A DNA stretch of 55,677 nucleotides, counting the filler, from Basidiobolus ranarum (lineage: Eukaryota): assembly GCA_040143965.1 (NCBI GenBank). It is 5 parts of 5 records of this genome, joined end to end, with 100 filler letters (N's around TTAATTAATTAA, not from the genome) between each part and the next. Parts side by side here need not be neighbours in the genome. Positions count along the whole stretch, not along the records: positions 11,177 to 22,236 come from JASJQH010000641.1; 4 more parts are not named here. One strand, 5' to 3'. How positions within the stretch are numbered: position 1 is the first letter of the stretch; each line of letters starts with the position of its first letter. The translations under genes and the position numbers were made by a program. Shown one piece after another: positions 1 through 55,677 of this stretch. The notes beneath the pieces were generated by a model that was not told where the DNA came from, made no database searches, and was given only the letters and a program-made list of their open reading frames with translations.

Positions 1-939
1 AATTGGGATTTCTGCATAATCCACAAATCTCTTTTTTTCATTTGTCAAATGTTGGGAGGTTCCAGAATCAATATACCATGTTTGAGAATCCTTTTTGGTA
101 GTCATAGTTAGAGCAGATATGAACAAGTGATCTTCTGTTGTAATTACATTTCCAGTTGCAGTATGCTTTTCTTCTTTTCCAATTCCTTTTAATCAATCTG
201 TGCTCAAATGGCCAGTTCTTTTACAGTAAACACAGAATGTGTTACTTCTCATCTTAAAGTGCTTTTGACCTTCATAGGAAGGGTTCCCATCACCTATGAA
301 AGCATTTTCTTCATTCTTTTGGTTGGATTCTGATTTGCATAAATCTTCATCCAGAAGTCTGTCAAATACGTAATGTAAATCAAATTTTCAGTTCTTGATT
401 CTAGAGCCATCACTAGGCTCTGACACTTGTGTGACAGGCTATTCAGGACTGTAACTATGATATCTCAATCAGTGGTAGGTACTCCAATGCATTCCATTTC
501 ATCCACTAAAATAGTGCCTGTTTTAATTGGTGATTGAATGTCTTCTCCTGGCTTCATCTTTATGTTAACAAATTGTCTTCTTAGACACATCTTGCTAGCA
601 GCAGAACACATTTGGTAGGTGTCTTGCAAGGCTTTCCATACCCTCTTGGCAGTTTCAGCTCTTGAACATTGAATTATCAATTTTTCTTTATCAATAAGAC
701 AAATTGTGTTAAAGGCACTTTGTTCTTTTTTAACCTGGAATAAAACTTTGGCTTCAGATAGTTTTGCATTGTTTTCTTCTCCTACAATAGTGTCCCAAAA
801 TTCTTTTTCTTGCAGCAGCATTTTTATTTTAATTTTCCAAACTTGATAATTGATTCCATCCAGTTTTTCAGAAAATGGAAAAGTTCTATAAATTTGAGAA
901 GTAAACATTAGAGAGAGTGCAAGCTTGGGACTCATAAGC
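1..939 (-). mobile_element. Decayed Ty1/Copia retrotransposon 5' internal region (gag/UBN2, zinc knuckle, protease)
   Basis: ORF 465-935 is Copia gag-like (KLDGINYQVWKIKIKMLLQEKEFWD...). Further along the minus strand are a knuckle remnant CVYCKRTGH and the protease motif WYIDSGTSQHLT (~45-80). There are stops and frameshifts, and almost no CpG. Confidence 0.9.
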
Positions 940-1287
940 TGTTAAAGTATTTGGGAGCCTGTTGGAATTGGTTTGTAGAATTAGAGAAATTGGTGGTTTT
1001 CACTTGTTGACTTATTGAGTAGAAAGTTGACATTCACAGTTTTGTCAAGATGTAAGGGAACCAACATGTAGAATATGCTAAGAAAGGTCTCAGAATCATG
1101 TGTGCAGAGTTTGGGGCTTCCAGTGCAAGTTTGAAAAATCTATATATCTGAGAACTTCTAAGTTGGTAAAAGTATTCTAAGTAAATTCCAATTGAGAATA
1201 ATGGATAATATCATAGTGAAATATAAGATAACCAAGTACTAAGCTCTATATGGCTATATAGGTGTTTAGGCTATGCTAATTTCAACA
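940..1287 (-). repeat. 5' LTR of the Copia element (LTR family B)
   Basis: On the minus strand it reads TGTTGAAATTAG...TTTAACA and is followed directly by a PBS-like GCTTATGAGTCC and gag. It is homologous to the solo LTR at 28963-29206. Confidence 0.85.
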
Positions 1288-1489
1288 TCATCAATGTTAG
1301 CTTTTTTAAATAAGTCTCTTTGTAACTCCTCAATAACTACAAGTTAGACAGATAGAAAGATTTGACAGAATCAGACAAACAGCTTGCCAAGAATCTATTG
1401 GGAACATATGGGCTGCTTGGAGGAACTTTAGAAAAATGGAGCTGTGATCAACTTGTGAGTAAATAATTTATTGTCCAGAAATAAAGTAT

Positions 1490-1772
1490 GTATACATTTT
1501 GGTGGAAAAACAGAAAGCTAACACTGGATTTGTGCTCAGAACATCTGTGGGAGTAAAATGAGCTATCTTTGGGGCAATTTGGACAAGTTTAAAATTTCCA
1601 GTATAGAATTACTAATTCTCAGATAATTCACATATATATAAAATATATGTTCTGATTTTCAGCTAAGTGATATTTGACTAAATAATATTAACTAACTTAA
1701 GTGTAATATATGAAATAGTTAGGTGTATAAAGATAAAGATAACAAATATGATGAAGACAATAAACTTCAACA
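1490..1772 (-). repeat. Probable LTR-like remnant that truncates the Fanzor gene
   Basis: AT-rich, CpG-free tract ending in TTCAACA (an LTR terminus) exactly where Fanzor-like coding sequence starts. The left boundary is a guess. Confidence 0.45.
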
Positions 1773-2361
1773 GAATCTTTGAGAGAAGTTTGGGAATGAT
1801 ACTATATTAATACTAGGTGACTTGTCGGCTGGAAATGAAAAGTATCATAAGCCCGATAGAGGCGTCAGAATGAGAAAAATGATAGCCAAAGAAGGCTTCC
1901 AGTAGTACCTCCTTGACGAGTTTGAAACTTCAAGTCTGTGCCCTACTTGCCAGAACGTTGAACTGGAAAAATTTCAAAATGTCCAAAATCCTAGACCATA
2001 CAAAAGAGAAAAGTATCCTATTGTATATTGTCACGGCCTTTTAAGGTAAATGCTTTTTATATGCAAGTAAAAATTCCAACCTAATTTCTGTTCAGGTGCA
2101 ACAACCAACAGTGTTTAAAGGCCATGGCCAATACCACTGAGGCAACTACTAAAGATTCTCCCCTTCGTCTTTGGAATCGTGACCTGGCTGCTACTTTGGC
2201 ATATCCTTTTTAACTTGCGCTCAAATGGGGAAAGACCAGAACGTTTTTGCAGATTGAAGAAACCTCTCTCCACCGGGTATAAAAGAAAGGGCATCTCGTC
2301 AGTTAGCAGCAGTCGACCAAATCAAAAAGCAAACAATCCTGTGTGGTTATCGCTACACTAA
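1773..2361 (+). pseudogene. Fanzor (eukaryotic TnpB-like RuvC endonuclease), C-terminal remnant with a spliceosomal intron
   Basis: Manual translation gives NL*EKFGNDTILILGDLSAGNEKYHKPDRGVRMRKMIAKEGFQ*YLLDEFETSSLCPTCQNVELEKFQNVQNPRPYKREKYPIVYCHGLLR, then an intron at 2046-2095 (GTAAAT..CTAAT..TTCAG), then CNNQQCLKA...LRLWNRDLAATL, a frameshift, and HILFNLRSNGERPERFCR...stop. The DExxTSxxCxxC...C-x4-C...WNRDxxA pattern is the TnpB/Fanzor RuvC-II, zinc finger and RuvC-III signature. Confidence 0.88.
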
Positions 2362-2536
2362 ACATTTGATACAAAGTCTTTGAACACTTTTTCTTTTGCC
2401 ATGTGTCTGAGCTTATCTCCAATTTTTTGCGATTGTCCCATTGAATTTATGAAATGTCTAATTGATTTTTTAACTCATCTCATTTTAGATTAAAACATTG
2501 TAAGCGAAATCGGGAAAATACTTTACGATGGAGGTG
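2341..2536 (+). ncRNA. Candidate Fanzor omega-RNA scaffold / transposon right end
   Basis: It lies immediately 3' of the Fanzor ORF, where omega-RNAs are encoded. There is a hairpin GTGTGG-TTATCG-CTACAC at 2341-2358 and a possible terminus ...CTTTACGATGGAGGTG before TTAA. Boundaries are inferred. Confidence 0.3.
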
Positions 2537-3344
2537 TTAAAGCAATGTATTTATCTGTCTAAATATTTAAGCAGCTTATTGATATCAGAAATATGGAAAT
2601 CAGGGCATGTAGTTTGAATATTTCTTGCGAATGTGGAGAATAGACAACTCTTCTACTCTCTCTAAAACAGCCCCAAACTTTCACCGCCTCTTTCCGATGG
2701 CCCTTTCCTACGATACGGTAATTTAAAAGATGACCGTGTTACATTATACAAGGCTTATTTTCCAATTAAATTGAGGATTTCTCTGAATATCCTATTGATC
2801 TTATACATGTATTAATTAGGATAGGTGTATATTTCAGATGGTAATTCAACTGAGTTTTAAGATAAAGACTGCACTACTTCTAGTCTTCCTCGCCCCTCTA
2901 CCCCAAGGTATTATTACATGGCCTCTAGATCAGTTCTTAGCAGTATATTGACCATTGAACTGAGGCTAACATCACATGAGTAAAATAAGAATCATTCTTT
3001 ATCCGACTTGGGTAACGGCGAGTTTACCACATTTACAGTAAAGATTTTCAATGATTGGAATCAATTTCATTGGTATGGCACTGCTCATTTTTGTGCTTGA
3101 TGCTTAATGGTTCTTTGATGCACTGGTTAGCTCATTTTCGGTATACCCATAAAAAAAATGAATCAGGTATCAAAAATGGTCACTTTATTAATATGTTAGT
3201 GTTCAAATGAATAGATAAGTATTTCGTATAGAGTCTTGATAAATAATGGTTAAATGAAAAAAGGTTCACCAAAATGAGTAGGGAAGTATTAGAGTCATCG
3301 ATAAGAAGCCATACTTCAGATATTAAAGTGTGAAGTGAGTGGAT

Positions 3345-5906
3345 TTAGGTTTGAGAACCGAAACACCTTTCTACTGATCTAGAGTCATTTCCCCACCAAT
3401 TTGGCATGGTTACGGTGCTGAAGGCACCAAAGAAAAGGAAAATGCATAATAATGCTAGATTATACCCTGTATCAGCGGCTGCTCCTACGAGGTAATTATA
3501 CTTGCGCCAGGTTTCATGGCGATACCGGAAGAAGTAGAACATACAAACGAAGCCACCGATAAATTGTGAGAATGGCCCCGTAGATACGTTTCCGTAGAAT
3601 ACCTCCATGTTTGAAGAAAAGATGGTCACATTCCATAAGTCAAATCTCCATTTGGGGAATTTCTTGTGTAAGAAGAAGATGATAAGAGGCGCAATTACTC
3701 CGAGTAAGAATCCCCACAAAAGAGGGGAGTAGACTGATAGTTGGAAAAGACGAGCAGGTCCTACCAAGCCATATTGAACTGCAGAGTTGTTATAACTAGT
3801 AGGGTTTTGGCCCGTCCATTGGTTAAGAGGATCTTTTTCAGAGCCATCCAGGTAAGAACGCTTAGTATCGACTACCCAACGAATAACCAAATAGTTGATT
3901 GGAATTCCTATAATGTTTCCCCATAGTTGGGAAAAGAAAGTTGCCCGTGGAGGAATGTGCATGTAATGTCCGATCTTTTGATCTTGCAAGATTGTTTGTG
4001 CTCTGTACCAGCATTGACCCGCAACGATACGATAGACTAGTGACCCAATTGGATGGGTTCCTGGTGCAAGGTAACCATAAATTAACTCATTAAAGGTACC
4101 AACTGCAACTTGGTAATTACTGATCGCATAAATGTATCCCATAGGAATCACCGCAGCCCCACCAAGTACAATGGCAACAAGATAAGTCCACCTGTTGAAA
4201 TTCATTCATTAGCGCTCAGCTAGGGAAAAAATTAACATGATCTAACTTACCATGGGAGATACAAATCTTGAGTAAGTATAAGTATGGTCATAGTAGCGAA
4301 ACAGCACAAGAACAGAACCCCATACCACCTATATAATATGGTATGCGTTAGTTAAAATCTACACCTCACAGATTGGGGTAACATCCAAATTACCAAGTAG
4401 GAACTTCGGGATAAGCTGCCATCAATTTGTTGAGCTTATCTGGCTCTGCACGCTTTTCGCGCTTGTAAACGCGCTTGAAGGTTTTCAACAATTTTGGTCC
4501 AGCGAATAAACCAATATACATAAAGGCGGAGATGAATGTGCAATAACCAAAGAAAATAGTCCTAAAGAGCCGGTAATATTTAGTAAACGGAGGGTGGGAA
4601 TTTCACTTGAATACTGTAGCATACCAGAGATTATATGATCCCATATACACTGGCCCATATTCAGCATACGCAGTTTCATTGAATTTTAAGTCTGAAGTGA
4701 TCAACTTCTGGAAGGGGTACTTGCTACCTTCACCAGTAAACAATTTGTTGGACATGATGGGGAAATCGCGTCCTCCCCATAGGTTTCCAAAGTAAGACAT
4801 AGGCACCAAAATCCATACATTGAGCACGAAAGCAGCAAAGATGGTGACTTGCGTCCACCATGGGTAAAGCATGATTGAGCTGGTGATATTAGACCAATCA
4901 AGAGTGAAATTCAAAACACCCATTCCACCAAGTCCTGACCCCACAAACGCGACAGTATCGTTGTAAGGTGCGATCCAGCATAGGACAGCCAAACTAGAAG
5001 TAAATGGGAAAATATACTCTGGGAAGAATTCCCAAACAAATACTCCAGCCAGGACGAACCAAAAGATTTTCATTTGCTTTCTTGATGAAGCGTCAAACAC
5101 ACCATCACTACGCAGAGTCCTGTACAAAGTAGTTTGCATTAAAGCAGAGGGCCAAATAAGATCGGGGTCATAAATAAGGAAGTTTCTTGCTAAGGCAGCA
5201 AAGGAATAACCAGTCCAAATAGTAGATATCATGAGTGCTAAACAGAACAAGAATGTGAGTGTTTTGCAGAATTAAGAAAGAAGAAGGTTTCTTATTAGAG
5301 TACCAATGGCTCCCAAAGGGTGCATCTGTTCATGATAAAATAAATCCTTGACAGAAACAATAATCTCTCGCAAATTTGAGGTAGCGCCGGAACTAGCACT
5401 GAGGGTGATAAGTACATGCTCTTTGATCGAAAAAGGACCAGGGTTAAGATTGAATTTGAAGCCAAAGATATTGATTTCTTTGGCAGGAAGCACATCATGT
5501 AACCAACGTCCTGCCCAGTGAGTACAAATCTGGACAAAAAATAAGGAGTACGGCGCAGTGGTAGTTCGGAACCAACTCAGTTGTGACACAAAAGCACCAA
5601 GTCCTACGAAAATGAATGAAAGAAGAAAGTATCTATAGATTGAGGAATTAGTATGCTTCGACTATACAAGCAATCACTATCGAGGTACCTAAATGTCAGA
5701 GTGGGCAAAGTTGGATCGTCCTCCATCGAAACAATCTCTTTGACAATATCCGGAATCCCATCCAACTCGGGGTCTTTTTCATCAGCAGATGAAATCTTTT
5801 CTTCTGTCTTCAAAATCTCCTCGTAATCGATCTTACTTGGACTTTTTTCCGTAGATATAACATCCTTCTCTTTGGTATCCGAAGCCACTGGTTCTTGAGT
5901 CGCCAT
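3345..5906 (-). CDS. OPT-family oligopeptide transporter (multi-exon)
   Basis: Exons carry OPT motifs: EDDPTLPTLTFR, LNPGPFSIKEHVLIT, LIWPSALMQTTLYRTL, GLGGMGVLNFTLDWS, DQKIGHYMHIPPR, WRKYNYLVGAAAD, MPNWWGN. They are separated by short GT-AG introns. Confidence 0.95.
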
Positions 5907-8474
5907 GATTGAATTTCTCTCGAATGAATTCAGCTATGAGATGAAGTAGAATGCTGGATGATGGGATTTATATGTAAATACTTCAAAGACTGCTGATCAA
6001 GAACGGCCATTCACATTCATCTTTATCTCATCCGCAAATTAGTATCAGTATGGCGTGATGCTTTAGAATCACTAAATACCAGTGAAAGCCAAATCCTAAT
6101 ACGAATGGCATTTTAGAGTAACATAGTCTGGACCAACTATGGAGTCTCCCTAATCTAGATAATTCACCGACTCAACTTACCAACCTGTTTGTGAACGGTA
6201 TCCGTGATGATTATTCCTGGTACACAAGTGAAAATAACCAAAAGTATATCATTTTTACCACACTGGTTTGCTTAATTCGGAACCGTGCGACGCTCACCCT
6301 AAGAGCGTTTTTGCCTATTACGGCCTTGAACAGTGAGCCATATTGCTATATATATATGTATATTTATTGATGGCTGACATTCCCAAGAGTCGGCTATGTG
6401 TCTGCCCCTAATACCTTGATGCTCATAATACAACCAGCGATGCTGATCTACCTCCCAAAATCAACCTTTGTCAGTCGTGACGCCAATCTACTTGCTGTGA
6501 ATTCAGTGTTGGATGATGAGGAACTGGATCCCTTTGAAAAGTTGGTTGACACTTATTTCCAATCTATGAATGATAATAATATGACTCTGGTTATGGGAGC
6601 CACACGCTATCACGAACTGTTGTTACACGGAGAGTAATCGTTCAAGCTTAATAATCCTATTTCCAGAGGCGATACTTGTGCCTCGTTTGTAGATGTTGTC
6701 AGAGTTGGTGAATATCACTAAACTCTACATGGCGTCTTATTCGATCCTGGATTACGAATACAGAGGCACTATGGCATTATTGTGCGGTGGGACAGAAAGA
6801 ATTCTGGCTAAAGAAGTAATTGATACTAGAGTGCCTTATTGAAGAGCCATTGGAAGAAAACCAGAGACTTCTGGCTTCAATTGGCTAATGTAACGCTCAA
6901 GAATAGATAAAATTTCCAAAATTGATGGGCATTGATGGGCAATTGATCATCACAGCAACAACGATCATATTTTGAATCCAGACTAGCTACAATAGAAGTG
7001 GCATGATGTTTGGGTTTTGTTACCAGAACAGGGTTTGCATCTAAAATGGATTATTATTGTTATAATGTTCTAATTATCAACCTGATTGAATCAGTTCAGG
7101 AATGTCAAAATGGACTTTTTAGGCCCACACTTGCTTTCCTTGGTATGGGAATTTTCATATATCCTGATCCCAGGATTTTTATCCGGGTTTACAGATTCTA
7201 GTGATCTTTTACCACTGATATGGTCTTCCAATCAAACAGGTATTTGTAATGATACTTCCTACAAGCGCTACCAATCATCTGCCAAATTCACCACATACTC
7301 AGCTACTTGACTAAGCCTCGCGTGCATCCCCTCGTTAAATTGGTATTGGCTCTACGAATTCTCTTTGAAAATATTATCGGTAATTTGAATATACATATTG
7401 GAGAGCGCGCTATGAAGAGAGAAGAGAAAACTAAACTAAAAGATGTGTAACGATACTAACTCTGTCACCGGGGAGAATAACATACCAGTAATATGCTGCG
7501 ATGTTGTATTCCTGTATATCTCAGTCGGAAATCAATGATGCCCCTCGTGATTTGGTTCATATTTGATCCGAAGATAAGATAGTTATTCATTATTTGCCCT
7601 CGACCTCTATTCACAAACAAACCCTATTCTCAATCAAGGTGCAAGCACAACATGACACTATCAATTGTTGGCTGCATTGTAGGATTTCAGTGGTGTTCTG
7701 GATAACTAAAGATTCGAACTTAGTTGGTGCCACTTTACTGCAGACTTGAGTTATGCTAGATTATATGAGAGATAGACCTGTAATAATCACTACGATGAGG
7801 TATTAACTTGAAACTAGATTCTAGGGAGCACAAAAAAATAATATGCATATCCATTATCTCTTCTCAGAGTTCCAACTTGGTGTGTATTTCGGTTGCCAAC
7901 TCAGAAACTTAGACTGTAAATGAAAACTAAATACACTGCAAAACGCCTGACTGAAGCAGATACAAAGCAAAATAACAATATTTCAGATGTAGAAGTTTCG
8001 ATTTGGCCTCAGTACATAGCTACTTTATATTGTACATAAGCAGCACAAAAGATACCATGATTTTGAAATAGCCTTAACTGAGTCAAAATAGAGCCCCTTC
8101 CTCTCCCAATATTGTGCAATGATCAAGGTGAGTACTTTCGGTTCTTTTTTAAAAAATTCAAATTGCACAATAAATATTTTGCCGCTTTCCCAGTTTTCGG
8201 CTCAAATTGGCCGAGGGTTGATATTTCCGGCAAAAGTGGACTTGCAAAATGAATGGATCTTAATTTCCAAGAATTACAGTTCTTGTGTTAGAGTCACGTG
8301 ATATTTCATGCTTGGAATAGGTTGTGGGATACTAGAAAAATGAGTTAAATGGATAGAATTAAATCTCCATTTTTGCCGAGACAGTGATGTGTGGAAAAAT
8401 TCGAAATTATTCTTATTCAAGCAATTAGTAGAATTGTGACTTTATCGAAACCACTTTCAAGTAGACTACTCAAA

Positions 8475-9470
8475 ATGCTGTCATTTTTTCGTCGTTCTAT
8501 GGACGTCTTGCGTGAGGAGACCAGAAAAGGTACCCCTCTACTCTATAACCCATAAGTGGACTAAGACCAGAATTTTCTAACTTTAAGTGACTTACTCATA
8601 ATCCAGCTGCAACATTTGAAAATATGAGATGGAGAAAAGAACTTCCACTTCTAGAAATCAGTAAGAAAGAAGATCTCGAGAATTGGATTGTCGGTTCAGA
8701 TAAAGATATTGGTGGTAAAACGAGACTATCTTTTCAAGAAATCCTTGTTGAATATACTTTCTTAAATCATGCTTCAATCGTAGGATTTTCCACTGCTAAA
8801 TTGGAACTCTCTCCTGAAGGAAAAGGTTCGATATTTTACTCAGCTCTAAAATATTCTCACCTTTTCTGATAGCATAATTATTCCTTAATAGGTCACTTTC
8901 ACGGATATTTGTCTTTAGATCTTCCTGAACAACTAGATATAAAGAAGAGTGGCTATGCCGGATTTCGCTCCAAGGTAAGCTTCTACCATTGATACCTCAA
9001 TTATTAGCACCGCCAACTTAAACTGTTTCCAGAATCCCCCTTCTACTTTGTGGGGCAATCAGTACTGGGATACCACACCATTTCGCTATCTAGCTGTTCG
9101 TGTGAAAGGGGATCATAGAAAATATTTTGTCAATTTACAAACGGATGGCTATGTTAAAACAGACTTATTTCAACATCGATTATTCCTCAAAAAGCCTGGA
9201 GATTGGGAAACAATCATGGTAGCTTCTATTGATGAATATATCCAACAGCCATTGTGAACTAAATACCCATTACTTTGTTAGATTCCCTTCCGTGACTTCA
9301 TTCTTACTAACAATGGAGTCATCCAAAATCGACAAGTAGACATGTATCGTGAAAAAGTGAAGAATTTCGGATTCTCAATCATTGATCGACAAGAAGGGCC
9401 TTTTTCTTTGGAAATCGACTGGATCAAAGCTATGAATACAGAGGATACTGATGGTGACGTAGATATTTAA
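8475..9470 (+). CDS. CIA30: Complex I intermediate-associated protein 30 (NDUFAF1/CIA30), multi-exon
   Basis: Exons read WIVGSDKDIGGFS, SGYAGFRSK, WDTTPFRYLAVRVKGDHRKYFVNLQTDG, IPFRDFILTNNG and EGPFSLEIDWIKAMN. ATG at 8475, TAA ending at 9470. Confidence 0.93.
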
Positions 9471-10412
9471 TCGTCGAAAGTTGCCACCTTTTTTATCTTA
9501 TTTCATTGTACCAATTTGCGTATACAATCTGCATTCATCAACCACTTGATATTTCACTTCACCCCGCTTCCCTGGTCCTCAGTATATTTATGCTTGATAC
9601 TAAGGCTAAGAAAAGCGGATAATTCAATAAATTGAAAATTTTTGGTACAGACATCATCCAAGTAGAAAGTTGCCTCGATATTGGACTAGTGATCGAACAG
9701 TATCTCATCAAGCTTATTCTTGCCATCTATTACGGGTAGCAATGGTCATAATATAATCAGGATTTATGATATGATTGATTTTCATGTGATCTTGAGTTCT
9801 ATTTTCCAATTTCATTTCCTAGAAAATCATGGTGGATCCCATACTTACGATGAAGTATAGAATGGGTATATGAGGGAACTTGGAATTTATGATGATTTCC
9901 CCATCCGTCTTTATCGTGGTTGGAGTAAGCATTTCCGTGAAGTACCTACTGAGATATGCTCTGCTGACACCCAATCTAGTCAACCTTTATGGAGGTTACT
10001 CTCTGTGTAGAGTGGCCTCAATTTTTGGAAGCCACGAAAGTGGCTATAAATCTTAAATCAAATCAATACCTTATTCTATCATAACAACCTTAGGGCGTAG
10101 GCGTTTGCATTTCTTAAGTGTACACATGGTAAGGCAGGCTTGTCCATTTGGGGGTTAGCGGTTAGTAGATCATATAACGTTCTTTTATTGAAATAAATAG
10201 CGAAATCTATATGTATACATACAAAATGAATGGTAACTGATTCGTGTATTCTTGAGACTTGGATGAAAATCAAAAACTTATATATGGCTTTAAACAAAAA
10301 GAAAAGTAACGATAAAAGGTACAATTGAAGAGGAAGATAAGAATTTAATCCTAAATGAAAAGGATAATATGTTTTTTTGTGAAGGATGTAGATAATGGTA
10401 GTAATATTATTA

Positions 10413-11076
10413 TTAGCTTTGGAGATGTAAACTACTTAGCGCGGTTCCTTTGGCTACTTCGGACATAACTTTCGTAAGATTCTCTTTATGGCATGGCTTG
10501 GTTAAACACATGTCCATTCCTGCAGCTAAGCATTCTTCTTTGGTTTTTGATTGCGCATCGGCAGTGAGTGCGACAACCGGAATCCTACGTGGTAGAAGAT
10601 TTTCTTGTTCAAAATTACGAATTCGGCGAGTGGCTTCATATCCATCACATAAGGGCATCATCTTATCCATAAAAATGCACGCGAATCCATTCGGTTTATC
10701 CTTATAAGCATCTACTACTTCTAAACCATTGTTGGTTACTGTCACGTCATAACCCATTTTCTCGAGCATACGTGTGATCAAGCGTTGCGCTACAAGGTTA
10801 TCTTCTGCTACCAACACATGCATCCCCTTACTGCCTTTTTCATTAGCAGCTCCGTTCTTGGATTTACTACCTTTATCGGAGAGGGAGAGTTTGGCTTTTT
10901 TCCGTGGTGTATGGTTTGAACTGACCGAAGTAGCGGTAGTGGTGGTGGCAATGGCGACAGTCGGCAGCGAAAGGGGAATACTGAGTTGTGTAGATACAGT
11001 GGATGGTTCTTCGACAAAGCCATTATCAAACATCTCCACGACACTCTGAAGTAGCAGTATTCTTCTGACTGGTTTT
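10413..11076 (-). CDS. C-terminus of a hybrid histidine kinase / response regulator (receiver domain), cut by the contig end
   Basis: Receiver-domain motifs VLVAEDNLVAQRL, IFMDKMMPLCDGYEAT, IPVVALTA and CLAAGMDMCLTKP. Confidence 0.9.
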
Positions 11077-11176
11077 NNNNNNNNNNNNNNNNNNNNNNNN
11101 NNNNNNNNNNNNNNNNNNNNTTAATTAATTAANNNNNNNNNNNNNNNNNNNNNNNNNNNNNNNNNNNNNNNNNNNN
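11077..11176. other. Artificial contig linker
   Basis: 44 N + TTAATTAATTAA (stops in all six frames) + 44 N. Confidence 0.98.
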
Positions 11177-14100
11177 CAAAGATTGCAGAAAACGGGATTT
11201 TTGATGAAAAGCTAAAGTTGGAACCAGCAAATGAAGTCAGCACTATTGGGGATCATCTATTGGTGTCTGCTCTATCAGTAACCACTAAGCAAGACTCAGA
11301 AAAGTGGTTTATTGATTCAAGTGCCTCTTAGCCTATGCCAAATAAGATAAAATTGGTTTTCTAGCTTAAAACATATCCAAATCAGGAAAGTCTACTTAGA
11401 TGATGACTATCCACTAGATGCAGTTTGTTTGGCTTAGCAGCTGGGATCAAAATGCAAAACTAATACAAGCTAAAAACAACAAATTGCATTCTGAGCATTC
11501 AGACTTGGCCAAATCTGATGTAGCAACCTGTCAAATTTGGCATAAAAGATCAGGCAATATTGGGGATCAAAAACTGATGAAAATGATTCAAAATATGCTG
11601 CTTTTGGGCTTAAAAATCAAACATGTCACCAAATGGAATCTGTGTGAAGGTTGCTTTTATGTAAATCATCACAGAGAGCCTTTTTAAAGCCTTGACGGGA
11701 GCAAGTCCACTCAAAACTTTGCCCTGATTCATTCTGACCTATGTGGACCCAATCATATGGCTCACTAAGTGATCAAAGGAACTCTATGACCTTGATTGAT
11801 GACAAAACAAGATATACTTGAGTATTTTTTCTCAAATCAGAATATGAAGCCTTAGCTGCATTCAAGCTGTACAGAGCAAAGATGGAGAAAGAATTACCAC
11901 AAAAAATATGGGTACTAATTAGTGAAAATGGTAGTGAATTCTGCTCTAAAGACTTTGACATTTTTGTTCTAAATATGGACTTAAGCAACAAACTATTGTA
12001 CCTTCTACTCCACAGAAAAATGAAGCTGAAGAATGTGCTAATAGAATCATAGTGGAGATGGCAAGATCAATGTTACATGATCAAAAGATAGTTTACCAAT
12101 ATTTGGCTCAATCTGTCTCCACTGCTGTCCTTATTACCAACAGATGTCTAACAAGATTGATACAAGGTTCTATTCCATTTGAAGCCCCATGTGGATCAAA
12201 ACACAGTGTGGATCATCCCCGGATCTTTGGTTGCAAAGCATATTGCCCAATTTCAGGTCAAAAATGCTCTAAACTGTATCCTCAAAGCCAAATTGCATAT
12301 TTCTTGGCTACAGACTGTTTGACACCACAACTGAGAGGTTAGCCAAGAGCAGAGATGTGATTTTTGATGAAAAAGCTTATTGCTATCTCAAATTACACTT
12401 CTTGATGCAAAAAACACAATCAGCACTATTCAAGAATTATCCAACAAATTTCCAGCTCTATCCAAGCCAAATTTAACCAACTCTGGCCCCAATTACACCC
12501 ATGGATAAATGAGAACCTAGATGATCACCCAGACAGAGAAATGAGCCAGGCTGCTGGTGGAATACTTCCAATGATGATGTCTATGATGATGCAACATTCA
12601 ATGATGAGCCAGAGACTTTAGATCAAGCTATGGATAAGCCATTAGATCATTCCAAGCATTCTTAGCCATCCATAACCTTGATAAACATCTAATGGATGTG
12701 AAATTGACTTCACAAATGGAATTCTAAAAGAAGAGATCTATGTGAAGCAACTGGAACAATTTATTGACCCATAACCACCTGGTATGGTCTGTATGCTGCA
12801 ATAATTGCTATATGGACTCAAGCAGGAGCCCAAGGGATGGTACAGTCAGATTGATACACATTTGGAATTATTGTAATTCCAAAAAGGTACAGCATATCAC
12901 AGTATATACATCAAGACTACAGCAAATTAGAACCGTATCTTGGCACTATTTGTGAATGGCTTGATTGTAGCCCTAAATGCTCTAGAAGCACTTAATTGGA
13001 TGAAAAGCAGCTTATCAATCCTATTACAGATGACAGATATGGGTGAGTCAAGGAATTTTCTTAGAAACCAAATCAAGAGAAATAAACCTATTAATTAATC
13101 AGGCTGAATAGGTTTGGATACATTCTAGGCACTCTAAAGTGATTTAGAATCAAGAATAGTAAGTCTGTATCAATGACAATGCATCTCAATGTGAAATAAA
13201 TTAAAATAGCATCCAATTTGTCCCAAATTGACCAAAACCAAAGCCAGGAGTTCCCTTATCAATTCATGGTGGGTAGCTTAATGTATACAATGGTTAAAAC
13301 ATCTTCACACATTGCTGTGGAAGTGGGAACTGTCAGCCATTATCTCAAAGATCCACCATGTGAGCACAAAACTGCAGTAAATTAAATATTCAGGTAGTTG
13401 AGAGAAACTGTGGATCTAGTTTTGGAATATTGTGACACTTGTGCTACACAAGTGTTTGAGGGCTACAGTCATGCAGACTGGAGAAGAAACCTTGGTGATG
13501 GAAGATCAACCACTAGGTACACCTTTCTCAATAGTAATGAAGCCTTAACTTAGATTAGTAAGGAGCAACTGACTGTGCCACTTTTAACTATCAAAGCAGA
13601 GCATATGGCTGCCACTGCTACTACAAAGAAAGCTACATGGTTCAAGAAGTTATTTTCAGACTTAAGATGCATGCAAAAATTTGCTCTGATGGTATTTGAA
13701 TAAAGTCCAAGTTGCGTTTCATAAGCTAAAAACCCTATATTTTGAGGTAGAACAAAACATAAATATCATTAGGCACCATTTGGTTAGATAATTAATAGAG
13801 AACAATATCATTACACTTGTCTATTGCCCTGTGGAAGAGAGTAGTGCTGACATCTTAACCACACCATGAGCCAAAAAATAATATGAATCATTAATATTTA
13901 AGTTCAGTTTAAGAGAACTACCAAAAAATTAGTTGAGTAGAAAGTTGGATTTAGGTAAATAGCACTTATTGCTTGGTAATTGGTTTATTCTTATTCTGTT
14001 TATTTAGCATTCATTCCTGCCACTCAAAAACATGTGTTTATTATCCTAATTGATACAAATATTAATTAGAACACTTTCACCACTCTTTACTACCTTCTCA

Positions 14101-14293
14101 AATCTTCTCTAAATCACCTCAAATTTTCACACATGCTTAACAAGCATTCTTATTATCATCTCAGCATGTTCGATAGTTGTATTTCATAGTAAACTATAAG
14201 CAGGACACATTCAAGGCCATAAAACCTAAGTGTCTAAATGCCAAATCCAATTCTTGCCCAAAACACTTCCAAATTCCCTAAACACTTTAATCA
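11177..14293 (+). mobile_element. Decayed Copia element (PR-IN-partly deleted RT-RNase H-PPT-3' LTR family A at ~13943-14293)
   Basis: Fragments WFIDSSAS, IHSDLCGP, TPQKNEAEECANRIIVEMARSMLHD, RIFGCKAY, YQFMVGSLMY, GYSHADW and SADILT in Copia domain order. A purine tract is followed by a ~350-bp LTR ending TTAATCA. Confidence 0.9.
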
Positions 14294-15057
14294 AATAATC
14301 TAGTTTTTCTTGTTTTGTCATCAATAAAAGTCATAAAGTGCCTTTTGCCACCTAGTGTGATGTTTTCATACATAACTCAGAATGCAACAAAGAAACATTC
14401 CAAGTGAGGTTTATCTCTCACAAGCTTGAAAAGAGCTATTGGTAATGTTTTCCATATATGCAACCATTATGCAGATCCAATTTGGAATATTCAAAGTATC
14501 TAAGCATGTAACTAGTGGATTGCTAATCATTTGGGTATGTTTTGTTTTCCAATATGGCCTAATCTTTAATGTTATTTATGTCTGCTTATTTCACTGGTTT
14601 TGGCCAGTTTGCTTGTTCAGAATGGAATTTGCTGAATGCTAGCTTGATATGCTTACAGTTTTGATCCTAGTAGTTAATTTAGTATCATTCTTATCTGCAA
14701 TAGAGCATCCAGCCTTGTAGAGCACAAACCAAGTCATTGAGCTGCTGGTTGGCTTACTGAGAGTAGATTTATGGTGATATTTGATTCACAGAGTACAGCA
14801 TGCTTTTTGCCAATGGTGTAGCTGCATTTTATCCTTGATTGAGCACAAGTGTGCACTGACCAACTGCATCTAGTGCACAGTAACTTACTAAATAGATCTT
14901 TCTTGTTTTGTTGGGTTTTAAGCTTGAAAACCAATCTTTCTTGTTTGACATATGCTGCAAAGCTTCTAAGATAATATATCACATTTCTGAGTCATCCTTT
15001 GTGGTTGCATATAGGAGAGACACAAGAAAATGATCTTGTTCAGTGCTTACTTGTCTA
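14294..15057 (-). mobile_element. Inverted Copia fragment (protease to integrase N-terminus)
   Basis: The reverse complement resembles 16210-17290. For example, off-frame YVKQERLVFKLKT matches YVKQERLVFQLKT at 16269-16538. Confidence 0.8.
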
Positions 15058-18000
15058 TATTGAAATCAGGTAAGTAGCAACTCATTATTTAGTAGTTAGT
15101 TTGTTCATATTCTGATTATTTAATACTCAATTCTGTCATTTAAAAACATGTGTTTATTGCTCTAATTGATAACAATATCAATTGGATCACTTTTATCCAT
15201 TTTCACAATTTTCTCAAGACTTCTCCAAATAACCAGAAGTTTTCACCCATGCTTAACAGGCATGTTTGTTATTATCTAAGCATGACCAATAGTTCTATTT
15301 CATAGTAATCTATAAACAGAACATATTCAATTCAACACAACTTAAGTTACTAATTCACACCTTCAAATCTTGTCCAAAACAGTTCTAAATCTCCTAAACA
15401 CTTTTATCAGGTCATAAGCCCCAAGCTTGCTATTAATGGAATGTCTACTAGTGTATTATCAATATTTTCACATGCACAAAGAAGTTAGATGGTAAAGACT
15501 TTGACCTTTGGATGTTAAACATGCAAATGGTGCTGGAAGACAAGGAGCTTTTGAGATTGTTACAGGAGAAGAGATAGAGCCAAGAGACCACCAGAAGCTA
15601 TCCTTGCCTTTCACAAGGAGCAGGGGAAAGCATTCTCTACACTTTGCCTACAACTTGGAGACTCTCTATTGAGACACATACATTCAGCTAAAAACAACTA
15701 AAATGCTTGAGAACCACTTAAGGGACTATATGAGACAAAAAGTCTGGCTAATAGGATATATCTTAGGTGAGAATTATTCTCAATTCAGATAAAAACTAAC
15801 AATTCTATACTTAATCATATTTATGGGATAAAACTAAGGCCAATCAGCTTTCATCCATTGGAGCACCCCTAAATGAAGATAACCTAGTCATGACACTACT
15901 TGGTAGCCTGCCAGACAAACTTGGGAGCCTTATAAATGCACTGGAATCAAGATCAGAGCCATTAACAATGGAATATATAGGTGCTAGGATTTTGAATGTG
16001 GAATTAAGGAGATCTAACTCTCAGCAAAATAATGCACAACAGGCCTTTTTTGGAGCTGTAACATGTCCAACAGGCTTCAATAATGGTGCTCCTAGTAGGA
16101 AATCAATCATCTGCAAGTATTGCAGGAAACCAGGCCTTCTTATCAAAAATTGTAGAAAAGGATTTTTGCTGAAAAGCTAAAGTTGGAATAAACAACTCAC
16201 AGAATCACTGATAGGGATCATCTATTTGTGTCTGCCCTATAAACAACCACCAATGAACACTCAGAAATGTGGTACACCAATTCTGGAGCTTCCCAGAATA
16301 TGTCAAACAAGAGAGATTGGTTTTCCAGCTTAAAACCTATCAAACAAAGAAATTCTACCTAGGTGATGACTATGCTCAAGATGAAGTTGATAAGGGTGCA
16401 GTTGTATTCAATTTAGACCAAAATTCATCTACACCATCTGCAAAATTGGATGATGCACTCTATGCACCAAATATAGCCTGGAATCTACTCTCAGTAAGCC
16501 AAGCAACACCTCAAGTACTAAATTTTGTGCTCAGCTAGGCTGGATGTGTTGAAATTAGGTAAATAACATCTCTTTTTTAGGTAGTTAGTTTGTTCATATT
16601 ATGATTATTTAGCACTCAATTCTGTCATTTAAAAATGTGTGTTTACAGCTCTAATGGACAAAAAATCAATTTGATCACTTTTACCAATTTTCACTATCTT
16701 CTCAAAACTTCTCCAAATCACCTCAAATTTTCACCCATGTTTAACAGGCATGTTTGTTATGATCCAAGCATGTCCAATAGTTCTATCTCAGAGTAAACTA
16801 CCAATAGGACATATTCAATTCAATAAAACTTTAGTGTCTAATTCACAAATCCAAATCTTGTTCAAAACAATTACAAATCCCCTAAACACTTTAATCAGGA
16901 TGCACTATCACAGATCTGAATATTACCAAATTAGCCACTGGGATCAAAATGCAAAACTTATTGAAGCTAGATATCAACAAGTTGCATTGTGAGCATGCAA
17001 CTGTAGCCAAAACCTGTGAAAAAAGCTGTCAATCATGGCATAGAAGATTAGGCCACGTTGGGGAGTAAAAATGGACCCCAATGATCTGAAATCAGCATGT
17101 TTCATGATTATAAATTGAGAATATCTCCAAATTGGATCAATGCAAGGTTCTCTATGTGAAACATCACAGACTGCAGTTTTCAAGCTCTGTAGAGATCAAA
17201 TCCACTTGGATTTTGGCTTGATTCATTCAGATCTATGTGAGCCCGTGCAAAACAACTCACTAGATGGGAAAAGGTAATTTATGAACTCTATTGATGACAA
17301 GATGGGATATTATGAAGCATTCCCAAGCAATGGTAGAGAAAGAATCAGCACAAACAATAAGGGTACTAAGGAGTGATAATGGTGGAGGACACCACTCTAA
17401 AGACTTTATTAGTTTTTGTTCTAAACATGGAATTAAGCAACAAACTACTGTATCTTATACTCCACAGCAAAATGGAGTTGCAGAATGTGCTAATATGACC
17501 AAAGTGGAGATAGCAAGATGAATGCTACATGATCAAAAGCTAGACTACCAATATCAAGCTGCATCTGCCTCCACTGCAGTCTATATTAAAGACAAATGCC
17601 TAAAAAGATTGCTACAAACTTCTACTCCATTTGAAGTCCTATACACATCAAAATCAAGTGTGAATTATCTCTGGATCTTTGGTTGCACTGCCTATTGCCT
17701 AATTGCAGCTCAAAACTGCAATATTGGAATCCAAAAGCAGAAAATGCATATTTCTTGATTATTGCAGTGAATCTAAGGCCTATAGACTGTTTGATACCAA
17801 AAATTAGAAGTTAATTAAGTGCAGAGATGGGATTGTTGATGAGAAAGCAAATTTTTCAACTCAAATCACAATACCCGTGCCAGAAAACACAATCAGGACT
17901 ATTCTGGAAGTGTCTGACAGAATTCCAGCTGTATCTGAGCCCTATTCAATCAAAATTTTAGTCTCAATTACATCAGAGAATGATTCAGGGCCTAAAAGAT

Positions 18001-18642
18001 CATAAAGAAGGAGAAATAAGCTGGGAAACTATTGGAACATTTCCAACAATGATGCATGCTTATGTAGCATTCTGTGATGAGCCACAGACTTTGAATCAAG
18101 CTCTGGAGTGTTCAGAACAAAAGTCATGGGAAAAAGCAATGTTTGATGAGCTTTTTTCACTTCAGGAAAATAAAACATTGGTTCAGGGAGAAAGCCAACA
18201 GGTTGCAAATGTGTCTACAAGGACAAAACTCAGTTGATAGAATCATAGAAAGGTAAAAAGCAAGATTAGTTGCCAAAGGTTATTTCCAGACTCCAAGAGT
18301 TGATATCAATTCAAACTTTGCTGTAGTGGCCAAGTTTAGCTCCAGTATATCAATCCTGGCACTCTCAGTCATCTGTAACCTTGATTTACATCAAGTGGAT
18401 GTAAAAACAGCCTGTCTGAATGGATATCTAGAAGAAGAAATCTATATGGAGCAACCAGATGGATTTGTTGACTCAAAACACCCTGATATGATCTGTAAAG
18501 TGCAAAAATTGCTATATGGACTCAAGCAAGCACACAGTGCATGGTGAAACAATGTAGATACCTATATGGACAGCAGATCACAATATCTACATCAAAACAA
18601 CTCTTGTCCAAGACACTTCCAAATCTCCTAAACACTTTCATC
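15058..18642 (+). mobile_element. Decayed Copia element: 5' LTR-A (15058-15409), PBS, gag, PR, IN, partial RT, ending in an LTR 3' fragment
   Basis: The LTR ends TTTTATCA followed by GGTCATAAGCCC. Motifs include CKYCRKPGLLIKNC, VLRSDNGG...YTPQQNGVAE and LHQVDVKTACLNGYLEEEIYMEQPDGF...LYGLKQA. Confidence 0.92.
16547..16897 (+). repeat. Nested solo LTR (family A) with 5-bp TSD GGATG
   Basis: Reads GGATG|TGTTGAAATTAGG...TTAATCA|GGATG. The uninterrupted site GCTGGATGCACTA is present in another copy near 49108. Confidence 0.92.
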
Positions 18643-18867
18643 AGTTTGGCTAGTTCCTGCTTTAGCTTTTTAACCAAATATTTCTTACAAAAAGATTTGA
18701 CTAGATGACCTGGTTTCTTGCAATATATGCAGATGAATGATTTCCTATTAGTGGCATCATTGTTGAAGCCTGTTTGATGTTTAACAGCTCCAAAAGATGC
18801 CCAATCTGCATTATTCATTCACAAGCCTGGTTCAGAGCAATAAGCACATGTTTGTGAATGGCAGAAT

Positions 18868-19149
18868 TATTGAAATTATTTAGGGAAAAATATTGGTCTG
18901 GCCATGATTTAAACCTAGGACCTCCTTCACTCTAGCAAGGTGCTCTAACCACTGAGTTACCAGTCCTTGTATTCTATGCCTATATAACTAGGGAACCTTA
19001 ACCTAGTCTGTCAATGTATGGTACTTTGGCATTTCAGCCATACAAGCAACTGATTGGCCTTGGACTTTGTGTTCAGATGCAATCACCATACACTGTATTT
19101 TCCTCTTTGGGAATTACTGCTTGTACCACAAGTCTCTAGACTTTCAACA
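18868..19149 (-). mobile_element. 282-bp solo-LTR-like insertion carrying a tRNA-like cassette, 5-bp TSD AGAAT
   Basis: Reads AGAAT|TATTGAAA...TTTCAACA|AGAAT, with 7/8-matching inverted termini. Removing it rejoins the LTR-A sequence (GCACTCTATTCT-GCCATTCACAAACATGTG on the minus strand). Confidence 0.85.
18894..18966 (-). tRNA. Degenerate tRNA-like sequence (73 nt, nominal anticodon AGA) inside the LTR-like element; probably not a functional tRNA
   Basis: GGACTGG TA ACTC AGTGGTTA GAGC A CCTTG CTAGAGT GAAGG AGGTC CTAGG TTTAAAT CATGG CCAGACC A folds as a cloverleaf with about one mismatch per stem. It has an A box and a decayed B box, and is followed by TTTTT. Confidence 0.7.
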
Positions 19150-19239
19150 AGAATAGAGTGCAAAATAATTGAATTTGAATAAACTAACTGCTAAAAAATG
19201 TGCTGCTATTTACCTAATTTTCAACAATCTCTTCAACAT

Positions 19240-19830
19240 GATCAGCTGATTCTTGACTGTGTTACAGGTGAGCCATCAGGGGACTTGCAAGATACTTTTG
19301 GTAACTGATGGCCATATTGTGTAATACACAGAATGTTTCAATGCCTTTCAAAAAGTGCCAAAATCTTAAACAAAATTGGCTTCCAAGCAAAAGGCTGCTG
19401 GCAGGAATGGAAAAAACCAGCAAAAACAGAAACCTCAGTTGATGAGCAGTCTAGTGTTTCACTCTCCACTTTGGAAGGCATGAACATGCTTGTAACTACC
19501 TCAAGTAACAATAAAACATTATTGAATTGACCAGATGTCTTCCTTTATGGCAACAGTACAATTGACTAGGCTGCAATTGCCCAATTACATAATATATAAC
19601 AATTGAGTAAAGCATTACAGAAAAATAGTCAAGACCAATAACTTCAAAAACGCTTAATTTGCCCACTGTCAAAGACCCCTCTGTGTGTAATTCAGACAAA
19701 GTTATTACAACAATGCAATTTCAGGCAGAATACCACAATATTTTGTATGTTATTAAAAGTAACAACAGAAAGGTGCTCCATTGGCTGGGTAAACAATATC
19801 ACAATTAATGCAGCATTCTGAAGCTACTAG
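19240..19830 (+). repeat. Unclassified dispersed repeat with decayed coding potential (copy 1)
   Basis: Colinear similarity to the reverse complement of 54430-55075, with shared blocks such as CAAGCAAAAG, TCCACTTTGGAAGGCAT, AGTTATTACAACAA and CAATTAATGCAG. Confidence 0.7.
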
Positions 19831-20869
19831 TCAACAGTTAGAGAGTCACTGAACAATGATAAAAGAACTTGAGAATGCTGCACTTGAGCCACAGTGACAT
19901 GCTGCACCCTCCATCTATTCTCATACAGGACTCCAATGAATCCCACACCATACATTTAAACAACACTATGATAATCTAACAGAGCAGAATATGTGTTAGT
20001 AGGGGGCATGTATCTAGAAATCTTATAGGAAACCAGCAACCCAAGGATCTTGAATGTTAGAGCTGATGTTACTTGCTCTGCTCATAAATGGTTTGACATT
20101 TTGGAAACTGCATAGAATTGTGACCCGAATTACCTGGATTTGAGCAGATTGTGGAAAAACCAAAGACCAAACATTACTTAGAAGATTCTTAACTTATTTC
20201 TTGTGTCTTATCCTGGTTATTGCATGCAAATAGCAAAAGAGCTAGTGTAGGCCTCTTCAAGATACAGCTCATAAGTGTATGCAATTATTGACTTGGAAAA
20301 GAAAGAAACCCAGCCAAAGTCTTACTCAAGGAGCAGGAAGCTTGTAAGCCCCGTGGAAGAGCAAATAAACCAGTAATATAGGCGCTATTGTTCCACTTTT
20401 TTTGGGAGCTCACTAAGTCCCTCTTATATCCCATGGGTTTACTTCTTTCTTACTATTATGATACTGTTTTAGCTTCTTTTCTTTGTTTTCCTGGTCACTA
20501 ATACTTATTTTCCTAAGATATTCTATGGATAGGCATGTAGTTGCTCAATTACCTTGTGCTCAATAGAAACCGGGATATGCCATGAGTTAGAGGCTATAAC
20601 TATTATGAGTAATACCTGGCTTCAGGTTTTTGTGGGGCCTATTCATGTTGAAGTAAATTTAGGCAAGATTCCACCCAGCTTGCCAGATATTAAATCACTC
20701 ATCAGACTTGTTTGATTTGTTGGGTCAGATTGGGCCACCTGAAAAGTGTGCCAGCACCATTTGATGCAAATAGATTCTGGTCAGCACAATATTATATACC
20801 AATTCCAAAGTTGTTGTCTTACTTGGTTGACATACTCAGCATAGCTGCTGTTAGACATTATAGCCAATT

Positions 20870-21352
20870 CTAAACATGATTAAAGCTTAATTCATGGTGT
20901 TTTAAGTCAAGAGCTTTTAACGGATATTTTTGAGTAAGAAGACAATGAGAATTATTCAAGATTATGACTACTTTGCCCAACTTTGACTGGAAGCTACAAA
21001 ATGATCTTCCTCTATACTTTCCTGTTACAATGCTGAATCTCTTCAGGAAGCTAAAGCAATGCTCTACTCTTGCTCTAAAATTAGAAAGAATATCTTTATA
21101 AGGTTTTGCCTTTCTGTAAGTATTGCTCTGCTGGGCATCTTGTTAGCTTTGATACATCTTCACATTCTGCATTCTTCCCCTATATGTGCCAGATCTGCCA
21201 TAGTCTTCTCATGTTTCACAAATGGTGCATACAGCTTTACCAGAAGCCAGTTGTCAAGTGGTCTGCTTGATGGTGGCCCACCTTACAACACAATCTCTCC
21301 TTTTCAGTCTGTGACAGCATGTAACTCTATGCAATCAGTTTTCAATTGCCAG
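20870..21352 (-). pseudogene. PIF/Harbinger-IS5-like (DDE_Tnp_4) transposase C-terminal relic
   Basis: Minus-strand translation gives AVTD*KGEIVL*GGPPSSRPLDNWL...EKTMADLAHIG...KMPSRAILTERQ, a frameshift, then DILSNFRARVEHCFSFLKRFSIVTGKYRG. Its 5' part is cut by an LTR at 21353. Confidence 0.75.
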
Positions 21353-22236
21353 TGGTGAAATTAGGTAAATAGCAATTCATTATTTAGTTGTTAGTTTATA
21401 TATAATCTGATTATTTAGCGCTCAATTCTGCCTTTCCAAATTGTATTATCAATTAGATCACTTTTATCAATTTTCACTATTTTCTCAGAATTCTCCAAAA
21501 CACCTCAAATTCTCACCCATGCTTAACAGAACTGTTGGCTATGTTTTGAGCATGTCCCCTAGTCCTATTTCATAGTAAATTATTAATAGGATATAATCAA
21601 TTCAACAAAATGGAAGTTTCTAATTCACAGATACAATTATTGTCCAAAACATTTCCAAATCCTGTAAACACTCGTATCAGGTTATAAGCCCCAAGCTTGC
21701 TGTTAATGGAATGTCTACTAGTGCTATTATCAAAATTTTTGCATGCACAGAGAAGTTTAATGGTGAAGACTTTTACCTCTGGGAGTTTAAGATGCAAATG
21801 GTACTAGAAGAAAAGGACATTTGGGGATTTGTCACTGGAGAAGAAATAGAGCTAAAGGGAACACCAGAAGCTATCCTTGTTTCTCACAAGAAGCAGAGGA
21901 ATGCTCTCTCTACGATTTGTCTACATCTCAGAGACTCTCAGTTGAGGCACACATAATCAGCTAAAAATGTCCAAAATCCTTGGGAAACACTTGAGGGACA
22001 ATATGAGACTATAAGTCTGGCTAATAGGCTATATCTTAGGCAAAAATTATTCCCAATTCACAAGAGTTCTGATGACACTATGCTTAATCATAAAAATCAC
22101 ATCAAAACTGTGGCAGATCAGCTCTCATCCATTGGAGCACCTCTAAATGAACATGACTTAGCCCTGAAATTACTTAGGAGCCTGCCAGACAAGGTTGGAA
22201 AATTCATAATTGACCTACATTCAAGAGCAGAGCCAT
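21353..22236 (+). mobile_element. Copia 5' LTR-A (21353-21679), PBS and gag, cut by the contig end
   Basis: The LTR is followed by GGTTATAAGCCC and gag EKFNGEDFYLWEFKMQMVLEEKDIW. Confidence 0.9.
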
Positions 22237-22336
22237 NNNNNNNNNNNNNNNNNNNNNNNNNNNNNNNNNNNNNNNNNNNNTTAATTAATTAANNNNNNNN
22301 NNNNNNNNNNNNNNNNNNNNNNNNNNNNNNNNNNNN
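22237..22336. other. Artificial contig linker
   Basis: N44-TTAATTAATTAA-N44. Confidence 0.98.
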
Positions 22337-23150
22337 AACGGGATAGGCAAGTACAAAGTCTTTTCAACCATCCCACACTTATCCTCAGATTCGGTAAGGA
22401 AGTTGAGCCATTGACGTTCGATTTTGAACCTACCAGTTTCTGGCTTGCAATATGTAACGCACTCCTTTAGATGGCAACTCACGCTTTTAAAGGTGGCATC
22501 TTTGACTTCTGGGAAAAGTTTAATTGTCACTGGAATGATATCACCAAGACCAAAAGATCTAACGGGTAAAGAGATCTCATATGGAATGTTGTCATTCCAA
22601 ACATCATGTACATTTATCGGCTCCAAATGAGATACAGAACCAGGGAAAGAATAACGGATAATCTGAATTTCTTGACGGCATGTTGCCTTTCGTTTGGGAA
22701 AAGGCCTATCAGCAATAGCCTTTAGGATATATTGAACACTCCCATTTTTGACGTGAACTGTCTCAGGTAAAGAGCCTTCAAAAGGGATCTCAAAGCCAAA
22801 TTCGTGCTTACCCGGAGGAAGTACGTGAAGTTCAGTTTTAACAGGTAGAAGTGGTTTAACCATTTTGATAATCTCACGCTTTGCGTGACGTACATGGGTT
22901 TTACCGTCATAAGCTGATAAAAATATGTGAGTACTCTGTAATATATAACTAGATAGAAGTTGCTGTACTTACTGCATTTCCAAGACGCTTTAGCTTTACC
23001 GGTCAACTTCAACGATAGAGATTTGATTTTGGTTTCTTCGAGTATATAAATGACTACTTTCCCCTCCAATACCACACCACCGGACTCGCTCGGAGGACCG
23101 TGAAGGACTACTTGGTCTTCATAGGGTACTATCTCCATTCTAAAGGGCAT
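22337..23150 (-). CDS. Alpha-arrestin family protein (ART/CreD-like), 3' end cut by the contig end
   Basis: VVLHGPPSESGGVVLEGKVVI...KSLSLKLTGKAKASW, an intron, then LPPGKHEFGFEIPFEGSLPETV...VQYILKAIADRP. Confidence 0.88.
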
Positions 23151-25122
23151 ATTGCTGTTATTTGACTTGACTATAGGAGCAAATGTACTTCTTCCTATGT
23201 GTATAGCTCGCCTTTTAACCTAAAAAATGGTGAGTCGTATAGGTAAATTATATTATTGTATACATCTTAGAGGTTGTAATTTCTCCTTTTGAGGAATGGC
23301 ACCATTATTGGGGGTAAACTACAGACCAAGACTACAATTTTGAGTAACAATACTAAAGTACAAATCTCAGAGGTGATTATCTTCGCAATACCTAAATAAT
23401 CCTGGTGTTAAGTATATAGGCCAATTGAGATAGTGCCTTCAGTCCATCAGCTTCCTAGATAATCACAACCGTTCAGATAATCAATTGATAAACTCATTTC
23501 TGTTTGTTGACTTGAGCTGTGTATATCGCGCACAAACGTGGTTTCTGCTATCCATATTAAGATTTGGGGCTTTAATTACGCTCCGGTACCATCCATTCAG
23601 TTGAACGTAATGATTTTATTTGTAGATACAACGTGAGTCAAATTTGATTGTGCTTTATCAACATCACATCCCATCTTCATCTTGGTTTTAAAATGATATC
23701 GACATTACAAAGTACCATATGAGGTTGAAAACCCCCCAGCGCCACCGAATCCTCACGGTATTCATTTATCGCTACCTGATATGTACTCTTGGCATGCTTG
23801 TCACTCGCCTTTTGTAGGGTTTTAATGAATGATTCTAAGGGAGTGAGGCACCCAAATGAAACTACGATGCCCGATTGTTACCTAAATTCGAGTTAACCAA
23901 GGACAATTTGACCTCAACCCCCTCGAACAAGTAGAATTGCCTTCAGTATTGGCTATTTTGAGTGCATGTCAAAAACTCTGTACAAAGAACCTTAATTCAT
24001 TAATAAATATTCCGAATCCATTGGGGTGGGTGAGTACTACTTATCCACAGAGTCTGACAAAGCCTGTATTTCGGCCTTTGTTTTTTGGCTTTACACCCCG
24101 ATAGCTAATTAATATCATTTATAAATAAATGACTAAATCCACACCATGGAGTATATTCTGATACAAGAGGAATACATATTGATATCTTAAATCATCTAAT
24201 TATAGCATAGTATCGCTACAAAGTAATGGCGCAAGCTCATGCTTCCAGCGAAGTCCTAGCCACCATTGTTAACACCTGTTATCATGATTGTGATTATTTA
24301 CGGATTGACATGTGAAATACAGTTATGTGCCATCTTTGATTATCATTTCCCAATCTACCATGGAGCTTGTGCAGTTTAAGTGTTTCAGCATGCTGAGCTT
24401 CCAATCAATGTGACCAACTTGGGATGACTTTAAGAATAAATTGAGATTTCTCAACAATGGATGGTTTATTTTGGCAACTTAATGGTCAAGCTTCAAAATA
24501 GTCACAATTTCTGAGAATTGAAATGGCACTACCATTTTCAGAAAGGCACCATCGTAATGGTCTGATTAATAGAAGCAAACCATGAGTGGATTTGTTCATT
24601 GCCAATTTGAGTATGAAGAAGGCTTGAGTGGTACATTTAACAGCTTCCATATACCAGAATCATCTATTGAAGAATACTTCCGTCATGAAAATCGACAAAA
24701 TGAATACGACAGGTTTGTTCGCGTTGTAAATTTGGCAACTTATTGTAGTTGATTAACTATCGAGATTGTAGATGCAATTGGCATAAAACCAGCTACCAGA
24801 CCAGTGTTCTTAGCAGAGAGTGTAAGTGTTTTCATTATTACAAGCGGGATGAAAGTACCCTTACTTAGAATCACAAATCTCTATGTTGTGTGCAATTAGT
24901 CGATATTTTAATTGCTTTTATTATGTACTGAATCAATACCAAAAATTGTATGAGGGTCATCCTGATTTTTTCTAAATTCAGTGAAGTATGGTTTTTTTTT
25001 CTTTTTTTTCCCTTTTTCTGAAGAGGTTATTTTTTTTCTTCGATTTGGTACACTTTGTAAGTTAGAGGAATATTTGTTGGACTCTATACCACTTGACATA
25101 GATTTTATAGATTGCATACATA

Positions 25123-27426
25123 ATGTCCAAAAAGAAGACACTGGCTAAACAATTTCACAACTCGCTCAACACACAAGTCGCTGAAGCTGTTGTAGCAAAG
25201 TTTGATAACGATGCGGACTTATTTGCTATCATTACCCAAGCTGTCGATCGTCACCGTCTTAGAGTATTCGATACACACACAGGCACATTGAAATCAGAGT
25301 TTTCTTCAGATTCTGAGCGAAAGTTCACGTGCATGTCCTGGGGAATTACTCAAATTGAAGGAGTTTTGAGCGAAACCAGTGTAAGCACTCGGAAATATTT
25401 GTGTGCCAATCTCGAGTCGCTTAATTTACTTTATATTGTAGGAGACTTCTGGTAGAAAAAAAAGAAGGGCCTCAAGAGTGCAAGCTGCCACTACTTCTAA
25501 GGTTGTTGCTCTTGGTCTTGAAAATGGTTCCATTATCCTCTATTCCATTTCACTTGGCTCCATTCAGAAAACACTGAGTGGTGCCCACACTCTACCTGTA
25601 CGCGACTTTATATTCAGTCAAGATGGTGACAAGGGTTATTCTTGTGCCCAAGATGGGTTCATCATCGAATGGGACTTGAAGGCTGGTTCAATTATTAGGT
25701 AGCAATGTTGAAGTAATGAAAATAGGCAAAGATACATTTAACTCAAAGTTATATTTTTAAATAGAAAATGGAAGAGCGATATCAAGGATATTCACACCAT
25801 CAGCTTAAGCCATAATGGATCGGTTCTTGCTGTTGCCGCCCATAGCATTGAGCTTTGGGACTTGGAGTCGCAGAAAGTTATCAAGGTTTGTTTTTCATAT
25901 TTCATTTTTTCAAGCTCATGCCTTTAACTTGTGATTGTTATATCCAGAAATTTACTGGTCACGCTAGTGTGATTACCAATTTGACTTTCTCTCCTAATGA
26001 CGAGATTTGTATATCTTGTGCTGAACACGACCGTTTTGTGAACTTGTGGGATTGTCGATTGGAGGAAGATAAGGTCAATCTAGCGGCTCTTACCTTAGAT
26101 GCTGATATCACTCAATTAGACATATCGAAAACCAACAACGTTTTGGCTTTATCAGAAGAGGGTGTAGTTGGAGTTTGGGAAAACCTTATTGGTTCTACTT
26201 CCTTGGGATCTAAACCATCTAAGAAGAAGAGATATACTACTCGTCCCTCAGATTCTACTATTAAAATTCTTTCTACTGCTGAAGAGTCCGTTGTTATTCC
26301 AATCTTAGTTGCAAAGTTCGTTTCCAAGGGAGAGTATGCCGAGGTCCTTGTTGCTCGTGGATCTACTTTGAAACCTTCATTTGAGAGAGTGGTATGATTT
26401 CTTTACGTAAAATATTTAGTGTTGCTGTTACAAACTAACATCATTTCCAGAGCTTCCGTGATGAAGAGAGTGGCAAGTTTTTAGCCGAAGTTCAAGTTCA
26501 TCGTGCACCCACCGGAGATCTTTTGTTGGATTCAAGCTCTATTGCCTCCGACAATTTGGTACGAGTTTACATACTTCAGTTTCTTATTTATTCTTTTTCT
26601 AATATTTGTTCACTTTAGAAAAATACACAAAAATCTTATGGAGATAGCGATATAGCCGTTCTTGGTGCCACCGACATGGCCCTCCCTGACCCATCTATCA
26701 ACAAGCGTACTGAGGTTTTTTCTTTTTCTTTTGTCTGTAGTAAAAAAACTGGTCATACTTACGTTAGCTAACTATTAGGAGCAAGAACCTACTATTGAAG
26801 AGAAATTGAAGGATCTAGTAGTTGCAGATACAGCCGACGGTGCCAACGCCGAGATTCCTGCTCAAAAAACTATTACTCCCAAGGCCAACTCCCTTGTACA
26901 TATCCTTGTTCAGGCTCTTCATAGTAACGATATCCAACTTCTAGAAGGTTGCTTAAATAACACTAATGCTGAGATCATCAACAATACCGTCAAACGTCTT
27001 CCTCCTACCTATATCATTCCTTTCCTTGCCCAAGTCATTCCAAGATTCCAAGCCAAGCCAAATCGTGGTAGCGCTCTTCTAAGATGGATTAAAGCTGTCC
27101 TCATCTACCACGCAGCCTATCTAATGACTGTAAATATTTTATTTGTACAACTGTTTGCTATTCTCCATTGTCTAACTCATTCAATTTCTAAGGTTCCCGA
27201 CTTGGTAAAGCATATTGGTACTTTCTATCAAACAGTGGACAATCGCATTGGTAGCTTCCAAAAATTGTTGAATCTTTCTAGCCGTTTAGATTTAGCTCAA
27301 TCTTCAATGAGTAATATTGAAAACGTTGTGGAGGAATTCGACAATGAGCCCACAAATGTGTATATCGAAGGTGAATCTGATGACGAGTATGCTAGTTTAT
27401 CTGGTGAAGATATGACTGATGATTAA
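25123..27426 (+). CDS. UTP5: U3 snoRNA-associated protein Utp5/WDR43 (WD40 + Utp12/Dip2 domain), multi-exon
   Basis: N-terminal WD40 exons (VALGLENGSIILYS, KFTGHASVITNLTFS) and a C-terminal Utp12 domain (SLVHILVQALHSNDIQLLEGCL...TVKRL...LLRWIKAVLIYHAAYLMT), ending in an acidic tail. Confidence 0.88.
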
Positions 27427-28962
27427 CCACTACATCCCTCTCCCTCAATTCTCAACATCCACCCCTCAACCGCTTTTTCTTTTTACATATATGTTCTTCT
27501 ACCAATGTATTGTGTGAAGTAACCCAACAATGTAAACTGGTACCACCATATTTCAATAGAGTCCTAATTATTTGGTTTATTTGAGATTTTTATATTTACT
27601 CAACACAATATGTCAGACTCATTATTGTCGCCAAGTGCCTCGCTGTGACATGAGAATCATAGAACCACATAATTCAGCAAGTTTATCCAATAAATCAGTG
27701 AATATATATGAATTGTATCAGCAACTTAACCCTAAGCCTCATAAAGAAGATTCGGTTAAACTAGTCAAGATTCAAAAGATGCTTTAATCCTAACCTATGT
27801 CGAGGAATTTGAAGATGGGAAAACAATTGTTGTCAGGTAGTCTAATCAGGAGGTGTTGCATGTCCACCGAAAGTTAAGCGTTACTCTAAGCGGGCAATTT
27901 CTTGGAATTCAATCAGGTACGTTCGTTGGTGCAGTAAACCATAGAAACTATATAAACATTATGGCATATGTCTATTCATTTACCACTGGTATTTGATTTA
28001 TAATTCAACTGCCCACAACCATAACACTCAAGAAATGCTCAAAATGTAGTAGATAGAGAAGGGTTGTGAAGGTACTTAAGTATACATGCAACGATATCCT
28101 GCTGCAACTTGCATTAGAGAATGAATTCAACAACATGACAGTAGCTTGTATAAAGATTGTAAATGATACATCAAACCAAATGAATTTACTAAGTCCACTT
28201 GAATTTTTTACTGTATCCAGTTTTCTAATATACATGTTCTATTAACACCACTAAGCTATATGGAATATCAAAAATCTGTGTATTATTTTTATCGGAAAAG
28301 GCAAACAATACGAGAGCCAAAGTGGCTTATACATTAGCGCTGGTAACTGATTCACTTTTTGCATGTATTTTTCAAATGACAAAATCTTTTCAGTCACTCC
28401 ATGATTCAACTTCATATTTATTGCATAGCCTAATCAACGCCCAAATAACAGTCTTTGATATTATGCAAGTGACTTTACTACTCCTTATGATGCTATATAC
28501 ACTTGTATTCTATACTATCAGTAAATCAGTTTTGACCTCACATTTTTTTAAATTATTTGTTTGCCAGCAACAATTGTTTTGGCTTTTGCAATATTACAAG
28601 TGGTTATATATGATGTTCAAGCATGGCTAGGCCTATGTCAAAGTGCTGAATCTTGCAGTTGCTTGTCTGTATGCTACGAAAAGTCTTCTCATTACTCACA
28701 AGGTATGATGTTTGTGACAGTACTATTTGAAAGGGTTACCCTTCTTTCTTGACACAGCGAAATATAATAATAGAGAAATATATGTTTTAGTGGAAGCAGT
28801 TACTTTGAGAGTAGATTTCAATGAGCAGAATATAGACAAATGTTGTCTTCTGTTTTATGAAGTACAAAGTAGCTGTTGATATATGAAATATTTATTATAT
28901 TGAAGTTATGCTGATTTTACCAACTCACATCCATATTTGAGTGATTCTAAGAGGCGTATTTG

Positions 28963-29206
28963 TGTTGAAATTGACATAGACTAAACATCTATATAGTCAT
29001 ATATAGCCTAATATCAAGTTATTCCATATTTCACTAAGATAACACCTATTCTCAATCGAGGCCCCGAACTTTGCACACATGTTCCTGGAACCTTCCTTAA
29101 CATATTATACACGTTTGTTTGCTCACTCAATAAATCAGTAAGCGGAAGCCATAAATTATTTCTAGTTCTCCTAGCCACTTCCAACAGCTCCCAAAATACT
29201 TCAACA
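28963..29206 (+). repeat. Solo LTR, family B (internally deleted relative to 940-1287)
   Basis: TGTTGAAATTGACATAGACTAAACATCTATATAG...CCCAAAATACTTCAACA is colinear with the reverse complement of 940-1287. No clean TSD is visible. Confidence 0.85.
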
Positions 29207-31218
29207 ATGACCTTCCATTTCTGATGATATTGACAAATTCCAAAATAGCAGCTAAACATTCAATTATGATTCAGGTGGATTCAGGTGAAAGATGCGACCT
29301 AACCGTCCCCAAGAATTTTAGTCTAAAGTCTAAAATCTACCTTTAGGTGGAGAAGCTAGGGGTTGTTTAGAATCCGTTCTTCCGGCAGACCTGTGTTATT
29401 TTGTGTCCAAGTCACGACGTGATATCAACTATTAACCACTTAAGTGACTGTCATTAGATATGTTGTGAAAGGAAAGATCTCTAAGAATCAGTACAATCAA
29501 AAGTTACTGAACATAATGGTGGAGATGGCGTCCTAGTGCCAGTATTGAAGTTGTGCACTGTAAAGAGATATAGGGAAACTGAGCCCTGTATTCTAGTTAA
29601 GAGAGCACCCTTCGTTGAGGAGAATTAATCTATCAGAGTTTCAAAGGCTATGCATGATCAGGATGTGTGAAGCAAAAGAACGGAGAATTCTGTAATTCCC
29701 TGAAATCTTCAATAGGCTCAAAGTGGTATTTATTGAATCATGCAGCTTCTACTGAAGAACAAAATCGGAGTACCATTTCCGATTGTCAACCCCCCTCTCT
29801 ACATCGAAAATTCGTCTGTTGGAGCGATTCTATTACATGTTTGGCGGCACTGCAGTACTTAGGAGAGGATACCCATTGTAAATAAAATGACATTGATCAA
29901 CTATCTATGCTAGCACCCATCTATATAACTTGATGCATTGTTTTGAAACTGCATGGTGTAACCCATTAGCAGATTATTTACCAACAGTAGCTTTTGATAT
30001 TTCAGTTTCAATCGCACTTCTACAAATATCTAGACGATTACAGACTGAACAGCTCATTGTTCATATGTCAATTCTAGATGATGGAGCAATTACGTAAATG
30101 CAATGACTATTACTAGATCATGTGTGGGCTCATATAATAGCCCTCCAACCTAATTGTGACTTCATTTCTTAATACGGCTAATTGATTGGAAGCACTATTT
30201 AAAGTGGATGTGGAACGAGTGCTTTTGATGGTCACCAAATACTCTTACCTGCTTAATACATATCATTTTTGTCACTTTCATATAACTTGTAGGAGGTGAG
30301 ATACTAAGGAGTAGCACTATGCAACTTAAATCCAAAAACTTAGTCAACCTAGTTGATTGTGTTGTTGCCCTAGTTCCACCCGCTATTTCTTCGGAAATTC
30401 CTCGAGGAAATGCTTTAGTAAGTCTGCCAGTTAACGAGACAGTCATGCAGATCCAGGAAGAGAGTATCCAACTAACTGTTGATGTGAATATTCTACCGCC
30501 GAGCTCTTCTATAAGTCAAAATGTGGCGAAAATAAGTGTAGCGGAATAGGCAAATTAAGTTCATTCTAACTCGATTATATACTAGCCCCTAATTTCAAAC
30601 AAACCCAATGTATCACTGCTTCTTTGAAGGTCCACAAGAAAAGCTGCTTATATTAAATCTTCTTAAATCCATTTGAGGGACCTTCCAACCCCTAATGGTC
30701 TGTGCCAAAATTTTTAAATAAATCCACCTACTGTAAATATAATCACCGAAGCTTCATTGCAAACGGCTTGTCTCACTCCAATAGGTTGAAACGGGAACTG
30801 TACTCCTAAAGTAATTATCTTTGTCGAGAATTGTTTATTTGGATGCAAAGCAAACCCCACTTCATCAGTCGTGTTTATCTAGGGAGTTACTTATGCATTT
30901 ATAACAACATCTTCTTAAGAATGAGGATGAGCAGTCTGTGTTGAGACCGTTTTGTTGTTTGTTGATAATCATTCTGTGTGATGTACAACGAAACGTATGC
31001 ATGGAATTGTTGAGTATGAGATAGGCAACAAGGTGGCCAATACGTCATCTTGACTGTTACTTTCCGAGTTGAAATAACTTACATTGCTCCTACAATGAAA
31101 CCTCAGTTGAAGTATAAAATGAGATGATAGACTTTTTGCAAGGGGAGTTTAGCGTGTTTATTCGTATTTACTCAGTAGACTAATTTTTAACTTTAACCCC
31201 TAATTCTTAACAAAACAA

Positions 31219-31875
31219 ATGTTAATTACTAACATTAAATTATTTCTAACTTGGTTCCTAGTTCAACCTGTCATTGCTGGATTTTTTACTCTTGAACCTT
31301 ATGGGCAGACAGTATGGCTAATGAACCAAAATGTAACAATTCGATGGATAGAGAATAGAGAATTTCCTTTGCTTTCGAATATTCACCCGTTCCAATTAGA
31401 ACTGTGTAGCGGGAGTGACACGAAGCAAGTAGTTTTAGGCGCCATTGGCGGTGATATAAATCCAAATACAACTAAAGCAGTTTCTTTTATTGTACCAAAT
31501 GTATCGCCCCCTGGAAAGCTCTACTTTCTTCGTTACAAGGCCACCCCCTTATCCTCAAAGCCAGATCAGGCGATGTACTTCTGGTCTACTCGCTTTACCA
31601 TCTCTGACAATATCGCTATGAAGCCTTCACCACTTTCCGCAGGATTTGGAGCCCTCGCTACACCTACACCCGATGTGGTTAAACAACTTACAGGCACTGG
31701 ATCCTCTCCTACGGACGGTCCAGGGAGTAGAGCTACACAGGCTGCCTCTGATCCATCTCGAGTCATGAAAACAGCACATGATGGAAAGTCCAATAGAAAT
31801 GGAGTGACCGTAAAACTTGTTAATCCTTTTCCTTCACTTCTGATGGTAATTATCTTCGCCTATCTGTCATTCTAA
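31219..31875 (+). CDS. Secreted Ser/Thr/Pro-rich, probably GPI-anchored cell-wall protein (Kre9/KNH-like N-terminal domain)
   Basis: Signal peptide, then EPYGQTVW...VTIRW...LELCSG...FIVPNVSPPGKLYFLRY...WSTRFTI, an S/T/P-rich linker and a hydrophobic C-terminus. Confidence 0.8.
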   Translation: MLITNIKLFLTWFLVQPVIAGFFTLEPYGQTVWLMNQNVTIRWIENREFPLLSNIHPFQLELCSGSDTKQVVLGAIGGDINPNTTKAVSFIVPNVSPPGKLYFLRYKATPLSSKPDQAMYFWSTRFTISDNIAMKPSPLSAGFGALATPTPDVVKQLTGTGSSPTDGPGSRATQAASDPSRVMKTAHDGKSNRNGVTVKLVNPFPSLLMVIIFAYLSF

Positions 31876-33104
31876 ATCCAAAATTTGGGTCCAAGAAAGG
31901 ATTTAATCCTTATAAGGTTTAATCGTGACATTTCTAGTAGCAGAACATCGTTTTGTTGAGAGCATTATTGAAAACTTGTATCAGAAATATCCCACCCACA
32001 GTAATATTTAGAATAGGAAGAGCCGTTCTAATTCCTTGGATTCTTTTGTGTAACCAATCCTCAAGTAAAATGATTTAGTATGTTAAATACCATAGAACAT
32101 AATCCCTGGATCTCTTTGGACATTTCTTGCGGGGCATCTATCATTAAATTTGGATGTTGGTGATGTCGAGTATTTAGTCACGAATGTATCGCATACACAC
32201 TTAAAGATATTCTGTTTCGTGATGGAAGTAACTTATTAGCTGGCAAGATAATCTCTGGCTTATATTAGTCCTGTTACCAGTATTCCATTATAACGTCATA
32301 TAGCGCTTATTGTCAGATTAAAGCCTCATATTAAGTGGAAATTACTCCGTTTTCGGAATAAGAAACATATATGGGGTGTTTGTTACCATGAAAATCATAC
32401 ATTAGCACGAGCGATGAGGTCAGAATTTCACATTATCCCATGAACCAATGGATCCCAGTACTTGTAAATGATTCGCTATTCAGTGGACCTTTGAAGATCA
32501 ATGTTTATTACACAATTCAATACACGTATTTTGGAGCCTTGGATATGCAAATTTGATAGCACATGATTTGTTATCTGGCGCTAAGCAGTGTCATACCCAC
32601 ATATTTGCCAAAAAGGCAATAGAGTTTGAGATTACAGAAAAATCACTCTCAGAGCAGGGTGGTACAATGAGAAAGTAAGGAGAGGCTCTCTTGAAAGAGT
32701 AAGAGCAAAGTCACCACTCAATACTAAGAACATTCTTCTTAATAAAGGAGTTACAATACAAATGCATTCAAATGGGTCTAGGAAAACTAGGTCAAACCAT
32801 TCAGATAAGAAATGGAGAGCAAACTTCTAGTAAGAATATATAAAGAACCTGTTGGTTTGGTGGTTTATATCTACTTCGAGATTGTAGTATATTTGAAGGC
32901 TCTTTATATTGTTCCAGACATTTGTTTTGAGTATTCTCGAATATTGCTTGAATTAAATTTAATACACAGTGAAAATAATATTTCGGTGATGTCAACGAAA
33001 GATATTGAACCTGAATAACTATATATGACGTTCCCAAAAATGAATATCGGAAGCGAGAGTTTCTCCAGGAGTGACATAAACTTCACTATTCGTACTGAAT
33101 GTGA

Positions 33105-33394
33105 GCCAGACGGCTACGTCAGACAGAGGAAGTCCCCAAGGCCGAGAAGGATGCCTGGGTCGAGTCGATCATTGAGCTGTTGGACATGAGTGATATAGCT
33201 GACGGCTTAATCGGTGAAGTAGAAACCGGCCTCGGTATTTCGGTGGAAGCCAGAAAGCGGTTAACCATTGGCTTGGAGTTAGTAGCTAAACCAAAGATTC
33301 TTTTCCTTGATGAGCCCACCTCAGGATTGGACTCTCAAGTATCCTTCAATATTGTTAGATTCTTGCGCAAACTTGCAGATGAAGGCCAATCCAT
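33105..33394 (+). pseudogene. PDR/ABCG transporter NBD2 fragment, apparently lacking upstream exons and cut by the contig end
   Basis: [35 protein letters not shown]...[35 protein letters not shown]. In-frame stops lie just upstream, and no ABC-like exons are recognisable in the preceding 1.2 kb. Confidence 0.7.
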
Positions 33395-33494
33395 NNNNNN
33401 NNNNNNNNNNNNNNNNNNNNNNNNNNNNNNNNNNNNNNTTAATTAATTAANNNNNNNNNNNNNNNNNNNNNNNNNNNNNNNNNNNNNNNNNNNN
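33395..33494. other. Artificial contig linker
   Basis: N44-TTAATTAATTAA-N44. Confidence 0.98.
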
Positions 33495-33743
<249 letters not shown>

Positions 33744-33837
33744 TCATGAGGCTATGTTGCGCTTACTTTTCAGAACAATTGAAACTGAATCGAAGATGGT
33801 TTATTTTGCTTACTTTAATAAACGGCTAAAAAAGTTA

Positions 33838-33941
33838 TATATTTGTGTACGTACTCATGTAATATTTCGTCAACTGTTATATTGAGGTGTATATTTGTGT
33901 ACGCTCTCATGTAATATTCTGTTGACTGTTATCTTGGAGTG
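33838..33941 (+). repeat. Imperfect 52-bp tandem duplication at the RPL40 3' end
   Basis: TATATTTGTGTACG..CTCATGTAATATT...CTGTTAT..GTG occurs at both 33838 and 33890. Confidence 0.85.
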
Positions 33942-34250
33942 AAGAGATACCATCTATTTACGGCCAAGTTGAGTGGTTGTGAATATTTCTACGATACATA
34001 CTTATATGAAATATATGTCTGCTAATCTTCAAACAATATATGCATCATGATCATCCATATGAAACGTGGATATATGCGTACAGTCGAGGTATTCTCTAGT
34101 CCAATTATCCGCAGTATTGAACGATCAAAAAATTTTCTTAGTAGAAATTGAGCAGTCAAGAAAAATTAATTTTTGGTAAGACTCAATAAGTTTAATAATT
34201 TCAATAGTGTATTTGACTATCTTTTATCACTACACTATACTTTAAACATA

Positions 34251-34967
34251 ATGAATTCGTTATACCTACGTTCAAGAACGTTACTCCCCACGAGTTTGAA
34301 TAGAAGTAGAAGTACGATACTAAGTAGTTATAGGCTTATCAATAATACCTCCAATTCTACACCAACTGAAGAAACCGAAGATAGTACCAAAAGTCGTCGT
34401 TTGGATACCCTAACTTTACCTGAGAACGTTACTTCAAAGTCAGTATCCTGGCTAGAGGATAGATTACAGAAATCTAGATTGAGTTCTGACTCGAATAGAA
34501 GAGCTAACAGAGATAAATTGGTTGAGGAAAAAGTTTTCGAACGTCTTCTTCGTAAAGAGGAAAATGTGCGACCTCCACGCCCTCCCAAGGTACAGGTTCA
34601 TCCTTCTATGAACATGGATGCACCGTCTTGGGCGCGTCGTAAGGTATCAGTGGGTCAATCTTTACAAGGAGACCAGTGGAATCCATCGAAAAAAGTGGCG
34701 CGTTCGACAATGGAAAAAATCCGATTCTTAAAAAATGAATTGCCAGAAGAATGGACTATTGATAAAATCTCCAAAGAGTTCAAAATATCCTTTGAGGCAG
34801 TAAGAAGAATCTTGAGGTCAAAGTTCCAACCCAAACCCGAGGTTCTCCAACGTCAAGAAGAGAAAAGGTTGCGACAGAGATTGGATTATGTAAGGAACGT
34901 GAAAGAGGAAAACATTGTCAATCAACGAAAGCCTACCTTAAGGAAAATTGAAATCCCTAGAAAATAA
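34251..34967 (+). CDS. RRG9: Required for respiratory growth protein 9 / neugrin-like mitochondrial protein
   Basis: Arg/Ser-rich presequence-like N-terminus and WNPSKKVARSTMEKIRFLKNELPEEWTIDKISKEFKISFEAVRRILRSKFQP. Confidence 0.85.
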   Translation: MNSLYLRSRTLLPTSLNRSRSTILSSYRLINNTSNSTPTEETEDSTKSRRLDTLTLPENVTSKSVSWLEDRLQKSRLSSDSNRRANRDKLVEEKVFERLLRKEENVRPPRPPKVQVHPSMNMDAPSWARRKVSVGQSLQGDQWNPSKKVARSTMEKIRFLKNELPEEWTIDKISKEFKISFEAVRRILRSKFQPKPEVLQRQEEKRLRQRLDYVRNVKEENIVNQRKPTLRKIEIPRK

Positions 34968-35263
34968 GAAGTTAATTGATTTTACATGCATTACGATTTA
35001 CAATATTCTTTCCACACCATCTGTTCTTTCCAAGCAAAATAGTCTTTTAATTGTTATAAAAATAGCACACATTCAACACTTTATTTTATTTACTGTTTTC
35101 AAAATATTATGTGAAAAGTATCAGTTTGAATGGATGAGGTTGAATGTAGATTCGGCGCAGTTTAGTATTATACAGTATGCATAGTTACTGGACATGATAT
35201 ATATATATCGGAAAAGGGAAATGCTTCTATAGAAATGTATCTCATCAAACGAAGTATAAATAC

Positions 35264-37379
35264 TCACGAAGGTGGCAATTGACTAGTACAGAAAATGGGA
35301 TCAATACATCGTTTCTGTTGAAAAATAAACAACTTTGACTAACCTCAGTTGAACTAGCTTTTTGCCAGGATAATAAACCTGAAATTGAAACTCGGTTGAA
35401 ACAAATGAGCCTGGATTAACGCATTGACAGCCTTCATAGTTAACGCTGAAAGGGTCAAACTTGTCGGCCAATATCAACTAAATAATCAAGTTAGACGAAG
35501 TAAACCTATAATATATGCTCTATTACTTACAGTATTTGGAATTGGATAGAGTCTCAAAGCATGGTCATAGGACCAAGAAATGGGCCGGACATGAAGCGGC
35601 AACGGGCATAGATGTGCCTCATCAATGATTGTACGAATCAGCTAGACATCGGCATTCAGTATTTAGTTGATCCAAAGAATACAAAATAATAATTACTTAC
35701 ATGTTTTTTCACGTCGCTCTCGCCGTTTTTACGTGATTTTATTACACAGTTGCGGCGCATTTTGTTTATCAAATCTTCGCGAAAAATGACAATTTCTTGG
35801 GTACAATATTTGATGCTATAAGTATATGGTTAGTGAGATTAGGTGAATATTAAATTCATTTCCCAACCATTCTACATTACCGACAGGGATTACTAGCGAA
35901 TATGGCGTTTGGAACTTGTCTTCGTAATTGCGAAGTAAAATGTTCCGGAATGGGTGGCCGTGGCAATACATCACCACCCCATGGATCATGTGGACCAGGA
36001 ACGAAGATAAAGTGGCTGTGTTGACAGAGCTCTTTGAATTCTCCAATCAGTGAACCAAGGGCGTTGAAATACTCTGGTAAACCAAAGCAAAATAATCAGA
36101 CTCTGATGAGGATAAGGTTAAAGAAACATAGAGGAGTTACCTTTATATGTCGCGGAGTCTTTTCCGGTGTAGAGAAATGGTTCGGAAACAAAATTACCCA
36201 TCAATATAAAAGCCAGTGGAATCAATGCGTTTGCATATCCCGTTAGCAGTGTACGAAGCTTTGGAATGGTCTACGTGACACACATCAATGTGAGTATAAT
36301 AATCCATGAATTAAAGGAGAAGATATGAATAGCAAACCATGGGATGATCCAACCACACGTCAGATAGGATCACAAAACAAACATCCTTCTGTGACTCTTC
36401 GATTTTTTTAAGCTGAGACTGTTCGAATCAAAAAAACACGTTAATCACAGAGAATATATCACAATAAAAACCAGGATGTACCATCGTTAGTGTTTCGTCT
36501 GGTGCACCAAAAAAGTTCACCTGACCGAAGACTGATCTGTTAAGTTTATGCAATTAGTAGGATTCTTGAGTAGATTTTTATCAGATGAATATTGTCAACA
36601 AATTACTTTGTGATTTCTCTTCTCTCAGGAGGTGGTAAACCGATTGTCTTCACTTTGAAAATGTTGTCTTCGGTATATACTCCATCCACGAGAACGAAAC
36701 AGCCTTCAGTGAAGAAACCAGTAGTTTGGTGCTATCTAAATATGAGTCATTGTTTGACGGAAGAGATATTACGAGAATCGGTATACTTACGGCTTCCTCA
36801 AAATCCAACTGCACGTGAGAGTCTAAATCTTCGAGGTAATATTTACCGTCCTCCATTTGAGTCAACATCCCGAATAAGAAAAAGGATTCATCCTCACGTC
36901 CAAGTAAAGAACTAATGGCAGTAAGCTAAAAGCGAGTATATCAAATTGTACCCTTTTAGCTCCAGTGACTCTTACTAAATCAGATATGTAAACTTACCTG
37001 AACGTATTCACCTTTGTCTCGATTAGAGAAGGCTGGTGGAACGAAATTTTCGTTTCTAAGTATTCTTTGCCTCAATAAATCATGTCTATCTCTAAATAAA
37101 GAGGCCTTATTTCCGGCAGTAGCGAATAATTGTGGCTTATCTGGGTGTCTATTGAAAGGATAAGTTATATACAACAACGAATTATGTGGAATTCAAAAAA
37201 ACCTCTTACGAAGAAAAATTCTTTCTAGTAAAGTTATACTTCCAACGAGGTACTTCGAAAGCATCTACAACATGGAGGTATGGTGTCACGTCTATGTATT
37301 CTTCTCTTTGACTATCTGAATCTTGTAGAGAAGGTGTATTTTGACTTGAGTATTCATACGTTTCAAGATCCTCGACCAT
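35264..37379 (-). CDS. DPB2: DNA polymerase epsilon subunit B (multi-exon; start and last exon approximate)
   Basis: Exons read [102 protein letters not shown]...DHALRLYP and CVNPGSF. Confidence 0.92.
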
Positions 37380-39613
37380 TTTTTAGTTGAACAGTGTTAT
37401 ACACAAGGATGATACCACCGATTACTAGAGAGATTACTCGTTGGATTGTAGACTGCTATTCAGGAAATGTTATTTGTTTTCCTTCATCATTAGAAATGAT
37501 TGGCCCTGTGAACTAGCAAATAGATGCTTAATATGCATCATAACCTCGGTGAATTTGGTTTATGTTTTGCTAGATTCGTGTTTTACTAGATTCAGTTACC
37601 ATATTTTACTATGAAAATTAACAACTTTATACTATAATGTTGAAACACCACATCTTCGCAAATTCATGAAAATCAAAATCATTAGTTGCATATAGAATGG
37701 CTTGACTGTACTAATTCCACTGCTAGATATGTTCCACCACTGAACATTTGGTATTCTCTTTACATTGATTGTGTGTTGTCTATATCGAATATAAATCCTG
37801 TTCGAAAGAGTATCTTTGTGGATTGAAGTCAGGGTATCATTTAGTTCAAGTACCTCAAAATAAGGTCACACTTTTATACAACAAGTGGCGAAACTTCTCT
37901 TGGAGCACTTTATGAAGTGTATTATGAAATTATTCAAATATTGTTACTGTAGTGTTACTCCAGTCCGTGACTCGGGAAATAAATTTTATGCTCACTTCAC
38001 ATGATAATAAAGCTAATTAATCAAATACCCATACTACACACTAATGCCACTTAGGGTTAGGACTAGCACGGATATACTGAAATAATAGACTAGCTCAAAT
38101 ATACAATCAAGCAAGATGGAATAAGGGTTGATCAAGTATGCAGGCTCTGTTCATTCAGCAGTGTTCATTTGGCTGCTGATAGTATATTTGTCGTGCAACT
38201 AGTCACTTGACACAACCTAAATTTGACCAGTAAGAAGTGCACTGATGGTGAACGCTGAGAAGGAGTATTTCCTAGACGTTACACTTAGTTATTGGTCAAA
38301 AATCACTAGTCTTTCCTTATTTGTATCGACTATCTATTCCAGTATCAAGGTACTCAATTGAGTTGGGTATTATTAGCACCATACACTCCCAAGTAATCGC
38401 AAGATCATGTATAGTAGTAAATATCGTTGATAGGCTAGGGCAATAGTGGCTTCAATTTTAAATTCCTGGTATATGAGTAGACGCTCACGCAGGCCAATGA
38501 ACCTTGATCTCAGTGGCCAGCTCAGAAGTGACAGATATTAATATGAAATTGGTGGAATCAGGGTTGTCATATCATAGATTACCTCCTGTAAGATGCTGAC
38601 GAGTCCAGTGTTTACATCAATATAGTTACAAACCAATTGACATTCAGAACACACATGATTGAGTGATATCAGTGGATTTAGCAGTGTTTCAGTGATCTCA
38701 TTGCCTCGCATGATCAATGATTGGTGCCAACTCTATATTTAGTATCACAAACAATGAAAACACAGCTAGATAGTTACAGAACATGGGCTATCTAGATGCA
38801 GACCAGTATCCACAGCCACAGAAGTGGGTGTGTGCTTTGTTTTTACTTCAACGCAAGAGTTTTCATTCATTGCGAGCCATGGGTGTATATACATATATAT
38901 AGTACAATCAGCACGAAGCAACAAACATCTATGAAGTCATTGTTGAAAACACACAGAGCAGAAGCCAAAAGAGTGTAGCAATTTCAAATTCGATAATTGT
39001 GCAGCAATCAACGAATTGTTGAGCAGTCCAAAAAGCCATACTTCCATCAGATTCCGATTGCAATTTAACTTAATTCAATCATATCAAATCCTGTAGTGAC
39101 AGAAATATATACAATATATGCACATATTTAATAAATTATTTAGTGTTACTTGATGGAGCTTTGAGATGTCCAAATTGGGGGTGAAAGGGGGGTACAGCAC
39201 TTCTTCGGTGCTCTCTCACAATAATTGGGTATGACGCCGAGTCTCCCATGGACTCCAGCCTCTTGGCTTCCATCAACTTATCTTGGCGATTTTTCTACCA
39301 TCAGGCTTTCTTTGCCTTGCATCCTGTATTGACTTAGGCTTTCATTTTTGCCTCTTATTTCTATTTGCTTTCATATTATTTACTATAATATCCAAGCTAT
39401 CCATACAATATTCCTAGAGTTTTGTGTATTATACCTGAGCCCCTGATTGTGTATAACAGTTACCAAAGAGCCATTTGCCAAAAACCTTCCCATATATTAC
39501 GGTATGGTTAAGAATGAAATTGCTATTTCTGGCATTGTCCAGCTAATTGATATACATATCTCACTCTTTTATTTACCAAACAGTCGTTATAAAGGATATC
39601 TCAACGACCTAAT

Positions 39614-41742
39614 ATGTACACTAGAAACCACCAAAGTCACCAAGTGACAGCAGAAGGCCAAACAGGTCTTTCAAACAGCCCATACCCTCTCCTTCCTGCA
39701 GCTCTTGTCTCTTCAACGAAAACCCCTTATGCCGCTATAGCGGAAAATCCTCGCAATATTCTCACCAACTCTATAGAGCAACTTTTCTACAGTGGCAGTG
39801 TCTCTGCTCCGTTTGACCTTCGTTTACTTCAATATGCTTGCTTCCAGTGCAAAACAAGACTTTTGAAGCATATAAGTAACTTTAATTCTCGTTATACAGA
39901 CCCAAATCTTGTTCATGAGCTATGCACACCCTGCAAATATGTTTTCCTAAGTATATCTCAGAAGAGCAACCAAAAATTGAAATTACCGCAACAAAATTCC
40001 GACAGTTGCTTGATTAGTCTGGATTCTAATCCGTTACAATCTACTCTTCTAAATGACGTATTCTTTTCCGTCCCGTCCCCCGAGAAATGCGAGACTGATG
40101 ACCTTGAACTCAAGAAATATGATTCTACTTCAAGATGGACGGATACTAACTCGCCTACACTCTCTCCCACCGATTTCCTGATAGATGAAGGTGAGAATCT
40201 ATTTGGGTTTGATCTGGATCCTGATTTTTCCTCGGATCAGTCCACTTTTGGGAGCTCTGATACCGAATCTTCGGAGACCGCATCTGTCCATTCTCCTCTG
40301 TCGGTATCTACCCTTAAACCCAAGTGTGGTTTTGAATCAGTCAGCCCTCCATCAAGTCCTACCATGGCAATCAGTGAGTATATTGATACTTCGGAAATAT
40401 TTCAAAACACCACGAGTTTAGATTGTCATTCTCCCTCCATACTCCAAGACAAGAAGCGACCTATGGAGACTTGTACAAACGGAACACAATCGGAATCCGA
40501 TAGCTTTCAAACCCCTACGAAGTTAGCCAAATTGGCTCATACATATTCTGAACTTTCCGCCAGGGATGTGGCTGAATCGCCTCGTGGGAAAGACTCTGAC
40601 GAGGATCATGAAGATATCAAGATAGAGGAGGATGTTCTTGTCGAGGAGGCCGCACCTCGCACAACCTCTTCACCCACGATCTTCGAAACACTCTCTGGAG
40701 CTCATGTTGACTGGTGTCGTTATTGTGGTACGACAGAAGGTGTTAATTGGAGACCAGGTCCATGGGGGAAACGTACACTTTGCAAGTGAGTCCTCTTTGC
40801 TTTTCCATAACTATAGCGATGATGTATTAATCAAAGGTATTCATTTTAGCAAACACGGCTGTGATTATAAAGGTTATGGCTTTGCTTGTAAGCTGCCCCG
40901 ACTAAATCTGACTGCATATGTGGATGAGTCTATTGATGAGCGCACGCGTCCTGTTCTTCAACTTTGTAAGTGGTTTAACGTGAAACAGATCATCAACAAT
41001 ATCTAACTCTAAATCTGTAAACCTTTACAGTCTGTACGGTCTGTCAAAAACAAGAATCGCATGTAGGGAATGTTTTGGTTATGTGTGAAGGTTGCCCCAA
41101 AGCCTTCCATCAAAAGTGTTGCCCAGGCGGTATATCTGATGAAATTGGTAAATATCCATTCCTTTGAATTTTATTTTGAATTTGCAAACTAATTTGAAGT
41201 TGTTGATCTCTAACAGTTCATGGACATGATCCTTGGTTTTGCGATGATGCTTGCAACGATAATCTCAAGAAACGTCGTATAGGTATGTTTTGTCACAGCA
41301 ACTTAGTAACCATAAAGCCATCCACTAACATGTCTGTAGTGGTTGAACTTCCTAGAAAACGACTCCCACTTATGTGCAACCCAAAGTCTACACCAGAATG
41401 TGGTAAGCCAAAGCCAACCAGTAAATCGGAGTCGCCTCGTAAGCCCCAAACTCGTAAAGCCACAAAGCCCCTTACTTCACATGGTATGTTCCACCCTGCT
41501 TCTCTCTATTTATGTCAATGATTAACAAATGTGCAACCTTAGAGTCTAAATCATATTCCAAGAAAGCTTCCAAGATTCAATCTGCTACGAAAGGCATAGC
41601 TACTCCAAATGATCAAGATTCATACTCCGACGTTTCACCATCTCGGCGTGTGGTACCTCGTAGTGGCGGCAAAAACCTTTCGCATTATGCTCTGATAAAT
41701 CGTACAATGAATTACTACGAGTCCTCATCAGATTCAGAGTGA
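39614..41742 (+). CDS. GATA-like zinc finger + PHD finger protein (multi-exon)
   Basis: The spliced product reads WCRYCGTTEGVNWRPGPWGKRTLCN|KHGC..., then CTVC...CEGCPKAFHQKC...WFCDDAC (C4HC3). The N-terminal region is Ser-rich. Confidence 0.8.
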
Positions 41743-42481
41743 AGACGTATAAGCCGCTTTACCACCCTTGCATATTTGTCCTACCTTCTTGTCCTTACCT
41801 TCCTTCACCTTTTGTGTCATCATAGTCGTATTTATATCAAAATTTCTTCAAAAGCTTTAATATTAATTCCGCATTTTGCTTTGCTCCTCACGCACGCACA
41901 CGCACACACACCCCTCACACCCTAGAAATGTTTCTCTCTATTTCTTTCATCGTTTATTTCACATGGAAAGGAAGAATCACCAAAATATTTTAATAGTTGG
42001 TTTATTTTTTCACCCACATTTGGCACCGGTGGCTTTTAAACTTATTTCTCCTAATGTGTAGAATAAATCCCGGTATATGATCAGTTTTTTTAGATCTACT
42101 AGAACCAAAGTCCATTCGTAATTTATGGTAATCATTAGACCTGGAATCAACTATCGTACTTTAGTAATGGTCCATTTGGTCCACTTGAACTATGGTAAAT
42201 ATTTACTTTGATCTTAATGCACTCCATAACAATGCCACCCTCCAGCCACCGATCAATGGTAATAAAACATCGGTATTTTATACGACGATAATTTTCAGGT
42301 TGTCATCTCATGGAATGAACTCAGCACATGTAAATCTGGGAATACAGTTTTTTCACTTTGATCTGGGAATAGTAAGCCAAACAATGTTTATCATTTCAAA
42401 GTTACGAATAGTCATACATATATGCTGGTAGTAGATTGATTGACCAGACGAAATGAATCCATTGCTATCTGTAAATATTGT

Positions 42482-43303
42482 TTAGATACGGGATTTGCGT
42501 TTCGCTTCGAAGAAACGTTTCAAATAAATCACTTGGAAAGCACATGCAGATATCAATACACCACTTTGGATAAAGGACCACCATTTCACACGACCGTTAG
42601 TACTTTCACATGCTACATTTTCATTGGACTATACGTTAATTTGGAAATTTCATTCGAACATGCAGAAAATGAACTTACTATTACGATGAGTACGCTCGCG
42701 CATAACAATATATTGTTGTTCATCCCTAACTTGGTAGATACCTTCACGGAGTCGGTAGATTTCATTCTCAACTGGACTGACAGCTAAATAATCGAAGAAC
42801 TTAATAAAATCCCTGATTGGAGATGTAGAAAATCGCTGAATAACTACCAGAGTCATCTACTTCTTCATTATAGGAAGCTTTGGTATTGCCATGAACATTC
42901 CACATAACGGTTCTGACTTCGGATTTGTAGTCTTCGTTGATGAAGCAATAAGTATAACGACCATCAGCGGGAACATCTACGGAGAACATGTCATCGCTTT
43001 GGCTAGATTTCCAGTGAATAGTACGGTTATCATCATCAGTAACCTATTATAAAGTGATGTAAATATGGAGTATAAGGGACAGGTACGTATAGGTATAAAA
43101 TAAAAGTAGATAATCCTTACCCGAAAGTCGATAGCACCGTCAGCTTCACCTACTTCGTAACTAATTAAGAAATGTTCACCTTGTTTGACCTCTTCAAAGA
43201 AACATTCGCTAGAATGAGGTTGGACTTGAAGACTGTGGCTCTTAACTACTGCTAGATAGCATAGTAAGAGTATACAGATTTTCAACATGCTCGTTAACGC
43301 CAT
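42482..43303 (-). CDS. EMP24: p24/GOLD family cargo receptor (Emp24/TMED2-like), multi-exon
   Basis: Signal peptide, ECFFEEV, DGRYTYCF, VRDEQQYIVMRERTHRN and ESTNGRVKWWS...QVIYLKRFFEAKR. Confidence 0.9.
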
Positions 43304-43840
43304 AACTATCTAATAGAACAAACTCTATGAATCACCGAGGATGAAAGCTATCTAACCTAACAACTCTTGATGTACCTCATCTCCGAGACTCATTAGCATA
43401 TAGTGCCCTCATGGTGTGTGTGCCTCTGATTGGCTCATTTTTGATTTTCAAATAGATTATTTTCAATTTTTTCATCATTTTTTGGCTAGTAATTAAAGTT
43501 TGTTTTACAAATTAGAGTACCGAATTAGCTAAAATCTTGAGCCAACTTGGATGCCCCTGCTCTTGCCCCAGTGGGATTTGTATATATATGCACGTACACA
43601 TTGTAACTTCTATTTCGAAATAAAAGAAGCAAAAAGCAGCTGCTACATTATCAAAGATTTATATCATTTATTCTGTATTTTGTCGTTTTTAAAATAATTC
43701 AACTGTTCGAAATATAACGCGAGGTGAAGGTGTTTGATACATTAGATAAGAGGAGAGAAACGGTAGAAATGTATAGAGCAACCATGAAAGTCTAAAATTG
43801 GTTTTGGGAATTCCCAAATAATTGGTTGACAGAGAAAAAT

Positions 43841-44539
43841 CTAGTTTTTCTTAGTGAGTGGTCTGTACACACCGACGACAAGAGCGTGATCACGTTCATA
43901 AGGCTCTAAGGTCAACTGTTCTTGGGGCTTGATGCGCTCTTGTTGAAGCTTCTTGACTTCAGAAGCGAAGACCTTAGCAGCATCAACAGTAGAATCAATA
44001 CAGTTAGCCTTGATGGAGATAACGATGTGACCATCATTCTTCAAGAAATTGTGAGCATTCAAAGCAATAATTCTAGCTTGATCAGGTTGGGCAACATCAG
44101 CGAAGATAACATCGACCATACCGACAAACATACGATACTTGTGAGGATGACGAGCATCTTCAATGATAGGTACTACGTTAGTACGCTTCTTGGCCATGTT
44201 GATAAGTTCACGACCGGGACGGTGAGAGAACTCGACAGCATACACAACACCTTCAGGACCAACAATATCGGCAACATGGGAAACAGTAGTACCGGAGGCA
44301 CCACCGAGGTAGAGAACCTTCTTACCGGGAGCAATGTGAACATGATCAACACCACCTAAGATACCAGCAGCCAACTTGGAACGGAAAGGATTCCAGACAC
44401 GGTACTCAATTTTGGTGCCATCAGGACCTTCAACGGAGACTCTCTTTTCACCGTAGACAGCTTCACCGGGAACGAGATTCTTGGTAACGAGCAAATCTTC
44501 CTTACCACGGGCAACGAAGACACCCTCATGTCTATGGGG
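43841..44539 (-). CDS. NOP1: Fibrillarin, rRNA 2'-O-methyltransferase; 5' cut by the contig end
   Basis: [50 protein letters not shown] and LEPYERDHA. Confidence 0.98.
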
Positions 44540-44639
44540 NNNNNNNNNNNNNNNNNNNNNNNNNNNNNNNNNNNNNNNNNNNNTTAATTAATTAANNNNN
44601 NNNNNNNNNNNNNNNNNNNNNNNNNNNNNNNNNNNNNNN
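44540..44639. other. Artificial contig linker
   Basis: N44-TTAATTAATTAA-N44. Confidence 0.98.
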
Positions 44640-44847
44640 TTCACTATTTTCTCAAAACTTCTCCAAATCACCTCAAATTTTCACCCATGCTTAACAGGCA
44701 TGTTTGTTATGATCTAAGCACGTCCAATAGTCCTATTTCATAGTAAGCTATAAATAAGACATATTCAATTCAATAAAACTTAAGTGTCTAATTCACATAT
44801 CCAAATCTTGTCCAAAACACTTCCAAATCCCCTAAACACTTTTATCA
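44640..44847 (+). repeat. 3' portion of LTR family A
   Basis: Closely similar to ~16690-16897 and ends CACTTTTATCA. Confidence 0.9.
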
Positions 44848-44884
44848 AGATTTGTTTTTGATCTTCAGAATTGTATGTCTCTAA

Positions 44885-45500
44885 ATGTTTCTATTGGGAA
44901 GCAAAGATTTTACCATATTGGTGATCATTAAGAGACTTCCTTCATCTATGCACAAAGTTACAACAACCAATAACTTATCAACTCATAGATATGCAATTGC
45001 TTTTTCTAAACATCTTGATGGAGAAATGATGTATGTAGCTTTTAAATCTTCTGAAACTATAAATCACATGTTAACAGATATTCCTTTTGTCAAGAAAGTC
45101 CCCTTTGTTGGCCAATTTTTTGAAGGATTTGTACACTCTTGATTTTATAATATTGCAAAAGACATTCCACTTGGTGAATTTATTAAATTAATGGACACTA
45201 AAACAATTAAAAATATTGTATTTACCAGTCATTCACTAGGAGGAGCCATTGCTTCCAGTGTTGCTCTTCAGTTATTAGTATGGCCTAATATAAACAAAAA
45301 TTCTATTTGGATTTATACATTTGGGTCACCTCCAATTGGTGATATTGAATTTGGAAAATATTGTAAAATGCAATATTCTGATAACTTTACATCTTTTTAT
45401 AACAAGAGTGATGTTATTCCTTGCATTGCTAGAATTGCACTTAGTCTAAGTAAATCCATTTGCAACCAGCATAGCAGTTATTTGTATAATTATCAAGATG
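44885..45500 (+). pseudogene. Intronless class-3 lipase remnant
   Basis: One frame with a single stop: MYVAFKSSETINHMLTDI...VHS*FY...IVFTSHSLGGAIAS...IYTFGSPPIGD..F...NKSDVIPCI. These correspond to lipase_3 motifs VHxGF, GHSLGG, YTFGSP and DxVP. Confidence 0.85.
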
Positions 45501-45519
45501 GGTATATATTAAAAATTTT

Positions 45520-45757
45520 TTTGAAGAATGTCATTCTCAGACTCCAAGAGTTGATTTTTTTCAGACTGTTGCTTCAGCAGCTTAGATTAACTCCCTTAGA
45601 TCAATCCATGCAATCTCAGTTGTCCTTAACCTCACTTTGCATGAAGTGGATACAAAAAACACCTTACTGAGTTGAAATGTGTAAGAAGAGATTTATATGG
45701 AGCAACCTGATTAATATATTCATCCAAAAGAGCCAGATATGCTCTGAACACTGCAAA
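45520..45757 (+). mobile_element. Copia RT fragment
   Basis: Resembles 18270-18500 (CAGACTCCAAGAGTTGAT...GAAGAGATTTATATGGAGCAACC). Confidence 0.8.
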
Positions 45758-46810
45758 ATGGCATCTGGGCATATTCCAAAGAGCTTATATCCCCACAAGT
45801 GACAATAGAAGAAACATAAACTTGCATTCTTTGCTCTATCATAACAAAAGCAAATACATTACAAGCTGACCGGTTGTACCTATCATCACCACTAGATGGA
45901 TTTCCATAAGAGTATATATTTGATGGTTTGCATGATACATATGTCACCTAACTTAAGCATATACTGCTCATCAGGTTCCACAAGCCCTGTCTTGCCAGAT
46001 TCAAAAAGTATCTCCCAAAAAAGTTTACCCACCTTATTCCAATCTATTAGTGTACCAGAGAGTTTAAATAGCAGTCTAAGGAACTTTCCTGGAGAATTTT
46101 TAACATGAATAATTCTTGGGATTTGTTTGTAATAAGATACAGAGATCAAAGGATGAATTTGTTTGAGTTTAGTCCTCAGAGATTCAAACTTGCCAGCATA
46201 AAATCCTACAATGTATCTAGCAAACAGTATGGGATGGCTTGTGTCACAATTTTCATATGGTAAAACACTTTGTAACCAATTGTGTACCTCAAGAACTTTG
46301 TCTTCAGGGATATTTGAAAGCAAACACAGCATGAAAAGATGCTTAATAATGCCAGTGCTTTTTTGGTCTGGGGTTTCACACAAACACATGTATCCCAACT
46401 GGCTGGCACAAATAGCTTGCATATGGGTATTTGAAGTGTTCTTGTCATAAGGTGTGATAATTTTTCTAAACATAGAGAATATATCTATGACAGATATTTG
46501 CCAGACTAAGTTTACCATTTTGGAATATATTTTTCCATGTAAAATTTGTTAACCTTCTTCAAGAATGGTAAGAAGTACATCATCCAAAAAAGTTTGCAGA
46601 CAATTTTTAGTATCTGATAGCTTAATGGCATTATTTGAAATCTGATCCAAAAGAATACATGAAGCCTTTACAGTTTTGTTCCCATAATTGTCTAGGTCCA
46701 TAGGCTGAATGATATCCTTGTAAGTCATAAGGGTCATGAATGACAATGAGCAAAGTGTGTATGTAACATTTCTTTTATCTTATGATTGGAAATGTTTAGA
46801 CTCCTAGATT
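45758..46810 (-). pseudogene. Highly divergent, intronless DNA-directed RNA polymerase second-largest subunit (Rpb2/beta-like) remnant
   Basis: Motifs occur in Rpb2 order: DLDNYGNKTV (cf. DDRDHYGNKRL), QAICASQLGYMCLCETPDQKSTGIIKHL (cf. RQLHxxxWGxxCPxETPEGxxxGLVKNL), SPGKFLRLLF (cf. GRxxRPL), LVEPDEQ, YNRSACNVFAFVMIEQRM (cf. HNQSPRNxYQxAMxKQAM) and LEYAQMPF (cf. LxYPQxPL). There is one stop at 46549 and one frameshift near 45930. Confidence 0.82.
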
Positions 46811-46979
46811 TGTAAATCTTTGAGGGTGATGGAAATTTTGGATTCTGTCACAGAAAATATGAAGATGGTGGGGGAGGTGTGAAAATTGCATTTATTGGCA
46901 ATTTGCTATATTAACTCAAGCAAGTGCCCAGAGCATGTACAACAAGATAGAGACTGTTGCATTCCTGATGCGCAATATT

Positions 46980-47957
46980 GAGAAGGTGATGGTGTTGCAG
47001 ACTGGGGAAGAAACCCTGAAGCTAGAAATTCAACACCTGGGTCAACAATGCTCTATGGTAATGGAGCTGTTACATCAAGCTGATAGAAGTAACCAACCAC
47101 AGCACTATCCACTACACAAGCAGAGTAATGGCAAAAAAAAAATAAAAGTTCAATAACCAGGCACACTTGCTGCATGGTTATGGAGCCATTATTTGAAAGA
47201 GCAGGAAGCAACCAACCATAGCACTTTCCACCAGAGAAGGAGAGTATATAGTTACTTCTGCAACTACACAAGAAGCTATGTGTTTAAGGAGGCAATTTAT
47301 TCATCCTCTACTTTTACAAAAGAAGCCATGTAACCTAAGAAGCTATTCACTGACATTGGTTACATACATACTCATGCTATTGCTATATCTGAAGATAATA
47401 AAAGTAGCTTTTTTTTATAGCTGGAAACCCTACAGTTCATGGTATAACAGAATATGTAAATATTAGGCATTGCTTTATGAGAATAGCAATAGAAAATGAC
47501 ATTATTAACATTGTCTATTGCCCTACTGAAGAAATGATTGCAGACATCTTAACTTAAACCTTATCTAAAGCATAATTTGAATTATTGAGATATAAGAGAG
47601 GTTTGAGTGAAATACATAACATTTAGTGACTAGCAATGTTGAAATTAGGTGAGTAGATACTTGTCCCTTAGTAGTAAGTTTATTCATAGTATGCTACTTA
47701 AGCACTCAATTGTGACATTAAATAATATTTATTTATTGCTACAATTGAGATATATTGGATTGATCACTTCTTCAATTTCAGCTATTTTCTCAATACTTTT
47801 CAAAACCATCTGATATTTTTGTCCATGCTTTACAAGCATGTTTATTATGATCAAAGCTCATTCAATAGTCCTATTTTGCTGCAAATCTAGCAAGTTACTT
47901 TTTCATTAATGCAAATCATTTCCTATACACTTTCACATCCCATATACACTTATATCA
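46980..47957 (+). mobile_element. Copia RNase H remnant (internally reiterated) and 3' LTR (47637-47957)
   Basis: ADWGRN..., KSRKQPTIALSTREGEY and YCPTEEMIADILT, then TGTTGAAATTAGG...TTATATCA. Confidence 0.85.
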
Positions 47958-47962
47958 GAGAT

Positions 47963-50900
47963 TGTGTGACTAGCAACTCATGATTTAGTAGTTAGTATAT
48001 TAATAATGTATTTATTGGATACTCATACCTGATGTGCAAAAGTGTTAGCCAATTTTTGGAACTTTCTCAGAACTTATATGTAACACCTTAAATTTCATTT
48101 TTACTTTACCAGCATGTTTGTTATAAATTAAACAACTACTAGAATGCTATTTTAAAGTAAACCATGAATAAGCCTTATTCAATTCAAGAAATCATGGATG
48201 TCTGACCCACAAATCCAAATTTGATCCAAAAAACCACTGAATCCTTCAAACACTTTGATCAGTTTATCATCCTGAAGATAGCTGTCAGAGGAATGTTCAC
48301 CAGCACTATTTCTAGCTTATTTACACTAACAAAGAAGTTGGATGGAGAAGATTTACATCTTTAAAGTTCAAGATGAAATGGTGCTACAAGACCCAGATCT
48401 TTGGGGATTTGTTACAGCGGAAGAAATAGAGCCATAAGGATCACCAGAAGCAATCCATGCCTTCCACAAGAAGCGGTGGAAAGCCTCTCTACACTTTGAC
48501 TATGTCTTAGAGACTCCCAATTAAGACACATACAATATGTCAACTCTTTCCAAAATGCTAGGAAAACACTGGAGAGACTACATGAGACTGAATTTATAGC
48601 TGACAAGTTATATCTCTGATGAATATGAATTTCAATTTTGATAAATTCTGGTCTTCTAAGGCTAATCATAAAAATAGGATAAAAGCAATGGCAGGTCTGC
48701 TCTCATTCATTTGAGCACCTCTAAATGAATATGAATTGTTCATGAGCTAAAATCAGAAAACCCAAATGAATTAAGCATCAATAGGGATCATATGTTTGTA
48801 TCTGCACTATCACTAACCACTAAGGAAGACTTAAAATTTGATACATTGAGTCAGGAGCTTCCAAACATTTTTCAAACCAAAAACATTGTTTCCCACTCAA
48901 AGCCAAGCCAAAAAGGAAGTGTTTATTTGGGAGATGAGTATGCTTTGAATGTAGTTGGTAATGCCACAGATGTACTTGACTCAGACCAATCTTTAGCTAC
49001 ACTATCTGCAATATTAGATGATTTATCCTTGCTATCTACCATGTTCAAGAATCTGCTATTAGTGTGCTGTGTCACTGAGCAAAGGTTAAGGCTTGTGTTC
49101 TGCAAAGCTGGATGCACTACTACAGATCAGAAAAACACCAAGTTTGGTGCTGGGATCAAAACTCCAGATATATACAAGCTATAAGTTAACAAAATGGTTT
49201 CAGAGCATGATAACTTGGCTAATACTGATAAAACAGCTGTCAAATGTTGCATGGATGAATAGGTCACATTGGGAAATCAGAAACAGTTGCAAATGAACCA
49301 AGGTTGGCTTGTTTCAGGCTAAAAATTTGTGAATATCACTAAACTGGTTCAAAGAATATGTTGCATATTTGGAATATTTCACAGACTGCAGTTTTCAAGC
49401 TCAGGAGAAACCAAGTCTACTCAGGATTTTCCATGCAGACATTCAGACCTATTGGGGCTAATTAAGAATATCTAACTGGGTGGCAAATGGTACTTTATGC
49501 CCTTGATTGCTGATTAAGCAAGTAATACTTGGGTTTTATTTCTCAATTCAAAGTCTGAAGCTTTTGGTACATTCAAGCATTACCAAAAAAAGAGTACTTT
49601 TGAGTGATAATGGTGAAAAATTGTTCTCTAAGCACTTATCATGTTGTTATTTTTAGCAAGAAATTAAGCAAGAAACTTCTGTATCTTATACAGTACCAGG
49701 AAATGGAGTGGCAAAATACAATTATAGGCCTAATTGAAGATGGCAACTCCAATGTTATATGATTAAAAGCTAGATTACTACTATTGGACTTATTCTGGTG
49801 CTATTGCAGTCAACAAGAAAGCCAACAGGTTCCAAATGGATCTATGAAGTGGAAAATCAAGTTGATGGAACCTAAGAAAGATACAAAGTAAGTTAGCTGA
49901 AAATGCTATTCACAGACTGTGGGAGTTGATTTAAATGGAATGAAAGCTCCAGTAGCAGAGGTTAACTATATTAGAACACTCCAGGGACTCATTGCCATAC
50001 AGATTCTTGATTTACATCCAATACAAATCAGATTATCAAACTGATCTCAGAAGACTGATCAGGTGGAGATAAGTCATTTCTAGATAACCAAATTGGGATA
50101 TATCCAACCACAAAATCATGTTGAGTCAGCCTAGATACATCAAATGCATTCCAAAGAACTTTGACATGGAGAATAGCAAGCTTGTATCAACACACATGGA
50201 TCCCATGTAAATGTAATCAAAATCCTTTCCCATTTGGCCAAAAATGCCTCTAATCAAAGCCAGGAGTTCCCCAATCCATCCATGATGGATAGTTAAACAT
50301 AGAGGTTTGCTTCAACACACCCAGATATTGCTGTGGCAGTGGTAACCCTTGACCAATATCTGAATAATCCTGGATCTGAGCAAAACAATTCAGTAACACA
50401 AATATTGTGATACTTGGGAGGAATTGCAGATCTAATTATGGAACACTCTGGTGCACCTGACACACAAATGCCACATGCCACAGTGATGCAGGCTGTAAAT
50501 AAAACCTTGATGATAGAAGATTTACCACTGGGCATACTCTTTCTATAGTCGTGATGCCCTTATTTGAAAAAGCAAGAAACAATCAATCATAGCACTTTCC
50601 ATTAGAGAGGCTGAATATATATTTGCCACTGAAACTTCACAGGAAGCTATGTATTTAAGGAGGCTATATACTGACTAATTATTTATGTCAAATATGCTCT
50701 TGCCGTGTTAGATAATAAACACACTTGTATTTGATTATTGAGAAATCTTACATTTTGTGCCATAACAGAACATTTAAATTTCAGGCATTGTTTTGTTGGC
50801 TACAGTGATGCAGACTGGGGAAGAAGCTTTGATAATAGAAGATTTTAAAATAGCCATAAGTAACCAATGATGGAACTGTCCACTATAGATGCAGAGCATA

Positions 50901-51711
50901 TTGCTGCATAATGATGATACAAGCTCAACAACTGTGAACACTTTCTCTACAGTTATGGTGCCATTACTTGAAGCAGCAAGAAGCAACTAACCATAGCACT
51001 TTCCACCAGATAAGCCAAGTATATAGTTGCCTCTGCAACTACACAAGAAGCTATGTGCTTAAGGAGGCTATTTACTCACTTATGACATGTTTCAAAACAT
51101 GCTATTGCCATATTTGAAGATAATCAGAGTTATATTGCATTATTGAGAAACCCTACATTTCATGTTATATCAGAACATTTAGATCTTTGACATCATTTTA
51201 TCAAGGAAGCAATAATGAGTGACAATCTTGTACTTGTGCAGCACCATGTCAAAGAAATGATTGCTGATATCTTGACCACACCTCCAGTTAAGGCACATTT
51301 TAAATTTTGAAGAGTTGATTTAAGCTCAGGAGAACTACAAACTAAGCAGTTGAGAGGGAATGTCAAAATTTGGTAAATAGCAACTCATTACTTGGTGGTT
51401 AGTTTCTTCATATGACTATTATTTGGCTCTCAATTTTAACATTCAAAAGCATGTGTCTATTGGTAGAATTGACAGATATATCAATCAGTTCACTTTGACC
51501 AATTTTCAACATTTTCTTAAAACATCTCCAATTCTCCTCATATTCACATCCATGCTTAACAGGCATGTTTGTTATGACCTAAACCCTACCAGTAGTATTA
51601 TCTCAGGGTATTCTACAAACACACTATATTTAAGTCAATATATCTTCAGTGTGTAATTCGTCAACTCAAATCTTTTCCTAAACAGTTGCAAAGCCTTCCA
51701 TGCTTTTATCA
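47963..51711 (+). mobile_element. Heavily decayed, internally deleted Copia element: 5' LTR remnant to 48261, gag-PR-IN-RT-reiterated RNase H, PPT, 3' LTR 51361-51711
   Basis: Colinear with 15058-18550. PPT AGTTGAGAGGGAA lies directly before TGTCAAAATTTGGTAAATAGC, and the LTR ends TTTTATCA. Confidence 0.85.
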
Positions 51712-52560
51712 AAGGGTGTAACCAGTAGTTGGTAATGTTTTTTCAGGTTGCTTCCCCAGCCTGCATTGTTGAAGCCTTCAAAATTCTTTTCATCTGTCTA
51801 TGACTTGAGTCATTTGGGGGCCAATTCAACCAAAGCTGAGTGAATTTTACATTGGGATCAATTAGTGTGGATGCTGTGTGCCACTCTCTATGTTGAAGCT
51901 GTATACAATATCTAGGTTGAGTCCATACTGAATCTAATTTCATTTTTAATTGTTGATTTGAAATCCAGTGACATAATATGCATTCTTGAAATTTCAGTGA
52001 GTCCAATAGGTATTTACCTTGTCACAGTGCAATCTAGGTGCTTACTTGAGAACATAGACAATTTTTTGCAGCTTTCAGACCATATCAGGGTGCTGTGGGC
52101 TAACAAATCACTTCAGTGTCTCCATATAGAACTCCACTTCTAGATTTGCATACGGAAAATCTGTTGTTGCATACATCTGATACAAATCAAGATTATGGAT
52201 TCTGATAGTGCCAGTGTCAATTGAATAGAGCTGAACTAAGCTAATGGATTGAAAGTCTCATACAAACCAACTCCTGTACTGTAATATACCCTTTTATAAC
52301 TGATCTTGCTCCACTACTTTCTGTGATTGCATCAGCTTGGTTTATCACTCTGTTGACCTTTTTACAACCTATTGGCTTTCTTGTTGATATCAGAAGACTT
52401 AAAACTCCCATTGGTTGTTTTCAGGTGAAAAACTGATCAAACTTGGCTTTTTCCCAAGGTTTGGATTTTGGCCTATATAGGTATTGATACTGAGTTTGTG
52501 ATGTGTTACCAGATACTGCACAAGCATAGATTTAATCATGGGAAGCTTTACAAACATATC
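51712..52560 (-). mobile_element. Inverted Copia RT/RNase H remnant
   Basis: Minus-strand fragments RKPIGCK, ASTLIDPNVK and FEGFNNAGWGSNL (cf. GYSDADW). Confidence 0.7.
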
Positions 52561-52664
52561 TGGGTTTACTTCTTTTAGATGATCTTTTAGGACATGATAT
52601 GTCCTCTGATATTAGATAGGACAAACATATGGTTGAGTTAGGCTTAAAATATTAGATTGTGCTT

Positions 52665-52941
52665 TGTTGGTTAGACATATTGATTGTTCTTACTTTTCAC
52701 CTCAGCTTAGTAATAGGGTTACCCTAACAACATCATCTAATTGCTATATGTAATCAATTCAATCAGCATGTTTATTGGAGCTACATTTAGATTTGATTAG
52801 ACCATATGCATGGTCAAATGCTGAGCTATTATACTGAGTATCAGCCACTATCAATCTATAGGATATTAGTTAGTGATCATATTATGAGTCATATGCCCAT
52901 CTGATCATGAAAATGTAGTAAATATCAGACATCACCCAACA
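52665..52941. repeat. Candidate solo LTR of a further family
   Basis: Begins TGTTGG, ends CCAACA, 277 bp and CpG-free. There is no TSD and no second copy in the window. Confidence 0.4.
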
Positions 52942-53219
52942 TTGAATTAACCAGTTCTATTTGCAGTAATATTCCAATTCTATAGGATGACTTCCCCAAG
53001 AAGGCTGACTCTGATGCATTAACTATGCATATCAACAAAATAAAGGCCATGGTGCTGAAGCAGGCTATTTTAGGAAAAACATTGTAAAAATTGACTTCAG
53101 CTATGCATTGTTCAATTTTCTACCACCAAGCTACTTGGTGATCATTGAAAATGTGGAGACTGTTGATGAGGTACTATAAACCAAGTTAGAAGAAACTGCT
53201 AGAAGGTGCCACTGGATAT

Positions 53220-53570
53220 TGTTAAAAGTGTTTTGGGGACTTGGAAGTATTATGGACAAGATCTGGATATATGAATTAGATGCCTAAGTTTTATTGACTT
53301 GAATACTTCCTGTTTTTAGTTTGCTATGAAATAGCACTACTGGAGGTGCTTTGATCATAACAAACATGCCTGTTAAGCATGGGTTAAAATTGAGATGATT
53401 TAGAGAAGCTTTGAGAAAATAGTGAAAATTGGTAAAAGTTATCTAATTGATATTTGCATCAATTAGAGCAATAAACAAATGTTTTTGAATGGTAGAAATG
53501 AGTACTAAATAATCCAAATATGAATAAACTAACTACTAAATAATGAGTTGCTATTTACCTAATTTCAACA
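53220..53570 (-). repeat. Solo LTR family A
   Basis: The minus strand reads TGTTGAAATTAGGTAAATAGCAACTC...CACTTTTAACA and is colinear with 16547-16897. Confidence 0.9.
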
Positions 53571-53689
53571 AATCTTTTGCTAGATGTCTTAATGTTTAAT
53601 ACATTTTAGAAACCCATTGGTATTATATAACAAAGGATGCACAACAAATATCACATTATTACAACATAAATTGTTGCCAAAATATAGTA

Positions 53690-53920
53690 AACGGAATAGT
53701 ATGGAATAAAAATTGGGATAGGAATTAATAAAAATGAAAATTGTAACCCATTTTTTTTGCTTATAATAGAATGCGAAATAGAGATAAAAATTAAATTTTT
53801 TGTACAGTAAAATGGGAAATAGAGAAGAGAAAACCTATTTTTTATGGGGGAAAATGGTAAAATGGGAAATAGGGAAGGAAAAACCATATATTTTTATGGG
53901 GAAAAAAATGGTACACCTAA
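53690..53920. repeat. AT-rich tract with reiterated AAAATGGGAAATAG / TTTTTATGGGG motifs
   Basis: The motifs recur at ~53710, ~53810, ~53860 and ~53895, with a strong purine strand bias. Confidence 0.55.
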
Positions 53921-53959
53921 ATATAATTAAATAATCCTATAAATATATAAAATAGTTAT

Positions 53960-54420
53960 AGCATCAACAAGTCTGCCCAAGTCAGATGCATTACAATACC
54001 CAAGATCTATACATTCACTGCTTTTGGGCTCCAACTCAGAGCATATTCAAGCTAGAATTAGGCAATATGCAGTGCAACCAAAGATGCTGAGATGCTCTAC
54101 ACCTAGTTCTGATCCATAATGGAGTAGAATTTTGTAGTTATCATGCTGGGCATCTGTTATTGTTATAAACTGCAGTGGACACAGATTCAGCTCAATAGTG
54201 GTAATCTAAACTTTGATCATGTACCTTAAGTCTTGCTGCCTTCACTATGCTGCCATTAGCTTGTTCTGCAACTCCATCTTGCTGTGGAGTCAAAGGTACA
54301 GTAGTTTGCTGCCTATTCCATGTCTGGTGCAAAACCAGCAAAGTTTTTGGAACATTATTCTGCATCATTATTTCTCCTTAGTACTGCTATTTTTTTGGCT
54401 GATTCATTCTCTACCATTGC
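53960..54420 (-). mobile_element. Inverted Copia integrase remnant
   Basis: The minus strand reads TPQQDGVAEQAN..., AESVSTAVY..NRCP and VEHLSIFGCTAYCLI...LEPKSSECIDLGY. Confidence 0.8.
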
Positions 54421-54429
54421 TTTCTAGAG

Positions 54430-55075
54430 CTTGAATATAGCTAAGGACACTGCATTAATTGCAATATTTTGGGTTTATTGCTTGACATGGCCTGTACAGC
54501 GACTTTGTAGTTTTTACTTTTGATTGCAAACAATTCATTATGGTGCTCTGCATGTGACTCCCTTGTTGTAATAACTCTATTCAAAATATCTACACAGGGG
54601 TGTTCAACAATTTGCAAAGTAGATATTTTGTAAGTTGAAGGTCTTGACAGTTTTCTGTTGAGCTTTGCTCCACTATTGATTTGCTATATAAGGAGTTTGT
54701 AATCTCTTAACTTGCACTATTGCCAGAAAGGAACATGTCTGGCAATTAGATTAATCCTTCATCATTACTTTATTTAGTTTCCAGCTTGTCAATGCCTTCC
54801 AAAGTGGATTGGGGATAGCTAGACTGTGCATCAATCAAGAACTCTATTCTTGCTGGGTCTCTCCCTTCCTCCTTGCAGGCTTTTGCTTGAAAGGTAATTT
54901 TAATTCAGATTTTGATCACTTTCTCAATGGTAATAATATATTCAGATGGTAAACTGGTACAGTAAACAGATCAGAAACAACTGATAATGAATCAAAATTG
55001 CAATCCACTACTGGAAATATCTTGTTAACCCCCCCCAATGACTCATTGGTGATACCATCTCAGAACCAGCTGTTG
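54430..55075 (-). repeat. Unclassified dispersed repeat with decayed coding potential (copy 2)
   Basis: Homologous to 19240-19830 (see that entry). Confidence 0.7.
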
Positions 55076-55677
55076 ATATTGATGTGATATATCTACAATA
55101 CTACCTTTATGTAGTAGATGTTTCTCATGCTGCAACACAAACATTTAAAGAAGCCCTGCTTTTATTATCACCAATTCTTGCACTATGAGAACTGCAGGCT
55201 TCATAAAGAAGATAATTACAAGCTTGTTTACTTTACAAAGTCACCAGCTGCACAAATCCTGGTGAATATCAACAGTAATAAGTGCACAAAATTGACTTTA
55301 GTTTTGCCACTGAGTCCACTGGTGGTACTTTGCCTCAAAGTATAGGTAATAGTGCTGAAAGTCAAGTTACCATGGAGTTACCACAGATATATGCCCAGAA
55401 AGATGTGGGTAGAAATGCAACTTTGGTCAAACCAGTAAGTCCAGAAAACTTTGAGGACTTGCTGCTAGCTATTAACCCTAACAGAAATTTGAGGATTGTT
55501 ATCGTAGGAAAACCGTCACAATTTTAATCCATTTGGGGTTGACCGTTTGCTTACCGCCATAAAATTGTCAAGTTAGATTTGATTTTAATCAATTTTTTCA
55601 GTTTCAGGAGTGAAATTTCAAGATCTTGCAAAATAGTTGCAAATGATTGGCTAAAATCTCAGAGAACTATGGATCAA

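Follow-up and report, generated by a model that had tools for sequence, protein, structure and literature searches.

A Fanzor1 remnant in Basidiobolus ranarum and its likeness to transposons of the Mucorales

A broken reading frame beside a Copia-type retrotransposon in the genome of Basidiobolus ranarum (GCA_040143965.1) raises the question of whether a eukaryotic RNA-guided nuclease was once encoded there and, if so, in what kind of element it was carried and from which host it came. Fanzor1 is described in the literature as an omegaRNA-guided double-strand DNA endonuclease. The window is the whole stretch of DNA analysed, 55,677 nucleotides in five joined parts, of which positions 1 to 11,076 come from JASJQH010000640.1. 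The locus is very probably a dead copy of a Fanzor1-only transposon with terminal inverted repeats (TIRs), interrupted by Copia, with its middle lost and its C-terminal coding region broken; the identity, the breaks, the intron, the right end and the Copia junction are the established parts of this reading.

Protein identity and motifs

The 88-residue piece encoded by 1783-2046, with the TAG codon read as X, was compared with solved structures and matched Parasitella parasitica Fanzor1 (PpFz1) over 87 residues (E 7.8e-27) and Spizellomyces punctatus Fanzor1 (SpuFz1; E 7e-8). Among 1.84 billion representative proteins it has 671 relatives at E <= 0.001 and 201 at E <= 1e-10. The closest long relative of the remnant, Rhizopus delemar KAG1613708 (P0155), matches PpFz1 at E 1.3e-128. 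Against solved structures, the 38-aa piece alone returned WD40 noise and the 55-aa tail alone returned nothing. When metagenome contigs were scanned with an alignment of the relatives, 24 loci were identified; one of these (L001, 4815 bp) carries a Fanzor1 copy with 92% protein identity to P0155, and it is only through this identity that the contig is tied to Rhizopus.

A profile search had been named in the first-pass annotation as the check on its reading of this frame as a Fanzor C-terminus of the fungal Fanzor1 type. The family profile (690 positions, from 34 relatives of at least 520 residues) was run on the 2981 stop-free six-frame pieces of the window, and its top four matches are the four Fanzor pieces, collinear and abutting in profile coordinates (Table 1). 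Read through its stops, the frame 1741-2319 matches profile positions 497-669 of 690 at E 1.3e-51 and, with the PpFz1 and SpuFz1 matches, this bears out the proposed identity. Profile positions before 497 have no match in any window frame, either in the six-frame pieces or on read-through, and L001 2498-3730 has no window counterpart; the RuvC-I aspartate is absent. Pfam alone gives a sub-threshold match to PF07282, the Cas12f1-like TNB domain (E 0.05, 14 bits against a cut-off of 26.3), and the long relatives likewise have only weak PF07282 matches. Judged from these alignments, positions 1741-2361 (+) are the last ~28% of a Fanzor1 protein. The extent first given, 1773..2361, holds as the Fanzor C-terminus but is too small for the feature, since protein homology begins at 1741 and DNA homology is also present at 1288-1374 and continues through to 2500.

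Two further candidate segments were discarded as chance matches. The marginal profile match at 52429-52575 (E 0.065) worsens to 0.34 on read-through, and a second 'ADKRLAKNL' segment at 1368-1412 (tblastn E 5.5) has no profile support.

Table 1. Features of the Fanzor1 locus and family-profile matches in the window
Feature	Position	Strand	Contents	Evidence
Partial Copia-type LTR retrotransposon, inside the Fanzor element	1..1287	-	Pol beta-barrel piece 1-192; gag 465-941; 5' LTR about 941-1287	Pfam; LTR-like copy
Fanzor1 N-terminal coding scrap	1288..1374	+		blastn and local alignment to L001; translations
CpG-free filler replacing ~1.23 kb of the element (L001 2498-3730)	1375..1740	.	366 bp	
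Penultimate Fanzor1 coding block	1741..2045	+	TGA 1780-1782; Gly 1816-1818; TAG 1903-1905; RuvC-II Glu 1918-1920; CPTC Cys 1939, 1948	243/297 aligned bases identical to L001
Phase-2 spliceosomal intron, 50 nt	2046..2095	+	GTAAAT...CTAAT...TTCAG	Homologous L001 intron
Last Fanzor1 coding block	2096..2361	+	Cys 2097, 2112; RuvC-III Arg-Asp 2178-2183; 8-nt deletion 2194/2195; tail; native TAA 2359-2361	194/251 aligned bases identical to L001
3' untranslated region and right TIR	2362..2500	+	Ends ...TTTTAGATTAAAACATTG	91/132 aligned bases identical to L001
TA adjoining the element end, possible half of a target-site duplication	2501..2502	.		L001 ends also followed by TA
Profile match, positions 511-550	1783-1902			E 9e-14
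Profile match, positions 552-598	1906-2046			E 8e-25
Profile match, positions 596-628	2085-2210			E 5e-8
Profile match, positions 628-669	2119-2358			E 1.6e-3

The motif set reported for Fanzor proteins is [TS][TS]-x-x-C4 zinc finger-x(5,50)-RD, with a conserved Gly some 35 residues ahead of the Glu (G500 and E536; Bao and Jurka 2013). The RuvC triad is made up of one Asp from the second strand, one Glu from the loop that joins the fifth strand to the TNB domain, and one Asp from a helix (Xu et al. 2024), and the RuvC-II 'alternative glutamate' of Fanzors has a different location from that in most TnpBs (Jiang et al. 2023). This set, including the relocated Glu just before the TNB domain, is found in the window. 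Codon 1918-1920 is GAG, the Glu of LLDEF, and codon 2181-2183 is GAC, the Asp of NRD, both of which had been called intact in the first-pass annotation. The zinc ribbon reads TSSLCPTC ... CNNQQC, with all four Cys (1939, 1948, 2097 and 2112) at conserved columns, and its second Cys pair can be reached only once an intron has been removed. The Arg (2178) and Asp (2181) of NRD lie 21 residues past Cys 2112, inside the 5-50 range. Gly 1816-1818 lies 34 residues from Glu 1918-1920, both columns being conserved to 85% or more across 80 relatives, and it probably occupies the canonical RuvC-II Glu position. Overall, 27 of the 28 columns conserved to at least this degree are kept, among them the Gly, the Glu, the four zinc Cys and the Arg of RD; the one lost is an Asn removed by the 8-nt deletion. 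Two of the three catalytic residues, the second and the third, are therefore retained in the window along with the zinc ribbon, but because the RuvC-I Asp and the REC/WED parts are missing, it cannot produce a nuclease. It is not a functional Fanzor1 and is assigned to the family by descent.

The intron and the breaks in the frame

The proposed 50-nt GT-AG intron is present as first described, with GT at 2046-2047, CTAAT at 2081-2085 and AG at 2094-2095, and its removal joins ...CHGLLR to CNNQQC... and restores the four-Cys zinc finger. In L001 the same codon position is occupied by a GT-AG intron of 59 nt, which agrees with that of the window at 45 of 50 aligned bases, and the annotated Rhizopus protein P0155 is spliced at the same site. 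In a protein-level comparison of 150 relatives, 18 alignments stopped before the site, leaving 132 that were informative. Most of these (90) continue with Cys at the intron site and 12 continue otherwise, while 19 predicted proteins terminate exactly there and 11 run on with Tyr and unrelated residues, the mark of an unspliced AG followed by GTA[T/C]; marks of truncation or read-through are found in 30 of the 132 relatives. The motif is present in 21 of the 24 metagenome loci (not L003, L013 and L016), and 20 of the 21 read straight into Cys. L001 is the sole motif-bearing locus with the intron, which is thus confined to the close clade. The OPT transporter gene nearby has introns of 44, 65 and 59 nt, in which the donors are GTA and the branch sites CTAAY; the Fanzor intron is therefore host-like. 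Based on these comparisons, 2046-2095 is judged to be a real spliceosomal intron.

A single frame runs from ~1741 to 2046 and is broken by the two stops already noted in the first-pass annotation, TGA at 1780-1782 and TAG at 1903-1905. Relatives have Arg at the first of these, with AGA in L001, and Val or Leu at the second. Origin of the TGA from CGA by CpG deamination is unsupported, as the L001 codon is AGA. After the intron, the frame resumed from 2097 reads CNNQQC...LWNRDLAATL to a stop at 2211, and the first frame picks up again with HILFNLRSNGERPERF..., continuing to the TAA at 2359-2361. The frameshift that had been placed near 2197 proves, in comparison with L001, to be a deletion of 8 nt at 2194/2195. 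An ORF for the full protein is ruled out by five stops, the 8-nt deletion, the ~400 missing codons and the Copia insertion. The first-pass observation was thus accurate in every detail, and its interpretation is supported. Four features were overlooked in it: the right TIR, the insertion of Copia within the gene, the loss of the middle and the near-identity with an element of the Mucorales.

Over 155 gap-free codons compared with L001, dS is 0.57, dN is 0.135 and dN/dS is 0.24. Most of the divergence therefore accumulated under constraint, and this ratio and the 27 of 28 columns kept both indicate that decay of the remnant began late. The first-pass suggestion that the remnant is 'relatively young' is favoured by the same two results, but not by the CpG content on which it had relied. 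There are 14 CpGs in 1741-2361 (observed/expected 0.57), all at or beyond 1826, one in 1-1825, which falls in the Copia part (1-1287), and an observed/expected ratio of 0.61-0.62 over the 3 kb to the right. The border between CpG-poor and normal DNA lies ~85 bp inside the remnant, and the remnant has the same CpG level as the unique DNA on its right, so this level mirrors the domain and not age. Only ~2 CpGs are expected in 1741-1825, so the border could equally match the left edge of the remnant.

The element around the remnant

A blastn search with window positions 900-3400 against the 24 metagenome loci matched 1772-2386 to L001 3764-4404 (77.6% of 642 columns, E 1e-143), the intron included, and 1288-1373/1374 to L001 2410-2496/2497 (80.5% over 87 columns, E 1.6e-15). 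Positions 2456-2497 matched both ends of L001, at 4533-4575 (+; 88%) and at 1772-1726 (-; 85%). L001 has 135-nt TIRs (1721-1855 and 4446-4580; 89% complementary), which bound about 2.85 kb with a single gene, starting at 2221, and no transposase. From 2221, L001 encodes an N-terminus in common with that of Helicostylum P0152. Both L001 ends finish with ...TTTTAGATTAAAACACTA and are then followed by TA; the window continues to 2500 with the terminal sequence given in Table 1, also followed by TA, and the three-way alignment of the ends breaks off at the boundary between ...AAAACAC/TTA and TA. Based on this alignment, the right boundary of the remnant is the transposon end at 2500. The best-kept noncoding part is the last 45 nt of the element, with 22 of the 24 terminal bases identical to L001. 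TA is found at both L001 ends and at the right end in the window, however L001 is a single two-ended insertion and a 4-bp duplication (TATA / TGTA) fits it equally well. The left end of the window element falls off the window, and only the right TIR is retained. A 19-nt inverted repeat (1344-1362 / 2544-2562) was rejected as a bracket of the remnant, as 75 of 200 shuffles were as good.

The Copia neighbour reported in the first-pass annotation is present, with a gag match to PF14223 (E 1e-17) and a Pol beta-barrel match to PF22936 (E 4e-6). Positions 940-1287 are matched by a solo-LTR-like copy at 28963-29206, the match ending at 1287, and the minus-strand LTR starts with TGTTG at 1287. Fanzor homology starts at 1288, directly abutting the LTR; in the frame from 1290, the segment 1288-1374 reads INVSFFK*VSL*LLNNYKLDR*KDLTES, with in-frame stops at 1311, 1323 and 1353, and its L001 counterpart reads INVDFF.KEVFLSLLKNYKPDKQK. 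As the LTR ends at 1287 and Fanzor coding DNA runs on from 1288, Copia was inserted in the gene. The 1287/1288 junction is the one feature that points to a single Fanzor element split by Copia, in which case the left TIR, together with ~63 codons from the start of the gene, would be expected on the far side of Copia, off the window. The filler at 1375-1740 has no blastn similarity to L001 or to the other 23 loci, no profile match in any frame and no copy elsewhere in the window. The missing middle corresponds to roughly residues 90-500, including RuvC-I.

The intact element would have been a DNA transposon of ~2.85 kb with 135-nt TIRs and one gene, without a transposase of its own. Its cargo would have been Fanzor1, a TnpB-type nuclease with a split RuvC site and a TNB zinc ribbon, guided by an omegaRNA from the right end, and the element was presumably mobilised in trans by a TA-targeting transposase. 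The ancestor may have been active until fairly recently. Three changes have marked this copy, listed here in their proposed order. Copia entered the part of the gene that encodes the N-terminus, the middle lost ~1.2 kb, RuvC-I among it, with 366 bp of unrelated DNA in its place, and the surviving 190 C-terminal codons gained two stop codons and the 8-nt deletion.

That the locus is instead a gene still alive and spliced, or one exapted for a short protein, its breaks being assembly errors or bypassed, is scarcely credible and close to refuted. The catalytic Glu and Asp and all four zinc Cys are intact, the intron is host-like and a B. ranarum relative (KAK9764880) is annotated as a 181-aa protein; however, the frame is interrupted by two stops and by the 8-nt deletion, the N-terminal scrap has three further stops, ~400 codons are missing, RuvC-I among them, Copia is located within the gene, and KAK9764880 is itself a decayed fragment, in which LLDQF and CPTF stand where the Glu and a zinc Cys have been lost and the segment of RuvC-III is skipped. 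It is also improbable that the right end, in a dead protein gene, is still functional as RNA and usable by an intact Fanzor1 elsewhere, as with the 'ghost' elements of S. punctatus that have no ORF. The omegaRNA scaffold of SpuFz1 begins at the stop codon and takes in the right inverted repeat, its guide of 14-15 nt coming from the flank, and the ghost loci retain this scaffold region (Saito et al. 2023); by analogy, a scaffold would be expected at 2362-2500 here. The late decay, so that a partner Fanzor1 may persist, and the conservation of the last 45 nt (88% to L001) are consistent with such a role, but conservation of the TIR suffices to explain the latter, as the left end of L001 keeps the same sequence. 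Folds of 2300-2600, 2362-2500 and 2416-2515 are not better than shuffles (z +0.0 to +1.6, with +1.5 for 2362-2500 and +1.2 for 2416-2515), the three ends give a consensus fold of only -3 kcal/mol and no consensus structure, and a search of 1200-3400 against Rfam returned nothing relevant, only one chance-level snoRNA match (E 0.41). In addition, there is no intact Basidiobolus Fanzor1 among the annotated proteins in the best 120 long relatives of P0155.

Read as a dead transposon copy, the locus is a further instance of things already described, namely partial Fanzor1 copies, Fanzor-only TIR elements and LTR insertions in Fz loci. The known system nearest to it is PpFz1 (PDB 9cf0-9cf3) with its Mucorales kin, especially the Rhizopus delemar/arrhizus P0155 family, with which it has the module of RuvC-II Glu, TNB domain and RuvC-III Asp in common; the P0155 gene model also has its intron site, low-complexity tail and stop position as in the window. 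Unlike these proteins, the window keeps only the last ~28%, in broken form, and its host is Basidiobolus and not a member of the Mucorales. In the alignment of P0155 with PpFz1, ~100 residues of PpFz1 are unmatched at the place of its RuvC insertion (FRI) domain, where the match is split at 985/1089, and the P0155 subfamily appears, from this alignment, to be without an FRI domain. Partial Fz copies and LTR retrotransposons in or beside Fz are also found in the genome of S. punctatus, the source of Spu-1, as are single-ORF Fz loci between inverted repeats (Saito et al. 2023). Spu-1 is, however, distant in sequence from the window (E 7e-8), its inverted repeats are 30 nt as opposed to 135 nt in L001, and its omegaRNA was demonstrated by small-RNA sequencing, whereas that of the window is hypothetical. 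The Fanzor1-only elements with mariner-type TIRs and TA duplications, such as PUl-4 (Bao and Jurka 2013), likewise have inverted repeats and no transposase, and a TA adjoins both ends of L001 and the right end in the window. Some Rhizopus and Phycomyces Fanzor1 elements are classed in the same account as MuDR, with 9-bp duplications, which by our reading the L001 flanks do not fit. The prokaryotic TnpB of IS200/IS605 has the fold family and catalytic logic in common, as in the weak PF07282 match, but the window has a spliceosomal intron, a relocated RuvC-II Glu and fungal relatives. The TnpB elements (IS200/IS605, IS607 and TnpB-only) are described by Bao and Jurka (2013) as being without TIRs or target-site duplications, whereas the Fanzor carrier has TIRs. 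A prokaryotic TnpB identity is excluded by the intron, the TIRs and the fungal-only named close relatives.

Relatives and possible transfer between fungi

The named close relatives are all fungal. The remnant translation is identical to B. ranarum KAK9764880 at 128 of 164 positions (78%), to R. delemar P0155 at 127 of 182 (70%), to Helicostylum at 47% and to Coemansia at 38-45%, and P0155 and Helicostylum are 53% identical. KAK9764880 is the only Basidiobolus-named relative found. Of the long relatives of P0155, the best 120 include none named Basidiobolus, which says little for or against an intact copy in that genus. A tree built from 18 named rows groups the window with B. ranarum (99/98), and the two form a clade with R. 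delemar and Phycomyces (95/94), the Basidiobolus copies nesting inside the Mucorales. The AU test rejects monophyly of the Mucorales rows (p 0.007), for a group that was named after the first tree had been viewed. One kb from the remnant, the OPT transporter gene at 3345-4205 (-) is 91% identical to that of Basidiobolus meristosporus, and its protein is 69-71% identical to the best in the Mucoromycota; therefore the host of the window is Basidiobolus.

It is likely that a Fanzor1-only TIR transposon crossed phyla, intron included, from Rhizopus/Phycomyces-like Mucorales to Basidiobolus, where it would have been under purifying selection, and so active, until recently. Horizontal transfer is strongly preferred over descent from an ancestor shared by two phyla because of the protein identities and the nesting in the tree, the dS of 0.57 and the 90%-identical intron. 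The rival explanation, that likeness to a Rhizopus-type element reflects vertical descent or contamination, is unlikely. Old paralogues are common in transposon families and nesting can come from differential loss, the tested group was chosen from the first tree, and the organism of L001 is not directly established; however, the L001 protein is 92% identical to that of R. delemar, and dS of only 0.57 and such an intron sit beside a conserved OPT transporter that is just 69-71% identical to any in the Mucoromycota, while the Fanzor1 proteins of the Zoopagomycota (Coemansia) are just 38-45% identical. The rival is further opposed by the position of the remnant, 1 kb from a Basidiobolus-type OPT gene on one contig, and by the copy from a second Basidiobolus assembly, which groups with the remnant (99/98).

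As a gene, the remnant is unimportant, a broken relic from a family whose abundance in early-diverging fungi was known before, and its worth is as a marker that locates a Mucorales-type Fanzor1 element in Basidiobolus. Transfer of this kind has been proposed in general terms for Fanzor (Saito et al. 2023); the dS of 0.57 and the 45 of 50 identical intron bases are nucleotide-level evidence for it between distant fungi. If the transfer is true, Fanzor elements cross between distant fungi that share habitats, and Basidiobolus genomes may hold intact compact Fanzor1 proteins (~600 aa, apparently without FRI) and their omegaRNAs. The remnant hints at where such small, intact, intron-bearing Fanzor1 genes might occur. 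No mention of Fanzor and Basidiobolus together was found in the literature searched, in which the link between Fanzor and the Mucorales is the PpFz1 structure paper.

The 366-bp stretch and Fanzor1 relatives

Within the Fanzor1 remnant (1288-2500), the 366 bp at 1375-1740 contain no CpG at all, and no similarity was found when this stretch was compared with the Fanzor element, the Copia retrotransposon and the rest of the window. It may be repair filler at the internal deletion or the scrap of another repeat.

In the related Fanzor1 element on the metagenome contig L001, the gene shifts frame within a T run in the N-terminal coding region (2424-2431). The N-terminal Fanzor scrap in the window crosses the same site in a single frame, so that the frame change either occurs in L001 alone or comes from faulty assembly. 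Upstream of its Fanzor element, in the region 908-1234, L001 also carries 43-nt perfect inverted repeats (975-1017 and 1192-1234), which may belong to a further small element. In two annotated relatives, P0002 and P0006 (B. ranarum and Phycomyces blakesleeanus), the models skip the segment with RuvC-III (NRD) and join directly to the FNL(H/R) tail, a pattern that would be expected if both loci had a frame-breaking lesion at this segment, as the window copy does with its 8-nt deletion. The Fanzor1 profile also gave a marginal match in the window at 52429-52575 (profile positions 268-301), with an E value of 0.065, or 0.34 with the frame read through; it was taken as a chance match.

CpG depletion by domain

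CpG is bimodal along the window, with long near-CpG-free stretches adjoining others in which the observed/expected ratio is about 0.6. In the poor stretches, successive CpGs are 0.6-2.9 kb apart, and TpG+CpA is raised in the CpG-poor parts (1.2-1.4). On composition, CpG-poor domains with a TpG/CpA excess fit C-to-T decay by domain, which would be methylation-driven or repeat-targeted. The Lipase_3 and Rpb2 reading frames in the last of these domains may be pseudogenes or captured pieces.

Features located in the window
Feature	Position	Orientation	Basis or match
Solo-LTR-like copy of the Copia LTR	28963-29206	opposite to 940-1287	sequence similarity
CpG-poor domains	370-1825, 12221-19650, 44722-55502		CpG count
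ORFs with domain matches, last CpG-poor domain	45143-45670, 45892-46548		Lipase_3 and RNA polymerase Rpb2 domain-3
OPT oligopeptide transporter gene, three short introns	3345-5906	-	protein similarity

Host gene, LTR copy and N runs

Block by block, the OPT gene shares 65-91 % identity with an ORX-type protein of B. meristosporus (P0168), and the assignment of the host as a Basidiobolus comes from this gene. The solo-LTR-like copy is 77-81 % identical to the Copia LTR, with deletions. At the borders of the joined parts, where the filler lies, 44-nt N runs occur as four pairs (11077-11176, 22237-22336, 33395-33494 and 44540-44639). The pairs recur regularly, roughly every 11,160 bases, and resemble masking rather than assembly gaps.

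Follow-up and report, generated by a model that had tools for sequence, protein, structure and literature searches.

The Locus and Its Copia Neighbourhood

The DNA analysed here, referred to as the window, is a stretch of 55,677 nucleotides (filler included) joined from five parts of the Basidiobolus ranarum genome assembly GCA_040143965.1. Its fungal genes include those for an OPT transporter, a Utp12/WD40 protein and a Kre9-like protein. For the OPT fragment, identity reaches 91% with a protein of Basidiobolus meristosporus, the next best matches being at about 70% (Mortierellomycota); for the Utp12 fragment, it amounts to 90% with a protein of B. ranarum, 74% with one of B. meristosporus and at most 46% with proteins from elsewhere. 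Both of the two genes compared thus identify the host as a species of Basidiobolus. The feature under study is an insert at 18868-19149, which lies within a nest formed by decayed Copia elements and sits inside an LTR of one of them.

The LTRs of this host family, called family A in the following, are about 354 bp long and read TGTTGAAATTAGG...CACTTT(A/T)ATCA, as exemplified by the copy at 16547-16899. Downstream of them follow the domains gag_pre-integrs, then rve and then RVT_2, which is the order of Copia elements, and by this predicted domain content family A is a Copia family. Searching the window with Rfam, we found no tRNA-like part in the family-A LTRs. Two fragments of the host LTR flank the insert, both on the minus strand. 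The fragment on the low-coordinate side (18834-18867) takes part in a BLAST alignment that runs contiguously over the junction to 16547-16652 and to five further copies, while that on the other side (19155-19226), recognised from the same kind of alignments, represents the 5' terminal part and extends to the LTR end, reading TGTTGAAA... on the minus strand.

Two side observations concern the organisation of family A. Three of its LTR copies lie in the same orientation between 13941 and 16901, 1116 and 1488 bp apart and with inverted internal fragments between them, forming a rearranged or tandem LTR array. After two of the family-A 5' LTRs, at 15414-15426 and 21684-21696, we noted the sequences GGTCATAAGCCCC and GGTTATAAGCCCC, which resemble a candidate PBS that would be complementary to the anticodon-loop region of the initiator tRNA-Met.

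The mobile-element nests of the window are strongly depleted in CpG, with observed/expected ratios of 0.16 and 0.11 in the two nests at 11000-24000 and 44000-55677, as compared to 0.62 and 0.72 in two genes (3345-5661 and 25852-27426). TpG/CpA is in excess in the nests and TpA is not, the TpA/ApT ratio being 0.79-0.82, and the insert itself contains no CpG at all. From base composition, such a nest-specific depletion is the pattern expected of CpG methylation confined to transposable elements, not of RIP. We rejected RIP as the cause of the decay because the TpA/ApT ratio and the TpG/CpA excess, judged against RIP index thresholds, fit CpG deamination.

A 282-bp Insertion within a Family-A LTR

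An initial annotation of this DNA had described a 282-bp insert with T(G/A) ends and an AGAAT duplication within a family-A LTR. Reading the sequence, we found at 18868-19149 a clean insertion of 282 bp, whose inverted ends measure 8 bp and which is bordered by a perfect 5-bp target site duplication with one AGAAT copy at 18863-18867 and the other at 19150-19154; the paralogs of family A hold a single copy at this place (CAGAAT-TGAGT), and the right-hand copy was also located by alignment to them. For an empty-site test, the insert and one AGAAT were deleted and the joined flanks were searched against the 55.7-kb window by BLAST. The joined flanks aligned gap-free over the junction to six family-A LTR copies with identities of 74-84% (53465-53571, 15163-15063, 16652-16547, 51462-51349, 21440-21358 and 14042-13932). 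These six gap-free empty-site paralogs identify a real insertion and rule out a chance pair of repeats, and the description of the insert in the initial annotation is borne out.

The ends of the insert are formed by two terminal inverted repeat arms, one at 18868-18875 reading TATTGAAA on the plus strand and the other at 19142-19149 reading TTTCAACA on the plus strand (minus strand TGTTGAAA), the latter evident both from reading the sequence and from a repeat search. The repeat search of the insert reported its ends as a 9-nt inverted repeat with 89% complementarity. On the minus strand, the insert accordingly reads TGTTGAAA...TTTCAATA, one end being TA where CA is expected, and this non-canonical TA end is the complement of the TA start of the first arm. 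In a comparison by eye, 10 of 11 positions were identical between the TATTGAAA end of the insert and the family-A LTR start TGTTGAAATTA, and the terminal 8-11 nt of the insert are common to the Copia LTR family A of the same window. Beyond these termini, no similarity between the insert and family A was detected in the window by blastn with a word size of 7 or by nhmmer with the --max option.

Short inverted ends of the TG/CA type together with a 5-bp target site duplication are hallmarks of an LTR-integrase product, and this class of product is supported for the insert. A repeat search detected no internal direct repeats within the 282 bp, which identifies them as a solo unit, not as a whole mini-element with two LTRs. 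For the same reason, a complete mini-TRIM contained in the 282 bp was rejected. We therefore annotate 18868-19149 as a 282-bp solo LTR, as had been proposed before, based on the empty-site paralogs and the inverted ends; it is assigned here to the minus strand, which is the strand of the tRNA-like segment described below, whereas the LTR's own strand may differ.

A Decayed tRNA-Derived Segment within the LTR

The minus strand of the insert contains, at 18894-18966, a 73-nt segment with a full-length match to the Rfam tRNA model RF00005. At 37.7 bits, the match exceeds the gathering score of 29; its E-values are 3.1e-6 in a search of 801 bp and 2.2e-4 in a search of the whole window, and it is the sole Rfam tRNA match in the 55.7 kb. 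With a relaxed threshold, ARAGORN called the segment as a 73-nt tRNA-Ser(aga) whose variable arm is short, i.e., with AGA in the anticodon loop of a class-I body. A genuine serine tRNA has a long variable arm, so the Ser AGA anticodon disagrees with the short-arm body in which it stands. Of the 21 stem pairs in the Rfam alignment, 4 are non-standard, including the 10:25 pair, and the segment presents neither an intact-stem cloverleaf nor an isotype agreeing with its anticodon, as a functional tRNA would. A fast-filter Rfam run over the whole window missed the segment.

Whether the tRNA resemblance might have arisen by chance in ordinary LTR sequence was judged from the same data. ARAGORN with default settings called no tRNA at the segment, and its minimum free energy (MFE) structure, with a z-score of only 0.35, does not form a cloverleaf and is equalled or surpassed in stability by 115 of 200 shuffled sequences, as would be seen with a chance resemblance. 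Against this stand the full-length covariance-model match, which lies 8.7 bits above the curated Rfam cut-off and keeps its E-value of 2.2e-4 when all of the window is searched, and the motifs of the D-loop and T-loop, which stand in register. We consider a chance origin hardly credible, and a true derivation of the segment from a tRNA is supported. The tRNA part is decayed.

Another origin considered for the segment was read-through into the primer, which would give an antisense tRNA copy directly after U5 and ending with CCA. It was rejected because the segment carries no added CCA and lies within the unit, at a distance of 26 nt from the end.

The position of the segment, at 184-256 of the 282-bp unit, also bears on the question of whether the insert represents an LTR in the first place. 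Being a short sequence without coding capacity, the insert shares its tRNA-like part with SINEs and its terminal inverted repeats with MITEs, and could accordingly be read as a tRNA-derived SINE or, with its inverted ends of 8 bp and its duplication of 5 bp, as a MITE. SINE2 elements, like the insert, are short non-coding mobile units with a tRNA-derived segment and remnants of box A and box B, but they have a 5' tRNA head, a LINE-like or A-rich tail and target site duplications of variable length from target-primed reverse transcription. The insert has an internal tRNA part near one end instead of a 5' head, no poly(A), simple-repeat or LINE-type tail, exact inverted ends of the TG/CA type, and a target site duplication of exactly 5 bp. 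A MITE is opposed by the inverted ends, which measure only 8-9 nt and share the TGTTGAAA terminus of the neighbouring Copia LTR family. Moreover, a 5-bp duplication is the norm for Copia and Gypsy elements and rare among the superfamilies of DNA transposons. Taking the insert for a SINE or a MITE is therefore very improbable, and these two readings, as well as primer read-through and chance resemblance, fit its anatomy poorly.

Pol III-like Motifs and Their Damage

The elements expected of a Pol III unit were all located around the tRNA-like segment. A motif search identified a box A-like sequence, TAACTCAGTGG, at 18949-18959 on the minus strand, in which A replaces the conserved G10, affecting the non-standard 10:25 pair, and a box B-like sequence, GGTTTAAATC, at 18906-18915 on the same strand, in which T replaces the conserved C of GGTTC (C56). 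A TATA-like sequence reading TTATATAG on the minus strand is present at 18980-18987, which places it at -21 to -14 relative to the start of the tRNA. A run of five T at 18886-18890 (minus strand) begins 4 nt past the tRNA-like 3' end and may represent a weak Pol III terminator. The TATA-like sequence upstream of the tRNA and the TTTTT near the end of the insert, both reported previously, were recovered at these places by reading the sequence. The term "complete cassette" used in the initial annotation is correct as far as all parts are present, but overstated because each box deviates at a base that is normally conserved; in form the cassette is complete, yet both predicted promoter boxes are damaged.

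The same annotation had regarded the state of box B as consistent with CpG decay. Loss of CpG is indeed strong and specific to the transposable elements of this window, and it can explain some of the damage seen in box B. We rejected decay of GGTTCGAATC to GGTTTAAATC as the full explanation because a change from CG to TA takes two substitutions, only the first of which is driven by CpG, and because the ancestral box B GGTTCGAATC is itself an assumed sequence.

On the minus strand, a 7-nt direct repeat, TTCCCTA, at 18881-18887 and 18989-18995 brackets the block of TATA-like sequence, tRNA-like segment and T5 run. It could be the footprint of the entry of a tRNA unit into an ancestral LTR, but a repeat of this length or longer was obtained in 1667 of 20,000 shuffles (8.3%), which is not significant. 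The repeat might be taken to mean that the tRNA piece is private to this single copy, having entered as a gene fragment, a tRNA cDNA or a small SINE after integration or in the immediate parent, in which case there would be no tRNA-bearing family. Insertion of a SINE2 into an LTR has been proposed by Kojima as the birth of elements of the kind discussed below (PMC10886601), and our inspection rests on one copy. Besides the insignificance of the repeat, this explanation is opposed by the lack of an A-rich or LINE-like tail and by the extent of the bracketed block, part of which lies upstream of any Pol III start and would be missing from an RNA-mediated copy. We regard a private tRNA piece as improbable. 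Because the target site duplication brackets all 282 bp and no significant repeat surrounds the tRNA part, the latter most simply travelled together with the LTR.

Comparison with Published LTR Elements Carrying Small-RNA Genes

The closest described kind of element is Helenus (TRIMp3), a group of TRIMs with tRNA-derived sequence in their LTRs (Kojima 2024, Biology 13:119, PMC10886601). They are small and non-autonomous, and the tRNA-derived sequence provides an internal Pol III promoter with boxes A and B. As defined there, a TRIM has two LTRs, a PBS and a PPT, a total length below 1000 bp and no coding capacity. In the main text and Table 1 of that paper, the fungal Helenus elements comprise 113 families in Pucciniales and further ones in Agaricus, Coprinopsis and Amylostereum; they produce 5-bp target site duplications, depend on Copia elements, with which they have PBS types in common, and frequently survive as solo LTRs between 5-bp duplications. 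The dominant primer type of the fungal Helenus elements and their Copia partners uses the anticodon loop of the initiator tRNA-Met, and an age of about 130 million years is proposed for the Helenus of Pucciniales (PMC10886601). Their tRNA parts mostly fail isotype checks, the predicted types including Ser-AGA, Thr-AGT and Sup-CTA, and inflate the tRNA gene counts of rust fungi (PMC10886601).

The insert resembles these elements in its tRNA-derived segment within an LTR, its 5-bp target site duplication, its association with Copia and its survival as a solo LTR. As in Helenus, its tRNA part is unlikely to work as a tRNA and shows disagreement between anticodon and body, and the Ser-AGA type called for it is among those published; its 282 bp fall between the quoted extremes of Helenus LTR lengths, 120 and 323 bp (PMC10886601). 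It differs in its host, since Basidiobolus belongs to an early-diverging lineage and the Helenus fungi named in the main text and Table 1 are Pucciniales and three Agaricomycetes. Furthermore, only a solo LTR is present here, without PBS, PPT or second LTR, and its likeness to Helenus is one of features. The conserved Helenus motifs, TRGCY..YGG for box A and GGTTC for box B (PMC10886601), are each altered once in the present copy, which reads TAACT...TGG and GGTTT; this compares a single copy with motifs from family consensus sequences. The missing G10 of box A and the missing C of GGTTC count against the assignment to Helenus, and so does the T5 run located 4 nt behind the tRNA part, which would stop some Pol III transcripts inside the 5' LTR.

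Two other groups follow the same principle of a Pol III promoter from a small-RNA gene within an LTR, namely Cassandra of plants, whose LTRs contain 5S rRNA sequence, and Ajax of nemerteans, with a 5S promoter fragment. Ajax also resembles the insert in its 5-bp target site duplications, and it is described as a 5S-derived TRIM group known from nemerteans only (PMC10886601). Both groups differ from the insert in being derived from 5S instead of tRNA and in their hosts, and an Rfam search of the whole window gave no 5S match at the insert. The initial annotation had named Ajax as tRNA-derived and Helenus as 5S-derived; according to the cited paper, the two names were exchanged. Its suggestion that the tRNA part might encode the element's own primer has published evidence against it in the case of Helenus, for which no complementarity between the tRNA-like part and the PBS was found (PMC10886601). 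The family-A Copia LTRs of the window agree with the insert in their terminal motif TGTTGAAA..., in the class of integration product and in their CpG-depleted state, but have a length of about 354 bp, lack a tRNA-like part and are followed by Copia coding remains.

Basidiobolus, Zoopagomycota, Mucoromycota and terms beginning with Entomophthor- are absent from the main text of the Helenus paper (PMC10886601), our literature searches listed no report of tRNA-bearing LTR elements in the Basidiobolus lineage, and a 2026 sugar beet paper, in the text available, merely cites Helenus. The earlier suggestion that the element may be undescribed in this lineage stands to that extent, but fungal TRIMs bearing tRNA sequence had already been described (PMC10886601); at most, the host lineage Basidiobolus would be new.

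Further Copies and Orientation of the LTR

Searching the 55.7-kb window by blastn (word size 7) and nhmmer (--max) yielded no second copy of the insert, the only match being that to itself; the next best blastn match had an E-value of 0.15 over 31 nt. Neither of two 21-mers taken from the insert had a match in JGI metagenome contigs, and one of the two likewise had none in viral contigs. This is weak evidence, as such scans detect exact matches only and these collections are unlikely to contain the fungus. The part of the LTR outside the tRNA-like segment (about 19002-19156) is covered by two open reading frames, one of 45 amino acids without any candidate in protein databases and one of 49 amino acids with two matches, both to unrelated repeat proteins.

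The orientation of the LTR is ambiguous from its sequence, as a solo LTR offers no PBS or PPT from which a direction could be read. The core of the TATA-like element is palindromic, the plus strand also reading TATATAA at 18981-18987, and therefore cannot settle the question. A comparison by eye of the two termini of the insert with family A gave 18 agreeing positions out of 22 for the plus orientation and 15 out of 22 for the minus orientation. With the plus strand as the sense strand of the element, the tRNA part would be antisense, located in U3 and unable to drive synthesis of the element RNA.

These data lead to the main rival of a Helenus-like origin, namely that the insert is a solo LTR from an autonomous Copia element of the ordinary kind, which relied on Pol II for its transcription and carried the tRNA segment as a passenger, maybe antisense in U3, with no role in transcription. 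"Not a few" LTRs in Repbase hold tRNA-like pieces, and only some of these are TRIMs (PMC10886601). A unit with neither a paired LTR nor a PBS or PPT might equally well derive from an autonomous Copia. The canonical-looking TATATAA on the plus strand, the slightly better fit of the termini in that orientation and the imperfection of both Pol III boxes would all agree with a passenger, as would a window full of remains of autonomous-type Copia elements. On the other hand, the insert has no similarity to the Copia LTRs of the window beyond the termini, its TATA-like sequence, full-length tRNA and T-run in a single orientation have the look of a captured Pol III unit, and its length is within the range quoted for Helenus LTRs. 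We consider an autonomous Copia origin rather unlikely, though it is the alternative most to be reckoned with.

Proposed Origin of the Insert

Our preferred explanation is that the insert is a solo LTR left by an LTR retrotransposon which a Copia-type integrase placed into an older family-A LTR, that the LTR already carried its tRNA part at that time, and that its closest described kind is Helenus/TRIMp3; we give this explanation about an even chance of being correct. Beyond the anatomy described above, we infer membership in a multi-copy family, a non-autonomous (TRIM) nature, transcription by Pol III and the sense orientation of the LTR. The insert may have been mobilised by the Copia elements of the window that have the same terminal motif. 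With regard to the initial annotation, the observation made there is confirmed, and its interpretation is partly supported.

Going by what Helenus and Cassandra suggest, the insert would descend from an element with box A and box B in its 5' LTR, to which TFIIIC and TFIIIB would bind. Pol III would then start just upstream of the tRNA-like part, read through the weak T5 run and a short interior containing the PBS and PPT, and stop in the 3' LTR. The resulting RNA would be packaged, copied and integrated in trans by Gag, reverse transcriptase and integrase of a Copia element, producing the 5-bp duplication. Recombination between the two LTRs would later have left the solo LTR at 18868-19149. 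The copy present today is an inert relic, as it has zero CpG and has lost a key base from each promoter box, and for a single decayed copy a present function is not evident.

That Basidiobolus, which as a fungus of zygomycete grade stands far from the rusts and mushrooms with known Helenus elements, harbours a Copia-dependent LTR family of its own, driven by a tRNA-derived Pol III promoter, is a more tentative proposal, for which we see somewhat less than an even chance. If it is true, TRIMp3 elements either arise repeatedly wherever Copia elements meet tRNA or SINE sequences, or predate by far, within fungi, the roughly 130 million years proposed for those of Pucciniales (PMC10886601), and such elements may also inflate tRNA gene predictions in the genomes of early-diverging fungi. 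If the insert were confirmed as a member of a family, the range of Helenus/TRIMp3 would reach beyond Basidiomycota into a fungal lineage that diverged early, which would bear on the choice between repeated birth and ancient origin of LTR elements with tRNA promoters. Relics like this one, which score above the Rfam tRNA cut-off, can enter counts of tRNA genes or pseudogenes by mistake, and this happened in rust fungi (PMC10886601).

Other Features of the Window

Two further features of the window were recorded. The sequence contains eight runs of exactly 44 N, arranged as four pairs about 11.15 kb apart (11077-11176, 22237-22336, 33395-33494 and 44540-44639), one of which adjoins a family-A LTR fragment at 44640; these pairs look like masking or scaffolding, not like biology. 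At 9904-10032 on the plus strand, we found a candidate U4atac snRNA of the minor spliceosome with a full-length match to RF00618 and an aligned Sm-site-like 3' end, AAUUUUUGG. Its score of 46.6 bits is below the gathering score of 53, with an E-value of 7.7e-7 in a search of 551 bp, and the candidate, if real, would point to U12-type splicing in Basidiobolus ranarum.

Follow-up and report, generated by a model that had tools for sequence, protein, structure and literature searches.

Within a 55.7-kb stretch of Basidiobolus ranarum DNA (the window), an intronless sequence resembling a subunit of a multisubunit RNA polymerase lies on the minus strand between pieces of retrotransposons. Where did this gene fragment come from, and what has happened to it since? 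A first-pass annotation had proposed the fossil of a streamlined polymerase gene from an endogenous giant virus or from a linear plasmid. The extent of the fragment, its surroundings, and its relatives were therefore considered in turn.

Extent and damage of the Rpb2-type relic

The relic, at 46902-45750 on the minus strand, preserves about 384 codons, free of introns, for an RNA polymerase subunit of the Rpb2 type; both ends are gone. Its span was set by the family alignment together with tblastn searches using P0087, P0002, P0006, P0004, P0005, and P0007, of which the first three are other B. ranarum copies. About 340 codons at 45758-46810 had been proposed at first; the gene is indeed there, but the real span by tblastn is slightly larger. 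With P0087 as the query, 321 codons match in frame -1 (46902-45940) at 64% identity (E = 4e-128). The match continues in frame -3 after a first frameshift (45937-45854) and in frame -2 after a second (45878-45750); this last piece includes the beginning of Rpb2 domain 6 and breaks off abruptly against a Copia fragment. The alignment with the relatives is otherwise colinear and interrupted only by a deletion of about 10 residues, which agrees with the initial description of the gene as intronless.

Compared with the 963-residue, full-length relative P0004, the relic corresponds to residues 187-590. This surviving part is the middle 40% of the gene; about 186 N-terminal and about 370 C-terminal residues are missing, the latter including most of the catalytic hybrid-binding domain. 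Domain 3 (fork; PF04565, RNA_pol_Rpb2_3), located at 46324-46500 on the minus strand and spanning residues 94-152 of the translation of 46779-45895, is the sole part that Pfam recognises (E = 3.7e-8, 33.9 bits, with a cut-off of 21), and archaeal Rpo2 matches the relic at E = 5e-6 in a search of the PDB. The sequence stops about 45 residues into domain 6, and domains 6 and 7 are not intact. The first frame piece carries three in-frame stops (TAG at 46804-46806, TAA at 46780-46782, and TAA at 46549-46551). Among the 38 family-invariant columns within its span, 27 are kept in the same order and 11 are lost. Given the missing ends, the three stops, the two frameshifts, and the lost invariant residues, no working protein is possible. 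The best database match is a B. ranarum protein with 100% identity (KAK9763416, P0001), whose annotated gene model, K7432_009912, covers the relic and splices out a TAA stop. This gene model is an artefact and is to be treated as a pseudogene.

Chromosomal setting and CpG loss

The window holds host genes, several of which are spread over several open frames, and host-type transposons. Read along the plus strand, the locus consists of an LTR-like repeat, a class-3 lipase pseudogene (44885-45526, plus strand), a Copia reverse-transcriptase fragment, the reversed relic, a C-terminal piece of Copia pol, and LTR-like sequence. Copia debris thus lies on both sides of the relic, as had been noted at the outset. 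The reverse-transcriptase fragment (45538-45757, plus strand; RVT_2, E = 5.9e-8, model positions 45-117 of 244) contains five in-frame stops, adjoins the truncated 3' end of the relic, and is 73% identical over 233 bases to 18276-18507, inside an RVT_2 open frame. About 50 bases from the other end of the relic, the pol C-terminal fragment and the LTR-like sequence after it occupy 46950-47876 on the plus strand, with an approximate start. By blastn within the window, 47087-47850 matches 50858-51577, and 47777-47876 matches 44640-44738. The translations of the pol fragment contain what we take to be Copia-type motifs, one of which looks duplicated by eye; TRF scored no tandem repeat on 46800-47700. 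The LTR-like repeat on the left (44640-44851) has eight further matching stretches in the window by blastn.

Such a layout could arise if the relic, while viral in origin, were a passenger in a chimeric LTR element, either picked up by Copia or used to fill a break inside one. Both junctions join internal Copia to internal RPB2 sequence instead of LTR ends, and the two Copia pieces share one strand and keep a colinear order. Moreover, Gong et al. suggested that retrotransposons help the integration and proliferation of fundsalphavirus elements (PMC7017919), with which the relic is compared below. However, over 100 bases the LTR-like pieces on the two sides share only 82% identity, while the left one is 91.5% like another copy at 16690-16901, and two independent truncated Copia insertions accompanied by deletions would give the same picture. 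Since the three other B. ranarum copies extend past both ends of the relic, its junctions are not shared with them. We regard capture by Copia as unlikely, though with an appreciable chance of being right.

The relic is part of a CpG-depleted, transposon-rich block (44900-55677), in which the observed/expected CpG ratio is 0.00-0.09 in 1-kb bins and TpG/CpA is in excess. The CpG depletion seen in the first-pass annotation is pronounced: the relic retains one CpG in 1153 bases (observed/expected 0.03), whereas host genes in the window have ratios of 0.5-1.0. The ratio is 0.04 in the adjoining Copia sequence, and the lipase pseudogene has no CpG at all (0.00). The most plausible cause of this loss is that the DNA was silenced and its cytosines were methylated and deaminated over a long time. 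Part of it could instead be viral inheritance, because the contig of a metagenome relative (L081) is CpG-poor as well, with a ratio of 0.41 overall and 0.29 in its RPB2. Mismatches of the relic that can be explained by one C-to-T or G-to-A step, compared with the reverse, number 37 vs. 26 against P0087, 25 vs. 28 against P0002, and 15 vs. 9 against P0006; another 73, 66, and 12 mismatches, respectively, lie beyond one such change, and the reference copies have probably decayed themselves. Because a fibrillarin gene lies 1.2 kb to the left, and because the CpG ratio of the relic equals that of the adjoining Copia sequence, the relic appears to have been integrated in a host chromosome and degraded there.

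Could the relic have been kept for a function in the host, for example as a small-RNA template against related viruses? Such a role has reportedly been suggested for NCLDV-like regions in moss, several copies are kept in B. ranarum, and the relic has an annotated gene model. This model is the splicing artefact described above, however, and a loss of CpG equal to that of the neighbouring transposons argues for plain silencing, leaving a host function very improbable.

The compact RPB2 family and its origin

The kin of the relic include the three other B. ranarum copies (74% identity for P0006, 64% for P0087, and 62% for P0002), one Linnemannia elongata protein, and many metagenome proteins. The family is compact, with 820-1030 residues compared to 1100-1250 in cellular Rpb2, and the short spacers between motifs noticed in the relic are thus borne out at the family level. 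Among the 120 matches listed, the top 83 are 595-1032 residues long and contain Rpb2 domains 3, 6, and 7, with domain 1 or 5 in few of them, and their contigs are up to 124 kb. P0188 (row 89 of the matches listed) is also compact, with 889 residues on a 137-kb contig, and archaeal Rpo2 appears only below the compact proteins in this list. The full-length P0004 and P0007 (883 residues) have both domains 6 and 7 and end in domain 7, and the domain search reported no Rpb1-type domain in either. In the Atlas, P0004 matches generic Rpb2 clusters only. A word-based search for longer homologues scored 0 of 989 candidates, while an exhaustive search scored 86; the relic had no match in a collection of bacterial plasmids, as expected of bacterial plasmids. 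One candidate, P0003 (3249 residues), which matched in 15 stretches, was discarded as a repetitive protein with no relation to polymerases.

A gene neighbourhood of the family can be seen on L081. In addition to its compact RPB2 (P0008), this metagenome contig encodes a D5 primase-helicase, an XPG/flap nuclease, a class-3 lipase, a capping enzyme with a methyltransferase, a helicase with a SNF2-type C-terminal domain, and a 765-residue family B DNA polymerase that matches the DNA_pol_B and exo1 models. The linked set of DNA polymerase B, D5, SNF2 helicase, methyltransferase/capping enzyme, and RPB2 is complete on L081 but not in the window, where the relic and the lipase are the only matches to L081 genes. 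Pfam found no capsid, packaging ATPase, or VLTF3 gene in the 20 open frames scanned on 21.7 kb of L081, although divergent capsid genes may escape such a search. Neither a double jelly-roll major capsid protein nor an A32-type ATPase was among these frames, and virion formation by the lineage is therefore putative. Neither the window nor these 21.7 kb contain a piece of RPB1.

The lipase pseudogene beside the relic (Lipase_3 in Pfam, E = 7e-16; in-frame TGA at 45140-45142) is 28% identical to the L081 lipase over 110 residues (38 bits). In the PDB, its scores with lipases of Mucorales and with plant EDS1 are 34-41 bits, and the Atlas places it in mixed plant and giant-virus clusters. It may be part of the same viral insertion as the relic.

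A compact subunit is also found in cytoplasmic linear plasmids of the pGKL2 type (virus-like elements), and the relic could in principle be the integrated polymerase gene of such a plasmid, as the first-pass annotation had allowed. However, contigs carrying related genes reach 137 kb, far above the size of pGKL2 (about 13 kb), and L081 has in addition the D5 primase-helicase, the flap nuclease, and a DNA polymerase of the DNA_pol_B and exo1 type. As described in the sections of Sykora et al. (2018) drawn on here, pGKL2 (K2ORF6p/K2ORF7p) resembles the present family in its miniaturised multisubunit-type polymerase with shortened beta-region spacing, accompanied by a capping enzyme and a helicase, functions that L081 encodes as well (PMC6211774). 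The same sections describe its large subunit, K2ORF6p, as a unique beta-beta' fusion (PMC6211774), whereas P0004 and P0007 are stand-alone Rpb2 proteins that lack the beta' part and finish with an ordinary domain 7. The truncation of the relic falls before this point. The plasmid half of the original proposal is thus abandoned as scarcely probable at all.

Phylogenetic trees were estimated with FastTree (78 rows) and with IQ-TREE under LG+C20 (47 rows), omitting P0031 (10 matched stretches). In both, the relic groups with the three B. ranarum copies, and P0004 and P0005 join this group, each with a support of 100. The compact clade, which accounts for 24 rows of the IQ-TREE tree (SH-aLRT 100, stem 0.72) and includes the Linnemannia elongata protein, is separate from archaeal Rpo2, RPC2, RPA2, eight giant-virus RPB2 sequences from IMG/VR, and Pithovirus LCPAC104. 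A clade of the B. ranarum copies with RPC2/RPA2 was rejected by the AU test (23 rows, LG+G4; delta lnL 404, p = 1e-52), for which the group under test was defined once the first tree was known. Consistently, the 570 residues of P0087 score 157 bits against mammalian RPB2 in the PDB, 154 against archaeal Rpo2, 121-128 against yeast RPB2, 127 against RPC2, and 70-80 against RPA2. A copy of a host fungal gene would score far higher. Because the trees took in RPC2, RPA2, archaeal Rpo2, and giant-virus RPB2 without a verified eukaryotic Pol II RPB2, the rejection of a host origin rests on the RPC2, RPA2, and archaeal sequences and on the PDB scores. Descent from a host nuclear RPB2, RPC2, or RPA2 gene, as a processed or duplicated pseudogene that diverged after duplication, would suit an intronless relic in a host chromosome, and the family profile does reach its top PDB score at Pol II RPB2 (589 bits vs. 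561 for archaeal Rpo2). The probability of such a descent is practically negligible, however, given that P0087 scores lower with yeast RPB2 than with archaeal Rpo2, that the AU test rejects the RPC2/RPA2 clade, that the family is built on a compact plan of its own and is encoded on metagenome contigs that also carry viral replication genes, and that three stops and two frameshifts in 384 codons would be too little neutral decay for about 30% identity. Judged by these comparisons, the relic is not a decayed host gene, in line with its initial description as not host-like.

We consider the relic very probably to be a dead RPB2 fragment from a giant-virus-like (Nucleocytoviricota-like) virus of the lineage published as "fundsalphaviruses" in Basidiobolus, Mortierella, and further fungi, and as NCLDV-like regions in moss. 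The idea of a fossil of a virus-encoded, streamlined polymerase subunit, silenced among retrotransposons, gains support from the compact non-host family and from a relative located beside giant-virus core genes. The donor would have been a DNA virus with its own multisubunit RNA polymerase, the relic deriving from the second-largest subunit. In the virus, this compact subunit, together with other viral polymerase subunits, the capping enzyme, and the SNF2 helicase, would transcribe viral genes without the host polymerases. Viral DNA would then have integrated into the host genome and decayed, and the insert would have been silenced by methylation in the transposon-rich block, with its CpG almost wholly removed.

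The relic alone is a small dead gene fragment, and its value is that of a marker. P0087 is much better preserved: its open frame runs without a break for at least 570 codons, nearly filling its 1.8-kb contig, and 49 of 52 family-invariant residues are kept, compared to 27 of 38 in the relic. Together, the two indicate a lineage whose polymerase genes are unusually small. This lineage is common in metagenomes, yet a motif typical of many, but not all, members of the compact family occurs in just a single contig of IMG/VR, a collection of viral sequences. Protein sequences of the B. ranarum copies diverge by as much as 36%, in keeping with a series of insertions, at different times, by different viral strains. 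There is some chance, if a limited one, that B. ranarum has recently been or is still infected by a living member of this lineage; no described isolate or virion was found in the literature searched. If such a virus exists, a group known so far only from genome fossils and metagenomes could be studied experimentally in a fungus that is culturable and non-zoosporic.

Comparison with known giant-virus-like elements

Recognised giant viruses (IMG/VR; Pithovirus LCPAC104, QBK90672) have an RPB2 of this protein family too, and it plays the same part in virus-encoded transcription. Their RPB2 proteins differ in being 1026-1339 residues long (stop to stop; gene extracted from 71 of 80 IMG/VR loci) and in forming clades separate from the compact family in both trees. 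Giant-virus DNA in the genomes of early-diverging fungi is also described for Mycodnaviridae/Mycodnavirales. In the parts of the two reports considered here, this group is defined by its capsid genes, and these were detected in zoosporic fungi and only a single non-zoosporic species, Dimargaris (PMC13533422, PMC13524828). Basidiobolus is non-zoosporic.

Similar in gene content are the NCLDV-like regions of the moss Physcomitrella patens (Maumus et al. 2014). As far as the portion of that paper used here extends, these regions contain the gene set of L081, namely RPB2, DNA polymerase, D5, SNF2, flap endonuclease, and mRNA capping methyltransferase. They also have inserted LTR retrotransposons, and the divergence among their copies is attributed to several integration events involving distinct viral DNAs (PMC4083422). 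They differ in their plant host, in forming many-gene clusters, and in split RP1n/RP1c genes as their signature; lipase has 0 occurrences in the main text as covered by this portion (PMC4083422).

The fundsalphavirus elements of Gong, Zhang and Han (2020) come from the same genus, with Basidiobolus meristosporus, B. heterosporus, and Mortierella elongata among their hosts. Their DNA polymerase is accompanied by a shared set of D5, SNF2, SAM methyltransferase, RPB2, RPB5, and split RP1, and the remnants contain stops and frameshifts and have retrotransposons close by (PMC7017919). The novelty implied in the first-pass annotation therefore does not hold, since elements with RPB2 and nearby retrotransposons had been published for two other Basidiobolus species. 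The relic resembles them in its stops and frameshifts and in its retrotransposon neighbours, and the D5, SNF2 helicase, methyltransferase/capping enzyme, and DNA polymerase B of L081 fit the published set. The host genus, the presence of Linnemannia (= Mortierella) elongata in the compact clade, and the matching gene content suggest that the two lineages are the same. By description, the present case differs in being a 1.15-kb internal gene fragment with at most one candidate viral gene, the lipase, next to it. In the published DNA-polymerase tree the lineage is near Pithovirus (PMC7017919), whereas the compact RPB2 clade here is not with Pithovirus LCPAC104. B. ranarum, absent from the 14 host species listed by Gong et al. 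(PMC7017919), is added here to the hosts of a giant-virus-like lineage, and the locus illustrates one fate of such DNA: like the transposons nearby it has been stripped of CpG, and it is reduced to an internal fragment joined to pieces of Copia.

Extent, decay and annotation of the relic

An intronless, colinear remnant of an Rpb2-type RNA polymerase subunit (RPB2) lies at 46902-45750 (-), as delimited by tblastn with P0087, the best-preserved paralogue in Basidiobolus ranarum (570 residues). The alignment falls into three pieces: 46902-45940 (-) in frame -1 (321 codons, 64% identity, E = 4e-128), 45937-45854 (-) in frame -3 and 45878-45750 (-) in frame -2. Together with a Pfam match to the fork domain (E = 3.7e-8), these pieces bear out the first-pass annotation, which had described an intronless Rpb2-type remnant. 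The first piece is interrupted by in-frame stops on the (-) strand at 46804-46806 (TAG), 46780-46782 (TAA) and 46549-46551 (TAA), and about 10 residues are gone at the frameshifts according to the family alignment. Measured against P0004, a full-length relative of 963 residues, the relic spans residues 187-590. It lacks the N-terminal region, the greater part of catalytic domain 6 and the whole of domain 7, and a tblastn search of the window for more RPB2 pieces returned none beyond the relic. Its span includes 38 columns that are invariant in the family; the relic retains 27 of them and has lost 11 by change or deletion. P0087 keeps 49 of 52 such residues. Judged from its sequence, the relic is without any protein function, because the catalytic part has been lost and the reading frame is broken.

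The gene model K7432_009912 (protein P0001, 255 residues, 45720-46779 (-)) is 100% identical to the relic translation. It starts at an internal methionine and splices out 23 residues around an in-frame TAA; the annotated model therefore conceals a pseudogene, and K7432_009912 should be flagged as one.

Genomic setting

The CpG landscape of the whole window, measured in 1-kb bins, is sharply two-state. Gene-bearing stretches have an observed/expected ratio of about 0.5-1.0, and the transposon-rich blocks (1-2000, 11000-22000 and 44900-55677) have ratios of 0.00-0.19 with TpG and CpA in excess. In B. ranarum this pattern suggests that cytosine methylation, or some mutational process like it, acts strongly and by compartment. 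The CpG depletion reported by the first-pass annotation is confirmed, as the 1153 bases of the relic hold a single CpG (0.03); the Copia sequence on the right has a ratio of 0.04. Since its CpG loss matches that of the neighbouring transposons, we infer that the relic has long resided in methylated, silenced DNA. This reading is weakened by L081, a metagenome contig carrying a compact relative of the relic, which is also CpG-poor (0.41 overall, 0.29 in its RPB2). A protein-level count of deamination-type changes in the relic versus the other copies gave no clear signal either way.

Host genes in the same window encode an oligopeptide transporter, a response-regulator protein and fibrillarin (43841-44587). 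Paired 44-base N runs, with 12 bases between them and a period of about 11,160 bases, are found at the filler joins (11077-11176, 22237-22336, 33395-33494 and 44540-44639), and one pair breaks the start of the fibrillarin gene. Their even spacing points to masking, not assembly gaps.

The Copia debris previously noted on both sides of the relic is indeed present. To the left, an LTR-like repeat (44640-44851) is followed by a class-3 lipase pseudogene (44885-45526 (+), one in-frame TGA at 45140-45142, zero CpG) and by a Copia reverse-transcriptase fragment (45538-45757 (+), RVT_2 E = 5.9e-8, five stops) that adjoins the 3' end of the relic and shares 73% identity with 18276-18507. To the right, a Copia pol C-terminal piece (+) starts near 46950, about 50 bases past the 5' end of the relic, with blastn matches from 47087, and is followed by LTR-like sequence at 47777-47876. 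Shortly before the pol end, within 46950-47350 (+), the Copia motif region seems to recur, in two or three copies that differ in frame, which resembles the duplication of a segment of roughly 100 bases; TRF gave this apparent repeat no score. Read along one strand, 44640-47876 runs from LTR-like repeat through lipase, Copia reverse-transcriptase fragment, RPB2 fragment in reverse and Copia pol tail to LTR-like repeat. The arrangement resembles a Copia element that kept its outer parts while foreign gene fragments took the place of its interior.

At both junctions of the relic, internal RPB2 sequence is joined to internal Copia sequence. The Copia pieces on either side share a strand, are colinear and lie between LTR-like repeats. 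A Copia element may thus have captured the RPB2 fragment or been patched with it, a route that we consider improbable relative to its being the residue of a large insertion.

The compact RPB2 family and its phylogenetic position

When 1.84 billion representative proteins were searched exhaustively, 86 matched the relic at E up to 0.001. The identical P0001 ranked first, followed by three other B. ranarum proteins, P0002, P0006 and P0087 (the last as a cluster member). Sequencing-run and metagenome assemblies contributed full-length matches of 880-1000 residues, and Linnemannia elongata contributed one of 883 residues (P0007). The conserved C-terminal half of P0004 served as query in a second search. 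Among the 120 matches listed, the top 83 are, by table count, 595-1032 residues long and carry Rpb2 domains 3, 6 and 7, a few of them also domain 1 or 5, and their contigs reach 124 kb. Another compact relative, P0188, is at row 89 on a 137-kb contig, and archaeal Rpo2 ranks only after the compact proteins. Cellular Rpb2 is longer, at about 1100-1250 residues. These searches show the compact RPB2 family to be real and large.

Trees were built with FastTree (78 rows) and with an IQ-TREE quick search under LG+C20 (47 of these rows, after dropping 14 compact-family, 10 of 18 IMG/VR, 2 archaeal-type and 5 unnamed long proteins), and the results were concordant. The window fragment and the three other B. 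ranarum copies form one group (support 100), which P0004 and P0005, two compact relatives, join with support 100. All of these fall within the compact clade (24 rows, SH-aLRT 100, stem length 0.72 in IQ-TREE), which stands apart from archaeal Rpo2, microsporidian RPC2, one Mucoromycota RPA2, IMG/VR giant-virus RPB2 and Pithovirus LCPAC104. An AU test (23 rows, LG+G4, group chosen after the tree had been seen) rejected a grouping of the B. ranarum copies with RPC2/RPA2 (delta lnL 404, P = 1e-52). Pol II RPB2 was compared through PDB scores in place of tree rows: P0087 scores 121-128 bits on yeast RPB2, lower than the 154 bits on archaeal Rpo2, which rules out a duplicate of the RPB2 gene of the host. 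The clade position, the AU test and the low yeast score uphold the earlier description of the relic as non-host-like.

Probable viral origin and comparison with known elements

The compact member P0008 sits on L081, a JGI contig of which 21.7 kb were examined. Its neighbours are a D5-type primase-helicase, an XPG/flap nuclease, a capping-enzyme/methyltransferase protein, a helicase with a C-terminal helicase domain, a family B DNA polymerase (765 residues, matching DNA_pol_B and exo1) and a class-3 lipase; ten further open frames had no Pfam match. The same gene set is described for NCLDV-like regions of Physcomitrella patens (PMC4083422). The company of D5, capping enzyme and family B DNA polymerase supports the giant-virus reading proposed at first pass. 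The L081 lipase, about 7 kb from its RPB2, shares 28% identity over 110 residues with the lipase pseudogene at 44885-45526, which may belong to the same viral insertion as the relic; PDB and Atlas comparisons of the pseudogene did not discriminate between a viral and a fungal source.

Other B. ranarum contigs carry three or more additional divergent copies of the viral RPB2 (P0087, P0002 and P0006). Between copies, 26-38% of the protein sequence differs, but just five disabling lesions are present in the relic; much of this divergence is probably older than integration, as Maumus et al. argued for the moss copies (PMC4083422). The open frame of P0087 runs uninterrupted for 570 residues on a contig of 1.8 kb. 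It is doubtful that this preservation marks recent or ongoing infection; if it did, the infected host would be a culturable fungus.

A pGKL2-type plasmid origin is rejected, and with it the linear-plasmid reading of the first-pass annotation: that polymerase is defined by a beta-beta' fusion, called unique in PMC6211774, whereas full-length relatives of the relic end in Rpb2 domain 7 without an Rpb1-type domain, and L081 carries D5 and a polymerase matching DNA_pol_B and exo1. IMG/VR gave at least 599 pattern matches and at least 592 confirmed relatives. The best 80 loci of these relatives show just 27-34% identity and none is of compact type; ordinary giant-virus RPB2 there is longer than the compact family, with open frames (stop to stop) of 1026-1339 residues in the 71 of these 80 loci from which the gene was extracted. 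A peptide motif typical of many compact members, though lacking in P0008, occurs in IMG/VR on one 4.1-kb contig only (L082). The compact-RPB2 lineage seems largely overlooked by viral catalogues. The relic is probably also distinct from Mycodnaviridae of zoosporic fungi, a lineage defined via capsid genes that, as reported in PMC13533422, were not found in non-zoosporic fungi except Dimargaris.

The gene content of L081 also matches the fundsalphaviruses of Gong, Zhang and Han, giant-virus-like elements of 14 fungal species, among them Basidiobolus meristosporus, B. heterosporus, Mortierella elongata and M. verticillata (PMC7017919). These elements contain stops and frameshifts and have retrotransposons close by, and beside DNA polymerase they share RPB2, RPB5, a split RP1, D5, an SNF2 helicase and a methyltransferase (PMC7017919). 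With the lineage matched by published gene lists, we infer that the relic is a fragment of a fundsalphavirus-type element in a third Basidiobolus species.
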